Of a DNA stretch of 39,098 nucleotides, positions 1 to 39,098 are shown one piece after another. The stretch is taken from assembly GCA_043813365.1 (NCBI GenBank), contig JBDRLB010000042.1, forward strand, positions 1 to 39,098. Reading direction: 5' to 3'. Made by a program: the position numbers and the translations under genes. Source of the stretch: Candidatus Micrarchaeota archaeon (GTDB lineage Archaea > Micrarchaeota > Micrarchaeia > Norongarragalinales > SBBD01). How positions within the stretch are numbered: the stretch's first letter is position 1; every line of letters begins with the position of its first letter. The notes under the pieces were generated by a model, which saw nothing but the letters and a program-made list of their open reading frames with translations, was not told the DNA's origin and ran no database searches.

Positions 1-436
1 CTCAGAATTCCCCCGTCACGCTTTCGCGCATTGCGGAATTTTCGCGCCTGCTGCACCCCGTAGGGCTTGGGCCCTTGTCTCAGTGCCCATCTCGAGGCTC
101 CTACTCCCATAGCCTCTACTGATTATAGGCTTGGTGGGCCTGTAATTTCCGCAGGAAATTGCCTGCATGAAAACTTTACCCCACCAACTACCTAATCAGC
201 CGCACTCCCATCCTACGGCGGTAATGCTACAATTTGCATCCCTTATTGTTTTGGCTTCGTCCCAGAAATCCAAAACTACGGCGTATTACCGTCAGTTTCC
301 CGACGTTGTCCGCCTCCATAGGGTAGGTTAAGTACGTGTTACTGAGCCGTTCGCTACGTTAAGATGACCCAACGTAGAACTTGCATGGCTTAGTCGAATT
401 CTGATAGCGGTATCCTCCAGCAGGATCAACTGGTAT
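1..436 (-). rRNA. rrs: 16S rRNA, 5' portion (continues beyond window start); contains a 34-nt intron
   Basis: Reverse complement reads ATACCAGTTGATCCTGCTGGA...AAGCCATGCAAGT...ACGGCTCAGTAACACGT...CTGAGACAAGGGCCC...CCCTACGGGGTGCAGCAGGCGCGAAA, the conserved archaeal SSU rRNA blocks. The 5' end is approximate (+/- 2 nt). Confidence 0.98.
140..173 (-). other. BHB-type intron (34 nt) in 16S rRNA helix 11
   Basis: Minus strand: GGTGGG-GTAA-AG|T-TTTC-AT-GCAGG-CAATTT-CCTGC-GGAAA-TTAC-AG|G-CCCACC. The central 4-bp helix GTAA/TTAC is flanked by 3-nt bulges AGT and AGG. Cutting after the second bulge base restores the canonical GGTGGGGTAAAGGCCCACC. Confidence 0.92.
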
Positions 437-746
437 TACAGCCCTCCCCCCGAAGAGGAAGAGCTGTACACTCATGCTAATTGCTGAATGTGATACGAAT
501 CGCAAGAACTAATGGCGTTTGCTCCCTTTAGCGCCTGAGTCGAATCTGAAGCCTTAGCAGCTAACTCAAATTCCCATCCTTGCTGCAGTGGAATGAAGCG
601 TACTAGGCCCTAGTCATGGAATCGTAGAGCGCCGTACCCCTTCAAGAATCGGTCATTGCATTAGAAGCTCCGATTTACCGGGTCTGCAGCGATAAAAACG
701 CACTATTGCATGCCAATTGTGCGAAGCATTATTTTGCATGAATGTG

Positions 747-766
747 TATATAAAGCTTCCCTCGTA
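747..766 (-). promoter_or_regulatory. rRNA promoter (TATA box plus purine-rich BRE-like region)
   Basis: Minus strand TACGAGGGAAGC-TTTATATA, about 310 nt upstream of the 16S 5' end. The intervening leader is hairpin-rich. Confidence 0.7.
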
Positions 767-897
767 GGAGTTTGCTTATGGAAGGAGGAATTTTTGATGG
801 TAGTTAGCGGTCGAAAAGAAGCCTTAAAACAGTCCTGTTCCGGGTTTAGAGGCGAAATTGGGCTTATTTTATTTAACAAAAGGAAAAGCAGGTTTTT

Positions 898-1338
898 TTA
901 TTCCTTTTTTAGGAACTCGACACCAATATGATCTGTTTGATGAGAACCCGTCACTTGAACTTGCAGCTTGTACCTTTCGGCTATTTTCTTTGCATAAAAG
1001 TTTACGATCGGAAAAATCGGGATGCCATGCCCCAATTGCGTGTCGAATACAAATTCGCTGGTGCGCAAAATCTTTAACTTGGAAGAATTTGCCTTGTCCG
1101 CGCGCTCGATTTTCGGCTTTACCGGCTGGCCGAAATGCTCCAAGAAGCTCCGCGTCATCCGGTTTGGCGCCCGTTCCTCCTCGGAATGCCTTATCTGGTA
1201 AGGCTCATGGCCTACTTCCCTGAGATATTCTTTCGGCACCTCCCCCCAATATAAGCCCGTAACGATCCTGCGGAGCGCCTCCGCTGCAATTTTTGGCTCT
1301 CCGGCCCTCCTTTTACTTAATGGGATCCGTTCGTTCAT
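898..1338 (-). CDS. hypothetical protein (~146 aa)
   Basis: Open frame with ATG at 1338, 13 nt downstream of the adjacent co-oriented ORF; no recognised family. Confidence 0.65.
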   Translation of the reverse strand: MNERIPLSKRRAGEPKIAAEALRRIVTGLYWGEVPKEYLREVGHEPYQIRHSEEERAPNRMTRSFLEHFGQPVKPKIERADKANSSKLKILRTSEFVFDTQLGHGIPIFPIVNFYAKKIAERYKLQVQVTGSHQTDHIGVEFLKKE

Positions 1339-1351
1339 CAAAATCCCGAAG

Positions 1352-1711
1352 TTATTTTTTTATAAGGAACGTGGTCCTTCTTCCCTCGAGGTCGTGCTCC
1401 ACTGCCATATTGACCTGATTTTTCTTTGCGAGCTGGGATGCGAAGGACAATACCAAATTAACCAAATCGGAACCATTGATAAAAAGATTCACCGGGCGTT
1501 GCCATACGACGGCAGTGGCCCCTTTTTCAGGGTGATGCGCTATTGCCACGGTAGCCATTTTCCCATATCCCTTTGAAAATGCGAGCGCAGCTACAAGGAG
1601 GCCCCTGTCGATTTTTTTCTCGGCAATGATGGGTTCGGCTTCCTTCGGTATATTCCCAAGGTGCATTTCCGAAATGAATTTTCCCAGCTCTTTTGCGGTT
1701 GTTTCCGGCAT
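1352..1711 (-). CDS. hypothetical protein (~119 aa)
   Basis: ORF 1352..1744; likely start MPETTAKE at 1711 after a GGT motif; no recognised family. Confidence 0.6.
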   Translation of the reverse strand: MPETTAKELGKFISEMHLGNIPKEAEPIIAEKKIDRGLLVAALAFSKGYGKMATVAIAHHPEKGATAVVWQRPVNLFINGSDLVNLVLSFASQLAKKNQVNMAVEHDLEGRRTTFLIKK

Positions 1712-1832
1712 GAGACAATTACCCGGCGCAGCAATAAAAATCAACCTCCTTTTGATTCATTTTCTACCGAACGCATTTATCCCAGCTTCTGCCTGCATTC
1801 TTGATGATCAACCAAAGCCTTATATTTGGAAA

Positions 1833-1859
1833 CTGTGGAATATGTGGGGTATGTGGATA
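1833..1859 (+). promoter_or_regulatory. three tandem 9-bp repeats (TGTGG core), putative antitoxin operator
   Basis: CTGTGGAAT-ATGTGGGGT-ATGTGGATA lies between a TTATATTT TATA-like box (~1820-1827) and the antitoxin ATG at 1859. Confidence 0.55.
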
Positions 1860-2106
1860 TGGCGAACATGACATTGTACATTCCGGACGATTTGGGGAAG
1901 AAATGAGGAGGCACAAGGAGCTCAAGTGGAGCGAAATAGCGAGGCAATCTTTCGAGGAAAAGCTACGCATGTTGGAGTGGATGAACGAGCTTTTGAAAAA
2001 TTCCGAAATTACCGACGAAGACGCAATTCGGATGGGCCGGGAGCTGAACAAGCGCATGGCGGAGCGCATACGCAAGGAGCGGGAGAAACGGAAATCGAGC
2101 TCGTAA
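1859..2106 (+). pseudogene. vapB: VapB-type (ribbon-helix-helix) antitoxin, frameshifted
   Basis: ATG 1859 gives MANMTLYIPDDLGKK* (stop 1904-1906). The rest (MRRHKELKWSEIARQSFEEKL...SEITDEDAIRMGRELNK) is in the -1 frame. Together they form the typical archaeal MxxxTLxIPDxL...KWSExAR antitoxin with one base missing around 1891-1903. Confidence 0.75.
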
Positions 2107-2495
2107 TTGATGCAAACATATTGTTCGCTTGCTTCTCGACAAATTCTTTTACTAGGAGGCTGATTCTTTTATAGGGCATGCATTTGTATGCGCCGGAATT
2201 TCTCATCGATGAATTTGAGAAATATCGCCCGATGCTTCTTTCTAAATCAACTTTAATGCACGAAGTATTCGATAATTATGAAAAGCAGTTATTTTCAAGG
2301 ATCGGAATTGTTCCCGACTCTGCTTTTTCGTATTTGGAGGAGGAGGCACGGGAGTTTAGCCCGGATCCCGACGATTTCCGGTATTTCGAATTGGCTTTAG
2401 GGCTGGATTTGCCCATCTGGTCGAATGATCGGATGCTGAAAAAACAGGAGAAGGTTGAGGTTTACACAACGGAAGAGCTCGTCCATCTGCTATAA
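2088..2495 (+). pseudogene. vapC: VapC/PIN-domain toxin, interrupted by an in-frame TAG
   Basis: ELVIDANILFA...RRLILL*GMHLYAPEFLIDEF...DPDDFRYFELAL...IWSNDRML. PIN acidic motifs are present, there is a TAG at 2172-2174, and no ATG sits at the expected start (ACG 2088 or ATC 2094). Confidence 0.8.
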
Positions 2496-2552
2496 TGCCC
2501 AATCGCATCCTTTTTATTTGTTTTCCGTTTAGTTGTTGCAGAGGGGAGGCAT

Positions 2553-2954
2553 ATGGATGGATTGAAGGAGATTACTGTTGTCGCGAGGGATCGCGTAGGC
2601 TTGCTTGCCGATATAAGCGAAATTCTTTCCGGCAGGAACATAAACATCGATTCCGTTTCCGTGGAGACTTCTGCCAGGACCGCCATCATCCGCATACTTG
2701 TGCACGATACGCATACTGCAAAGAAGACGCTCGAAGCTGCCGGGTTCAAGGTTGTTGAAGCGGGCGTGCTTGTAATTGGTTTGCCCGACCAGCCGGGAGA
2801 GCTTGCAAAAATGTCCCGAATCCTCGCAAATAAGAAAATAATGATCGAGAGCGCGTTCATTCTGAGCAAGGAAGGGGAGAAGACGGTGCTCTCGCTGAAA
2901 GTTGACAATTACAGCGCAGCAAAGAAGCTGCTGAGGGAGAATAGGTACATCTGA
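2553..2954 (+). CDS. tandem ACT-domain protein
   Basis: Two ACT motifs: DRVGLLADISEILSGRNINI and DQPGELAKMSRILANKKIMI; RBS GGAGG upstream. Confidence 0.9.
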   Translation: MDGLKEITVVARDRVGLLADISEILSGRNINIDSVSVETSARTAIIRILVHDTHTAKKTLEAAGFKVVEAGVLVIGLPDQPGELAKMSRILANKKIMIESAFILSKEGEKTVLSLKVDNYSAAKKLLRENRYI

Positions 2955-2958
2955 TTAT

Positions 2959-5900
2959 TTACGAGCAGGGAACGAGAGAGGATTGCTCTTCCGGAAGATA
3001 ATTGACAGGATAGGATATCAATTTAACATAAATTTTATCCTTGCATTTGTCAACATCCTCTTGTTCCCAGTTATAATATAAGGGAAGTGAAATCTCTTTT
3101 CCCTGCTTCAGAAGGTCTAGCTGATTGCCCCAGATTTTTTCATTGTTCCTCGAATCCGTGGGGTCCGGATCGTTAAGGCAATAAGTCTTTACGCCGAAGG
3201 TTATGGATTCCTTTTTGCCAGCAGCCTCTATTTGCCTATCCGCTTCAGCCAACGGTTTATTGAATTTTAATTTGAATTCCACCCCACTGTCGATCCAAGT
3301 GGAGAAACCAGCAAGCTTGCAGCTCGTGATTGAGAATAGGTTTGTTTTCATATCTTCTGGATCAAACACGCCGAAAGTTAGCGATCCGAAAGGTTTGCCT
3401 TCGTCCCCGTCCCAAAGCACTTGGCCTGCATCATTGACCCCCGCTATCAACAAATACGTTGCCGGGCTTGCAGGGCCGGCAATCTCATGCGCTCCGCCCG
3501 ATATGGAAATTTCGATTTTTTCAGGGTCTAAGACCTTGTCGGTGTCCTTATTTTGCAAATAGATCACCAGGTAATCGCGCGCACCTGCAGCCCTCGTGTA
3601 ATCTGCAGGAACGGAGTACCTGATAGGAATTTTTTCATTCAACGCGAACTCCCGTTGGCCTGCAGCAATGCCTGCCTGCGGATTGATGCAGATGTCCGCA
3701 ACTCTCAATTTCTTGCTGTCATCCAAATTCAAAACGATGCCGATCGTCTTGTCGGATCCTTCAATGAGCTTTTCGCAGGTTTCCCTGGTTACATCCGGTG
3801 CTTGCGGGATGGTTGCAGAAGCATCAGGAGCAACATTCCTGTTCCTGCAGAATTCGGAGTCGTCCGGCCCTCCAAGCGGGTTGGTGTTGCTGCAAACATT
3901 GCATCCGTAGGGGGTAATCCCATTCGGAGCGTCGGGGCAGATGCCCTTTGCGCATGGGTGGAAGCATTCGGAAAGGAAATCGGCGCTAACGTCATATTGG
4001 GAGCAGGTCTGGAAATGCAAATGCAAGCCGATCTCTTCGTTGCAGTCTTTTCCTTTCGAATTGCCCATCACGCCCACGATGCTCCCCTTGCTGAGCTTGT
4101 CGCCGATGCGTACGTTTATTTCGGCGAGATGGCCATATAGCGTATAGAAATCCGGCTCGCCTGCAACCGAATGCCTCATTATGACGGTGTTGCCATAGCA
4201 ATCCTCACGCATCCTTGCGGAAACGACTTCGCCGGCAAATGGGGCGTACACCCTGGCTTTGCCGTCTGCATCCGGCGTGCCCACAATGTCGATGCCTTGA
4301 TGCTGCCTGTTTTGCCTGTCCGCAAGGAAGCATACGGAATCAAGGGGAGTTGAAAGGGAATAGCGATAGTTGTCAATAATTGCATACGCTTCTTCAACGC
4401 CTTTTTTGTTCATGATCAGGCGGATATCGGCCAGTGGGCGGGAAATCTGCTTCTGTTTTAGCCGGGATTTCGGATTATCTGTCACCGAACTCAGTTTCAA
4501 GGTGAGAGTGTCCTTGAGCCCGTTTTTCTCTATGCTGCCTTTTTCCTCCCCTGTGAGAATTGATCCATAGTCAACGGAGGCCTGGATGGCGCCGTTTTCA
4601 AGAGTGCATTTGGCGTTGCCCTGGGCGTTATTCTTGAATGAGTTCGAGAATGATTGGGAGGTAACTTCGCATGCAATGCTTTTTCCCGCATCCGCCATTA
4701 ATTTGCCCATCTCCGGCGAAATGGAAGTGGAAAATGCCAGGCCATCCAAATCATATTCGTATGAGCCCCTGAATGACGCGACCCAGAGCTTTGCGCTCAC
4801 ATCGGATTTCTTCGCCTTGCAGCTGATGGTGCCTGCTGTTTCCGGAACTGTGGCAAGGGAAACCGCATTCTGTGCATCCTTTTCTGCCTTTGCGTATGTG
4901 CCGTCATCCCCGAGGGAATATTTCTCTTTTTCAAAACCGGCTTGGATCATCACCTTGCTCCTGAAATCGCCAAGCAAGCCGGTATCCGCAGCCGCGTTCT
5001 CGAAACCTGAAATTGCGCAAGTGCCTTCCGTGAAAATTGAATTGGTGTCCTTGAATTCTGCCTCAAACGATGGTTTGGCATCGGTGACGATGAATTGCAA
5101 ATTGCTGGAGATAGGCTCGAGAGTATATTCGCTGACTTCGCCCAATTTCAGGATGATTGGGGCGAGCTTATGAACTCCTGCAGGGTAATAGATGTCGAGG
5201 TAGAGGTCGCTTTTATCATTGAGCGCGCCGGAAGCGGATCTTGAGGAGGCAGCTATTCCAGAACCATCTGCAAATCCCTCCACCTTGAAAACGCCGGAGG
5301 ATTCGCTGCACTTGTCCATCTTGAAAGCGGGGGCCAGCTTGCCTATTTTCGATGGCACGTATTGCTGCCCTGCTGAAATTTGCGTATTTTCAGTTACCTG
5401 CTTGAAGAAGGAGGAATCAGTAGCCACTTTGCATTGCGGAAAGCCCAGATTGGATTGTTGGCCGAGGGGCACGTCATATGCAGCATAGCGCGTGAGAGTG
5501 TACGGGTCGAGCTGGATTTCCTGGGATTCCCATTCCTCATTGTTTGAAGTCTGGAAGCGCTGTTGCTGCGTGCGGGGCATTCCGCGGGCCATTATCCTGA
5601 TGGGAACTGTTCTCGTGCGGCCGGAGCGCAAAGTGATTAGCAGGGGCACATCAAAAGAAGCAGCATTGCACCTGTCCCATGAATAGCCGGAATCAATAGT
5701 AGGGTTTGCATAAATCTGCGAGAGGGAATAATCATACATCAAATTGTTCTGCCCGTAGTAAGGCTGGGGATAGGGATAGGGGGATTGGAGGCTATTCATC
5801 TGCGGGTAATTCTGGTAACCCACGTAGCCATTCCGATATTGCGGAACCGGATAGGAACCGAAGCCGGTCTGGTCGATTGATGAATATGAATACTGTTGAT

Positions 5901-8900
5901 AGGGGGATGAGCCATATTGCGAGTACGACTGATAGGGAGAGGCGCCATATTGGGAATATGGGGAATAGGCGGATGAGCCGTATTGGGAATAGCCCGAATA
6001 TTGATTAGAATATCCGCTTCCATAATAACCGCCCTGCTGCTGGAAGTAAAGCATGCAAGCTGGGTTGCTCCCGTATATCCGCTGGAGGAGGCGGTTGTAA
6101 ACATCATTCCCGGTGAAATCAGCAACAACGTGGATGCGCTGCTCTTCCGGGCCGCAGAACTCAGTCGTGATCCCGAACTCCGCATCCTGTATGGAGCAGC
6201 CGATTACCGGCTCTTCAAAAACACCGAGGGAATAGAAATTGTCGAACCTGCGCGTGTAGGGATCAAGGTAGAAAGTGACCGGGTTGGGGAGAACGGGAAG
6301 GTTGTTGTAGCGGATAATTTTTGTGCTCGCATCCAGAGTGGGTGCGTCTGGCGCCGTCACGATGATGGAGAATGTGCGCAATTGCTGGTCGGATGTGCGG
6401 ATCTGCAGCTTTCCGCGCTGGCGGAAAGTTTTGTTGAGGGATTCAGCGGAATAGTCTGCAGAAATATGTACCAGGCTGCCGGTGCAATCCGCAGTTACGA
6501 GGAAATCATCCTTTGCCTGGATGTCGCAGAAGCTGATTTCGCCGATGTTGCCGCCACTATACATCACATCCGCGAAGCCGTTTTCGTCAAGGCGGAGGTT
6601 TATTACGGAAGGAAGGGCAGCGAAATCATTGCTCTCCAGATCGCTAACCCTGCTGGATTTCACATTGACCCTCACGGGAATGCTCGTCCTGATTGTTGAT
6701 CTGGAAGTAATTGCCTGCTCGAAAATTAGCTGGCAGTTTGTTGTTGCGCTAACATCCGGAAGCACGCCAATTTTGATTTCTGAGGAGCCCTTGAAATTCT
6801 GGACGTAGTTGGGGAATGCATAAAGCACGGGGGTTTCCTGGTTGCCGCAGGTTGAAATTATTGAGAGGTCGCTCTTGTCTGTGAAGGAGGAAGTGATTGA
6901 AATGCTCCGTTCTTCGATTGTGCTGCTGGAATCGCCAATGAATTGCAGTGATTGGGGCGAAACGCGCAGCGCATCATCAGTTATTTCCACGTTAAGGTCG
7001 CATCTGTCGATTGTGCGGTATTTCGGATGGAACACTTTCAGCCCGATTTTGCCGGTTGTCGCCGGCGTGAGGGAAAATTGGTAAATGCCATCCAATCCCA
7101 TGCCGCGCTCGTTGGTTCCTGCAAGCTGCAAATCTTCCGCGGAAAGGGGTGCACGGTCGCAATCATAAAGCATCACGATTGCATCGGTGATCGGATTGTC
7201 TGAGGAATCGTAAACGGAAACTCTCGGTCGTTTCTCCTCGCCGACATTGAACTGCGATGGGGAAATTGCCGCCCTCATGATGTTCTCCCCTGAAATGCGG
7301 AGGTTCTGCCTGTAGGAATAGACATGGTTTTCGGATTTGAAAGCTAGGAGCAATTCGGTTGTGCCCGCCTTGATCGCCTTCAGCTTTATTGACCCGGAAG
7401 TCCTGATATTGGAAGGTATTGCAATGTCCGCGCTTTGCTCCCCTGCCTGCTGCGTGACGGATGGCTCATCAGCAAGGCCCGTGCCGGCTGTCGCGGATGC
7501 GAGTTCGAGGTTGGAATTGATCACCGACAGAGAAATGATCGGTTCCTCCGAAAGCACTTCGAAATTAACGGTGAATTCAGTTCCCAGCGGAATGTCGGTG
7601 CTGCTTGCCTTGAGAGTTATTCTCCTGCAGAAGGAGCCGTCGGCATTGCAAATAAGTGGTGAATCAGTTACCTTAATCTGCACTTCCTTGTTTCCGTTCG
7701 CACACATTCTTCTTACGAGGTCGAGGGGCTCTACAGAATCTTCCACCAGGAGATCCTCGGATTCGGGGTAGCTTATCACAACTCCCTTCTTCTCGGAATA
7801 TGCCTTGTAGAAGAACGTGACTGGAGAGGATGCAGTTGCATCATGCGATACTGAGAATTTTATGGCGATCTCCTTCGTCCCTGCAGTGCCTCGGGGGAAA
7901 ACCAAATCAACGGAATTGATGGTGCCGTTGCCATCCGTTGTAGAATAGCACGTGTCTGGGGAGTATCTTGAGGAGGTGAAAAGGGATTGCGCTGCAGAAT
8001 CGATTTCCAATAGTTTCAATATCCCGTTTGTTGGCGAGATGTGTGCATGGAAACCCGCGATTTCCGCTGCTGACGGGAATGTGACTATGAATTTCGCATA
8101 GTATGTTTCGCCGTTCCCTAGCTCCTTCACTTCCTCCCCGGATTTGAAAATGCCGATGAACGCTGCCGAAACAGATGTGGCATCCTTTTCTGAAACAAGG
8201 TTAAGCTGCATCTGCCGGAATTCCTTTGGCGAAAGGATGTAATGGTCGGACGTGGTCTTCAAATATTTCGGGGAAAGCCCTACAAGGTAGAATTCGATGT
8301 TCGAAGGGATGTTGCTTATTGCGCACCTCCACTCCGCAATTTCGCATTCCCCAAGCATGTCGCCCGCATCCGTCTGCGCAGTCACCTTCCCAGCTGTGAG
8401 TTTCGCTTTCGTTATCGCATCCACGAGCACAACATCCATGTTTGCAGGAGCGGAAACAAGGTTGATGAGGAGGTTTTCAACTCCTTCGGAAGAAATTATT
8501 GCACTCCTGCCGACGCTTGCCTCCCTAGAGGCGGTTGCCAGCAATTTATATGAAGAACCCTCGATTTCCCGCGGAATTCTGAAAGTTACCTTCCCGTCGA
8601 AATCGGTGCTGCCCGCAGGCATTCCCAGGAAGTAGCCGTCGGACTTGAAAAGCGCGACCTCCGCAGACTCGGAAGGCTCGCCATCCTCCAGTACGGTGAT
8701 TTCCAGATCGGCAGAATTCTCATCATTCTGCTTCTCGAGCATGATTTTCTGCTGCTGTGTGGAGGCGGAAGCGGTGATTGATGCCGGCAGGTAGCCGGAT
8801 GCATAAGCCGTAATATAATACTCATTGCCCTGCTTCACCAGGATGCTTGCCTTCCCGTCTGCACTGGAAATTAATTTTTTCGGCAGCTGCTTGCCCTCGA

Positions 8901-9999
8901 GCTCGAACAGGTATATTTGTGCTCCGGAAATTGTGCCCGTTTGTGAAGAGATCAGCAGATCGATGTAATCGCCGTCAACCTTTTCGGTCAGTTCAATGGA
9001 TTCCTCCAGCACGTCGCCGGAAGAGGAGAGCTCGAATTGCTCGGTTTCAGCTGAGAGGTATTTTGCGCTCTCCTTGACCTCGATCGCATATCCCTTCCCT
9101 ATCAAAACATCCTCGAACAGCACCCTTCCAACTGCATCGCTGCTTGCTGCCTGGAGCGTCCTGAAGGAAATGGCATCAAGTAGTAAAACGCGAATGGCTT
9201 CGAGCTGTGCGCCGCTTCTTGAGGTGAGCGTCAGCCTTATTTTACCGTATTTGGAGTTTTCGGGTTCCCCCCCTGCCTTGTCCTTCGCATTCGCTTCCTC
9301 ATTTGACTCAAGCTGGGCGAAGTATACTTCCTTTTCGATGTCGGATTTCAGCAAGCTGATCGGCTTTTCCTTGTAATTGCTTTCGGAAATTATTAGAGTG
9401 GCATGCTCGGGCACATCAGAAAATGTGAAAGTTGCAAGGCCCGAATAGTCGGAAACGCGGGTGAGGCTTTTGCCGTCATCGAATTGCAGCCTCACAGCCG
9501 CGCTTGCTATGTAAAGCCCGCCCACATCGGTCACATATACGTTGAAGAGCTTGTCGTTCTTCCCTGCATCAAGTATTTGCGAGAGCTTAATTTCCTTTGT
9601 TGAAAGGGTGATTGATTCGGATACATCGGCATAAATCATATTCGGATCCGAAATCTCAACCCGGAGGTCCGCATTGGCCGGAACCTCCTTAAACGTCACT
9701 ATTCCATCGGCGGAACTTTCCCCGGTGCCAAGTTCGCGATCGCCGTCGTAAAGCACAACGGCCATATTGGGGATGGGGTTTCCATCGGAGGTTTTGATTG
9801 CCAAGGAAAGGGTCTGGGGCCTTGCAGTAAGTTGCGGCAGCAGGAAATATGCAGCAAGAATGATGATGAGAATCAGCAATGCGGGGAAAATCACCCTCGG
9901 GGAAGGCACTCCTTTCTCTTCCATTTGGGCCATGAGATCCTCATAGCCGTCCTTCAGCTTCTCGAGGAACGAGCCCCCTGCTGCGCCTTCGGAGTCCAT
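2959..9999 (-). CDS. giant (2346 aa) N-terminally membrane-anchored surface protein with beta-sandwich repeats, Y/S/Q/G-rich loop and M23 metallopeptidase domain
   Basis: One TM helix (VIFPALLILIIILAAYFLL). Repeated carboxypeptidase-regulatory/Cna-B-like units (G-PI--A-V-L...D--G-V-F). M23 motifs HQGID (H1900, D1904), YGNTV, YTLYGHL, IVGVMGNS and HLH (H1993, H1995). Confidence 0.9.
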   Translation of the reverse strand: MDSEGAAGGSFLEKLKDGYEDLMAQMEEKGVPSPRVIFPALLILIIILAAYFLLPQLTARPQTLSLAIKTSDGNPIPNMAVVLYDGDRELGTGESSADGIVTFKEVPANADLRVEISDPNMIYADVSESITLSTKEIKLSQILDAGKNDKLFNVYVTDVGGLYIASAAVRLQFDDGKSLTRVSDYSGLATFTFSDVPEHATLIISESNYKEKPISLLKSDIEKEVYFAQLESNEEANAKDKAGGEPENSKYGKIRLTLTSRSGAQLEAIRVLLLDAISFRTLQAASSDAVGRVLFEDVLIGKGYAIEVKESAKYLSAETEQFELSSSGDVLEESIELTEKVDGDYIDLLISSQTGTISGAQIYLFELEGKQLPKKLISSADGKASILVKQGNEYYITAYASGYLPASITASASTQQQKIMLEKQNDENSADLEITVLEDGEPSESAEVALFKSDGYFLGMPAGSTDFDGKVTFRIPREIEGSSYKLLATASREASVGRSAIISSEGVENLLINLVSAPANMDVVLVDAITKAKLTAGKVTAQTDAGDMLGECEIAEWRCAISNIPSNIEFYLVGLSPKYLKTTSDHYILSPKEFRQMQLNLVSEKDATSVSAAFIGIFKSGEEVKELGNGETYYAKFIVTFPSAAEIAGFHAHISPTNGILKLLEIDSAAQSLFTSSRYSPDTCYSTTDGNGTINSVDLVFPRGTAGTKEIAIKFSVSHDATASSPVTFFYKAYSEKKGVVISYPESEDLLVEDSVEPLDLVRRMCANGNKEVQIKVTDSPLICNADGSFCRRITLKASSTDIPLGTEFTVNFEVLSEEPIISLSVINSNLELASATAGTGLADEPSVTQQAGEQSADIAIPSNIRTSGSIKLKAIKAGTTELLLAFKSENHVYSYRQNLRISGENIMRAAISPSQFNVGEEKRPRVSVYDSSDNPITDAIVMLYDCDRAPLSAEDLQLAGTNERGMGLDGIYQFSLTPATTGKIGLKVFHPKYRTIDRCDLNVEITDDALRVSPQSLQFIGDSSSTIEERSISITSSFTDKSDLSIISTCGNQETPVLYAFPNYVQNFKGSSEIKIGVLPDVSATTNCQLIFEQAITSRSTIRTSIPVRVNVKSSRVSDLESNDFAALPSVINLRLDENGFADVMYSGGNIGEISFCDIQAKDDFLVTADCTGSLVHISADYSAESLNKTFRQRGKLQIRTSDQQLRTFSIIVTAPDAPTLDASTKIIRYNNLPVLPNPVTFYLDPYTRRFDNFYSLGVFEEPVIGCSIQDAEFGITTEFCGPEEQRIHVVADFTGNDVYNRLLQRIYGSNPACMLYFQQQGGYYGSGYSNQYSGYSQYGSSAYSPYSQYGASPYQSYSQYGSSPYQQYSYSSIDQTGFGSYPVPQYRNGYVGYQNYPQMNSLQSPYPYPQPYYGQNNLMYDYSLSQIYANPTIDSGYSWDRCNAASFDVPLLITLRSGRTRTVPIRIMARGMPRTQQQRFQTSNNEEWESQEIQLDPYTLTRYAAYDVPLGQQSNLGFPQCKVATDSSFFKQVTENTQISAGQQYVPSKIGKLAPAFKMDKCSESSGVFKVEGFADGSGIAASSRSASGALNDKSDLYLDIYYPAGVHKLAPIILKLGEVSEYTLEPISSNLQFIVTDAKPSFEAEFKDTNSIFTEGTCAISGFENAAADTGLLGDFRSKVMIQAGFEKEKYSLGDDGTYAKAEKDAQNAVSLATVPETAGTISCKAKKSDVSAKLWVASFRGSYEYDLDGLAFSTSISPEMGKLMADAGKSIACEVTSQSFSNSFKNNAQGNAKCTLENGAIQASVDYGSILTGEEKGSIEKNGLKDTLTLKLSSVTDNPKSRLKQKQISRPLADIRLIMNKKGVEEAYAIIDNYRYSLSTPLDSVCFLADRQNRQHQGIDIVGTPDADGKARVYAPFAGEVVSARMREDCYGNTVIMRHSVAGEPDFYTLYGHLAEINVRIGDKLSKGSIVGVMGNSKGKDCNEEIGLHLHFQTCSQYDVSADFLSECFHPCAKGICPDAPNGITPYGCNVCSNTNPLGGPDDSEFCRNRNVAPDASATIPQAPDVTRETCEKLIEGSDKTIGIVLNLDDSKKLRVADICINPQAGIAAGQREFALNEKIPIRYSVPADYTRAAGARDYLVIYLQNKDTDKVLDPEKIEISISGGAHEIAGPASPATYLLIAGVNDAGQVLWDGDEGKPFGSLTFGVFDPEDMKTNLFSITSCKLAGFSTWIDSGVEFKLKFNKPLAEADRQIEAAGKKESITFGVKTYCLNDPDPTDSRNNEKIWGNQLDLLKQGKEISLPLYYNWEQEDVDKCKDKIYVKLISYPVNYLPEEQSSLVPCS
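5893..5991 (-). repeat. 3 x 33-bp tandem repeat encoding YSQYG[S/A]S[A/P]Yxx
   Basis: YSQYGSSAYSP / YSQYGASPYQS / YSQYGSSPYQQ inside the low-complexity region of the 2346-aa protein. Confidence 0.85.
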
Positions 10000-10131
10000 G
10001 CTTAGATAGATGCATAAAACCGTTTAAAAACGTGTTTATGGGTAGCTAAATCTGCAACGGAAATAAACTGCCCCGGATATGCTTTTCTGCGACTGTTTAA
10101 ATATTCTCACTTCTAAAAATACTTTCCGTTT

Positions 10132-10272
10132 AGCCCCGTCGTCTAGACTTCCGCCGGTCAAGGATTGGCGGATTGAGGACAATGGTCAAGGATAGAGGCC
10201 TCTGGCCTCCTTTTCCCAAAAGGGAAAGGAAGGAGAAAGCCTTTGACGGCAGTTCGAATCTGCCCGGGGCTA
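10132..10272 (+). tRNA. tRNA-Gln(CTG) with two introns (15/16: 10147-10182; 37/38: 10206-10237)
   Basis: Spliced form: AGCCCCG TC GTCT AGTGGTCAA GGAT A GAGGC CT-CTG-GA GCCTT TGAC GGCAG TTCGAAT CTGCC CGGGGCT A. Both inserts form hairpins with a 4-bp central helix and a 3-nt 3' bulge. TTTAAATA box at 10096-10103; CCA not encoded. Confidence 0.93.
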
Positions 10273-10383
10273 TTTCGATTTTATTTCTTTTCGATTTTCA
10301 AAGGCACCCTTGTTTCTTTTGCGGCGCCTTGCGCTTTTCTTTTAAAAGAAAAGCAAGGCAGGGGGATCTGCCCGGGGCTATTT
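10258..10383 (+). repeat. 18-bp direct repeat of the tRNA-Gln 3' end (10258-10275 and 10366-10383), att-like
   Basis: ATCTGCCCGGGGCTATTT occurs twice, 108 bp apart, and each copy is followed by a similar T-rich tract. Confidence 0.85.
10310..10359. repeat. dispersed palindromic repeat element, copy 1
   Basis: TTGTTTCTTTTGCGGCGCC-TTG-CGCTTTTCTTT-TAAA-AGAAAAGCAAGGC forms a hairpin; both arms recur at 33917-34017. Confidence 0.75.
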
Positions 10384-10446
10384 TTCTATTTTATTGGTGA
10401 GCCTCGAACATCGGTATTTTTATTCGGGGGGCGCCTACTTTTTCTC

Positions 10447-10992
10447 ATGAAACTCGGCTTCCTTGATTCCATATTCAATTACGCAGACGTGTACGAGGAT
10501 GCGGTGAAGGCAATTGATGCGAAAATACCTTCCGTAAATATGGACAGGATGACTGCGCCCCATCTCCTGAAAATCCCCCTGTTTTCCAAAATGCTCTTCA
10601 GAAACGGATGCGATGCAATAGTGGTTTTCCTCACGATGCTCCCGGAAGATTCGGCGGAGCTGGATTTGGTGCATGAAAAAATAATCGATCTGGAAGTTGC
10701 GGAGGGCAAGGGCGTGTTCTTCTGCATAATTTCAGGAGATGAATTCGACAACGAGGGCCAGCTGAAGGAGATGATGGCGCAGCGGCTTGGGCTGATTGCG
10801 GAGGCGATTGCAAAAATAGTTGCATCCCCAAGCTCCCTTTCCGGGGATATCGCCAACACGGACCTTACCAATGCAATGACGATGTTCGGCGCCCCGGCAG
10901 AGCAGGCACAGGAACAAAAGGCCGAACCGGAGCCAACAGAGGGGCTGCAAGAGCTGGATCTTGGGGTCGATAGCTCGAAAAGCCTATTTTAG
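10447..10992 (+). CDS. hypothetical acidic protein (181 aa)
   Basis: ATG 10447 (MKLGFLDSIF...). The upstream extension of the listed ORF overlaps the tRNA and is not credible. Confidence 0.75.
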   Translation: MKLGFLDSIFNYADVYEDAVKAIDAKIPSVNMDRMTAPHLLKIPLFSKMLFRNGCDAIVVFLTMLPEDSAELDLVHEKIIDLEVAEGKGVFFCIISGDEFDNEGQLKEMMAQRLGLIAEAIAKIVASPSSLSGDIANTDLTNAMTMFGAPAEQAQEQKAEPEPTEGLQELDLGVDSSKSLF

Positions 10993-11000
10993 AAAAAGGA

Positions 11001-14000
11001 TCATACCGGTTTGCACGCCGAGCCGGTCTTGTAGGCGAAAACAGCAGGGTATTTTGTAAGGTCGTAAGGCCCATAGCACGCGTTCTTTGATATTCTAAGT
11101 AGTGCCCATGACAACGAGGACGATCTTGCGGACTTAAACAGGGTCCAGACTGTCCCGATATCCAGGGCGTCAGCTTGTGAGTCCGGATATTGGTAGAAAT
11201 TATTCCCGGTGGGGTAGGAATTTTTCACTCCCGCATAGTGCTTGGTGAAGCCGTCAGGCACAATTGGCCATTCCCAGCTCAAGCAATAATCGCGGTAGGT
11301 GGCTGCGGGGAATATTTCATTGGCAATGTAGGCTCCGCGGGAGGCCCTTGCAGTGATGGGGATGAAGAGGTTGCAAGCGACTTGAGGGCCGCAATAATCC
11401 TGCCCGGGACCTACTGCGTTCGGATAGTTCTCGGAGATATAGAGCGGGCTGATCTTCAATGGCCTCTGGGTTCCGGGAATCTCGAAATCCACGCCGTTGG
11501 TCGTTTCCGTCTGCAGGAGATAATTGCCGAGCCGTACTTTGCACTGGGTCGGCAGGCTTGAAATGCCATCAATGGCATTGTCCTCTATGAGGTTGAAATC
11601 CGCGGTGTCAGTCATCTTATTGAAAACGATGTTTGCGCTTAAGGGCATCACTGCAGAAAATTTGAAGGAGGTCGACTCCGGGTCTGTGGCAAAGTACTTG
11701 TAAGGTTCGGAAAGGCTTTCGGTTCCCGAAGGTGCAATCTCAACTGCATAAATTGCGGATTGATTCTGCCATTCGTACGCGAAGCCCGCAAGCTCCTCAG
11801 TTGCCTTTGTCCCGTCGGGCCGGCATTGGCTGCAAAGCTCCGGATCGCAATAATCTCCCGGGTTCGCAGATCTTGGCCCGCATATTTCGACGCACGAGTC
11901 GCCTCCTGCAGGGCAGGCGGTTGTGTTCCCGGAAGCATCGGTATAATTCTCCCGGGGCTCGATTATCGCACAGTAGTCCGCCTTGTCGGATATCCCGCAG
12001 ATGTTGGTCTCATCCGGATCCTCAGGAGTGCAGCGCTGGTCACATATATCAATTCTCGCCTGGTCGGTTGTTTCCGGCTCGCCGTATTCGAGCCCGTATG
12101 TGTCATAGCAGAACAGGCATGCGACATCCAGCTCATTGACTATTCTCGTGACTTTCGCCCAGTCCTTCTCGGATCCCCTGCATACTGCCGGATCAAGAGT
12201 GTCCTGCGTGTTGGGATTTTGTTTAAGGCAGTAGATGGTGTTTGCAAAGCTGCGCTTGAATGCCGTAGCCTTGGCAACCTGCTGCGCTTTTTTCTGGAAG
12301 GCTCCAATTAATTCCTTTGCGTAAAGGCGCTCGTAATCCTTATTGAAATCGGCGCCGCAAATGCTTTCGCATGCCGACCTGATGGCGTTTGAGGCTTGGG
12401 TGCAATCCACTGCCGCCTTTGCCCATAATTCCTGGTCAATTTCATCGCATTTTTCATTGCTTATGCAGTCTTCAAAGTCACGATCCAAGTTCCCAAAGCA
12501 GGCATCGCGTTGGGAATAGCAGTTATAGTCAATGCCGCACCAGTATTGGCTGCACGAGCGTTGATCGCGGTGCAATTGGCCCCCGCACTCATACCAACAT
12601 ACAGAATACTCGCCAGCGCTTTCTTTCTTTTGGATGCACGCATTGTAATTTAGGTCGAATTCAAAGTCGCATTTTTCATTGCACTCGGCCATATCGGCCC
12701 TTATTGACGGAAGGTCGACGGATTGCTCCGCTTCGGAGATGAGCATCTGCGTCAGCGATTTGGAAGATGGCTCATTGGAGGAGATGACTGCAAATGGCAC
12801 GGGGTTGTAGTCGAAGGAGGCCTTGTCCGGGTAGAAGGCAACGCTAGGTGCATTCGTGCTGTTCCACGTGAGCATATCGGCTGTTTTTCCGCTGCTGCCG
12901 AAGATGCTCGCATAGCCGTTGTCCCTTGCATAAACGCCATTCCTTTGCGAATAGGTGCCGACAGTGATTTTCGGCTGGGAAAGCTGTTCATCCATGCCCG
13001 GCATGAAGCGGTTGTTCAGTGCGTAAACAAGCTTCAGGCTGGGGCTTTCCGTGTCCTGCCCGTAATATGATTTGGGCTTGACGAGGGGATCCTTGTAGGG
13101 GGTGACGGCGAAATCATAGGCGGTTATTCCGCTGGAGACGAGGGTGAAGTTCGCTACGGTTATGTTGATTATTTTCTTCGGGGAAGTATCCGAGGCGAGG
13201 TAGACGCGCATTGCGATTTTCGCTCCCGGAACGGAATTCCCAATTGGGGAAAGCGGGCATCCATTACGGGTGGGCCAATACCTCAAAGCGGAACCTCCAG
13301 GAGTGTAATCGTAATCGAAGCAGCTGTTGTATTTGTTGAAATCCGTGTCGTCGCCAAATCGGTAGCCGAGGAAGGCCATCCGGGATTCGCCATATAGCCC
13401 GGTGTCGTTCAGGGGTATCGCATCATACGGGAAAATGCTATCCACCTGGAAGATTATGTTCGTGCATGAGGATTCCACAACCGGATCCGGTATCCCCTCG
13501 AAGAGGGTGCGCTTTAGCTCCAGTTTATTGCATGCATACATATTGGGCAGCTCCGAAGGGTAGGTTGGAAGCGTATTGTACCTCACCATCACATATGGCT
13601 GCAATAAGATCGGCTGCATGCTGGAGTTGTGGGTATAATTAAGGGTGAGCAGCAAATTGCCGCTGGGTTCGATCGGAGTGAATGTGAGGATTGGGGAAAG
13701 GTCGGATTGGGAGCTGATAGTTGCGGTTATTACTGCAGAATTGGGATCCAAATTGGTGATGCGGCTGCCGATTTGGAGGGCATAAGGCCTGAGTGACGAA
13801 ATGTCGGAAATGGTTATTGTGAGGGTGCCGGGTGTGAAGCGGTACATGTTGTCCGTAATTGTGAACCTGATTTGCAGCTTCCCTTCGGTGCAGTTTGTGC
13901 AGGGCTTGAGCGAATGCACGATAAAGCCCGAGCCGCTGGTGTTGGTGGTGCAGAAAAGCGTTGATGGAGGGCCAGTATAGCCCCTTTTGCACTGGTATTG

Positions 14001-17000
14001 CGAGAATTCCACCTTCACGCATGCTTCGTTGTTCTTGTCGCATAATCGGTTACCGTAAACGCATTTGTTGTCTGTCAATGAGCATACATTATCTCCGTTG
14101 CATTTAGGGTAGCTGTCACAGCATGCGGACCCCTCGTTCCCGCAAGCACGGCATATTCCAAGGCTGCTCGCCTGCTGCAGTTCGCATACTCCCCCAATAC
14201 ATAATTTCCCGGGCAAAGTCAGGCTGCAAAGCTCTCCCCTCCCGCCGAATTCGCACATCGGCAAATTCGAGATGCAGTCCCTGCAAACTGGGAAACCTTT
14301 GGAGCCAGCGCCTCCCAAATTGCCCGCGTCACAGTACTGGTCGAATTTGCACGAGGGGCAGATTACCTCGGCAGTGCATTGCGAATAGGGAACGCATTGC
14401 CCTCTGGAGGAGGCATCATTGCAGCAAACTGTTGCGCCGGTGCATCTCAATGCCGGGGAGGAGGAGCCGCACACTTCGGCAGTTTTGCATGTCCGGGAGT
14501 TTCCGGAAATTACGCATTGCAAATCCGGAAGGCATGCTGTTGCGGTGTTTGCATCGGAATAATCGCAGCATTCCTGATTAATGCCTCCGCACGGGATGCA
14601 AATGTTGGAAGAAGAGCATGTGAGCCCGGAATCGCATTCGTTCGCCAGCCCCGAGCAGCAGAATGCATTTTCCTTTCCGCAGATGGATCCCCTCGCATCC
14701 TTGCAGATGCCATTTGCGATGTTAGAGGAGGAGTCGCAGTATTTCTCATCCGGAGGGGAGCAGGCGGGGGAGCATTCGCGGATGTCAGCAGGATGGCACG
14801 AAAGTACGCATGCCTTGATGCCCGTTCCGGAATTGAGGCAGCATACGGAATTGTCTGAGCATTGGTAATTCGTCGAGCCGCAGCTCGTGGGGTATGTACA
14901 AAAACCTATTGAGTCCGATTCCGACTTCTGGCACTTCCATCCCTGGTTGCAGGAATCTATTGCACCGCCTTCAATACGGGAGATGCAGCATGCCTCCCCG
15001 AAACTGCCGCATGCGTTCAGAACATATGTTTTATTGTAAGTGGCAGCAGAACACCAGCCGGTTGCATTGCCCCCTGCAAATCCCAACTTATTGTCCACGG
15101 GATCGCGGATGAATTCAGCGTTTGAAACCGAATAGGAACGGTACTTCACAGCCAGCTTGTCGGATGCGATCCTGGTTGTAATGCGGAATTTCAGCACCAG
15201 AACGGAGGAGCCCCTAAAGCCGTATTCCGTTTCAAGCCAGGAGGCCGCATCATATGCGCCCGTAAGGGAATTGTAGTCGGTTCTGCATGTTTCCAGGTTG
15301 CTGAGGCTTCTTGCAGCCCGCAATGCAATTGGTTGGTAGCCCCCATATGAGTAATTCGTGAAATACGCTATTTCCGCACCGCCTGCGCCCTCCAGGGAGA
15401 GGAACATGCCATTCCGTTCGGATGATTGCTTGCTGTAGAGGTTGATCTTGAGCAAATAGCTCTGGTCGGTTGTGAGCTCCGTTACGGCGCCGTCATTCAT
15501 GTCCGTGATTCCGGCAAGGATGATTTCGGAAATGATTTTTGAATCCAGCCTGTAGAGCAATGCGGGTATGCGGGTGGAGTTGTTGGGGTTCGCTTTGACA
15601 TTCCCGGTCGCATTCTGATAGTTTTTCGAGTAGACAACATAGCTGAATTCCTTGTCGGCCCTCGCATCAATGGTGCATGAGCCGGCTGTTGCAGTGCAGC
15701 TCTTGTAAAGCGAATTGTTGCGTTCGTTCTTATAGTAGAGGAATGCATCGAATTGCGAAATAGCGGTCGTGTTGTTCTCGCGGTCATTTGCGGAAAATTC
15801 GATTGTCCCTGTCGGGGCGTAAAGCGTGATGTTGAGCTCAACTGCGGAGCCGGAAAGGGTTTTGGTGGTTTCCCCTGCATTGGGCTGCTTCACCGCAATA
15901 ATCCTGAATTCGCCCTTCGGGAAATTCCTGAAAATCGCTTTCCCTTGCGCATTGGTTTTTTGGTCGTATGGCGGCACCTGGTATTCATCGGGATCGAAAA
16001 ATGCAATTGTTGCATCCCTGATTTTCAAGCCATCCTCATTTGCAACATTGATCGTTAGATTGAGGGAATTGCTTGCATCCGCCTTTATCATCGTAATTGT
16101 TTTCGCAACACCGCCTGCGAATTTCATCGTCCTTCCCGGAAGGTAGCCGTCCTTGAATGCGGTGGCGTAATAGATGCGGTTGTCAAATGCCTCTGAACGC
16201 AATTCCGAGGAGGCTCTTTCAACTTTCAGGAGTGTGAAATTCATTTCGGAGAGCCCCTCCCAGAGCCGGATTTCAGAAACAAGGGCAGAATTCCTCTCAT
16301 CAACAACCTTTATGGTGGCAATGGAGCTGTTGACAGTCGAAGCGGATTTCTTCAGCCGCATTGGAAGCGTTGTTTTGCCTGCGACAAGCGTCTTTTCCTT
16401 CACTGCGGGCTCGTAGCCATCCGCAGTTGCCTTCACCCTCAGCTTTGCGCCTACTTTGAAATCATCGGTATCGTACATTCCATAAGTGGTGCTGGCGGTT
16501 TTAAGCAATTCGCCGCTTGCCGCATCGAAGATGAGGAGATCCGCCTCGAGGGCCGAGCCGTCCGCATCGTCCTTCACGGTGATTTCGAGCTGCGAATTAT
16601 CGGAAGGCTGGGGGGTGGGGGATGCTTCCCTTTTCTTCAATATGACTTTTTTCTGCTTCCCTTTTTCGGGAAGGTAGGTGATTTTCGGGCTTGTCTCGTA
16701 CCCGGAAAGCGAGACCTGGATCGTTACATCCGTGCCCGAAGGCGATTGGAGCGCTGCGATTCCGTTGGAACCGGTGGCTGCGGTGTCCGCAACTTCGCCA
16801 TCCTTTCCATTATAAGAGTAAGCAACTGTCGCGCCCCCGAGCGGTGCATTGGAAAAATCAACTACGGCAACTTCGAAACCCGCTCCGCCGCTCCCGGGAG
16901 TGAGTATTATTTTCAATAAGGGCGCGCTGCCTATTTTGAACGATCGCTCCTCATCCCCAAAGCCCTGCTTGCTCACGACGATTTTTGCATCCTTCCCTTT

Positions 17001-17345
17001 CGGAAGGTTGTTGAACTGCGCGGCGCCGTCCTTTGTTTCGATTGTGCGTGCAAGTGTTCCGGAGGTCAGCGTAACGGAAGCTCCATTGATGTTCTCTCCC
17101 TCGGAAACCACGATCACTTTCAGGGATGTTGAGGGGCTGTTGAGCAGGAGGAATGCCGCACCACTTATCATCAGGAGGAAAAGGAAAATTACTATCGGGA
17201 AGGAAGGTATCCCGCGGTCCTCTATGGGGTTGATGAATGATTCATAGATGGGCAATTTCAGCTGCTTCTCGATGTAATCGCATGCGGAATAGTATCCGTC
17301 CTCGATTTTTTCGTAAAGCTCGTTTAAGGACTCCTGCAGCGTCAT
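11001..17345 (-). CDS. giant (2114 aa) N-terminally membrane-anchored Cys-rich surface protein, paralog of the 2346-aa protein
   Basis: N-terminal IEDGYY...IEDRGIPSFP followed by a TM helix (IVIFLFLLMISGAAFLLL). Carboxypeptidase-regulatory-like repeats (GASV-L...G-A-F...V-K-G[F/Y]). CGxxxxxCC repeats at aa ~779-1102 and further Cys-rich blocks toward the C-terminus. Confidence 0.9.
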   Translation of the reverse strand: MTLQESLNELYEKIEDGYYSACDYIEKQLKLPIYESFINPIEDRGIPSFPIVIFLFLLMISGAAFLLLNSPSTSLKVIVVSEGENINGASVTLTSGTLARTIETKDGAAQFNNLPKGKDAKIVVSKQGFGDEERSFKIGSAPLLKIILTPGSGGAGFEVAVVDFSNAPLGGATVAYSYNGKDGEVADTAATGSNGIAALQSPSGTDVTIQVSLSGYETSPKITYLPEKGKQKKVILKKREASPTPQPSDNSQLEITVKDDADGSALEADLLIFDAASGELLKTASTTYGMYDTDDFKVGAKLRVKATADGYEPAVKEKTLVAGKTTLPMRLKKSASTVNSSIATIKVVDERNSALVSEIRLWEGLSEMNFTLLKVERASSELRSEAFDNRIYYATAFKDGYLPGRTMKFAGGVAKTITMIKADASNSLNLTINVANEDGLKIRDATIAFFDPDEYQVPPYDQKTNAQGKAIFRNFPKGEFRIIAVKQPNAGETTKTLSGSAVELNITLYAPTGTIEFSANDRENNTTAISQFDAFLYYKNERNNSLYKSCTATAGSCTIDARADKEFSYVVYSKNYQNATGNVKANPNNSTRIPALLYRLDSKIISEIILAGITDMNDGAVTELTTDQSYLLKINLYSKQSSERNGMFLSLEGAGGAEIAYFTNYSYGGYQPIALRAARSLSNLETCRTDYNSLTGAYDAASWLETEYGFRGSSVLVLKFRITTRIASDKLAVKYRSYSVSNAEFIRDPVDNKLGFAGGNATGWCSAATYNKTYVLNACGSFGEACCISRIEGGAIDSCNQGWKCQKSESDSIGFCTYPTSCGSTNYQCSDNSVCCLNSGTGIKACVLSCHPADIRECSPACSPPDEKYCDSSSNIANGICKDARGSICGKENAFCCSGLANECDSGLTCSSSNICIPCGGINQECCDYSDANTATACLPDLQCVISGNSRTCKTAEVCGSSSPALRCTGATVCCNDASSRGQCVPYSQCTAEVICPSCKFDQYCDAGNLGGAGSKGFPVCRDCISNLPMCEFGGRGELCSLTLPGKLCIGGVCELQQASSLGICRACGNEGSACCDSYPKCNGDNVCSLTDNKCVYGNRLCDKNNEACVKVEFSQYQCKRGYTGPPSTLFCTTNTSGSGFIVHSLKPCTNCTEGKLQIRFTITDNMYRFTPGTLTITISDISSLRPYALQIGSRITNLDPNSAVITATISSQSDLSPILTFTPIEPSGNLLLTLNYTHNSSMQPILLQPYVMVRYNTLPTYPSELPNMYACNKLELKRTLFEGIPDPVVESSCTNIIFQVDSIFPYDAIPLNDTGLYGESRMAFLGYRFGDDTDFNKYNSCFDYDYTPGGSALRYWPTRNGCPLSPIGNSVPGAKIAMRVYLASDTSPKKIINITVANFTLVSSGITAYDFAVTPYKDPLVKPKSYYGQDTESPSLKLVYALNNRFMPGMDEQLSQPKITVGTYSQRNGVYARDNGYASIFGSSGKTADMLTWNSTNAPSVAFYPDKASFDYNPVPFAVISSNEPSSKSLTQMLISEAEQSVDLPSIRADMAECNEKCDFEFDLNYNACIQKKESAGEYSVCWYECGGQLHRDQRSCSQYWCGIDYNCYSQRDACFGNLDRDFEDCISNEKCDEIDQELWAKAAVDCTQASNAIRSACESICGADFNKDYERLYAKELIGAFQKKAQQVAKATAFKRSFANTIYCLKQNPNTQDTLDPAVCRGSEKDWAKVTRIVNELDVACLFCYDTYGLEYGEPETTDQARIDICDQRCTPEDPDETNICGISDKADYCAIIEPRENYTDASGNTTACPAGGDSCVEICGPRSANPGDYCDPELCSQCRPDGTKATEELAGFAYEWQNQSAIYAVEIAPSGTESLSEPYKYFATDPESTSFKFSAVMPLSANIVFNKMTDTADFNLIEDNAIDGISSLPTQCKVRLGNYLLQTETTNGVDFEIPGTQRPLKISPLYISENYPNAVGPGQDYCGPQVACNLFIPITARASRGAYIANEIFPAATYRDYCLSWEWPIVPDGFTKHYAGVKNSYPTGNNFYQYPDSQADALDIGTVWTLFKSARSSSLSWALLRISKNACYGPYDLTKYPAVFAYKTGSACKPV

Positions 17346-17470
17346 CCGGTTCGCCTTTAATCAATAGTTTGCGCTGGTTTTTAATGCCTATCTTACGCAA
17401 TTCAACCGCAATTTATTATTCCGCAAATGCATCCGTTTATTAAATTTCATTCCGAAGTTCTGTTGATAAC

Positions 17471-18940
17471 ATGAAATCAGCGAACGCATTGCAAAATTTG
17501 GAATCCACCGCAAGCATCCAGATCCCAAAGGACCCGTTGGAGCAGGTCATAGGGCAGGATGAGGCCGTGAGGATAGCGAAGCTTGCCGCAAAGCAGAGGA
17601 GGCATTTATTGCTTGTGGGGCCACCAGGGATCGGCAAATCGCTTATTGCCCAGAGCATCGCATACCATTTGCCCAAACCAACTGAAGAAATTTCAGTACT
17701 GCACAATCCCGAGAACCCCGAACGCCCGATCATCGAAATAAAACCGGAGGGCGACCTGCAGAAGGAGAGGAGCATTGAGAAGGAGCTGCAGGGAAAGGTG
17801 CTGGAGCCGAAGGATGTGCCCTCCTTTGTTGCGGAAAAATTGGGCTTCAGGTGCAGGAAATGCAACCGGCTGAGCAGGGCGGCAGAAGCAGCATGCCCGA
17901 ATTGCGGGACCGAGAAATTCAGGAAGGAATATTCGCCCTTCGGGGACCTAGTGTCGGATTATTTCTCGGTGCAGAGGTCCGACAGGGTGCACACAACTAA
18001 AATCAACGAGAATGGGAGGGAGGAGATCATCGTTTATGAAAGGCAGGGGGAGAAGGTGCGGATGCTCGACCAGAAATCTCTCGAGAAAATCGACCAGATA
18101 AAGCAGCAGAGGCCCCGTAAAATTCTAATTCCATTGAGCCGGAAGAATTTCATTATCGCTACAGGTGCGTCGGAAACCGAGCTGCTGGGGGACATAAGGC
18201 ATGACCCGTATGGGGGAAGGCTGACGCCGAGCGGGCCGGGCGCATTCATCGGCTCCCATCCTTACGAGAGAGTCAACCCCGGAACCATTCATGAGGCGCA
18301 CGAAGGGGTTTTGTTTATAGATGAATTGGGCGCACTGAGCTACCTTCAGCGCTACTTATTGACAGCGATGCAGGAAAGGAAGTACTCAATTGTAGGAAGG
18401 AATCCGCAGAGTTCGGGCGCTTCCGTAAGGGTCGATGATGTGCCGTGCGATTTCATCCTGATTGCGGCAAGCAACATAAATGATTTGCAATACGTGGTGC
18501 CTCCGATGCGCTCAAGGATCATTGGGAACGGTTACGAGGTGCTGCTTGATACGCACATGCCAGATAACGAGCATAACCGCGCGAAAATGATGCAATTCAT
18601 TGCGCAGGAGATACGGAAGGATGGCAAGATTCCGCATGCGAACATGGAAGCCGCTATGGAAATCATTGAAGAGTCAAGGAGGCGCGCGAAACTCAATGAC
18701 AATGCCTCGAATGCGCTTACCCTGAGATTCCGGAATTTGAGCGGCATTATCAGGCTGGCGGGTGACATCGCCAAAACGGAAGGGACGGAACTGATCACGA
18801 AGGAATATGTAGTCGAGGCGACAAAGCGCAACCGGAACATCGAGGAGCAGATGAAGGAGAAGTACGGAAGCGTGTGGAAGGCATCCGCGAGCGAGCTCCA
18901 GAATTCGGACTCCTCACGCGAAGCGAAGGAGATAAATTAA
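17471..18940 (+). CDS. LonB-related AAA+ ATPase lacking the protease domain, with a Zn-ribbon insert
   Basis: LonB-like N-terminus IQIPKDPLEQVIGQDEA, Walker A GPPGIGKS, LLGDIRHDPY, Walker B HEAHEGVLFIDE, VPCDFILIAA. CRKC..CPNC insert. The protein ends after the helical domain with no Ser-Lys protease domain. Confidence 0.88.
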   Translation: MKSANALQNLESTASIQIPKDPLEQVIGQDEAVRIAKLAAKQRRHLLLVGPPGIGKSLIAQSIAYHLPKPTEEISVLHNPENPERPIIEIKPEGDLQKERSIEKELQGKVLEPKDVPSFVAEKLGFRCRKCNRLSRAAEAACPNCGTEKFRKEYSPFGDLVSDYFSVQRSDRVHTTKINENGREEIIVYERQGEKVRMLDQKSLEKIDQIKQQRPRKILIPLSRKNFIIATGASETELLGDIRHDPYGGRLTPSGPGAFIGSHPYERVNPGTIHEAHEGVLFIDELGALSYLQRYLLTAMQERKYSIVGRNPQSSGASVRVDDVPCDFILIAASNINDLQYVVPPMRSRIIGNGYEVLLDTHMPDNEHNRAKMMQFIAQEIRKDGKIPHANMEAAMEIIEESRRRAKLNDNASNALTLRFRNLSGIIRLAGDIAKTEGTELITKEYVVEATKRNRNIEEQMKEKYGSVWKASASELQNSDSSREAKEIN

Positions 18941-18984
18941 ACGGCTAATGCAAATTTTGGCGGGAATATAGTTAGGACGAATTT

Positions 18985-19449
18985 CTATTTAGGCGCAGCC
19001 GCCTCGGCAAGCTTCTTCTTGTGGGACTCGAGCTTCTTCTTCAGATCGGAATTGTTCATCGCAAACAGCTTCACCGCGAGCAGGGCCGCATTTTCCGCCT
19101 CCAGAATGGTTGCGGGAACGATGCCGGAAGGCATCCTGAGCGAGGAGAGCAAGTCCATGCCGCCGTATTTCTCGGAATGAGGAGGGTTGTTGATTACCGG
19201 GTTGGCGGAATTGCCGTCGATGACCCCGCCGAGCGCATTGCTCCTTCCTGCAATTGCTACATAAACGATGGACCTTCCGAGGCCATCGTAATATTTCACC
19301 AGGTCCAGCAGGTACTTCGTCGCTTTATGCGCGCTGCACACCTTGATCTGCGTTTCGATGCCGAACCCCTTGAGATGATCGGCAACTTTTTTTGCGTAAT
19401 CCTCATCCGCCTTGGAACCGATGATTATGGGAACGAGCTCATTTGCCAT
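18985..19449 (-). CDS. purE: AIR carboxylase PurE (class II type)
   Basis: IIIGSKAD, SAHK, AGRSNALGGV, PVINNPP, DLLSSLRMPSG; start MANELV at 19449 after a GGTG RBS. Confidence 0.92.
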   Translation of the reverse strand: MANELVPIIIGSKADEDYAKKVADHLKGFGIETQIKVCSAHKATKYLLDLVKYYDGLGRSIVYVAIAGRSNALGGVIDGNSANPVINNPPHSEKYGGMDLLSSLRMPSGIVPATILEAENAALLAVKLFAMNNSDLKKKLESHKKKLAEAAAPK

Positions 19450-19500
19450 TTGGAACACCTTTTATTGCACTACTATTTGAACTTGCGGATTTAAAGGGTT

Positions 19501-19779
19501 TTATTCCACCCTCTCCAGCTGCCTAGCATCGCGGACCACATGCTTATGGTAAAGATCCGATATGACGCATGAGAGGAGGTAGAAGCATACTGCCGAGAGC
19601 ACGATAACCAGGTAGGCATATATGGTGCTCGTCTTGACGAATGGGAAGGTGATTATGGGGACGTATTTCGCATTCATTGTAGCTGCGACCGCAGGAGGGA
19701 GCGGTATGGGCGCGAGCATGAAAAACAAAGTAAGCAGTATCTTCCCGAATGTCGGCTTTAGGAATTTTTTCCAGACCAT
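19501..19779 (-). CDS. small membrane protein (KFLKPTFGKI...YLLSC)
   Basis: Hydrophobic segments near both ends; start ATG 19779; paralogous to the next ORF. Confidence 0.75.
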   Translation of the reverse strand: MVWKKFLKPTFGKILLTLFFMLAPIPLPPAVAATMNAKYVPIITFPFVKTSTIYAYLVIVLSAVCFYLLSCVISDLYHKHVVRDARQLERVE

Positions 19780-19783
19780 GGCA

Positions 19784-20092
19784 TCAACCTTGCTCGTAAT
19801 AGTATGAATACGCCTCATTCCTTAAAAGCTTGTACCCGAGGAAGAACGCGCAGGAGATCAGGTAAGCAATGCTACTATATGCGATTGAATAGAGCGCCTT
19901 GTCCTTGTTGCAGCTGGAGAGCGCCTCGTATGCGCTGGAGACGCATGCCGCATCCCCGAACCTGCAGTTCTCCCCGTAATAGCAGTCGGTGGAAAGGTTG
20001 GGGTACGCAAGGTAGAAGATGATTATCATAAGGCTGATGAAAGGCACCAATTTGCCGTAATTCGGCTCAAAGAACTTCCCTAGGGGGAGCAT
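19784..20092 (-). CDS. small membrane protein with Cys-containing loop (KFFEPNYGKL...YLISC)
   Basis: Two TM segments flank a loop with 4 Cys; start ATG 20092 after a GTGAGG RBS. Confidence 0.75.
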   Translation of the reverse strand: MLPLGKFFEPNYGKLVPFISLMIIIFYLAYPNLSTDCYYGENCRFGDAACVSSAYEALSSCNKDKALYSIAYSSIAYLISCAFFLGYKLLRNEAYSYYYEQG

Positions 20093-20121
20093 TTTCCTCA
20101 CTTTTTTGCATTCAATTCCCT

Positions 20122-20850
20122 TCAAACGAATTTCCTTGAAATTTCCGTAGTAACCCTGAAACCCTCAAGCACCGCATCCAGCCCCACCTTCCCTTCGCGG
20201 TACAGCTGCTTGTCGAGCATCCTCTCCTTCTTGCCTTCGGGCCATATCCGCCAGGCATTATTCGTTATGTCATCCCCCACTAAAAGCTTTCCTTTTGCAT
20301 CCCTCCCGTACTCCAATTTCAAATCCACCAGCGCAATGTTCTGCTGTGCAAATGCCTTTTCCAAAATCTCGAATATTTTTTTTGTCGAATTCCTGATCTC
20401 GTCTATTTCGATCTGGTTTGCGACCTTCAATGCGATCGCATGCTCATCGTTGATGAACGGGTCGTGCAAGGCATCATCCTTCAAGAAAAGCTCGAAAAGC
20501 AGCGGGTTGAAAACCGTTCCCTCCTTGAACGGAAGCCGCCTTAGCAATGAGCCTGTCGCTATTCTTCTTACCACGCACTCGAGTGGGATCATTTTCATTT
20601 TCCTTACAATCATGTAATTGTCCTCCGGGGAAGAAACGTAGTGCGATTCGAAGCCATTATTTTTAATCAGCTCAAAGCAGTTTTTCGTTGTTTCCCAGTC
20701 GTACTTCCCCTTCCCTTTCAGCACGTCATGCTTCGCGCCGTCCCCGGCAGTGATGTCATCCTTGAAAAACAAAACAGCATTCTCCGCATTATCAGCATCC
20801 TGGTAGATTATTTTGGTCTTGCCCTCAGCTATCTTTGCGCCTAATTTCAT
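20122..20850 (-). CDS. purC: SAICAR synthetase PurC (PAICS-like)
   Basis: EGKTKIIY, FKDDITAGDG, MIPLECVVRRIATGS, ELFLKDDALHDP, LVDLKLEYG, WRIWP, DKQLYR; start MKLG at 20850. Confidence 0.95.
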   Translation of the reverse strand: MKLGAKIAEGKTKIIYQDADNAENAVLFFKDDITAGDGAKHDVLKGKGKYDWETTKNCFELIKNNGFESHYVSSPEDNYMIVRKMKMIPLECVVRRIATGSLLRRLPFKEGTVFNPLLFELFLKDDALHDPFINDEHAIALKVANQIEIDEIRNSTKKIFEILEKAFAQQNIALVDLKLEYGRDAKGKLLVGDDITNNAWRIWPEGKKERMLDKQLYREGKVGLDAVLEGFRVTTEISRKFV

Positions 20851-20924
20851 GTTTCCCCCCCCCATAAGCATATATAATTAGAAATTATTGTAATCCATTA
20901 ACATTTAATAAGAATGGCGGTCGC

Positions 20925-21482
20925 ATGGCGGAAAAAGTGGAGGTCGCAAAGGAGCCCTACCGGATATATTATGCAAACCTTGTTGATCCGGAAGGGCTGC
21001 GGCCCAAGGGATTGAAAACCGGCTTAATAAGTACGGCAATAGGTTACCAGCTGGGAATACTGCGCAGATTGGTCGGAAGCGGGCGCATGGGTGCAATGTC
21101 TGCGGGCTCCAAGTTCTATTATACGAAACCGAAATACGTAGAGAGGGGGCATGCGGAAATGCTCTCGAAATTGCCCGGCTTCCACTCCGTCAAGAAGATG
21201 GAGGCTGATGTCGCCGCAGTGCGGAAGGAGATGCCCGGTGCATGGAGGATTGCCGATGCAATTCGGAGAAGGAATAAGGAAATGATTGATAGCAAGGGAT
21301 TTACCCCGCAGATAAGGAAGGAAATAAGGGGCTCGCTGGAAAGCCAGGGGCTGACAAGGAGAAACATAGACCGCGTGTTTTGGGCGGCGGTGGACGAGCA
21401 CATGCTTTACATTTCCAGTTTCAACAAGATCGTAAGGATTGCACACAGAGTAGCAAGGACGCATAGGCGCGCAAGGATTTGA
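20925..21482 (+). CDS. hypothetical basic protein (185 aa)
   Basis: Long ORF filling the gap between purC and purA with an AT-rich upstream region; no recognised family. Confidence 0.65.
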   Translation: MAEKVEVAKEPYRIYYANLVDPEGLRPKGLKTGLISTAIGYQLGILRRLVGSGRMGAMSAGSKFYYTKPKYVERGHAEMLSKLPGFHSVKKMEADVAAVRKEMPGAWRIADAIRRRNKEMIDSKGFTPQIRKEIRGSLESQGLTRRNIDRVFWAAVDEHMLYISSFNKIVRIAHRVARTHRRARI

Positions 21483-21501
21483 TACTATTTCGAGTCGATG
21501 T

Positions 21502-22803
21502 TCACTTTAGGAAAATTATCTCCTCCCTTTCAGGCCCAACTGAAACGGAAGAGAGGGGAACATTCAGCTCCTTCTGGATGAAATTGACATAGGTTTGTGC
21601 ATTGGATGGAAGCGCCTTCAGCCCCATTTTTTTGCCCTTTTTAGCTACTGCCTTCCAATCCTCGTCCTTGAATCCCTTGAATGATCTGTAGGCGGGGACG
21701 CATTTATGCAGGTCATGCGAATTCGCGGGAAAATCCGGGAGCAGCTTTTTCCCCAAACGGTAATGGGTTGCAATTTTTATTTCATCCAAACCCGCAAGCA
21801 CATCCAGTTTGGTGAGGTGCAAACCGGTAAAACCGTTCAATTTGCAGGCTGTGCGGAGCATCGGCAAATCAAGCCATCCGATGCGGCGGGCGCGGCCGGT
21901 TGTTGTGCCGAATTCCTTCCCTTTTGAACGGATTTTCTCTGCAAGTTCGCCGGAAATTTCAGTGGGCAGGATGCCATTCCCTACCCTTGTAGTGTATGCT
22001 TTTACAACGCCTTCAGGCTGCGTTATGAATGAGTTCGGGACGCCGCAGCTAACAGCAGCAGCGGGCGCAGTTGTGTTTGAGGAGGTGAGGAAAGGGTAGG
22101 TGCCGAAATTGTTGTCCAAAAAGGTTCCTTGAGCGCCTTCGAAGAGGATTGATTTGTTTTTCGAATTGAGGGAATGAAGCTCGCTTGAAACGTCGCACGC
22201 AAATGAGCCAAGCACCTTTCCATACGCGAGGTATTCCGAATAAATTGAAGCAAAATTGAAATCCGGCGGGTAGATTATGCTCGTTGTCTGCATTACCCGC
22301 ACCTTATTCTCGTATTGGAGGCGTATTTTGTTGGCAAGCTCGTTTTGGTCAAGCAAATCCTCGAACCTTATTCCGGTCCTCGCAGCTTTATCCTCATAGC
22401 AAGGGCCTATCCCCCTGCCGGTTGTCCCGATTTTCTGCGAATTGCTTCCTCCTTCAAGAAGGATGTGCCAGGGCATTATCAAATGCGAGCGGTAATCGAT
22501 CCCGAGGTTTTTAGGGGAAACGGGGATTCCGGATTTCCTGAGCGATTCTATTTCCCCGATGAGGATTTTGGGGTTGATAACCACGTTGGAAGCGATGAGG
22601 TTCCTTTTTTTAGGGTGGAAAAGCCCGGACGGGAGCAGATGCAGCTTGTATTCCTTCATCCCTATCTTTACAGTATGGCCGGCATTGTTGCCGCCGTTGA
22701 AGCGCACCACAACATCGGCCTTTCCGGCAAGGAAATCCACGATTTTGCCTTTCCCCTCGTCCCCGAACTGGGAGCCGATAATCGCCAACCCCATTTTCAT
22801 CAA
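21502..22803 (-). CDS. purA: adenylosuccinate synthetase
   Basis: GSQFGDEGKGK, RFNGGNNAGHT, GTTGRGIGP, FEGAQG, GTYPFLTSS, KAYTTRVG, EFGTTTGRARRIGW, TKLDVL. Confidence 0.98.
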   Translation of the reverse strand: MMKMGLAIIGSQFGDEGKGKIVDFLAGKADVVVRFNGGNNAGHTVKIGMKEYKLHLLPSGLFHPKKRNLIASNVVINPKILIGEIESLRKSGIPVSPKNLGIDYRSHLIMPWHILLEGGSNSQKIGTTGRGIGPCYEDKAARTGIRFEDLLDQNELANKIRLQYENKVRVMQTTSIIYPPDFNFASIYSEYLAYGKVLGSFACDVSSELHSLNSKNKSILFEGAQGTFLDNNFGTYPFLTSSNTTAPAAAVSCGVPNSFITQPEGVVKAYTTRVGNGILPTEISGELAEKIRSKGKEFGTTTGRARRIGWLDLPMLRTACKLNGFTGLHLTKLDVLAGLDEIKIATHYRLGKKLLPDFPANSHDLHKCVPAYRSFKGFKDEDWKAVAKKGKKMGLKALPSNAQTYVNFIQKELNVPLSSVSVGPEREEIIFLK

Positions 22804-22892
22804 AATCCCCCTTTCGCAATATCCTTACAAGAAAAAGCCTTAAAAACGCTCTATCGCATAAATGTTGTCTCTGATTTTTGGAGGTTGATAAT

Positions 22893-23078
22893 TTGGTTAA
22901 CAAGTGCCAGCGTTGCAACAAGGAAGCGCATTATGTGGAGAAGTGCAAGACCTGCGACAGGTATGTATGCAGGAACTGCCAAAAGGCAAGCAAAACCGCC
23001 AGCAAGACGGTGCGCCTCATCATCTGCAAGGACTGCTGGGGAAAAATGCCCAAAAGGAAAGTCTGGGAGAGCGCATAA
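22893..23078 (+). CDS. small 8-Cys double zinc-finger protein (~61 aa)
   Basis: CQRC-x9-CKTC-x4-CRNC-x15-CKDC; probable TTG start at 22893 after a GGAGGT RBS. Confidence 0.75.
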   Translation: MVNKCQRCNKEAHYVEKCKTCDRYVCRNCQKASKTASKTVRLIICKDCWGKMPKRKVWESA

Positions 23079-23118
23079 CTGAATTCCGGATTCCTCAAGC
23101 AACTGGATGCTCAAGCAC

Positions 23119-24201
23119 CTAATTAATAGCAGCCTTGCCTTCGAGCACGATTTGGGCGATCAGGAAAACAAAATAAATCAGCAGCAGCATCAGCCCCTCC
23201 TTCCGGTCAAGCTGCCTGCCGGTTCTAAGGAAATGTATCGCCAATGCCCCCACTATTAGCATGGAAACGGCGGTAAAGACGGCAAGGATCATCTCAGGTA
23301 TCTTGAAAGGGAATAGCAGTGCAAGCACTCCTAGGGTAAGGGTTGCGTCCGTTATGACATTCCCCAATATGTCCCCCAGCCCGAGTTCCTTCCGCTTTTC
23401 TCGGATCGCCTCGAGTGAGAAGGTAAGCTCCGGCAGGCAAGTAGCAGCTGCTAGCAGCACCCCCAGGAAAAATGAGGGAACATTCAGCACGCTGGCGATG
23501 AGCACCGCTTTGCCCGCAACCACATTGGCGCTTGAAAACAACACTATCAGGGAGAGCGCAATGAGCAGGAATTGGAACCCGCTCTGCAGCTTATGATGTT
23601 CAATGTGATTGAGCACTTCCGCTGCGGATTTCTTTCCAGAAGACATCATCATCGCGTTCAATACGAATCCAGCCAGCAACAAAGCGCCGTCAATACGGGA
23701 GTACTCGCCGTCAAGCATCAGCAAAAGGGGGAGCGCCAGAAGCAGCAGGTAATAATTGAAATTCCGATGCGCCAGGACTCCGGCCACACTTACGCCCGAG
23801 GAAAGGATGGCAATCACGCCCAATATCAAAGTGAGGTCGGTCACATTCGACCCTAGAAGTATGCCTAAGCCAAATGCGGGGTTCCCCTCGATTGCCGAAT
23901 TGAGCGAAATGGAGAATTCGGGAAGGACTGCAGCAACCCCCAGCACCAGGAAGCTGGTTGTGAATTGGGATATCCCAAAAAGCCTCGAGATGGCCACAAG
24001 CGCCTTGATGAGGATTTGGACGCATTGAAGGAGGATGAAGAACCCGGCTGAGAGCACGAGCAGGAGGTAGAATCCGTAGGCTGCAATGCCATGATCGGAA
24101 AAAAAATTGGAAAGCGGCATATCCAGCGGCTGGAAGGAGAGCAGTATTACCGCATAAAATGCCAGAAGCCATAATCGCATGTGCTCTTTCAAATGATTCA
24201 C
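23119..24201 (-). CDS. Na+/Ca2+ (CaCA, YrbG-like) antiporter
   Basis: Two alpha repeats: AAVLPEFSIS...GILLGSNV and ATCLPELTFS...GDILGNVI; highly hydrophobic; exact start uncertain. Confidence 0.9.
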   Translation of the reverse strand: MNHLKEHMRLWLLAFYAVILLSFQPLDMPLSNFFSDHGIAAYGFYLLLVLSAGFFILLQCVQILIKALVAISRLFGISQFTTSFLVLGVAAVLPEFSISLNSAIEGNPAFGLGILLGSNVTDLTLILGVIAILSSGVSVAGVLAHRNFNYYLLLLALPLLLMLDGEYSRIDGALLLAGFVLNAMMMSSGKKSAAEVLNHIEHHKLQSGFQFLLIALSLIVLFSSANVVAGKAVLIASVLNVPSFFLGVLLAAATCLPELTFSLEAIREKRKELGLGDILGNVITDATLTLGVLALLFPFKIPEMILAVFTAVSMLIVGALAIHFLRTGRQLDRKEGLMLLLIYFVFLIAQIVLEGKAAIN

Positions 24202-24208
24202 CGGGGGT

Positions 24209-25141
24209 TCAGATGCTGCCTGCGCCGAATATCACCAGGAATGCGAGGTAGCCGAGGGTAAGGAGCATGCCTGTCCTTTTGTCGATCCCCTTCCTCACCG
24301 CAACAAGGTATACGAGGACCATGTTGGCCATTACGGAGAAAATTAGCAGCTTGAGTGCAGGTGCGAATGAAATTGTGGGGTTGATCATCAGCGCGACCCC
24401 GAAGATCATCGTAAGGTTCACGATGGCGCTCCCAACTGCATTCCCAATCGCCATCTTCTCCTTTTTCTTCCTTACTGCAGCAATCGTCACCGACAGCTCC
24501 GGGAATGTCGTGCCCAATGAGATAATGGTGCCTCCTATCACGGTCTCGGCGATGCCTAAAATCTGGCTGAGCGCAATGGCATTGTCAACCACTATTTGCG
24601 CCATGAGCAGGACCACGGATATGAAGAAAAAGAATTTAGTGAGATGGGGAAGGAACATGCGCTTTGACGGCTCCTTCCTAGGCACTTCCTTGCGCTTGCC
24701 CTTTGAGAGCATCCAATAAACGTATGCGAGGAAGAAGATGAATAGCACGGCGCCCGTCAGCCTTCCCGGCTCATAAATGACGAAGAAAAGGGAAATGAGG
24801 CTTGTGGCAAGCAAAATCATCACGAGTTCGTTGATGTCCTTGCGCTTGATGCTCACTACTCCTAAGAACGCTGCAACGCCGAGGACCAATGTGACATCGG
24901 CAATATTGGCGCCGAAAACGTTTCCAACCGCAAGATCCGTGCCGCCCTTGAAAGCTGCGGTTGTGGAGATGACGAATTCCGGCAATGAGGTAGCGACCGA
25001 AAGAAGGATGAAGCCGATGGCCAAATCGCTGACGCCGAAAATCCTTGCCAACTCGGAGGCATGCTCGGTGCTCCTCTCAGCTGCTTTCAGCACTATCAGC
25101 ATTCCCCCAATGACGAAAAGAAACGGCATCAGCCACTCCAT
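24209..25141 (-). CDS. Na+/Ca2+ (CaCA, YrbG-like) antiporter
   Basis: SVATSLPEF...AVGNVFGANI and SLGTTFPEL...AIGNAVGSAI. Confidence 0.93.
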   Translation of the reverse strand: MEWLMPFLFVIGGMLIVLKAAERSTEHASELARIFGVSDLAIGFILLSVATSLPEFVISTTAAFKGGTDLAVGNVFGANIADVTLVLGVAAFLGVVSIKRKDINELVMILLATSLISLFFVIYEPGRLTGAVLFIFFLAYVYWMLSKGKRKEVPRKEPSKRMFLPHLTKFFFFISVVLLMAQIVVDNAIALSQILGIAETVIGGTIISLGTTFPELSVTIAAVRKKKEKMAIGNAVGSAIVNLTMIFGVALMINPTISFAPALKLLIFSVMANMVLVYLVAVRKGIDKRTGMLLTLGYLAFLVIFGAGSI

Positions 25142-25146
25142 GCATA

Positions 25147-26394
25147 TCACTTTTTGGAATATGTGTACGCCTTTTGCCCGGAGGCAAGTATCCTGGGTTT
25201 AGCGTCACGCTCGCTCGATTCAAACATATATACCCCTATTGTTGCGACTAGGTTGGTTAGCACGATTACCAGGAAAACGATTTCGGAAAAATAGTCGAGA
25301 TTCGCTATGCCTTGCCGGAAAGGCAGGAATGCAAGCACTGCAGCCGCAAGGCCACGGGGCATCATCGTAACCATCAGCATGTTCTGGCGCGGGTCAGTAA
25401 AGAGCTGCGAGAGCAGCTTGACGCCAAGGAACCTTGCCAGGCCTATCAGCAGTATGAGGAATGCGGCGACGATGATAATGGTCATCGTGACATTTGATAC
25501 GTTGATGATGAGCCCCAGATAGACGAAGAAGAAAGTGCGCACGAAAAACGATACTTCGATCTGGAATTGCCTGAGCTTGTCCTCGATCTTGAAATCGCCC
25601 TCTATCTTGAGGAGTTTTGCAAGCTCCTGCATGCTAGTAAGCAGTATTCCAAAAACCAGGACGGCAATCGCCCCGTTTCCCTGTATGGATTCCACGAATG
25701 CAAAAAGTATGAACAGGACAGCTATTGTCAGGAGGTAGCCAAATGATTTCCCATAGAACCTCTGCAGGATGGCAATCCAGCCGATGGCAAAAAGCAGTGC
25801 GATGAAGAACGCGATTGAAAACGCCGAAACGAGCCTGTTTCCCACAACTGCAAGGTTGACCGAATTGGAAAGTATTATTTCTATGAGCATGAGGGCGCTG
25901 ATCACGCAAAGCGCATCCGTCATCGCGGATTCCAGCGTCAATATGGTCTTGTTTTCCTCGCTCAGCCGGATTTTTGAAATGATGGAAATTACAACTGCGG
26001 AGGAACTGCCGCCCACCACTGCGCCTAGCAATAGGCCCTCTGCGAGCTGCCATCCCAGGAGGTATTTCATTGCAAACCCCACGAGGGTCATCGTCAGCAC
26101 GAAAACAAGCATGGTGAATGCGCTCGCTTTGCCCAGCTCTTTTACAACACGGAAAAGGTTCAGGTTTATCCCGCCGTCGAAAAGCAGGATGATAAGCGCC
26201 AGCGTCCCCACGAATGGGGCAAGCTGAAGCACAATTGAATCGGAACCCGTATCGACTATTTTAAAGACGGGCCCCAGCAAAACGCCTAGCAGTATGAGGA
26301 AGAGCACGTCGGGTATTTTCGTGCGCTCGAAAAAAAGCAGCGAGAAGAAGCCGATTATGATGATTGCGCCCATCAAGAAAAATTCCTGCACCAT
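25147..26394 (-). CDS. CPA1/NhaP-type cation:proton antiporter
   Basis: LIILLFDGG, LGAVVGGSSSAVV, LTLESAMTD, FFFVYLG, MMPRGLAAAVLA. Confidence 0.93.
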   Translation of the reverse strand: MVQEFFLMGAIIIIGFFSLLFFERTKIPDVLFLILLGVLLGPVFKIVDTGSDSIVLQLAPFVGTLALIILLFDGGINLNLFRVVKELGKASAFTMLVFVLTMTLVGFAMKYLLGWQLAEGLLLGAVVGGSSSAVVISIISKIRLSEENKTILTLESAMTDALCVISALMLIEIILSNSVNLAVVGNRLVSAFSIAFFIALLFAIGWIAILQRFYGKSFGYLLTIAVLFILFAFVESIQGNGAIAVLVFGILLTSMQELAKLLKIEGDFKIEDKLRQFQIEVSFFVRTFFFVYLGLIINVSNVTMTIIIVAAFLILLIGLARFLGVKLLSQLFTDPRQNMLMVTMMPRGLAAAVLAFLPFRQGIANLDYFSEIVFLVIVLTNLVATIGVYMFESSERDAKPRILASGQKAYTYSKK

Positions 26395-26593
26395 GTATAC
26401 CAACCCAACAGTTAGCCCAAATGATAATTAAAATCTTGCTATCTCGCGCCCGCGATTATCCGATGGCGGTTTCGCTGCTTTTCCATTTGTCCGTTCGGAT
26501 GCACTTGCCAAAAACCAATATTAAGTCCGGCGTCGCCAACGCGACAAAAAAGGCATATATTGCAGCTCGGGCATATAATATGGGGGAAGGAGC

Positions 26594-26848
26594 ATGGGGA
26601 TAATGGAAGCCTTGGAGGATTTCCTGGACATTCTTTTGGGAAGAAGGCGCAATAAAAGGGAAAAAAGGATACAGCAAAAAATGAGCGAGTATGATAAGGC
26701 CGCGGGTTATGCAAAAAATATGGGATTGGACGACATTGCAGGCCTGGCTGACCAGCGTAAGAGGGAATACCTTGAGGCCGAGGATCCGTCCAAAATGCAA
26801 CTGCGCACCGGCAAAAGGTACCCTTGGGGCAAAAAGGATTTTTGGTGA
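26594..26848 (+). CDS. hypothetical protein (84 aa)
   Basis: ORF preceded by GGAAGGAG; charged, helical-looking composition. Confidence 0.55.
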   Translation: MGIMEALEDFLDILLGRRRNKREKRIQQKMSEYDKAAGYAKNMGLDDIAGLADQRKREYLEAEDPSKMQLRTGKRYPWGKKDFW

Positions 26849-26875
26849 AACTCGGGCCTAAATGCCCAATAAAAC

Positions 26876-27268
26876 CTAAATTAGAACGGCGTTCACGACC
26901 CCATGCTGCGAGGGCCTGCTGGTTATTTTTGCCTTGCCAAGCTCCGTCTCAATTATTGCGCCTTTCGTGAGCACGTTTTCGGACGTATAATGGCGATTGT
27001 CGGGGCTTTCAACGACATTGACGATCTTAACCTTTTTGATGCTCTTGTTCTTCTGGACAACGTTGGCAAAGATGCCTGCCTTGAGCTTCACTTTCTTGTT
27101 CGCGCCCTTGCCGCGCTGCACTTCGCGCCTCTCCTGGTCGGATTCCTTTTCGAGCTTCGGCCTCGCGAAGAAGCCTCCGTAATTCGCGAGCGTCTTGTCC
27201 CTGGTGGAGCGCTTCTGCGCACCAGTACCGGAAGTCTTCGTTTTGAAAGACGCGTGATATTGTACCAT
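26876..27268 (-). CDS. rps8e: 30S ribosomal protein S8e
   Basis: SGTG..KR...[55 protein letters not shown]. Confidence 0.96.
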
Positions 27269-27315
27269 ACACCGACACCTCAACAATTATAATATTCCAT
27301 CCCCCAAATGAACGC

Positions 27316-27789
27316 ATGCTTCACGCTTACGTACTGGAAACGGATAGGAAAAAAGAGGAAATAATTGGGCTCCTGAAGGATTATAAAGCCATTGCCGTGA
27401 GGCAGGAATTGGCCTTGTTGGAGGAATACGCCGCATATTGCCTCCTGAAGGCAAAGTCCGATTTCAAGTCGAATGCAAACGTCGCAAAGGAATTCAGGAT
27501 GGAGTGGATGTGCAGGCTTGCATGCACGAAAAATATCAACAAGGCGATCGATTTCTGCCAGATGGAAAGCGGCAAGGTGGGAATCCTGAGCGAGGAAGGC
27601 ATCCCGGAAGCGGTTCTGGAAAAAATCGGCAGGCCGGGGAAAAAATCTGGGAAAGGGCAAAAAGCCGTTTTGGATGAAAACACAGAGGGAAAAATCTGCT
27701 CGCTTTATTCAATTCCCAAAAACTCCCTCGCAAAATACGGCTTGCAGGGCCTTTTGAGGGAAAAAAGCGCGGTTTCGTTCCTCGAATAA
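27316..27789 (+). CDS. cgi121: KEOPS complex subunit Cgi121 (divergent)
   Basis: NVAKEFRMEWMCRLACTKNINKAI matches the Cgi121 pattern N-A--L--E----L----[Q/N]I--AI; C-terminal LYSI...LLREKSA. Confidence 0.7.
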   Translation: MLHAYVLETDRKKEEIIGLLKDYKAIAVRQELALLEEYAAYCLLKAKSDFKSNANVAKEFRMEWMCRLACTKNINKAIDFCQMESGKVGILSEEGIPEAVLEKIGRPGKKSGKGQKAVLDENTEGKICSLYSIPKNSLAKYGLQGLLREKSAVSFLE

Positions 27790-27863
27790 AAAAAATAGTT
27801 TATATTGATGTTACGAGGGAGTTTGCACAACCTATATATATTTTCCCTGAGTATAGGTTTGCT

Positions 27864-28427
27864 ATGCGCAAAGTCTCCGCTCGACCGAAAGGTCCGGATT
27901 TTGTCAGATACCTTCACGAGTTCGTGATGGATTCCATCGGCCAGAAAGGTCTGCAAGTCCTATTGTGCACCGGGGAAGGATGCACCGATGAGATCATTGA
28001 GCAGAAGACGAAATTGAAAATCGCCGAAATCCGCTCGATATTGAACCACCTCCACTCATACGGGTTTGTGGAGTACACCCGCGAGAAGAACATGCAGAAC
28101 GGATGGTTCACTTATACATGGAAGACCAATGCGGACCGCGCAATGCAGAATTTCCTGATGATCAAGAAGAAGGAGGCTGAAAGGCTCAGGTCTGATGCGG
28201 GGAATGGCGAGGGCGCCGTGTTTTACCGCTGCGGCAAGGGCTGCCTGAAGCTGATGTTTGATTCCGCGATGGAGCATAAGTTCAAGTGCCCCAGCTGCAC
28301 CAAGGACCTGAAATACGTGGACAACGAGCAGGAGCTGAAGAAGGCGGAAATGCGCATAAAAGCAATTGAGAAAATACTGGAGAGCCGCACAATAGAGGGC
28401 AACGGATTTGCAATTGGGCGTCGTTGA
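27864..28427 (+). CDS. tfe: transcription factor E (TFIIE alpha homolog)
   Basis: Winged helix TDEIIE..KLKIAEIRSILNHLHSYGFV, GWFTYTW, and Zn ribbon FYRC..C...FDSAMEHKFKCPSC..L.YVDN. Confidence 0.95.
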   Translation: MRKVSARPKGPDFVRYLHEFVMDSIGQKGLQVLLCTGEGCTDEIIEQKTKLKIAEIRSILNHLHSYGFVEYTREKNMQNGWFTYTWKTNADRAMQNFLMIKKKEAERLRSDAGNGEGAVFYRCGKGCLKLMFDSAMEHKFKCPSCTKDLKYVDNEQELKKAEMRIKAIEKILESRTIEGNGFAIGRR

Positions 28428-28428
28428 T

Positions 28429-28737
28429 ATGGCAACTCCTTTGGAAGTCCCAATGGCTTATGACCGGGAGGCAAAAAAATTCATTATCGGCAGGCATCCC
28501 GGATTGGCAGGCAAGCTGGAATCGGAAATGCTCTTTTCGCCACATGGAATGGGAACGTCCATCAACTTTCCGGGGGTGCTCCTTAAGGTACGCTTAACAA
28601 AATTCATTCCAGAATTGAAGAAAATCGCCGAACAAGCTGTTGGCGGCCGCATGTTAGATCATCGGGTCGAAATCGATGGCGGCAAGATAAGCGCCTATTT
28701 CCACAAATTGGGAGGAGAGAAAGGCTGCGAGCCCTGA
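28429..28737 (+). CDS. hypothetical protein (102 aa)
   Basis: ATG 1 nt after the tfe stop, suggesting translational coupling; no recognised family. Confidence 0.65.
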   Translation: MATPLEVPMAYDREAKKFIIGRHPGLAGKLESEMLFSPHGMGTSINFPGVLLKVRLTKFIPELKKIAEQAVGGRMLDHRVEIDGGKISAYFHKLGGEKGCEP

Positions 28738-28805
28738 CTGCATTGCTTCCAACTCTAACCACAGCGTTTATAACCGGAATATCGCATATTGTATCTCTTA
28801 TTCTT

Positions 28806-28911
28806 AGCGGGGTAGGGTAGCCAGGAGTGCCCGCTGGGCTCATAACCCGGAGAGGGACCAGCTTGCTGATCTCTCGGGGAAAGACCGGTGGTTCAAATCC
28901 ACCCCCCGCTA
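28806..28911 (+). tRNA. initiator tRNA-Met(CAT) with a 31-nt non-canonical intron (best fit 43/44, 28851-28881)
   Basis: AGCGGGG TA GGGT AGCCAGGAGT GCCC G CTGGG CT-CAT-AA CCCGG [intron] AGACC GGTGG TTCAAAT CCACC CCCCGCT A. The A1-U72 pair and three G-C anticodon-stem pairs mark it as initiator. TTTATAA box at 28767-28773. Confidence 0.93.
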
Positions 28912-28980
28912 TTTCTTTTTTTCCTATTTGACCGGGGTTCGATTATATTTAATTTATTTCCGATCGGGTTTACATCCGAT

Positions 28981-30465
28981 TTACTTAGCAGCAGGTATGC
29001 TGGAATATTCCGTGTCCATGCTGTAGCCGGGGCGGGAAGTGAAGCGCTTCTTGCCCTCGTTCTTCTCGCTCACGATTGTCTCATTCCCCACTATTTCCAG
29101 CTTCAGCATCGGGTCCTGTATTATCGCAACATCAACATCGTGCTCCGTCTGCAATATGAAGCCCTTGCCATTTTTGGGGAAATCGGGGAGCTGGCGCAAT
29201 ATCTCGTCCTTGAGCAGCAAGGGTTCAGGCTCGAATACAACAAGCACCGAATTCTGGGTGAACGGGCTCGATGTGATTGTCTTGAGGAGCGAGTTCATCA
29301 CAAGCCGCTTCACTTCATCCCTCTGCTTCGCGAGCGAAACATAAAGCACCTTGCCAAGGCCGTCCTTCCATGGAGAGGAAAGTTCCTCCGAAATGTTCTT
29401 GCCGAAAAGCATCGGGTTGGATTTTTGCAGCACTTCAATTACCCTGATCGCGCGGAGGATGGTGAATTTCGGGAATTCCTTTGTTTCCTTGAAATTCGTG
29501 AGCTCCACGATCAGGTCCCCCAGCACCGAGAGCTTGTCCTTCTTCTCCTCATACACCTTTTTGAATAAAGGCGCAGCATCGCATTTCTCCAGATTGAACG
29601 AGGATAGGAAAAGGTCCGCATCAATCATGCTCAGATCGACGAACAGGCTTTTTCCCAGGTCGTATTGCTTGAACGGGAAGCCGATCGGCGAGGATCTCAT
29701 GCCGAACTTTTCGAAATCCTCCTTTGATTTGTTCGGGAGCGCCAGGCCGGTGAATGCGCCGGAAGAATCAAATACGATGCATGGGATGCTGTTGAGCAGC
29801 GCATCCTCCATCAGAATGTGCATCAGATGGAGACGCTTCTCGCGGCTGTCACCAATAATGACGGTGGAGAACATGCTCTTGAGGTTGACTTCCACCTTCT
29901 GCTCGTCCCTATCGGTCCCAAGGAGCACTTTCGTAATGGTTGCCGCATGCCCATCGTGCATCTCCCTCACAAGCACTCCTTTCTTCGAGAAGGAAAGTAT
30001 CGCAAGCGGGTCACCCAGGAAGTTCTGCACCTCGTCTTCTGATGCGGTTTTCATGTCGCGCGCCTTCACATCGCCGGTGCTCTCAATGCCCTTTTTTGTG
30101 ATCTTCATCAGGGCGTCAAGCTCGTCATACTGCTTTGCGATTTCGTTCGAGAGCTCCGATTCGGAATAGGGCACGAAAGCGGGAGTGGAATCAAGCACCA
30201 GGTATTTGAAGCGGTTCTCGCGCATGATTTTTTCCATCAGGGTCATTTCGCGCTTCTGCGCTAGGCTGAATTTCGATGGGTCCCCGTCGATGACAAGCAC
30301 ACGCCTTTGCAGGACGAGCACGCCGAGTATCTCGTCGTCCTTCTTCTCGAACAGCGTGATCAGCAGTGCCTTGTCGGGGTTCTGGTAAACCTGCAGGGGA
30401 AAGTTCCCCCAAGTGGCGGATACGAATTTTTTCCACGGACCGTGGGCTAGATCTAGGTCTGCCAT
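28981..30465 (-). CDS. HerA/DUF87-like protein with degenerate Walker A
   Basis: LLGTD....V.VNL..MFSTVIIGDSREKRLHLMHILMEDALLNSIPCIVFDSSGAFTGLALPN matches the HerA/DUF87 N-terminal pattern, but GxxGxGK[S/T] is replaced. Confidence 0.7.
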   Translation of the reverse strand: MADLDLAHGPWKKFVSATWGNFPLQVYQNPDKALLITLFEKKDDEILGVLVLQRRVLVIDGDPSKFSLAQKREMTLMEKIMRENRFKYLVLDSTPAFVPYSESELSNEIAKQYDELDALMKITKKGIESTGDVKARDMKTASEDEVQNFLGDPLAILSFSKKGVLVREMHDGHAATITKVLLGTDRDEQKVEVNLKSMFSTVIIGDSREKRLHLMHILMEDALLNSIPCIVFDSSGAFTGLALPNKSKEDFEKFGMRSSPIGFPFKQYDLGKSLFVDLSMIDADLFLSSFNLEKCDAAPLFKKVYEEKKDKLSVLGDLIVELTNFKETKEFPKFTILRAIRVIEVLQKSNPMLFGKNISEELSSPWKDGLGKVLYVSLAKQRDEVKRLVMNSLLKTITSSPFTQNSVLVVFEPEPLLLKDEILRQLPDFPKNGKGFILQTEHDVDVAIIQDPMLKLEIVGNETIVSEKNEGKKRFTSRPGYSMDTEYSSIPAAK

Positions 30466-30643
30466 TTATGCATCTGTTATACTAACTATTGGGGCATTTA
30501 TAAGATTAACTTGCAATGGGGAGGAAAAAAAATTAATGTAAATGGGTGGGTCCCGCATATAATTGCAATTAGGATGAAAATCATTGGGAGTCAGAAAAAA
30601 TAAAGAAAAAAAAATTAAAAAGACGATTCAACCCGGAGCGAAC

Positions 30644-30796
30644 TTACATCTTCATCAAGCCCTTGCGCTTGACATAAGCCCACAGCTTCTTTGTCATCTC
30701 GGAAGGCGAAATTGGAGTGCCTCCGAACACGTCCTTCAAAGTGTCGTGTGCACCGCCGAATGCGATCTTCATTCCTCCGAATGCCTTTCTTGCCAT
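30644..30796 (-). CDS. 50-aa basic protein resembling the N-terminal half of a SWIB/MDM2 domain (below the ORF-track cutoff)
   Basis: MARKAFGGMKIAFGGAHDTLKDVFGGTPISPSEMTKKLWAYVKRKGLMKM*. RBS GGGGTGA at 30802-30808, TTTATTAA box at 30852-30859, T-tracts after the stop. Confidence 0.85.
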   Translation of the reverse strand: MARKAFGGMKIAFGGAHDTLKDVFGGTPISPSEMTKKLWAYVKRKGLMKM

Positions 30797-31002
30797 TGTT
30801 GTCACCCCTTTTCCCCTCGATTAAAGTTATAAAGTTACGAGGAAGCGGGGGTTAATAAAGGTTGCGCTTTTTACGACGTAAATACGAGGGAAAAAAGGGT
30901 TTATTAACTTTTTCGCATAAAAACCGCCCTCGTAAATGGCAAAATTGGCAATTCGCAAAGTTCCCACTGAACAATAAAAAAATTATTCCGGGTAGGCGGC
31001 AG

Positions 31003-32898
31003 CTACTTGAGCCTCATCGAATCAAGCACTTGTGGCGCCCTGCTCTCAACATGGAGCATCTTCCCTATGGTGCGGCTGAGGTCCTCGCATTTGCTTTCCT
31101 CGCCATGGAGGATGAAGAATTTGGAGGGGCGCGGCTTGATCGCCCTCGCAAAATTCACCAGCTGCATGCGGTCGGAGTGGCCGGAGAATCCATCAACGGT
31201 AGCTACCTTCAAATTGACCTTGAGCGAATCGAGCTTGTTGTTGTTGAGTATGGGAACCTCGCGGTCGCCGTTTAGCAATTTCCTTCCAAGGCTCATCGGC
31301 GCCTGGTACCCGACGAAAATCAGCGAATTCTTCGGGTCGTCCGCCATGAGTTTCAGGAACTCCACCGAAGGCCCGCCGGAAAGCATTCCAGAAGTTGCGA
31401 GGATGACAGCTGGCTCGGGGCTTTCCACAAGCGCCTTCCTGTCCATCCCAATTGCGCTCCTGAATATGGGCTTATCGAATGGTGAATCGTTCTGGAGGAT
31501 CCTGCGCTGAATGTCCCTGCGCAAATATTCGGGGTATACTGTATGGATTGCGGACGCCTCGCGTACCATGCCGTCGATGTAAACGGGAACGTCATCGTTG
31601 CGCAGGTATTTCTCGATGATCAGCATTATTTCCTGCGCCCTCCCGACTGCAAGAACCGGTATCAGCACTTTCCCCCTATTGGCAATTGTCTCGCGGATCA
31701 CGTTCACGAGCTTCTGCTCGGATTCTTCCAGCCTGGGCTTCACGTCAGCAGCAGCACCGTAAGTGCTTTCCATGAGGATTGAATCGACCCTTGGGAACCG
31801 TATGTCAGCAGAATCAAACAGGTTGGTGCGGCCGAATTTCACATCGCCGGTGTAAACAAGGTTGTGCAAACCGTCCCCGATATGCAGATGCACCATCGCG
31901 CTTCCCAGGATGTGGCCCGCATTGTGGAAGGTGAACCTGATTTTAGGGGTGATGTCCGTTACCTCCCCATATTTCCTTACAATTACATGGTTGAGCATCT
32001 TCTTGATGTCCTTCTCCGCGTATGGGGGGGTCTTCCCTTCCTGCTGCATCACGTTGATGCAATCCTGCTGCAGGAGCACCATCAGATCCCTTGTGGGGGG
32101 GGTGCAGTATGTGGGTCCATCATATCCGTATGCGTAAAGGTATGGGAGGAATCCCTGGTGGTCTATGTGCGCATGGGTGATGATGACCGCATCAATCTGG
32201 TCAAGCTGAAGGCCCATCGCATTCAGGTACGGGTATGCCTTGGTAGGGTCCGAAGTGTCGACGTTCAGCCCCACATCCATCAGGATGTTGCTGTTGTTCG
32301 TTTGCAGCAGGATGCAGCTCCTCCCTACTTCCTTGAAGCCTCCGAGTGCGGTGATTTTTACCCAGTCGGGATTCGCCTCGTCAAGCATCATCTTCTTCCC
32401 CAAAGTCACAAGGAACTTCTTGCGCTCCTCCGCATTGTTCAGCATGGATGCACGTATTGCCCGCTCTACCTCGGAAGGGGAGGTGGGCGCACGGAGCACC
32501 CGGGGGCTCCAGTTTGTTTCCATGATTATGCTCTTCAGCACAACTCCGTTCTTCCCGATGACAACCCCGGGCTTCATCGCCTCGATTATTACCTCATTGA
32601 ATGACGTGTCGAAGCGGATTTCAGTGATGCCTGCATCCTTTGGCACGAGCTGCTTCACTGCCTCAAGCGCCTTCTCCGGCGGCATTAAAACCGAGGAGTC
32701 GCTCCTAAGCAGCACCTTTTTCCTTATATGCGAGGCTATCCTCGTGATAAGGTTCTCGTCATTGCAGAAAGCCGCCATGCTCTTGAGGTAAAGCACAACC
32801 TGCGGCCCCTCGACCTCTATTTTGGAGAGCTCGCAGTCCTTGGGCAGGACCTCCTGCACCCTGTCCTGCAGTTCTTTCATATGATTATTGATCGCCAT
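31003..32898 (-). CDS. fttA: aCPSF1/FttA beta-CASP ribonuclease with N-terminal KH domains (transcription termination factor)
   Basis: IEVEGPQVVLY, KPGVVIGKNG, LGGFKEVGRSC, THAHIDH, AGHILGS, YTGD, MESTYG, AVGRAQE, GFSGHSD, HGE; adjacent to proteasome beta as in many archaea. Confidence 0.96.
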   Translation of the reverse strand: MAINNHMKELQDRVQEVLPKDCELSKIEVEGPQVVLYLKSMAAFCNDENLITRIASHIRKKVLLRSDSSVLMPPEKALEAVKQLVPKDAGITEIRFDTSFNEVIIEAMKPGVVIGKNGVVLKSIIMETNWSPRVLRAPTSPSEVERAIRASMLNNAEERKKFLVTLGKKMMLDEANPDWVKITALGGFKEVGRSCILLQTNNSNILMDVGLNVDTSDPTKAYPYLNAMGLQLDQIDAVIITHAHIDHQGFLPYLYAYGYDGPTYCTPPTRDLMVLLQQDCINVMQQEGKTPPYAEKDIKKMLNHVIVRKYGEVTDITPKIRFTFHNAGHILGSAMVHLHIGDGLHNLVYTGDVKFGRTNLFDSADIRFPRVDSILMESTYGAAADVKPRLEESEQKLVNVIRETIANRGKVLIPVLAVGRAQEIMLIIEKYLRNDDVPVYIDGMVREASAIHTVYPEYLRRDIQRRILQNDSPFDKPIFRSAIGMDRKALVESPEPAVILATSGMLSGGPSVEFLKLMADDPKNSLIFVGYQAPMSLGRKLLNGDREVPILNNNKLDSLKVNLKVATVDGFSGHSDRMQLVNFARAIKPRPSKFFILHGEESKCEDLSRTIGKMLHVESRAPQVLDSMRLK

Positions 32899-32979
32899 AA
32901 TTACACCTTTTGCCCCGACATGCATGGGAACTACTAGCCCAGAATGCCAGATAAAAAAAATCGGAAATTCAACTGCATT

Positions 32980-33606
32980 TCAACCATTCAGATATGTCTG
33001 CACCTGCTCTTTCGTGAGGCGCTTGACCTTGTCCGGTGTGATGAGTATGAGGTCGATCCCCTCCCCGGTTGCATTGTCCCGCTTCATTGCAGCTGCAACT
33101 GCCTTTAATGCGACCTTGACTGCCTCGTTTTCAGTTAAGTTTTCCTTGAACATTTCATCCAAAAGCCCGTATGCCACGACGCTGCCCGATCCGGTTGAGA
33201 CGTACTTCTCCTCCAGCAATCCGCCGAACGGGTCCAGATCGAAAAGCCGCGGTTTCTCATCGACTCCAGCGATTATCAGCTGCACCATGTACGGGAAATA
33301 TTTGTTGCCTTGAAGTATGTTTGCAAGGAGCGTCGATGCGCCCTGAACAGTCATGTTCTGGCCGTTTGTGTATTTGTAGAGCTCTATTTCCGCCTTGATG
33401 AATCTCACCAGCGCCTGCGCATCGCCGACCCCTCCTGCGATGCTCATTGCCATTTTTTCATCTATCATGTGGATCTTTTCAACTTCCTTTGCGGCAATGA
33501 ACGTGCCATAAGTTGCGCGCTTGTCAGCTGCAATGACGACTCCGTTCCCGAACGTGACGCCTACGGTAGTAGTGCCTTTCAAAATCTTCTTATCCTCATC
33601 AGACAT
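32980..33606 (-). CDS. psmB: 20S proteasome beta subunit
   Basis: Propeptide then G|TTTVG, AADKRAT, AGGVGDAQAL, STGSGS, A.KRDNATG. Confidence 0.97.
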   Translation of the reverse strand: MSDEDKKILKGTTTVGVTFGNGVVIAADKRATYGTFIAAKEVEKIHMIDEKMAMSIAGGVGDAQALVRFIKAEIELYKYTNGQNMTVQGASTLLANILQGNKYFPYMVQLIIAGVDEKPRLFDLDPFGGLLEEKYVSTGSGSVVAYGLLDEMFKENLTENEAVKVALKAVAAAMKRDNATGEGIDLILITPDKVKRLTKEQVQTYLNG

Positions 33607-33916
33607 ATCATCGCCCTTTTATCAAATTAAGCTGGTAGAAAACGGGAAACCAAAACTGCATTCCAACAATTCCTCAGTATAAAGTAATCCTTAGAAATCG
33701 CTAATGCACTCGAGAAGGTTAAAGTGTTGTTGCCGATTAAATATTTAAATGTTCGGTTTATCTGCATCGGCGACGGGGGCACCTCTGGTTCCCCCTTGGG
33801 CCGGTTGCTCGTTCCCCCTCCGGTTGGTTTTTTCCTGCGGCGGAAGGGGTCTTCTTCAAGCCATTAAAAAAATTTTAAAAAAAGGGAAAACTTTCTCTTT
33901 GGCGCGGAGCCACTAA

Positions 33917-34017
33917 TTGTTTCTTTTGCGGCGCCACCGCTTTTCTTTACCAACCGAAAAGAGCTTAGCGCTCTTTACGGCCCCGAAAACCAAGGTCTTC
34001 GCGGAGAAAAGCAAGGC
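33917..34017. repeat. dispersed palindromic repeat element, copy 2 (extra internal hairpins)
   Basis: TTGTTTCTTTTGCGGCGCC (33917-33935) and AGAAAAGCAAGGC (34005-34017) are identical to the arms at 10310-10328 and 10347-10359. Confidence 0.75.
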
Positions 34018-34019
34018 GA

Positions 34020-34718
34020 TCACTTGTTGATCTTCTTCCTCACGTCATTTATGAGGGATTTTGCCTCATCCTGGCCGCCGAAGCCGAACGCTATTCCTAC
34101 AGCAATTGCAACCCCGTATGCCAGTGCCTGCACCATAGTAATGAACGTCTCCTTCAGGATGCCGGTATTCACGCCGACAAGCTGCAGGCCCATGACAAGC
34201 CCGAAGAACATCACTACAAACTTGGCCCCCTTGGCAACGATCCCGACCCAGCGCGATTTCATGTCGAGCTCCTTGACCTTGGCCTTCACCAATTCGCCGA
34301 AGAGCGCCGCAACCACGAAGATGATCGCCGCACCAACGACTACCGGGGCATAGATAAGCAGCATGCTCATGAATTCCGTTAGAGTGCCAAGCTGCAGCTT
34401 CGAAATGGATGCCTGGAAGAAAACCAGCACTATATAGTACTTGACTATTTTCACTAGGAAATTTGAGACTTTGAACGTCCCCAATGCATCCGCCATCTTG
34501 TTCTGGGTGAGGAACTTCTCAAAATTCGAGCCCTCGAGAGCGCGCTTGAAAATCCTTGAAATCACGAGCGCAATTACATACCCCACAAGGAATATCAGCA
34601 GAGCCGCAATGAAGTTCGGCACGAACTCCGACATCGCCGAAATGAAATTCCTCACAACATCCGAAACGGCACCCGACAATGCGTCCGGTGAATCAAATGC
34701 ACTAGCTATGTCCGCCAT
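34020..34718 (-). CDS. conserved TM-helix repeat membrane protein (CmpX / small MscS-related type)
   Basis: Duplicated F-P---AAL-I--VG motif (FVPNFIAALLIFLVG; YAPVVVGAAIIFVVA) and C-terminal AVGIAFGFGGQDEAK. Confidence 0.85.
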   Translation of the reverse strand: MADIASAFDSPDALSGAVSDVVRNFISAMSEFVPNFIAALLIFLVGYVIALVISRIFKRALEGSNFEKFLTQNKMADALGTFKVSNFLVKIVKYYIVLVFFQASISKLQLGTLTEFMSMLLIYAPVVVGAAIIFVVAALFGELVKAKVKELDMKSRWVGIVAKGAKFVVMFFGLVMGLQLVGVNTGILKETFITMVQALAYGVAIAVGIAFGFGGQDEAKSLINDVRKKINK

Positions 34719-34849
34719 AAATCAACCCACCTCTCAAAGGGCTAAACAAACCCCCTATTTAAAACTTCTGATGGAAATGCTGGGTCTTAAGTGCAAGGCC
34801 ATACTAGCCTATTCTACCCCTTTAATTACTTTTGCGAATTAATTATTCC

Positions 34850-34960
34850 AGATGATGATAACTTCTTGACTGAGCGAAAGCTGTGACGAATGACGGACGG
34901 ACTGACGCTACAAAAGTTAGTAGACGGCGCTAGCGATGACGACAGACTGAACGTCTGACG
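34850..34960 (+). ncRNA. box C/D 2'-O-methylation guide sRNA, apparently with three guide elements
   Basis: ATGATGA(34852)-11 nt-CTGA(34870)-GCGAAAGC hairpin-GTGACGA(34883)-12 nt-CTGA(34902)-hairpin-ATGACGA(34936)-12 nt-CTGA(34955). TTTAATTA box at 34821-34828; T-run at 34986-34990. Guide 2 is antisense to the 16S 1399-1408 consensus with one mismatch. Confidence 0.8.
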
Positions 34961-35050
34961 CCACTCGCAGCCTACCTCGGCCCGCTTTTTCCAATGCACT
35001 TTTTCGTGCATCCAAGCAGGCGCGAGTGAATAAATAGTTTAGTGCAGAAT

Positions 35051-35068
35051 TAGACACGAAAGTGTCTA
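35051..35068. terminator. perfect hairpin TAGACAC-GAAA-GTGTCTA between convergent units
   Basis: 7-bp stem with a GNRA loop, 36 nt beyond the stop of the uvrA-like gene; the terminator role is inferred only. Confidence 0.35.
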
Positions 35069-35104
35069 TGGGAATGAATTGTTGCGGAAATGAAGCATCA
35101 ATTT

Positions 35105-37369
35105 TTAACCAGCCGGCGCTTTAAGGACTCTCTTCAAATATTCCCCCGTATAGCTGCCTTTGCAATCGAAAATCTGTTCGGGAGTGCCTTCGAAAAGGAT
35201 TTCTCCTCCTTTGCGGCCGCCTTCTGGGCCCAGGTCGATTATCCAGTCCGCGTGTTTTATCACGTCCAGGTTGTGCTCTATTACGACCACAGTATTGTTG
35301 TTCTGGACGAGCGATTTGATTATATGGAGCAGTTTCTCTATGTCCGCTGGATGCAGGCCGGTGGTAGGCTCGTCCATGACGTAGATTCTCCCCTTTTTGT
35401 GGAGTTCTGACGCCAGCTTTATCCTCTGCGCCTCCCCCCCGGAGAGTGTGCTCAGGGGTTGCCCTATCTCCAGATAATCCAGTCCTACGTCGCAGTAAAC
35501 CCCCAGTTTTCTCCGTATTTCGGGGTCCTCGAAGAAATCTCTTGCCTCGAGAATCGTCATGCACAGCACGTCATGGATGTTTTTTCCTTTGTATTGCAGT
35601 TCCAGGACTTCATCAGTATACCTTTTTCCGCTGCATTCGTCGCACACCACCCGGACATCATCCAAGAAGCTCATTTCGTAGCTTATAGTCCCCAATCCGT
35701 TGCATTTCGGGCAGGCGCCCTCGGAATTGAAGCTGAACAGCGCAGGCGGCTTCCCTGTTGATTTGGCGAACTCCTTCCGAATCAGGTCAAAAACCCCAAT
35801 GTAAGTTGCAGGATTAGACCTCGAGTTTTTGCCAACAGGCGACTGGTCAATGACTATCGAGTCCGGGTTCTCCTTCAGGAACGTGTCGTTTATCAGGCTG
35901 CTCTTGCCGGAGCCGGCAACTCCGGTGATGCAGGTCAGGACTCCTTTTGGAATCTTGGTCGAGACATTCTTCAAATTATGGAGAGTTGCGTTGCGGATTT
36001 CAATGAACTCCCTCCATTCCTTCCGTTTCATGTGCCCATTACTGCGAGCATTGAGGAATTTACCGGTCAGCCCGCCCGATTTCAGGAGCCCCTCCACCGT
36101 CCCGGCAAAGACTACCTCGCCGCCGAGGCTCCCGGCGCGGGGGCCGATGTCCACCACGTAATCGGCGGAGAGGATGACGCTCGGGTCGTGCTCCACCACG
36201 AAAACACTGTTACCCTTGTCCCTGAGCTTCCCGAGCATCTCGATGAGCCTGTTTATGTCCCTTGGGTGGAGCCCGATTGAAGGCTCGTCCAATACGTACA
36301 TCATGTTCACGAGGTCGCAGTCCAGCTGCCGGGCCATCTTTACCCGCTGACTCTCCCCTCCGGACAGAGTCACTACGGCGCGGTTCAGCGAGAGGTAGCC
36401 GACCCCGATTTCAATCAAGTAAGCGAGAATCTGTTGCATCTTGCGGACTATGGGCTTTGCGATGTCCCCCTCCACGGTTTCCAGGAATGCGGAAAGCTCC
36501 GTCAGCTCCATGTTAACGAGTTCAGGTATGGTCTTGCCGTTGAGCCTGACGCTTCTTGCCTTCTCGTTTATTCTAGAGCCACCACAAGCGTCGCAGTCCG
36601 AGTAGATGAAGTATTTTGTGTATGCGTCCTTTCTCTCTTCGGAGAGCTGCTCCTTGGCCTTGTTGACATGGAGCCTCTCCAGCTTGCTGACGATTCCCTC
36701 ATAATTCTTAGTATATGTTCCCCCGCCGTGCTTCTTCACGATAGGTATGGCCTTAGCGTAGAGGAAGTCGTTAAGCTCCTTCTCCGAGAAGTCCCTCAGC
36801 TTCTTGTCGACTTCAAAAAGTTCGATGCCTACAATCTCCCTCCAGTTCCAGCCGCCCACCCTGTAGTCTGGGTGGTTCACAGCGCCCTCGCGTATGGTTT
36901 TTTCCTTGTCAATGAGCCCCTCCACGTCAATTCGTATGCGTTTCCCGAGCCCCTTGCAGGCTTCACACATGCCCATCGGGTGGTTAAAACCGAAAGCGAA
37001 AGAGGGACCGATGAACGTATCCCCGCACCTTGAGAAGAGGAGCCTCAGGTACGTGTAGAGTTCAGTTGCAGTCCCAACGGTGCTCCTCAGGGTAACGCCC
37101 ATCCTCTTCTGGTCAATAACAATTGCGGTCGAGATGTTCCGTATCTCGTCTACATCGGGCTTGGAGAGCTTGGGCATCCTGCTCCTTGCAAAAGAGGAGA
37201 AGGTCTCGATGAGCTGCCTCTGTGCCTCCGTATAAACGGTATCAAATACGAGAGAAGATTTCCCGGAGCCGGATATTCCAGTGAAAACAACTACCCGGTT
37301 CCTAGGGATTTCAAGCGAAATATTCTTGAGATTGTGGGTTCGTGCCCCCCTGATGATGATGTTTTCCAT
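35105..37369 (-). CDS. UvrA-family ABC ATPase, short class II (UvrA2/DrrC-like), 754 aa
   Basis: [10 protein letters not shown], Walker A GISGSGKS and GVAGSGKS, two LSGGE signatures, LDEPSIGLH and MDEPTTGLH, CxxC pairs. About 190 aa shorter than canonical UvrA, with no UvrB-binding insert. Confidence 0.92.
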
Positions 37370-37773
37370 GCCTCACACCTTACTCCAGTTCTTTTTCGTA
37401 TTCTTTTACCCGCTCCAGTTCCTGGTAGTATTTGATTCCTTCGGAGAGTTTTTCCCCGCACAACCGTCGATTTAAACCGTTCCCGCAGTTTCTTAGGCGT
37501 TAAGGATAATAGTCCGCACCTATTATTAACTATTTTTCGATTGACAGAACAAACTCACCTCGTTTCCGCGGAAACGCACCGTGTTCCGGGCGTCAGGTCA
37601 AGTACTTCACAGCTAGCGGACGGACCGATCCGACCTTTTTCTTTCTTCTTTGAAAGAAAAAGCCCTGCGGAAAAAGAAAGAAGCAATTTCCCTCGAAAAG
37701 AGTATTCTACGCCCCCTTCCCAATCGGCAAAAGGTGGAAGAAGCAATTATAATTTTGTCGCTATGAGGATTCC

Positions 37774-38346
37774 ATGGAAATCGGGAAGACGCTCTACTGC
37801 AAAAACCGGGGGGAATGGCGGGCATGGCTGAAGAAGCATTCCAAAACCGAGAAGGAAATCTGGCTCATTTACTACAGGAAGGCGACGGGGAAGCCGAGAA
37901 TACCGTACAATGATGCGGTGGAGGAAGCGCTTTGCTTTGGTTGGATTGACAGCATTGCCAAGCGGATCGATGAAGAAAAATACGCCCAGAGATTCTCGCC
38001 GAGGAGGAAGGGAAGCATGCTCTCGCAGATGAATAAGGAAAGGATCAGGAAGATGATTAAGGAAGGGAAAATGACGGATGCGGGGCTCGAGGCGGTGAAG
38101 CATGCATTTGATGCAATTACGGATAGGGAGGATGATTTTGAAATTCCCGCGGAAATTCTGGCGGAAATAAAAAAGGACGGGGCCGCATGGGAAAATTTCA
38201 AAAACTTCCCGGAAGGCTACAAACGCATACGGATCGCATATATTGAGAGCCAAGGCTTCCACAGCAGGGTTGCTTATGAAAGGAGCCTTCGGCACTTCAT
38301 ACGGATGACCGCGAGGAATAAACGGTTCGGCTTCATAAGGAATTGA
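37774..38346 (+). CDS. YdeI/OmpD-associated family protein
   Basis: EWRAWLKKH, EIWLIYY, YNDAVEEALCFGWIDS, RFSPRRKGS..SQMNK, GKMTDAG. Confidence 0.92.
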   Translation: MEIGKTLYCKNRGEWRAWLKKHSKTEKEIWLIYYRKATGKPRIPYNDAVEEALCFGWIDSIAKRIDEEKYAQRFSPRRKGSMLSQMNKERIRKMIKEGKMTDAGLEAVKHAFDAITDREDDFEIPAEILAEIKKDGAAWENFKNFPEGYKRIRIAYIESQGFHSRVAYERSLRHFIRMTARNKRFGFIRN

Positions 38347-38410
38347 GCGTTTTCCATAGAAACAGATCGAGGGATAACCCTATAAAAACAATGGGAGGAA
38401 AATCTATTTT

Positions 38411-39098
38411 ATGCGGGCGCTTGTTACCGGCGGGACCGGTTTCATTGGTTCCAATCTGGCAGGGAGGCTGATAAGGGAAGGATGGGGTGTAACAATTACC
38501 GGAAGGAAGGGGGAACAGGAAATCCCGGAATTGAAGAATCCGGTTGTGGAAGGCGATTTGGGGAAAATCGAGTGGCACAAATTGGGGAGGTTCGATGCGG
38601 TCTTCCATCAGGCCGCAATTACGGACACGCTGGTGACGGATGAGAAGGAGATGATGCGCGTAAACTGCGAAGAGGCAAGAAGGCTGTTCGAGTTTGCAAA
38701 GGAATCCGGCTGTAAAAAAATAGTTTACGCTTCTTCAACGGCGGTTTATGGCGCAGGGAAAACCCCATACAGGGAAACGGATGATCCGGTGCCGCTGAAT
38801 GCTTATGGAAGGTCAAAATTGGAACTCGATAAATTTGCCATGAAGTTTGCATCTGAAAATCAGGATATGACGGTTGTGGGGCTGAGGTATTGCAATGTAT
38901 ATGGACAGGGCGAATCGCACAAGGGGAAAATGGCGAGCATGGCACTGCAGATTGCAAAGCAAATGAAAATCGGGAACCCCAAATTGTTCAAATGGGGGGA
39001 GCAGAAGAGGGATTACATTTTTGTCAAGGATGTGGTGGAGGCGAATTTGCTTGCATTGGAGGCGAAAAAAAGCGTTGTGCTGAATTGCGGAGGGGGGA
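38411..39098 (+). CDS. ADP-L-glycero-D-manno-heptose 6-epimerase-like extended SDR (partial, runs off window)
   Basis: Translated by hand: MRALVTGGTGFIGSNL...FHQAAITDT...YASSTAVYG...PLNAYGRSK...GLRYCNVYGQGESHKGKMAS...GEQKRDYIFVKDVV. FHQAA-xDT and E-HKG-MAS are HldD/RfaD-type motifs. Confidence 0.85.
   Translation, partial: MRALVTGGTGFIGSNLAGRLIREGWGVTITGRKGEQEIPELKNPVVEGDLGKIEWHKLGRFDAVFHQAAITDTLVTDEKEMMRVNCEEARRLFEFAKESGCKKIVYASSTAVYGAGKTPYRETDDPVPLNAYGRSKLELDKFAMKFASENQDMTVVGLRYCNVYGQGESHKGKMASMALQIAKQMKIGNPKLFKWGEQKRDYIFVKDVVEANLLALEAKKSVVLNCGGG

Follow-up and report, generated by a model that had tools for sequence, protein, structure and literature searches.

The window analysed here is a stretch of 39,098 nucleotides from a Candidatus Micrarchaeota archaeon (contig JBDRLB010000042.1), and within it lie two neighbouring genes for giant proteins, designated P1 and P2, whose parts are set out in Table 1. 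The source organism is a tiny groundwater archaeon. Both open reading frames are intact at the coordinates in the table and together occupy 13,386 nt, in line with the approximately 13.4 kb of the original prediction, which was made from the sequence alone and regarded the two as paralogues sharing a chassis of about 775 residues with exchangeable outer modules.

Table 1. Parts of the P1 and P2 genes, with protein residues and window coordinates
Feature	Residues	Window position	Strand	Basis
P1 gene, intact ORF	2346 aa	2959..9999	(-)	
P1 acidic N-terminal tail (short form), G-V-P-S motif and single hydrophobic helix (36-54)	1-54	9838..9999	(-)	
P1 stalk of CarboxypepD_reg / prealbumin-like Ig-like domains	60-600	8200..9822	(-)	Pfam; alignment to P2 34-473; fixed stalk length
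P1 family domain X, predicted CnaA/cohesin-like beta-sandwich plus small Ig-like subdomain	600-819	7543..8202	(-)	
P1 extension of the common base, same positions in 114/145 family sequences	800-1215	6355..7602	(-)	
P1 low-complexity stretch, Tyr/Ser/Gln/Gly-rich	1321-1430	5710..6039	(-)	
P1 subfamily module without Pfam or PDB match	1450-1880	4360..5652	(-)	
P1 Peptidase_M23 domain, HQGID (1900) and HLH (1993)	1899-1998	4006..4305	(-)	
P1 orphan C-terminal end (~286 aa)	2060-2346	2962..3822	(-)	
P2 gene, intact ORF, 99 cysteines	2114 aa	11001..17345	(-)	
P2 N-terminal tail (long form), P-I-E-D-R-G-I-P-S-F-P motif and single hydrophobic helix (50-68)	1-68	17142..17345	(-)	
P2 stalk of CarboxypepD_reg-like Ig domains	75-600	15546..17123	(-)	
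P2 first subdomain of domain X	608-777	15015..15524	(-)	E 2e-19, profile built without P2
P2 Cys-rich block, about six C-x6-CC-x6-11-C-x5-C units	779-1097	14055..15011	(-)	
P2 probable continuation of domain X (LCDKNNEACVKVEF and small Ig-like domain)	1098-1240	13626..14054	(-)	Weak profile matches
P2 module common to 24 other family sequences, positions differing	1245-1500	12846..13613	(-)	
P2 second Cys-rich region, common to 7 family sequences	1500-1870	11736..12848	(-)	
P2 conserved distal domain with PYKYF, ACNLFD and CFxWEWPxVP motifs	1870-2114	11004..11738	(-)	

The features on which the claim of paralogy was based are present in both proteins. A D-G-Y segment (P1 17-19, P2 16-18) is followed by GVPS at P1 30-33 and GIPS at P2 45-48, and each protein contains exactly one strongly hydrophobic segment, N-terminal, where one transmembrane helix had been proposed. 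The carboxypeptidase-regulatory-like repeats are recovered as Pfam CarboxypepD_reg (P1 2e-14, P2 8e-20), with Ig domains of this type (PF13620) scoring 53.9 bits in P1 and 71.4 bits in P2 against a cut-off of 32.3. Likewise, the shared domain of about 200 residues that was said to end at Cys766 of P1 and Cys765 of P2 is marked by these two cysteines and by paired motifs at the positions quoted, those beginning FIGIF (P1 614-637) and LAGIT (P2 610-634) and those beginning FFYKAY (P1 729-745) and VKYRSY (P2 733-749); the next shared motif, ICNADGSFCRRITL (P1 783-796) and LCDKNNEACVKVEF (P2 1101-1114), is likewise in place. In BLASTP of P1 against P2, similarity is significant only for P1 19-474 and P2 34-473 (26% identity, E 1e-19), and alignment of the remainder of the N-terminal ~780 residues, from 475 to about 790, runs through paralogues and a profile. 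Paralogue C26 matches P2 10-789 and P1 19-1187, paralogue C35 matches P1 11-763 and P2 34-782, the family profile built without P2 finds P2 608-777, and in an alignment of six paralogues the quoted motif pairs fall in identical columns. By these sequence comparisons the similarity of P1 and P2 is above chance. There is no nucleotide similarity between the two genes, which represent old, separate subfamilies. The shared base thus predicted is real, but its length of about 775 residues understates the family norm, given that P1 800-1215 is also common to most members. As to the Cys-rich insert proposed to precede the next shared motif of P2, profile placements argue for it, weakly to moderately, and a plain MAFFT alignment against it. 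The last part of the P2-free profile is placed at P2 1098-1118 (conditional E 0.17), and in 4 of 11 P2-type proteins the Cys-rich block is followed by positions ~9-128 of a profile of P1 775-1215 (independent E-values of 2e-4 for P0032, 0.024 for P0003, 0.026 for P2 and 0.034 for P0024); plain MAFFT instead aligns the P1 motif with NACGSFGEACCISRIEG at P2 777-793. The block is specific to the P2 subfamily and is duplicated in some relatives.

From the end of the N-terminal motif to domain X the stalk is of nearly constant length (median 556 aa, interquartile range 543-569; 131 of 135 sequences within 520-599) and consists of tandem Ig-like domains, a feature by which fibrillar adhesins are recognised. 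Domain X, modelled with a pLDDT of 84.7 and a pTM of 0.79, finds its best structural matches in the Ig-like domain of PrgB (Z 12.7, rmsd 2.3 over 126 residues), the BcpA pilin (Z 11.7), the CLIPPER chain 9ifr_A (Z 11.0, rmsd 2.5 over 116 residues) and cohesins (Z ~10), and on this model is a CnaA/cohesin-like beta-sandwich as seen in bacterial adhesin and pilin stalks. As described in the available text of two sources (PMC8286594; bioRxiv 10.1101/2025.04.25.650565), fibrillar adhesins, Gram-positive pilins and MSCRAMMs join an Ig-like, CnaA/CnaB or CLIPPER stalk to a functional end. P1 and P2 share with them a stalk in which Ig-like beta-sandwiches form one long chain, with a putative anchor at one end and a predicted functional distal part, and superposition of domain X gives Z of 10-12.7 with PrgB, BcpA, AgI/II, CLIPPER and cohesin domains. 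However, P1 and P2 are archaeal, their stalk length is fixed where that of fibrillar adhesins varies, and in place of an LPXTG signal, a type I secretion retention module or an OmpA-like domain they have a putative N-terminal membrane-helix anchor with a conserved tail, predicted to be cytoplasmic. Domain X also differs from CnaA-like and CLIPPER isopeptide domains: a conserved isopeptide set (Lys, Asn/Asp, catalytic Asp/Glu) is missing, no Lys or Asn being invariant or nearly so among 34 aligned sequences, whereas Y, P, G, W, A, R, D and four cysteines are conserved, the latter near-invariant and corresponding in P1 to Cys684, Cys766, Cys784 and Cys791.

The paralogy of P1 and P2 stands, but they are not an isolated pair: this genome has six family genes, the other four on other contigs, and there are 2-8 per genome across the order. 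In a sample of 301 genomes the whole base occurs in 35/35 other genomes of the window's order, most likely Ca. Norongarragalinales, and in 0/265 genomes from other families, and the N-terminal motif alone gives the same split with 182 matches, 2-8 per genome. A library of 1.84 billion proteins yields 837 representatives at E<=1e-30, and of the 150 best, 129 combine domain X with the N-terminal motif. We found no published description of the family in the literature. P1 and P2 are members of a large, order-wide, undescribed multigene family of giant surface proteins, of the same kind as the giant surface proteins of other DPANN archaea.

The N-terminal tail, of ~35-50 acidic and conserved residues, ends in E-x-x-G-x-P-(S-F-P) and directly abuts the sole hydrophobic helix; across 135 sequences the E, G and P of this motif are conserved at 89%, 98% and 99%. 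Among the 150 N-motif matches listed, 123 are open frames of at least 1000 aa. The N-terminal 60-75 residues have no Pfam match even at E<=1, and NCBIfam searches of the whole proteins return nothing there. The tail had been proposed as a targeting signal; it is conserved and family-specific, but a general signal is unlikely, since the motif is found almost only on this family in the genomes searched. Charges flanking the helix (K+R of 1.4 on the N side versus 0.9 on the C side) are of little help for topology, and the proteins may be cleaved after the helix instead of retaining it as an anchor.

Beyond the base, the outer ends are modular and specific to subfamily and strain, as the original prediction of a modular surface system had it. 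Same-genus orthologues are ~45-50% identical in the base but 20-30% at the end; for comparison, the flanking genes are 83.5% (LonB-like), 83% (purC) and 71% (purA) identical. Outer modules reappear in different orders in C3, P0107 and P0110; the P1 1450-1880 module occurs throughout the window's taxonomic family (9/9 other genomes) but in 0/50 genomes from the order's other families, and the P2 distal domain is common to 12 family sequences, paralogue C3 among them. In Pfam searches of 49 family members the tails contain only M23 (5), Cupredoxin_1 (2) and PEGA/fn3/Pur_ac_phosph_N/MopE (2). The predicted lytic paralogue is P1, which has the only M23 in this genome (PF01551, E 8e-17, 61.7 bits against a cut-off of 28.7, and 67.4 bits in the genome scan). 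M23 peptidases bind zinc and act through HxxxD and HxH, both present in P1, where HQGID and HLH are matched in alignment by RMHNGIDI and GPHLHF of the solved M23 chain 9gy1_A. With all catalytic motifs in place this is a credible lytic domain, although M23 domains can also be activators without activity of their own, or have substrates other than the wall. Of 8 genomes compared at the syntenic P1 locus, 5 have M23 with intact HxxxD and HxH and 3 are without it; lysis is therefore not a constant function of the locus. The role of adhesin or recognition partner foreseen for P2 finds no such backing: past its stalk P2 has no Pfam, NCBIfam or PDB match and no recognised enzyme, and no adhesive (ligand-binding) domain is recognised in P1 or P2 by Pfam, NCBIfam and PDB sequence searches, or by Pfam in most of the 49 family members.

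Several giant or lytic archaeal proteins are natural points of comparison. The DPANN fam00969 lytic-transglycosylase proteins, up to ~3000 aa, are likewise predicted to be extracellular, carry a peptidoglycan-cutting domain in organisms without peptidoglycan of their own, and have binding or degradation of bacterial walls as their proposed role. P1 and P2 are set apart by enzyme (an M23 endopeptidase in P1, with no SLT by Pfam in either), by lineage (one order of Micrarchaeia) and by architecture, the enzyme here being an optional end on a base common to many non-enzymatic paralogues. The SPEARE proteins of Nanohaloarchaeota, as presented in the available text of PMC6642349, are giant, membrane-anchored and mostly extracellular, combine adhesion-type domains with a hydrolase, occupy a few percent of the genome and have a proposed role in cell contact. 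P1 and P2 resemble them as giant DPANN proteins that take up a few percent of the genome, are predicted to be membrane-anchored and mostly outside the cell, include a hydrolase (in P1) and may have a contact role; unlike them, as far as that text goes, P1 and P2 have a predicted N-terminal anchor instead of one mostly near the C-terminus and a predicted cytoplasmic part of only ~35-50 aa, and their Pfam matches include no cytoplasmic type III restriction-enzyme part, laminin-G domains or serine protease. Archaeal M23 hydrolases that kill bacteria are, in the accessible portion of PMC12352652, small modular M23 plus PG_binding_1 proteins of Halobacteriales and Nanoarchaeia. P1 similarly has an archaeal M23 domain of bacterial type that may be read as an anti-bacterial weapon, but it is giant, predicted to be tethered and from Micrarchaeota, and that portion speaks neither of Micrarchaeota nor of giant tethered enzymes. 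An extracellular M23B had already been noted in Ca. Norongarragalina and wall breaking proposed for it (PMC8561730, from its available text).

The best explanation, to which we give a probability of roughly 60%, is that P1 and P2 belong to an order-wide family of N-terminally anchored giant surface proteins with a fixed stalk and variable outer tools, among them the wall-cutting M23 of P1. The hydrophobic helix would act as a signal anchor, leaving the tail in the cytoplasm and about 2000 residues outside, and the constant stalk would take the variable part through and past an S-layer made from a separate gene, where the outer modules could contact other cells or polymers. P1 would then place a peptidoglycan endopeptidase at the tip of a long tether, by which an archaeon without peptidoglycan might breach or degrade the walls of bacteria that it touches; P2-type proteins may bind rather than cut. 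A case made in the available text of PMC12892359 is that the window's order may be host-independent, and because of this a host-contact reading is weakened, but a bacteriolytic one is not.

Whether the family might instead be structural, its members serving as the stalks or spacers by which the S-layer is held or organised (cf. SlaB of Sulfolobales) and the variable ends as decoration, has to be weighed. The tightly fixed stalk length is what would be expected of a spacer fitting an envelope, and every genome of the order that was searched has several copies. However, 2-8 divergent paralogues per genome are unlike a lattice anchor, the outer halves evolve fast and are swapped between close relatives, and one member has an enzyme whose target polymer is not found in the cell itself. 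Further, a separate S-layer-type protein is encoded (G000:C8, 815 aa, S_layer_C match 9e-19). P1 and P2 themselves match neither S_layer_N (PF05123) nor S_layer_C (PF05124) even at E<=1, and the relatives do not have the invariant architecture of a plain S-layer protein. The structural reading is distinctly unlikely. Unlikelier again is the co-assembly that the original prediction had raised, in which lytic P1 and recognising P2 form a two-part device through their common base or N-termini. P2-type genes do adjoin P1-type genes on the same strand in 5/5 other genomes of the taxonomic family with both on one contig (G119, G132, G142, G126, G018), and both subfamilies are in 9/9 other genomes of that taxonomic family. 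Against this, a conserved opposite-strand gene separates P1 from P2, the other four paralogues are on other contigs, and three P1-locus orthologues are without the lytic domain while P2 is still present. The adjacency itself needs no functional link because it is part of a longer block with housekeeping genes, ACT-P1-ORF249-P2-LonB-like-purE-purC-purA, kept across three genera.

Polymorphic effectors of the CdiA/Rhs type, where the base would be a delivery arm and the C-terminal end a strain-swapped toxin, released or injected, have an equally slender chance. Such effectors would account for a conserved N-terminal majority whose C-terminal ends vary at a single locus among genomes of one genus, for the orphan last ~286 residues of P1, for which searches found no relatives, and for a hydrophobic segment near the distal end in 9 of 135 members. 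Yet the tip is not followed by a small gene that varies with it: six genomes share one ACT-domain protein as the downstream neighbour of P1 (47-62% identical in G132, G276, G142, G126 and G018). Neither a known toxin domain nor a pre-toxin junction motif was found, and this genome yielded no nucleotide repeats or spare tips for P1 or P2.

A bolder extension of the anchored-family reading, somewhat likelier than these rivals but still improbable as a whole, would make the tail with E-x-x-G-x-P-S-F-P the signal of a lineage-specific membrane-insertion route for giant proteins, the 556-aa stalk a ruler for the S-layer and the family a platform for swappable tools, its bearers, small-genome archaea for which a free-living life has been argued to be possible, being contact predators or scavengers of bacteria and not symbionts of archaea. 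Giant bacterial surface proteins have extended or special signal regions, namely ESPR (type V secretion), YSIRK-G/S and KxYKxGKxW. Like these, the tail is a conserved extra N-terminal segment before a hydrophobic core and specific to very large surface proteins; unlike them, it is archaeal and without sequence relation to any. Were the extension correct, the tail would correspond, in archaea, to the special signal regions on giant bacterial adhesins, and the contact tools would comprise the wall-cutting M23 as well as a membrane-inserting hairpin near the distal end of some members.

P1 and P2, the two giant surface-protein genes of the window, belong to a family far wider than the pair from which the original prediction drew its modular system. 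Its core observation of a common N-terminal part of about 775 residues bearing different outer ends is real. The motifs and cysteines quoted for both proteins all lie at the residues assigned to them, and BLASTP joins P1 19-474 to P2 34-473 in a single strong match (26% identity, E 1e-19). The remainder of the common part is supported through intermediates and through the profile of domain X, a shared domain of about 200 residues (P1 600-819; first subdomain at P2 608-777). Among the paralogues in the same genome, that on contig C26 aligns to P2 10-789 and P1 19-1187 and that on C35 to P1 11-763 and P2 34-782, a six-way paralogue alignment places the paired motifs in the same columns, and a domain X profile of 33 sequences, with P2 left out, matches P2 608-777 at E 2e-19. 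That a cysteine-rich insert of about 320 residues precedes the next shared motif in P2 is plausible, if weakly indicated: the last part of the domain X profile lands on P2 1098-1118, and a profile of P1 775-1215 lands past the cysteine-rich block in four of 11 P2-type proteins (i-E 0.026 in P2, 0.024 in P0003, 0.034 in P0024 and 2e-4 in P0032), whereas plain alignment favours the cysteines at the start of that block.

The base common to the family consists of an N-terminal tail, a helix, an Ig-like stalk and domain X. Across 135 sequences the tail has the consensus M..l..fY.sLEdkYY.f.D.l..kg.P.y..Fv.PiEekGIPSfP, followed by the helix, with the E conserved in 89%, the G in 98% and the P in 99%; its mean net charge is -3.5, and it occurs in a short form (P1) and a long one (P2). 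P1 and P2 each hold a single hydrophobic segment, the N-terminal helix. The stalk is built of CarboxypepD_reg or prealbumin-like domains (Pfam), and its length is nearly fixed, the distance from the end of the motif to domain X having a median of 556 residues (interquartile range 543-569) and falling within 520-599 in 131 of 135 sequences. Domain X, modelled with AlphaFold2 from 34 sequences (pLDDT 84.7, pTM 0.79), comprises a larger and a smaller beta-sandwich, and its best structural matches are bacterial adhesin and pilin stalk domains together with cohesins: the PrgB Ig-like domain (Z 12.7), TTHA1873 (12.3), BcpA (11.7), AgI/II (about 11), CLIPPER 9ifr (11.0) and cohesins (about 10). Foldseek agrees (TM-scores 0.37-0.64). 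Residues of the kind that form isopeptide bonds show no conservation in domain X; four cysteines are conserved (C684, C766, C784 and C791 in P1). Past domain X, P1 800-1215 is common to 114 of 145 family sequences, and the P2 subfamily departs from the common base.

Coordinates of the two genes, their immediate neighbours and the outer modules of P1 and P2 (module counts are among 145 family sequences, which include a few duplicates of the genome's own proteins)
Feature	Protein position (aa)	Window position (nt)	Strand	Remarks
P1		2959-9999	minus	intact frame, 2346 aa
Gene of 249 aa		10243-10992	plus	between P1 and P2; weak riboflavin-synthase-like similarity
P2		11001-17345	minus	intact frame, 2114 aa
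LonB-related AAA+ gene, 489 aa		17471-18940	plus	upstream of P2, in divergent orientation
P1 repeat domain	1215-1330			21 sequences
P1 low-complexity stretch	1321-1430	5710-6039	minus	rich in Tyr, Ser, Gln and Gly
P1-subfamily module	1450-1880			10 sequences
P1 M23 region	1880-2060			6 sequences
P1 orphan end	2060-2346			only P1 itself and its own fragment
P2 Cys-rich block	780-1100			about six C-x6-CC-x6-11-C-x5-C units; 11 sequences
P2 module	1245-1500			25 sequences
P2 second Cys-rich region	1500-1870			7 sequences
P2 distal domain	1870-2114			12 sequences

Beyond the base the proteins are assembled from exchangeable parts, and the modules of P2 reappear in other orders in its relatives. 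The paralogue on C3, for example, retains the base only to about residue 612, continues with a module of the 1245-1500 type and PEGA/fn3-like repeats, and ends in the distal domain. The P1 module and the Cys-rich block of P2 are limited to the window's taxonomic family (nine of nine other genomes, against none of the 50 genomes searched in the order's other families). Known domains are scarce in these regions: in the tails of 49 scanned members Pfam recognised M23 in five, Cupredoxin_1 in two and PEGA/fn3/Pur_ac_phosph_N/MopE in two, and at E<=1 it gave nothing above chance level for the outer tails, the tails at the N-terminus or the alternative tails of two relatives (G132, G276). P2 had no match in NCBIfam, and PDB sequence searches with its Cys-rich block, the P1 1450-1880 module and a profile of its C-terminal domain (A3) returned nothing significant. 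The best ESM Atlas value for P2 1870-2114 and 1245-1500 was 0.86, below the guide of 0.9, and the AlphaFold2 model of the C-terminal domain (alignment A3, 10 rows; pLDDT 36.4) was not used. For the orphan end of P1 a word-index homologue search at the 'longer' and 'near' length settings, which is weak evidence, found no relatives. The low-complexity stretch of P1 (28 Y, 25 S and 17 Q counted in 140 residues) could be a flexible or sticky linker. Cupredoxin_1 lies at about 1420-1525 in the outer part of P0014 and P0016. A second strongly hydrophobic segment is found near the distal C-terminus in nine of 135 members, and in P0003 and P0038 this segment is a Gly/Ala-rich hydrophobic insert of 60-90 residues within the conserved distal domain, missing from P2, that might enter a membrane at the outer tip of the fibril.

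The exchange of outer ends is most evident at the P1 locus itself. P1 carries the sole M23 domain of its genome, in which HQGID and HLH line up with the corresponding motifs of solved M23 enzymes; the proposed role of P1 as a lytic effector is credible as a prediction. M23 domains occur in 27 of 60 genomes of the order, on giant frames only in the window's taxonomic family (G000, the window's own genome, with G119, G173, G276 and G126) and elsewhere on frames of 169-1472 residues; the library representatives P0033, P0057 and P0061 likewise carry M23 on the family base. In those same five genomes it is the P1 locus or orthologue that bears the domain. The P1 locus of G132, G142 and G018 is devoid of it, no M23 is found anywhere in those three genomes, and the M23-less orthologues end in unrelated tails. 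Given this presence and absence at a syntenic locus, the outer end has been exchanged or lost while the base stays. Same-genus orthologues are only about 40% identical overall, with 45-50% across the base and 20-30% over the last 300-500 residues, against 83.5% for the neighbouring LonB-like protein, 83% for purC and 71% for purA, a gap that fits exposed, fast-evolving proteins. In some genomes of the order, free-standing M23 genes also form tandem arrays of three, in adjacent frames of 357-445 residues (G148:C1:119077-120472 and G322:C30:24951-26414).

A profile of the six bases found in the genome, searched against 1.84 billion cluster representatives, gave 11,647 matches at E<=1e-3 (many through common Ig-like repeats), 2,974 at E<=1e-10 and 837 at E<=1e-30. 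Among the best 150, 129 combine the N-terminal motif (median start at residue 9) with domain X (median 614-819), four show the motif alone, six domain X alone, and 11 neither, matching through many repeats. A few members come from sources named 'Candidatus Micrarchaeota' and one from 'Candidatus Norongarragalinales'; going by the latter, the window's order is probably Norongarragalinales, which corresponds to GTDB UBA8480 (PMC8561730). Of 301 genomes sampled from the phylum, all 35 others of the order match the base, as against none of 265 from other families; a search with just the 75-residue N-terminal motif divides them identically, with 182 matches, two to eight per genome. Among the 150 motif matches listed, 123 stand at the start of frames of at least 1000 residues and 27 at the start of shorter ones, several of these at contig ends. 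The window's assembly (1.34 Mb, 78 contigs, 88.6% complete), in which the window is contig C42, devotes about 2.9% of its length to six family genes, the four beyond P1 and P2 being those on C71 (3243 aa), C26 (about 2500 aa), C3 (about 1745 aa) and C35 (at least 1164 aa, truncated where the contig stops). The motif is confined there to the six paralogues and, weakly, P0162, a frame of 215 aa that lies immediately upstream of the 3243-aa gene (G000:C71:15602-16246, minus strand; locus L058:315-959). P0162 looks like a miniature family member: its N-tail is basic, and an SRGMPPLP motif and one helix are accompanied by an apparent single Ig-like domain. Pfam recognises no domain in this frame, and other genomes of the order contain comparable short frames bearing the motif.

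Several observations speak against either being the S-layer protein. P1 and P2 match no S-layer domain, a separate S_layer_C protein of 815 residues is encoded on contig C8, and the relatives show differing outer ends, not an invariant S-layer-type architecture; a cultured micrarchaeon has an S-layer protein of about 101 kDa with S-layer domains (bioRxiv 10.1101/2021.04.28.441871). Identification of P1 and P2 as SPEARE proteins or as SLT-bearing fam00969 proteins was also rejected. Because a blastn search of the complete assembly with the two genes returned no second copy of any part and no diversity-generating repeats, a diversity-generating retroelement or recent gene conversion is rejected. 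A promoter motif shared by the six paralogues was likewise dismissed, as their upstream regions (200 nt) have only TATA-like A/T boxes in common and no 8-mer in more than two of the six.

The surroundings of the two genes are archaeal (TFIIE-alpha, FttA/aCPSF1, proteasome, purE/purC/purA). Two genomes of the same genus (G132 and G142) and two of other genera (G126 and G018) retain the block ACT - P1 - 249-aa gene - P2 - LonB-like - purE - purC - purA, and in them the 249-aa protein is 48-65% and the AAA+ protein 66-84% identical. Co-assembly of P1 and P2 is unsupported, their adjacency being part of a block with purine genes, and the two intervening or flanking genes are rejected as system parts, being riboflavin-synthase-like and LonB-related and syntenic with the purine genes. 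The former matches archaeal riboflavin synthase and lumazine synthase at E 4e-7 and 6e-4, both below cut-off. The latter matches archaeal LonB at E 1e-103 yet below the family cut-off, best over profile positions 170-404 of 608 only, and may represent a Lon-type ATPase that lacks the protease portion. No co-varying immunity-like neighbour was found at the syntenic locus in the genomes compared.

Few molecular candidates are available to explain how DPANN archaea contact other cells, recognise them and exploit them. The present family offers a defined and countable set, every genome of the order searched holding two to eight genes, with a signature suited to a profile (tail motif, fixed stalk and domain X). 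We suggest that the N-terminal helix would act as a signal anchor leaving the tail in the cytoplasm, that the constant stalk would pass the S-layer, and that the variable end would work beyond it. P1 would then tether a wall endopeptidase with which bacterial walls could be opened or digested on contact. P2 might bind something through its disulfide-rich modules; its designation as an adhesin or recognition partner is unsupported, Pfam, NCBIfam and PDB yielding no recognised domain past the stalk. For the conserved tail, a role in exporting very long chains, in sorting or in clustering is conceivable. The same use was suggested earlier for an extracellular M23B reported from Ca. Norongarragalina (PMC8561730); other DPANN lineages have giant wall-hydrolase proteins (PMC8204110), and M23 enzymes serving as weapons have been demonstrated among haloarchaea (PMC12352652). 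The M23-bearing members have a directly testable activity, relevant to the question whether an order for which host independence has recently been argued (PMC12892359) in fact lives by attacking bacteria; that text makes no mention of the cell surface, surface proteins, adhesion, peptidoglycan, or giant or large proteins. We found no printed description of the base or family, and paper supplements may list members under generic names. No RNA sequencing runs containing the sequence are listed, and five groundwater or biofilm DNA runs (three studies) contain 0.14-0.35 of its words, a basis for neither habitat nor expression. Almost all of the outer 1000-1500 residues are without a known family, and the proteins are therefore also a source of new extracellular folds. 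The window's genome also encodes many other giant frames whose N-termini differ from those of the family (C52, at least 5034 aa; C46, at least 4191 aa; C19, 3193 aa; C73, at least 2833 aa; C70, at least 2311 aa), as well as several pilin-like N-termini.

What the first reader, a model, noticed from the sequence alone, without database searches (positions are those of the whole stretch)
34821..34990. C/D-box guide RNA with three guide cassettes instead of two
Seen: three C-like/D pairs, each spaced by an 11-12 nt guide (TAACTTCTTGA, ATGACGGACGGA, CAGACTGAACGT) and linked by hairpins (GC-GAAA-GC; CTAC-AAAAGTTA-GTAG), under one TATA box and ending before a T-run. Established: archaeal C/D sRNAs are ~50-60 nt with two guides (C-D', C'-D). 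Inference: a ~110-nt three-guide RNA, or a fused/polycistronic precursor, compacting rRNA methylation guides in a reduced genome. I could not assign targets for guides 1 and 3 from this window.
Basis: partly seen in the sequence, partly recalled or inferred. Interest (0 to 1): 0.75.

Follow-up and report, generated by a model that had tools for sequence, protein, structure and literature searches.

The report
Two-guide C/D sRNA with duplicated tail
This is an ordinary two-guide archaeal methylation-guide RNA gene aimed at the ribosome's decoding centre, followed by a decayed partial copy of its own rear half that looks like a third guide but shows no sign of working as one.

Summary
The motifs are real. 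Three C-like/CTGA pairs sit at 34852-34873, 34883-34905 and 34936-34958, behind a TATA box (34821-34828) and before a T5 run (34986-34990).

Only the first two behave like a gene. They form a canonical dual-guide box C/D sRNA. A pattern for its C' box, D guide and D box is found in 49 of 67 genomes of the order. The D guide pairs with 16S rRNA 1399-1408, with a conserved A.C mismatch opposite C1402. Earlier scan notes on other DNA (e1-5474977, e1-2888630) describe what appears to be the same family.

The third cassette occurs in this genome only:
- It is absent from all 22 relatives' loci and all 19 metagenome loci.
- The three-cassette signature is found in 1 of 67 order genomes.
- It is a tandem copy, offset 53 nt, of the sRNA's own loop-C'-guide-D-flank segment (38 nt, 71% identical).
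- Its "guide" matches rRNA no better than random 12-mers.
- Its "guide" also base-pairs with its own D box.

Fibrillarin, Nop5 and L7Ae genes are present. No RNA data exist, so transcript length is untested.

Verdict: an ordinary sRNA with a species-specific duplication relic in its 3' trailer. I put a working third guide at about 7%.

The parts
34821..34828 (+). TATA box (TTTAATTA) of the sRNA promoter, 23 nt upstream of the C box
   Evidence: The extended motif (CCCC)TTTAATTACTTTTGCGAAT is conserved upstream of the orthologous sRNA in L007, L008 and L011. It recurs in front of other loci in same-genus genomes.
34852..34905 (+). Canonical dual-guide box C/D sRNA, from C box to D box; the mature RNA is probably about 34849-34907
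   Evidence: The full C-D'-C'-D pattern hits here, one of 3 such hits in the genome. Rfam gives weak sR2, sR1 and sR12 hits to 34848-34908, all below gathering score. Orthologues are seen in 22 relatives' loci. The C'-guide-D pattern is found in 49 of 67 order genomes.
34852..34858 (+). C box ATGATGA
34859..34869 (+). D' guide (guide 1), 11 nt, an orphan guide
   Evidence: It varies even among same-genus orthologues. Its best rRNA matches in relatives are 8-9 of 11, which I take to be chance level (the null was run for 12-mers only). In the own genome the only 11/11 site is its own antisense.
34870..34873 (+). D' box CTGA
34874..34882 (+). D'-C' loop GCGAAAGCT (a 2-bp stem with a GAAA loop)
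   Evidence: Relatives keep a small stem-loop here with different sequence: GCTCACGC, GCCGCAAGGC, GCTTCGGC, GGCGCAAGCC.
34883..34889 (+). C' box GTGACGA
34890..34901 (+). D guide (guide 2), which pairs with 16S rRNA 1399-1408 and places an A.C mismatch at N+5 (C1402)
   Evidence: The core GACGGACGG is conserved order-wide. Four same-genus 16S genes read CACACACCGCCCGTCAAG. The variants GATGGGCGG and GACAGGCGG place a G opposite C1402.
34902..34905 (+). D box CTGA
34906..34935 (+). 30-nt spacer. It holds the weak hairpin CTAC/GTAG (34908-11 with 34920-23). It also has a possible 5-bp stem CGCTA/TAGCG (34906-10 with 34931-35), flush with the D box and the third C-like box.
   Evidence: Read directly from the sequence. 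The MFE fold pairs 34906-34926 as a small hairpin. The region is not alignable with same-genus orthologues beyond a few bases.
34927..34964 (+). Diverged tandem copy (offset 53 nt) of 34874-34911, which is loop + C' + D guide + D box + 6-nt flank
   Evidence: the repeat finder family D1: 38 nt, 71% identity. Local alignment: 21 of 28 identical, score 21. This score is reached by 5 of 2000 shuffles and by 9 of 5000 random genome segments.
34936..34958 (+). The 'third cassette': ATGACGA + CAGACTGAACGT + CTGA. The 'guide' is self-complementary with its D box (CAGAC 34943-47 pairs with GTCTG 34953-57).
   Evidence: Coordinates are. The hairpin appears in both folds. No counterpart exists in relatives. 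No target was found.
34986..34990 (+). First T5 run after the D box; the likely end of the primary transcript (inferred)

Best explanation
The locus encodes one ordinary dual-guide box C/D sRNA of about 55-60 nt (C box 34852 to D box 34905). It is transcribed from its own TATA promoter.

With L7Ae, Nop5 and fibrillarin, its D guide binds the decoding-centre strand of 16S rRNA (E. coli 1399-1408). The N+5 rule points at C1402, but the guide places an A opposite that C. It may therefore act mainly as a binding or chaperone guide, or as a weak methylation guide. The D' guide is a fast-evolving orphan.

The 'third cassette' is a species-specific, diverged tandem duplicate of the sRNA's own rear segment: loop, C' box, D guide, D box and flank. 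It lies in the 3' trailer before the first oligo-T run. It is probably transcribed with the sRNA and trimmed away, or persists only as a hairpin. It does not guide a third methylation.

- Shown: the motifs, the conservation pattern, the duplication, the lack of a target and the presence of the protein genes.
- Inferred: the transcript ends, the trimming, and the binding or methylation at C1402.
For: - **Order-wide family.** Cassettes 1 and 2 belong to it. All 22 relatives' loci align through the D box and diverge straight after it. The C'-guide-D pattern is found in 49 of 67 genomes and 30 of 35 genera.
- **D guide target.** The guide gives 9 Watson-Crick pairs out of 10 with 16S CCGCCCGUCA in four same-genus 16S genes. 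Rare guide variants restore the G opposite C1402. Cm1402 was measured in Nanoarchaeum equitans (PMC5389701, passages read).
- **Third cassette not conserved.**
  - 0 of 22 relatives' loci have even a loose cassette within 150 nt after the D box.
  - The same holds for 0 of 19 metagenome loci.
  - A combined metagenome pattern gave 0 matches.
  - The order-wide three-cassette pattern hit 1 of 67 genomes.
- **Duplication.** 34927-34964 is 71% identical to 34874-34911 at a 53-nt offset. By shuffling, p is about 0.0025.
- **No target for guide 3.** Its best score in relatives' rRNA operons is 9.5, against a null mean of 9.6. The only 11/12 site in the own genome lies antisense inside a 201-aa ORF.
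- **Self-pairing.** The 'guide' pairs with its own D box within an extended hairpin, 34929-34971.
- **Protein partners.** Fibrillarin, Nop5 and L7Ae genes are present.
- **Precedent.** sRNA duplications and remnants next to sRNA genes are described in Pyrobaculum (PMC6009581, passages read).
Against: - The boxes of the copy are intact (TGACGA 6 of 6, CTGA 4 of 4), while 6 of its 12 guide positions changed. A module evolving a new guide would look like this. But the unit was noticed because its boxes are intact, so the pattern is biased.
- CGCTA (34906-10) and TAGCG (34931-35) could form a 5-bp stem flush with the D box and the third C box. An internal k-turn motif would need such a stem (read).
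- There is no T5 between the D box and 34986, so a longer RNA is possible.
- The organism's own 23S and most of its 16S are not assembled. The target search for guides 1 and 3 therefore used relatives' rRNA only.
- tRNA detection was poor: ARAGORN found 10 tRNAs.
- By simple scoring, the D guide's 16S match (9 of 12) is itself no better than random 12-mers reach. The target assignment rests on conservation and on the guide variants.
Confidence: 0.75

Rival explanations
1. This is a genuine three-guide sRNA. The C box pairs with the last D box (34955) as a terminal k-turn. D'/C' and D/third-C form two internal k-turn motifs, the second closed by the stem CGCUA/UAGCG. The result is a ring of three 11-12-nt guides on one RNA of about 110 nt.
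For: - Box order and 11/12/12-nt spacings are correct.
- A 5-bp stem sits flush with the D box and the third C box.
- Family members elsewhere tolerate long, stem-containing D'-C' spacers of 19-35 nt, as in L016, L025 and L031.
- The boxes were kept while the guide diverged.
- There is no terminator before 34986.
Against: - The architecture is unique to one genome: 1 of 67, 0 of 22, 0 of 19.
- Guide 3 has no target above chance.
- Guide 3 folds back on its own D box.
- The D/third-C motif would leave a 2-nt rather than a 3-nt bulge, and the terminal stem would be 1 bp (read).
- From recall rather than any test here: known sRNPs are built on Nop5 dimers bridging two k-turn motifs, so a third motif has no partner.
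Confidence: 0.07
2. This is a dicistronic precursor. The third unit is released as a separate small k-turn hairpin RNA (GCG-AUGACGA...CUGA-CGC). That RNA binds L7Ae, or simply stabilises or terminates the transcript's 3' end, without guiding methylation.
For: - Complementary GCG/CGC flanks surround the third C and D boxes (listing).
- The region 34905-35035 folds better than shuffles (z = -3.35; 1 of 200 shuffles does as well).
- Clusters of two or three sRNA genes with polycistronic transcription are reported in archaea (PMC7994747, passages read).
- L7Ae binds many non-sRNA k-turns (PMC5539422, abstract only).
Against: - It is not conserved in any relative.
- It is not a complete sRNA gene: no C'/D' pair follows it before the T5 run.
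- In the MFE fold the boxes are buried in an ordinary imperfect hairpin rather than a k-turn.
- There are no expression data.
Confidence: 0.1
3. It is pure coincidence: a chance C-like heptamer and a CTGA 12 nt apart, unrelated to the sRNA.
For: - Single loose cassettes occur by chance. There are 25 RTGAYGA-N10-13-CTGA hits in the genome, against 6-13 in simulations.
- By my reading of their surroundings, most of the 25 lie inside coding sequence.
- The first-stage scan looked at very many windows.
Against: - With the exact 12-nt spacing there is no other hit outside sRNA-like loci (my reading of the flanks) in 2.67 Mb of strand.
- Similarity to cassette 2 extends beyond the boxes: by my count, 11 of 18 non-box positions. 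A 38-nt repeat at 71% identity is reported, and 5 of 2000 shuffles reach the alignment score.
Confidence: 0.08

Closest known systems
Archaeal dual-guide box C/D sRNAs (L7Ae-Nop5-fibrillarin methylation guides; Rfam sR2 RF01139, sR1 RF01152 and sR12 RF01147 are the nearest models)
   Same: It has C, D', C' and D boxes in order, 11- and 12-nt guides, and a short D'-C' loop. It has its own promoter, and the protein partners are encoded in the genome. The D guide is complementary to conserved rRNA.
   Different: It scores below every Rfam gathering threshold; the best is 22.8 bits against 42. There is almost no terminal stem. The guide places an A.C mismatch exactly at N+5. A partial tandem copy follows the gene.
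Archaeal guides aimed at the 16S decoding centre, and eukaryotic guides for the C1402 equivalent. Cm1402 was measured in Nanoarchaeum equitans, and Neq sR13 is implicated in 3'-end 16S maturation (PMC5389701, passages read). The yeast snR70 and human SNORD43 equivalents are named from recall and from earlier scan notes.
   Same: The same universally conserved target strand (1399-1408), with the same N+5 position.
   Different: In most of the 49 order genomes with a pattern match, the guide carries a non-Watson-Crick position inside the duplex. Dennis et al. predict that a mismatch at the modification site still allows binding but not methylation; they saw this in 16 of 262 double guides (PMC4644070, passages read).
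sRNA gene duplications, remnants and transposed half-sRNAs in Pyrobaculum (Lui et al. 2018, PMC6009581, passages read)
   Same: Part of an sRNA gene was copied locally, leaving a remnant beside the parent gene. The guide diverged after duplication. The resulting guide is an orphan.
   Different: Here the copy is in tandem, 53 nt downstream on the same strand, and probably inside the same transcript. The organism is a DPANN archaeon with few sRNAs; my strict pattern found only 3 full C-D'-C'-D hits.
Clusters of two or three C/D sRNA genes with polycistronic transcription (Tripp et al. 2017, as summarised in PMC7994747, passages read)
   Same: More than two C/D-type units lie on one probable transcript.
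   Different: Those clusters consist of complete sRNA genes with four boxes each. Here the second unit has one C-like and one D box only.

Membership tests
Archaeal box C/D sRNA (dual guide) | C box (RUGAUGA) near the 5' end and D box (CUGA) near the 3' end | tested here: met
   ATGATGA at 34852-58 and CTGA at 34902-05.
Archaeal box C/D sRNA (dual guide) | Internal D' and C' boxes separated by a short loop | tested here: met
   CTGA at 34870-73, the 9-nt loop GCGAAAGCT, and GTGACGA at 34883-89. Relatives keep a small stem-loop here with a different sequence.
Archaeal box C/D sRNA (dual guide) | Guide spacers of about 12 nt between C and D' and between C' and D | tested here: met
   11 nt and 12 nt.
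Archaeal box C/D sRNA (dual guide) | At least one guide with 9 bp or more of complementarity to rRNA or tRNA, and a Watson-Crick pair at N+5 | tested here: inconclusive
   The D guide gives 9 Watson-Crick pairs out of 10 with 16S 1399-1408 of four same-genus relatives, but the N+5 pair is A.C. The variants in G012/G018 and in G021/G025/G036/G037 have G there. The own 16S 3' domain is not assembled.
Archaeal box C/D sRNA (dual guide) | Terminal stem closing the C/D k-turn | tested here: not met
   At most 1 bp is possible between CCAG (5') and CGCU (3'). The same-genus orthologue L009 can form about 5 bp. From recall: many archaeal sRNAs have very short stems or none, so this feature is not strictly defining.
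Archaeal box C/D sRNA (dual guide) | L7Ae, Nop5 and fibrillarin encoded by the genome | tested here: met
   PF01269 at 249.8 bits (C46), PF01798 at 190.7 bits (C72) and PF01248 at 93.2 bits (C37).
Archaeal box C/D sRNA (dual guide) | Expressed as a stable RNA of about 50-70 nt | not testable with these tools
   No RNA run was listed. Only short DNA contigs could be laid.
   0 of 22 loci, 0 of 19 metagenome loci, 1 of 67 order genomes and 0 matches for the combined metagenome pattern.
   The best score in relatives' rRNA operons is 9.5, against a random mean of 9.6. The own genome holds one 11/12 site, antisense in an ORF. Caveat: the own 23S and most of the own 16S are missing.
   A 5-bp stem CGCUA/UAGCG lies next to the D box and the third C box, but it would leave a 2-nt bulge. 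The terminal stem would be 1 bp. A competing hairpin spans 34929-34971.
Tandem or polycistronic sRNA gene cluster | A second complete sRNA gene (C, D', C', D) on the same transcript | tested here: not met
   Only one C-like and one D box follow the first gene, with no further boxes before the T5 run.

The most novel reading that the evidence does not exclude
This could be a snapshot of guide birth. A tandem duplication of the C'-guide-D half has added a third, box-intact module to a decoding-centre sRNA. The transcript could then fold into a ring of three k-turn motifs: C with the last D, D' with C', and D with the new C through the stem CGCUA/UAGCG. If so, it would carry a third, newly diverged guide on one RNA of about 110 nt. 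That architecture is not described for archaeal sRNPs in the passages I read.
Probability: 0.07. Interest if true: 0.75.

Novelty: new member of a known kind. Interest (0 to 1): 0.25.

Why it matters
As it stands, the finding adds one more copy of an unannotated but ordinary C/D sRNA family of tiny DPANN (Micrarchaeota) archaea. Earlier scan notes on other DNA describe what appears to be the same family.

Two modest points of interest remain:
- **How guides duplicate.** The locus shows a methylation-guide module being copied in tandem next to its parent. This is one route by which new or orphan guides could arise.
- **A deliberate-looking imperfection.** In most matched genomes of the order, the family's D guide keeps one non-Watson-Crick position inside its duplex with the 16S decoding centre. 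This suggests selection for binding without strong or permanent pairing, or without methylation.

If the long RNA were real and bound three L7Ae molecules, it would challenge the two-fold symmetric model of the sRNP. Nothing found here requires that.

Tried and rejected
- **Rfam.** In gathering mode the window holds only a 16S fragment and one tRNA. In E-value mode there are only sub-threshold C/D hits, the best to 34848-34908. The third unit gets 11-12-bit hits with E of 1.9-3.9.
- **Expression.** No RNA holder was listed. The laid DNA contigs were three short pieces. One of them (X3, 34907-35057) is identical to the window, with no variants to analyse.
- **Genome-contig scan with a 15-mer of the D guide.** Of the 80 listed rows, 78 carry bacterial or unclassified titles, which I take as chance matches. 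I inspected only the two archaeal-titled rows (L066, L080); neither shows the sRNA. The scan was wasted.
- **A perfect target for the D guide elsewhere.** CCGTCCGTCA occurs in the five same-genus genomes only at the sRNA's own antisense plus 0-2 other sites per genome. That is comparable to the reversed-pattern control. In the own genome, CCGTCCGTC has one other site, on C5.
- **Integrative-element (att-site) origin of the partial copies.** There is no integrase in the window. There is none beside the partial copies in G008 or G001, which lie after ordinary metabolic genes.
- **Repeat or mobile-element origin of 34905-35030.** There is no other copy in the own genome.
- **The 61-aa minus-strand ORF at 34826-35011.** It overlaps the conserved sRNA in antisense, and the region is not conserved in relatives. 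I treated it as spurious without further testing.
- **TIGR-Tas tandem guide arrays (PMC12045711).** I saw only the search listing and the start of the abstract. I considered them as an analogy only and did not test them. They are phage and bacterial systems with their own Tas protein.
- **ARAGORN.** It found no tRNA in the window and only 10 in the genome. tRNA targets were therefore covered mainly by the whole-genome scan allowing at most 1 mismatch.
- **Rfam on three other own-genome loci (L213, L215, L216).** Nothing at E of 0.1 or below.

Full report
**1. Observation**

- TATA-like TTTAATTA at 34821-34828.
- C box ATGATGA (34852-58), 11-nt spacer TAACTTCTTGA, and D' CTGA (34870-73).
- Loop GCGAAAGCT (34874-82).
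- C' GTGACGA (34883-89), 12-nt spacer ATGACGGACGGA, and D CTGA (34902-05).
- A 30-nt spacer containing CTAC-AAAAGTTA-GTAG.
- A third C-like box ATGACGA (34936-42), 12-nt spacer CAGACTGAACGT, and CTGA (34955-58).
- The first T5 run at 34986-34990.

The flanking genes both lie on the minus strand. They are an MscS-like channel gene (34020-34718) and a UvrA-like ABC ATPase gene (35105-37369). The element therefore sits in a 386-nt intergenic gap.

**2. Organism and machinery**

- The window is contig C42 of a 1.34-Mb, 78-contig archaeal assembly that is 88.6% complete.
- Earlier notes of this scan call it a Micrarchaeota (DPANN) archaeon. I did not test that.
- Fibrillarin (249.8 bits), Nop5 (190.7 bits) and L7Ae (93.2 bits) are encoded.
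- The assembly has no 23S. Its only 16S is the 436-nt 5' fragment at the window's start.

**3. Cassettes 1 and 2 are a real, conserved dual-guide sRNA**

- Rfam gives only sub-threshold C/D hits, the best being sR2 at 22.8 bits (E = 0.0073) to 34848-34907.
- A BLAST of 34780-35010 against 59 relatives found orthologues that cover the promoter and both cassettes and stop at about 34905-34913.
- In 22 loci that I aligned by eye and with MAFFT, the C'-guide-D segment is nearly invariant. The D' guide differs even within the genus, and similarity ends right after the D box.
- A pattern for C' + GACGGACGG + N + CTGA, allowing up to 2 mismatches, is found in 49 of 67 genomes of the order, in 30 of 35 genera. 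The reversed-pattern control gave 3 hits in 2 of the 67 genomes.
- The promoter motif (CCCC)TTTAATTACTTTTGCGAAT is shared with the orthologues. It also occurs in front of other loci in same-genus genomes. This supports a transcription start 1-3 nt before the C box, which is an inference.

**4. Target of the D guide**

- Four same-genus 16S genes read CACACACCGCCCGTCAAG.
- The guide 5'-AUGACGGACGGA-3' pairs with CCGCCCGUCA (E. coli 1399-1408; numbering from recall). It forms 9 Watson-Crick pairs and one A.C mismatch.
- That mismatch falls exactly at the fifth position upstream of the D box, opposite C1402.
- By simple counting this match (9 of 12) is not better than random 12-mers achieve in an rRNA operon, where the mean best score is 9.6.
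- The assignment therefore rests on three things:
  - order-wide conservation of the guide;
  - rare variants that change the guide yet keep the same register. GATGGGCGG in G012 and G018 restores G opposite C1402 and makes a G.U at 1405. GACAGGCGG in G021, G025, G036 and G037 restores G opposite C1402 and moves the mismatch to C1404;
  - the absence of a perfect complement elsewhere.
- Cm1402 has been measured in Nanoarchaeum equitans (PMC5389701, passages read).
- Dennis et al. report guide-target duplexes with a mismatch at the modification site in 16 of 262 double guides. They predict binding without methylation (PMC4644070, passages read).
- Earlier scan notes describe what appears to be this Micrarchaeal family, including its 'deliberate-looking mismatch' (e1-5474977, e1-2888630). 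My result agrees and was obtained independently on this DNA.

**5. The D' guide (guide 1) is an orphan**

- Its best matches in relatives' rRNA operons are 8-9 of 11 and are not shared between relatives.
- In the own genome the only 11/11 site is its own antisense.

**6. The third cassette**

(a) It is not conserved.
- None of 22 relatives' loci has a strict (RTGAYGA-N10-13-CTGA) or loose (NTGANGA-N9-14-YTGA) cassette within 150 nt after the D box.
- None of 19 metagenome loci carrying C' + guide + D has one within 130 nt. Two of these (L184, L194) look like simple repeats, and one (L183) lacks a clear C box.
- A metagenome pattern requiring the D guide plus a downstream cassette gave 0 matches.
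- An order-wide pattern for D'-C'-12-D-spacer-C-12-D hit 1 of 67 genomes, the window itself. That pattern demands 12-nt guides and exact boxes, so variants could be missed.

(b) It is a copy.
- The repeat finder reports 34927-34964 as a 38-nt, 71%-identical direct repeat of 34874-34911, at a 53-nt offset. The copied segment is the sRNA's D'-C' loop, C' box, D guide, D box and 6-nt flank.
- A local alignment gives TGACGAATGACGGACGGACTGACGCTAC against TGACGACAGACTGAACGTCTGACGCCAC, 21 of 28 identical, score 21. The score is reached by 5 of 2000 shuffles and by 9 of 5000 random genome segments.
- Six of the seven differences lie in the 12 guide positions.

(c) It has no target.
- Its best score in three relatives' rRNA operons is 9.5, against a null mean of 9.6.
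- The own genome holds one 11/12 site, antisense within a 201-aa ORF on C46.

(d) Its 'guide' is self-complementary with its D box.
- CAGAC (34943-47) pairs with GUCUG (34953-57). Both folds place it in an extended imperfect hairpin at 34929-34971.
- The region 34905-35035 has z = -3.35. The stretch 34848-34992, taken as one RNA, has z = -1.48.

(e) It is not a random coincidence either.
- RTGAYGA-N12-CTGA occurs 6 times in the genome. By my reading of their surroundings, five of these are in sRNA-like genes.
- With N10-13 there are 25 hits, against 6-13 in three simulations.

**7.

- The boxes of the copy are intact.
- CGCUA (34906-10) and UAGCG (34931-35) could form a 5-bp stem flush with the D box and the third C box. 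An internal k-turn motif would need such a stem.
- Family members elsewhere have long, stem-containing D'-C' spacers (L016, L025, L031).
- No T5 lies between the D box and 34986, so the third unit is probably co-transcribed.

Points against them:
- The D/third-C motif would leave a 2-nt bulge.
- The terminal stem would be 1 bp.
- The stem partly derives from the copied loop (GCGAAAGC to GCGCTAGC).
- Detection of the unit is biased towards intact boxes.

I therefore keep a working third guide at about 7%. I put a separately released k-turn or terminator hairpin at about 10%.

**8. Related observation in relatives**

- 5'-truncated copies of the same sRNA's rear part (D guide + D box, with or without 3' flank) occur at further loci. 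These are G008 contigs C82, C60, C88 and C52, and G001 contig C93.
- Where flanking genes could be read (C88, C82, C52), each copy lies just downstream of an unrelated metabolic gene. I saw no integrase in the flanks I scanned.
- The G008:C52 and G001:C93 copies carry the genus-type 3' flank for about 100 nt.
- The rear half of this gene therefore seems prone to being copied or rearranged. That fits the origin proposed for the window's third unit.
- Pyrobaculum shows comparable sRNA duplications, remnants and transposed halves (PMC6009581, passages read).
- Clusters of two or three complete sRNA genes with polycistronic transcription are known (PMC7994747, passages read). The window's second unit is not a complete gene.

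**9. Verdict**

The motifs are real, and the third one is a duplication product.
It is a C/D sRNA gene, and the third unit is probably on the primary transcript. But there is no evidence for a third functional guide or for 'compaction'.
- This is a new member of a known kind, of low to moderate interest (0.25).
- Open points: transcript ends (no RNA data), the organism's own 23S and 16S 3' domain, and supplements of the cited papers, which I did not open.

Noticed in passing
window 34890-34901; relatives: The family's D guide keeps one non-Watson-Crick position inside its duplex with 16S 1399-1407. Most genomes have GACGGACGG, with A opposite C1402. Four have GACAGGCGG, with A opposite C1404. 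Two have GATGGGCGG, with a G.U at G1405. No listed genome has the fully complementary GACGGGCGG. This looks like selection against perfect pairing with the decoding centre.
   Followed up: partly
G008:C82, C60, C88, C52 and G001:C93 (loci L197-L201, L208-L212): 5'-truncated extra copies of this sRNA's D guide + D box occur here. Two of them carry about 100 nt of the genus-type 3' flank. Where flanks could be read, each sits just after an unrelated metabolic gene (amine oxidase, 3-hydroxyacyl-CoA dehydrogenase, 2-hydroxyacid dehydrogenase). No integrase was seen nearby.
   Followed up: partly
window 35028-35067: A TATA-like GAATAAATAG box and the hairpin AGACAC-GAAA-GTGTCT lie about 125 nt downstream of the D box. 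This pair is conserved at the equivalent place in L008, L011 and L192, with compensatory changes in the stem (A-T to G-C in L008). It could be a second small-RNA promoter with a hairpin, or a terminator for the convergent UvrA-like gene.
   Followed up: no
window 34813-34845; G001-G005 loci L041-L058: The extended promoter motif CCCCTTTAATTACTTTTGCGAAT recurs at many loci in same-genus genomes. In L051 it lies upstream of a tRNA-like sequence, and in L050 upstream of an ORF. It looks like a strong genus-wide BRE/TATA consensus.
   Followed up: partly
own genome C19:23894-23948 (+), C58:1614-1668 (-), C20:28899 (-): Other C/D sRNA candidates exist in the genome. C19 and C58 are near-identical paralogues sharing both guides (CACTGTCCCAG[A/C] and [T/A]CGAGGTAGCTA). 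C20 has a 19-nt D'-C' spacer. Only 3 loci match a strict four-box pattern, so this genome seems poor in sRNAs. Rfam did not recognise the C19 sRNA locus at E of 0.1 or below. The C58 sRNA strand position was not correctly sampled by L216, so it was not tested.
   Followed up: partly
own genome C19:32375-32398 (+): A single ATGACGA-N13-CTGA cassette sits inside a sequence with tRNA-like arms, near a contig end. It might be a C/D unit in a tRNA intron. Rfam found nothing there.
   Followed up: partly
window 28806-28911 (+): Rfam finds a 106-nt tRNA (47.6 bits), presumably with an intron, which ARAGORN misses. ARAGORN finds only 10 tRNAs in the whole genome.
   Followed up: no
window 1-436 (-): The contig starts inside a 16S rRNA gene (its 5' 385 model positions). 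The rest of the rRNA operon is not assembled. The whole-genome search tool did not report even this fragment.
   Followed up: no
G002:C5:33732-36981, G004:C4:6590-10210, G005:C7:291095-294238: The 23S genes of same-genus relatives span 3144-3621 nt, against a 2987-position model. G003's 23S is in several pieces. This suggests insertions or introns of differing size.
   Followed up: no
window 2959-9999 (-) and 11001-17345 (-): Two giant ORFs of 2346 aa and 2114 aa carry CarboxypepD_reg and Ig-like domains. The first also has a Peptidase_M23 domain. They are probably surface proteins of the kind noted before in this genome.
   Followed up: no
own genome C46:29137-29787 and C72:27725-28393: The fibrillarin and Nop5 genes lie on different contigs. 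From recall, they are adjacent in many archaea.
   Followed up: no
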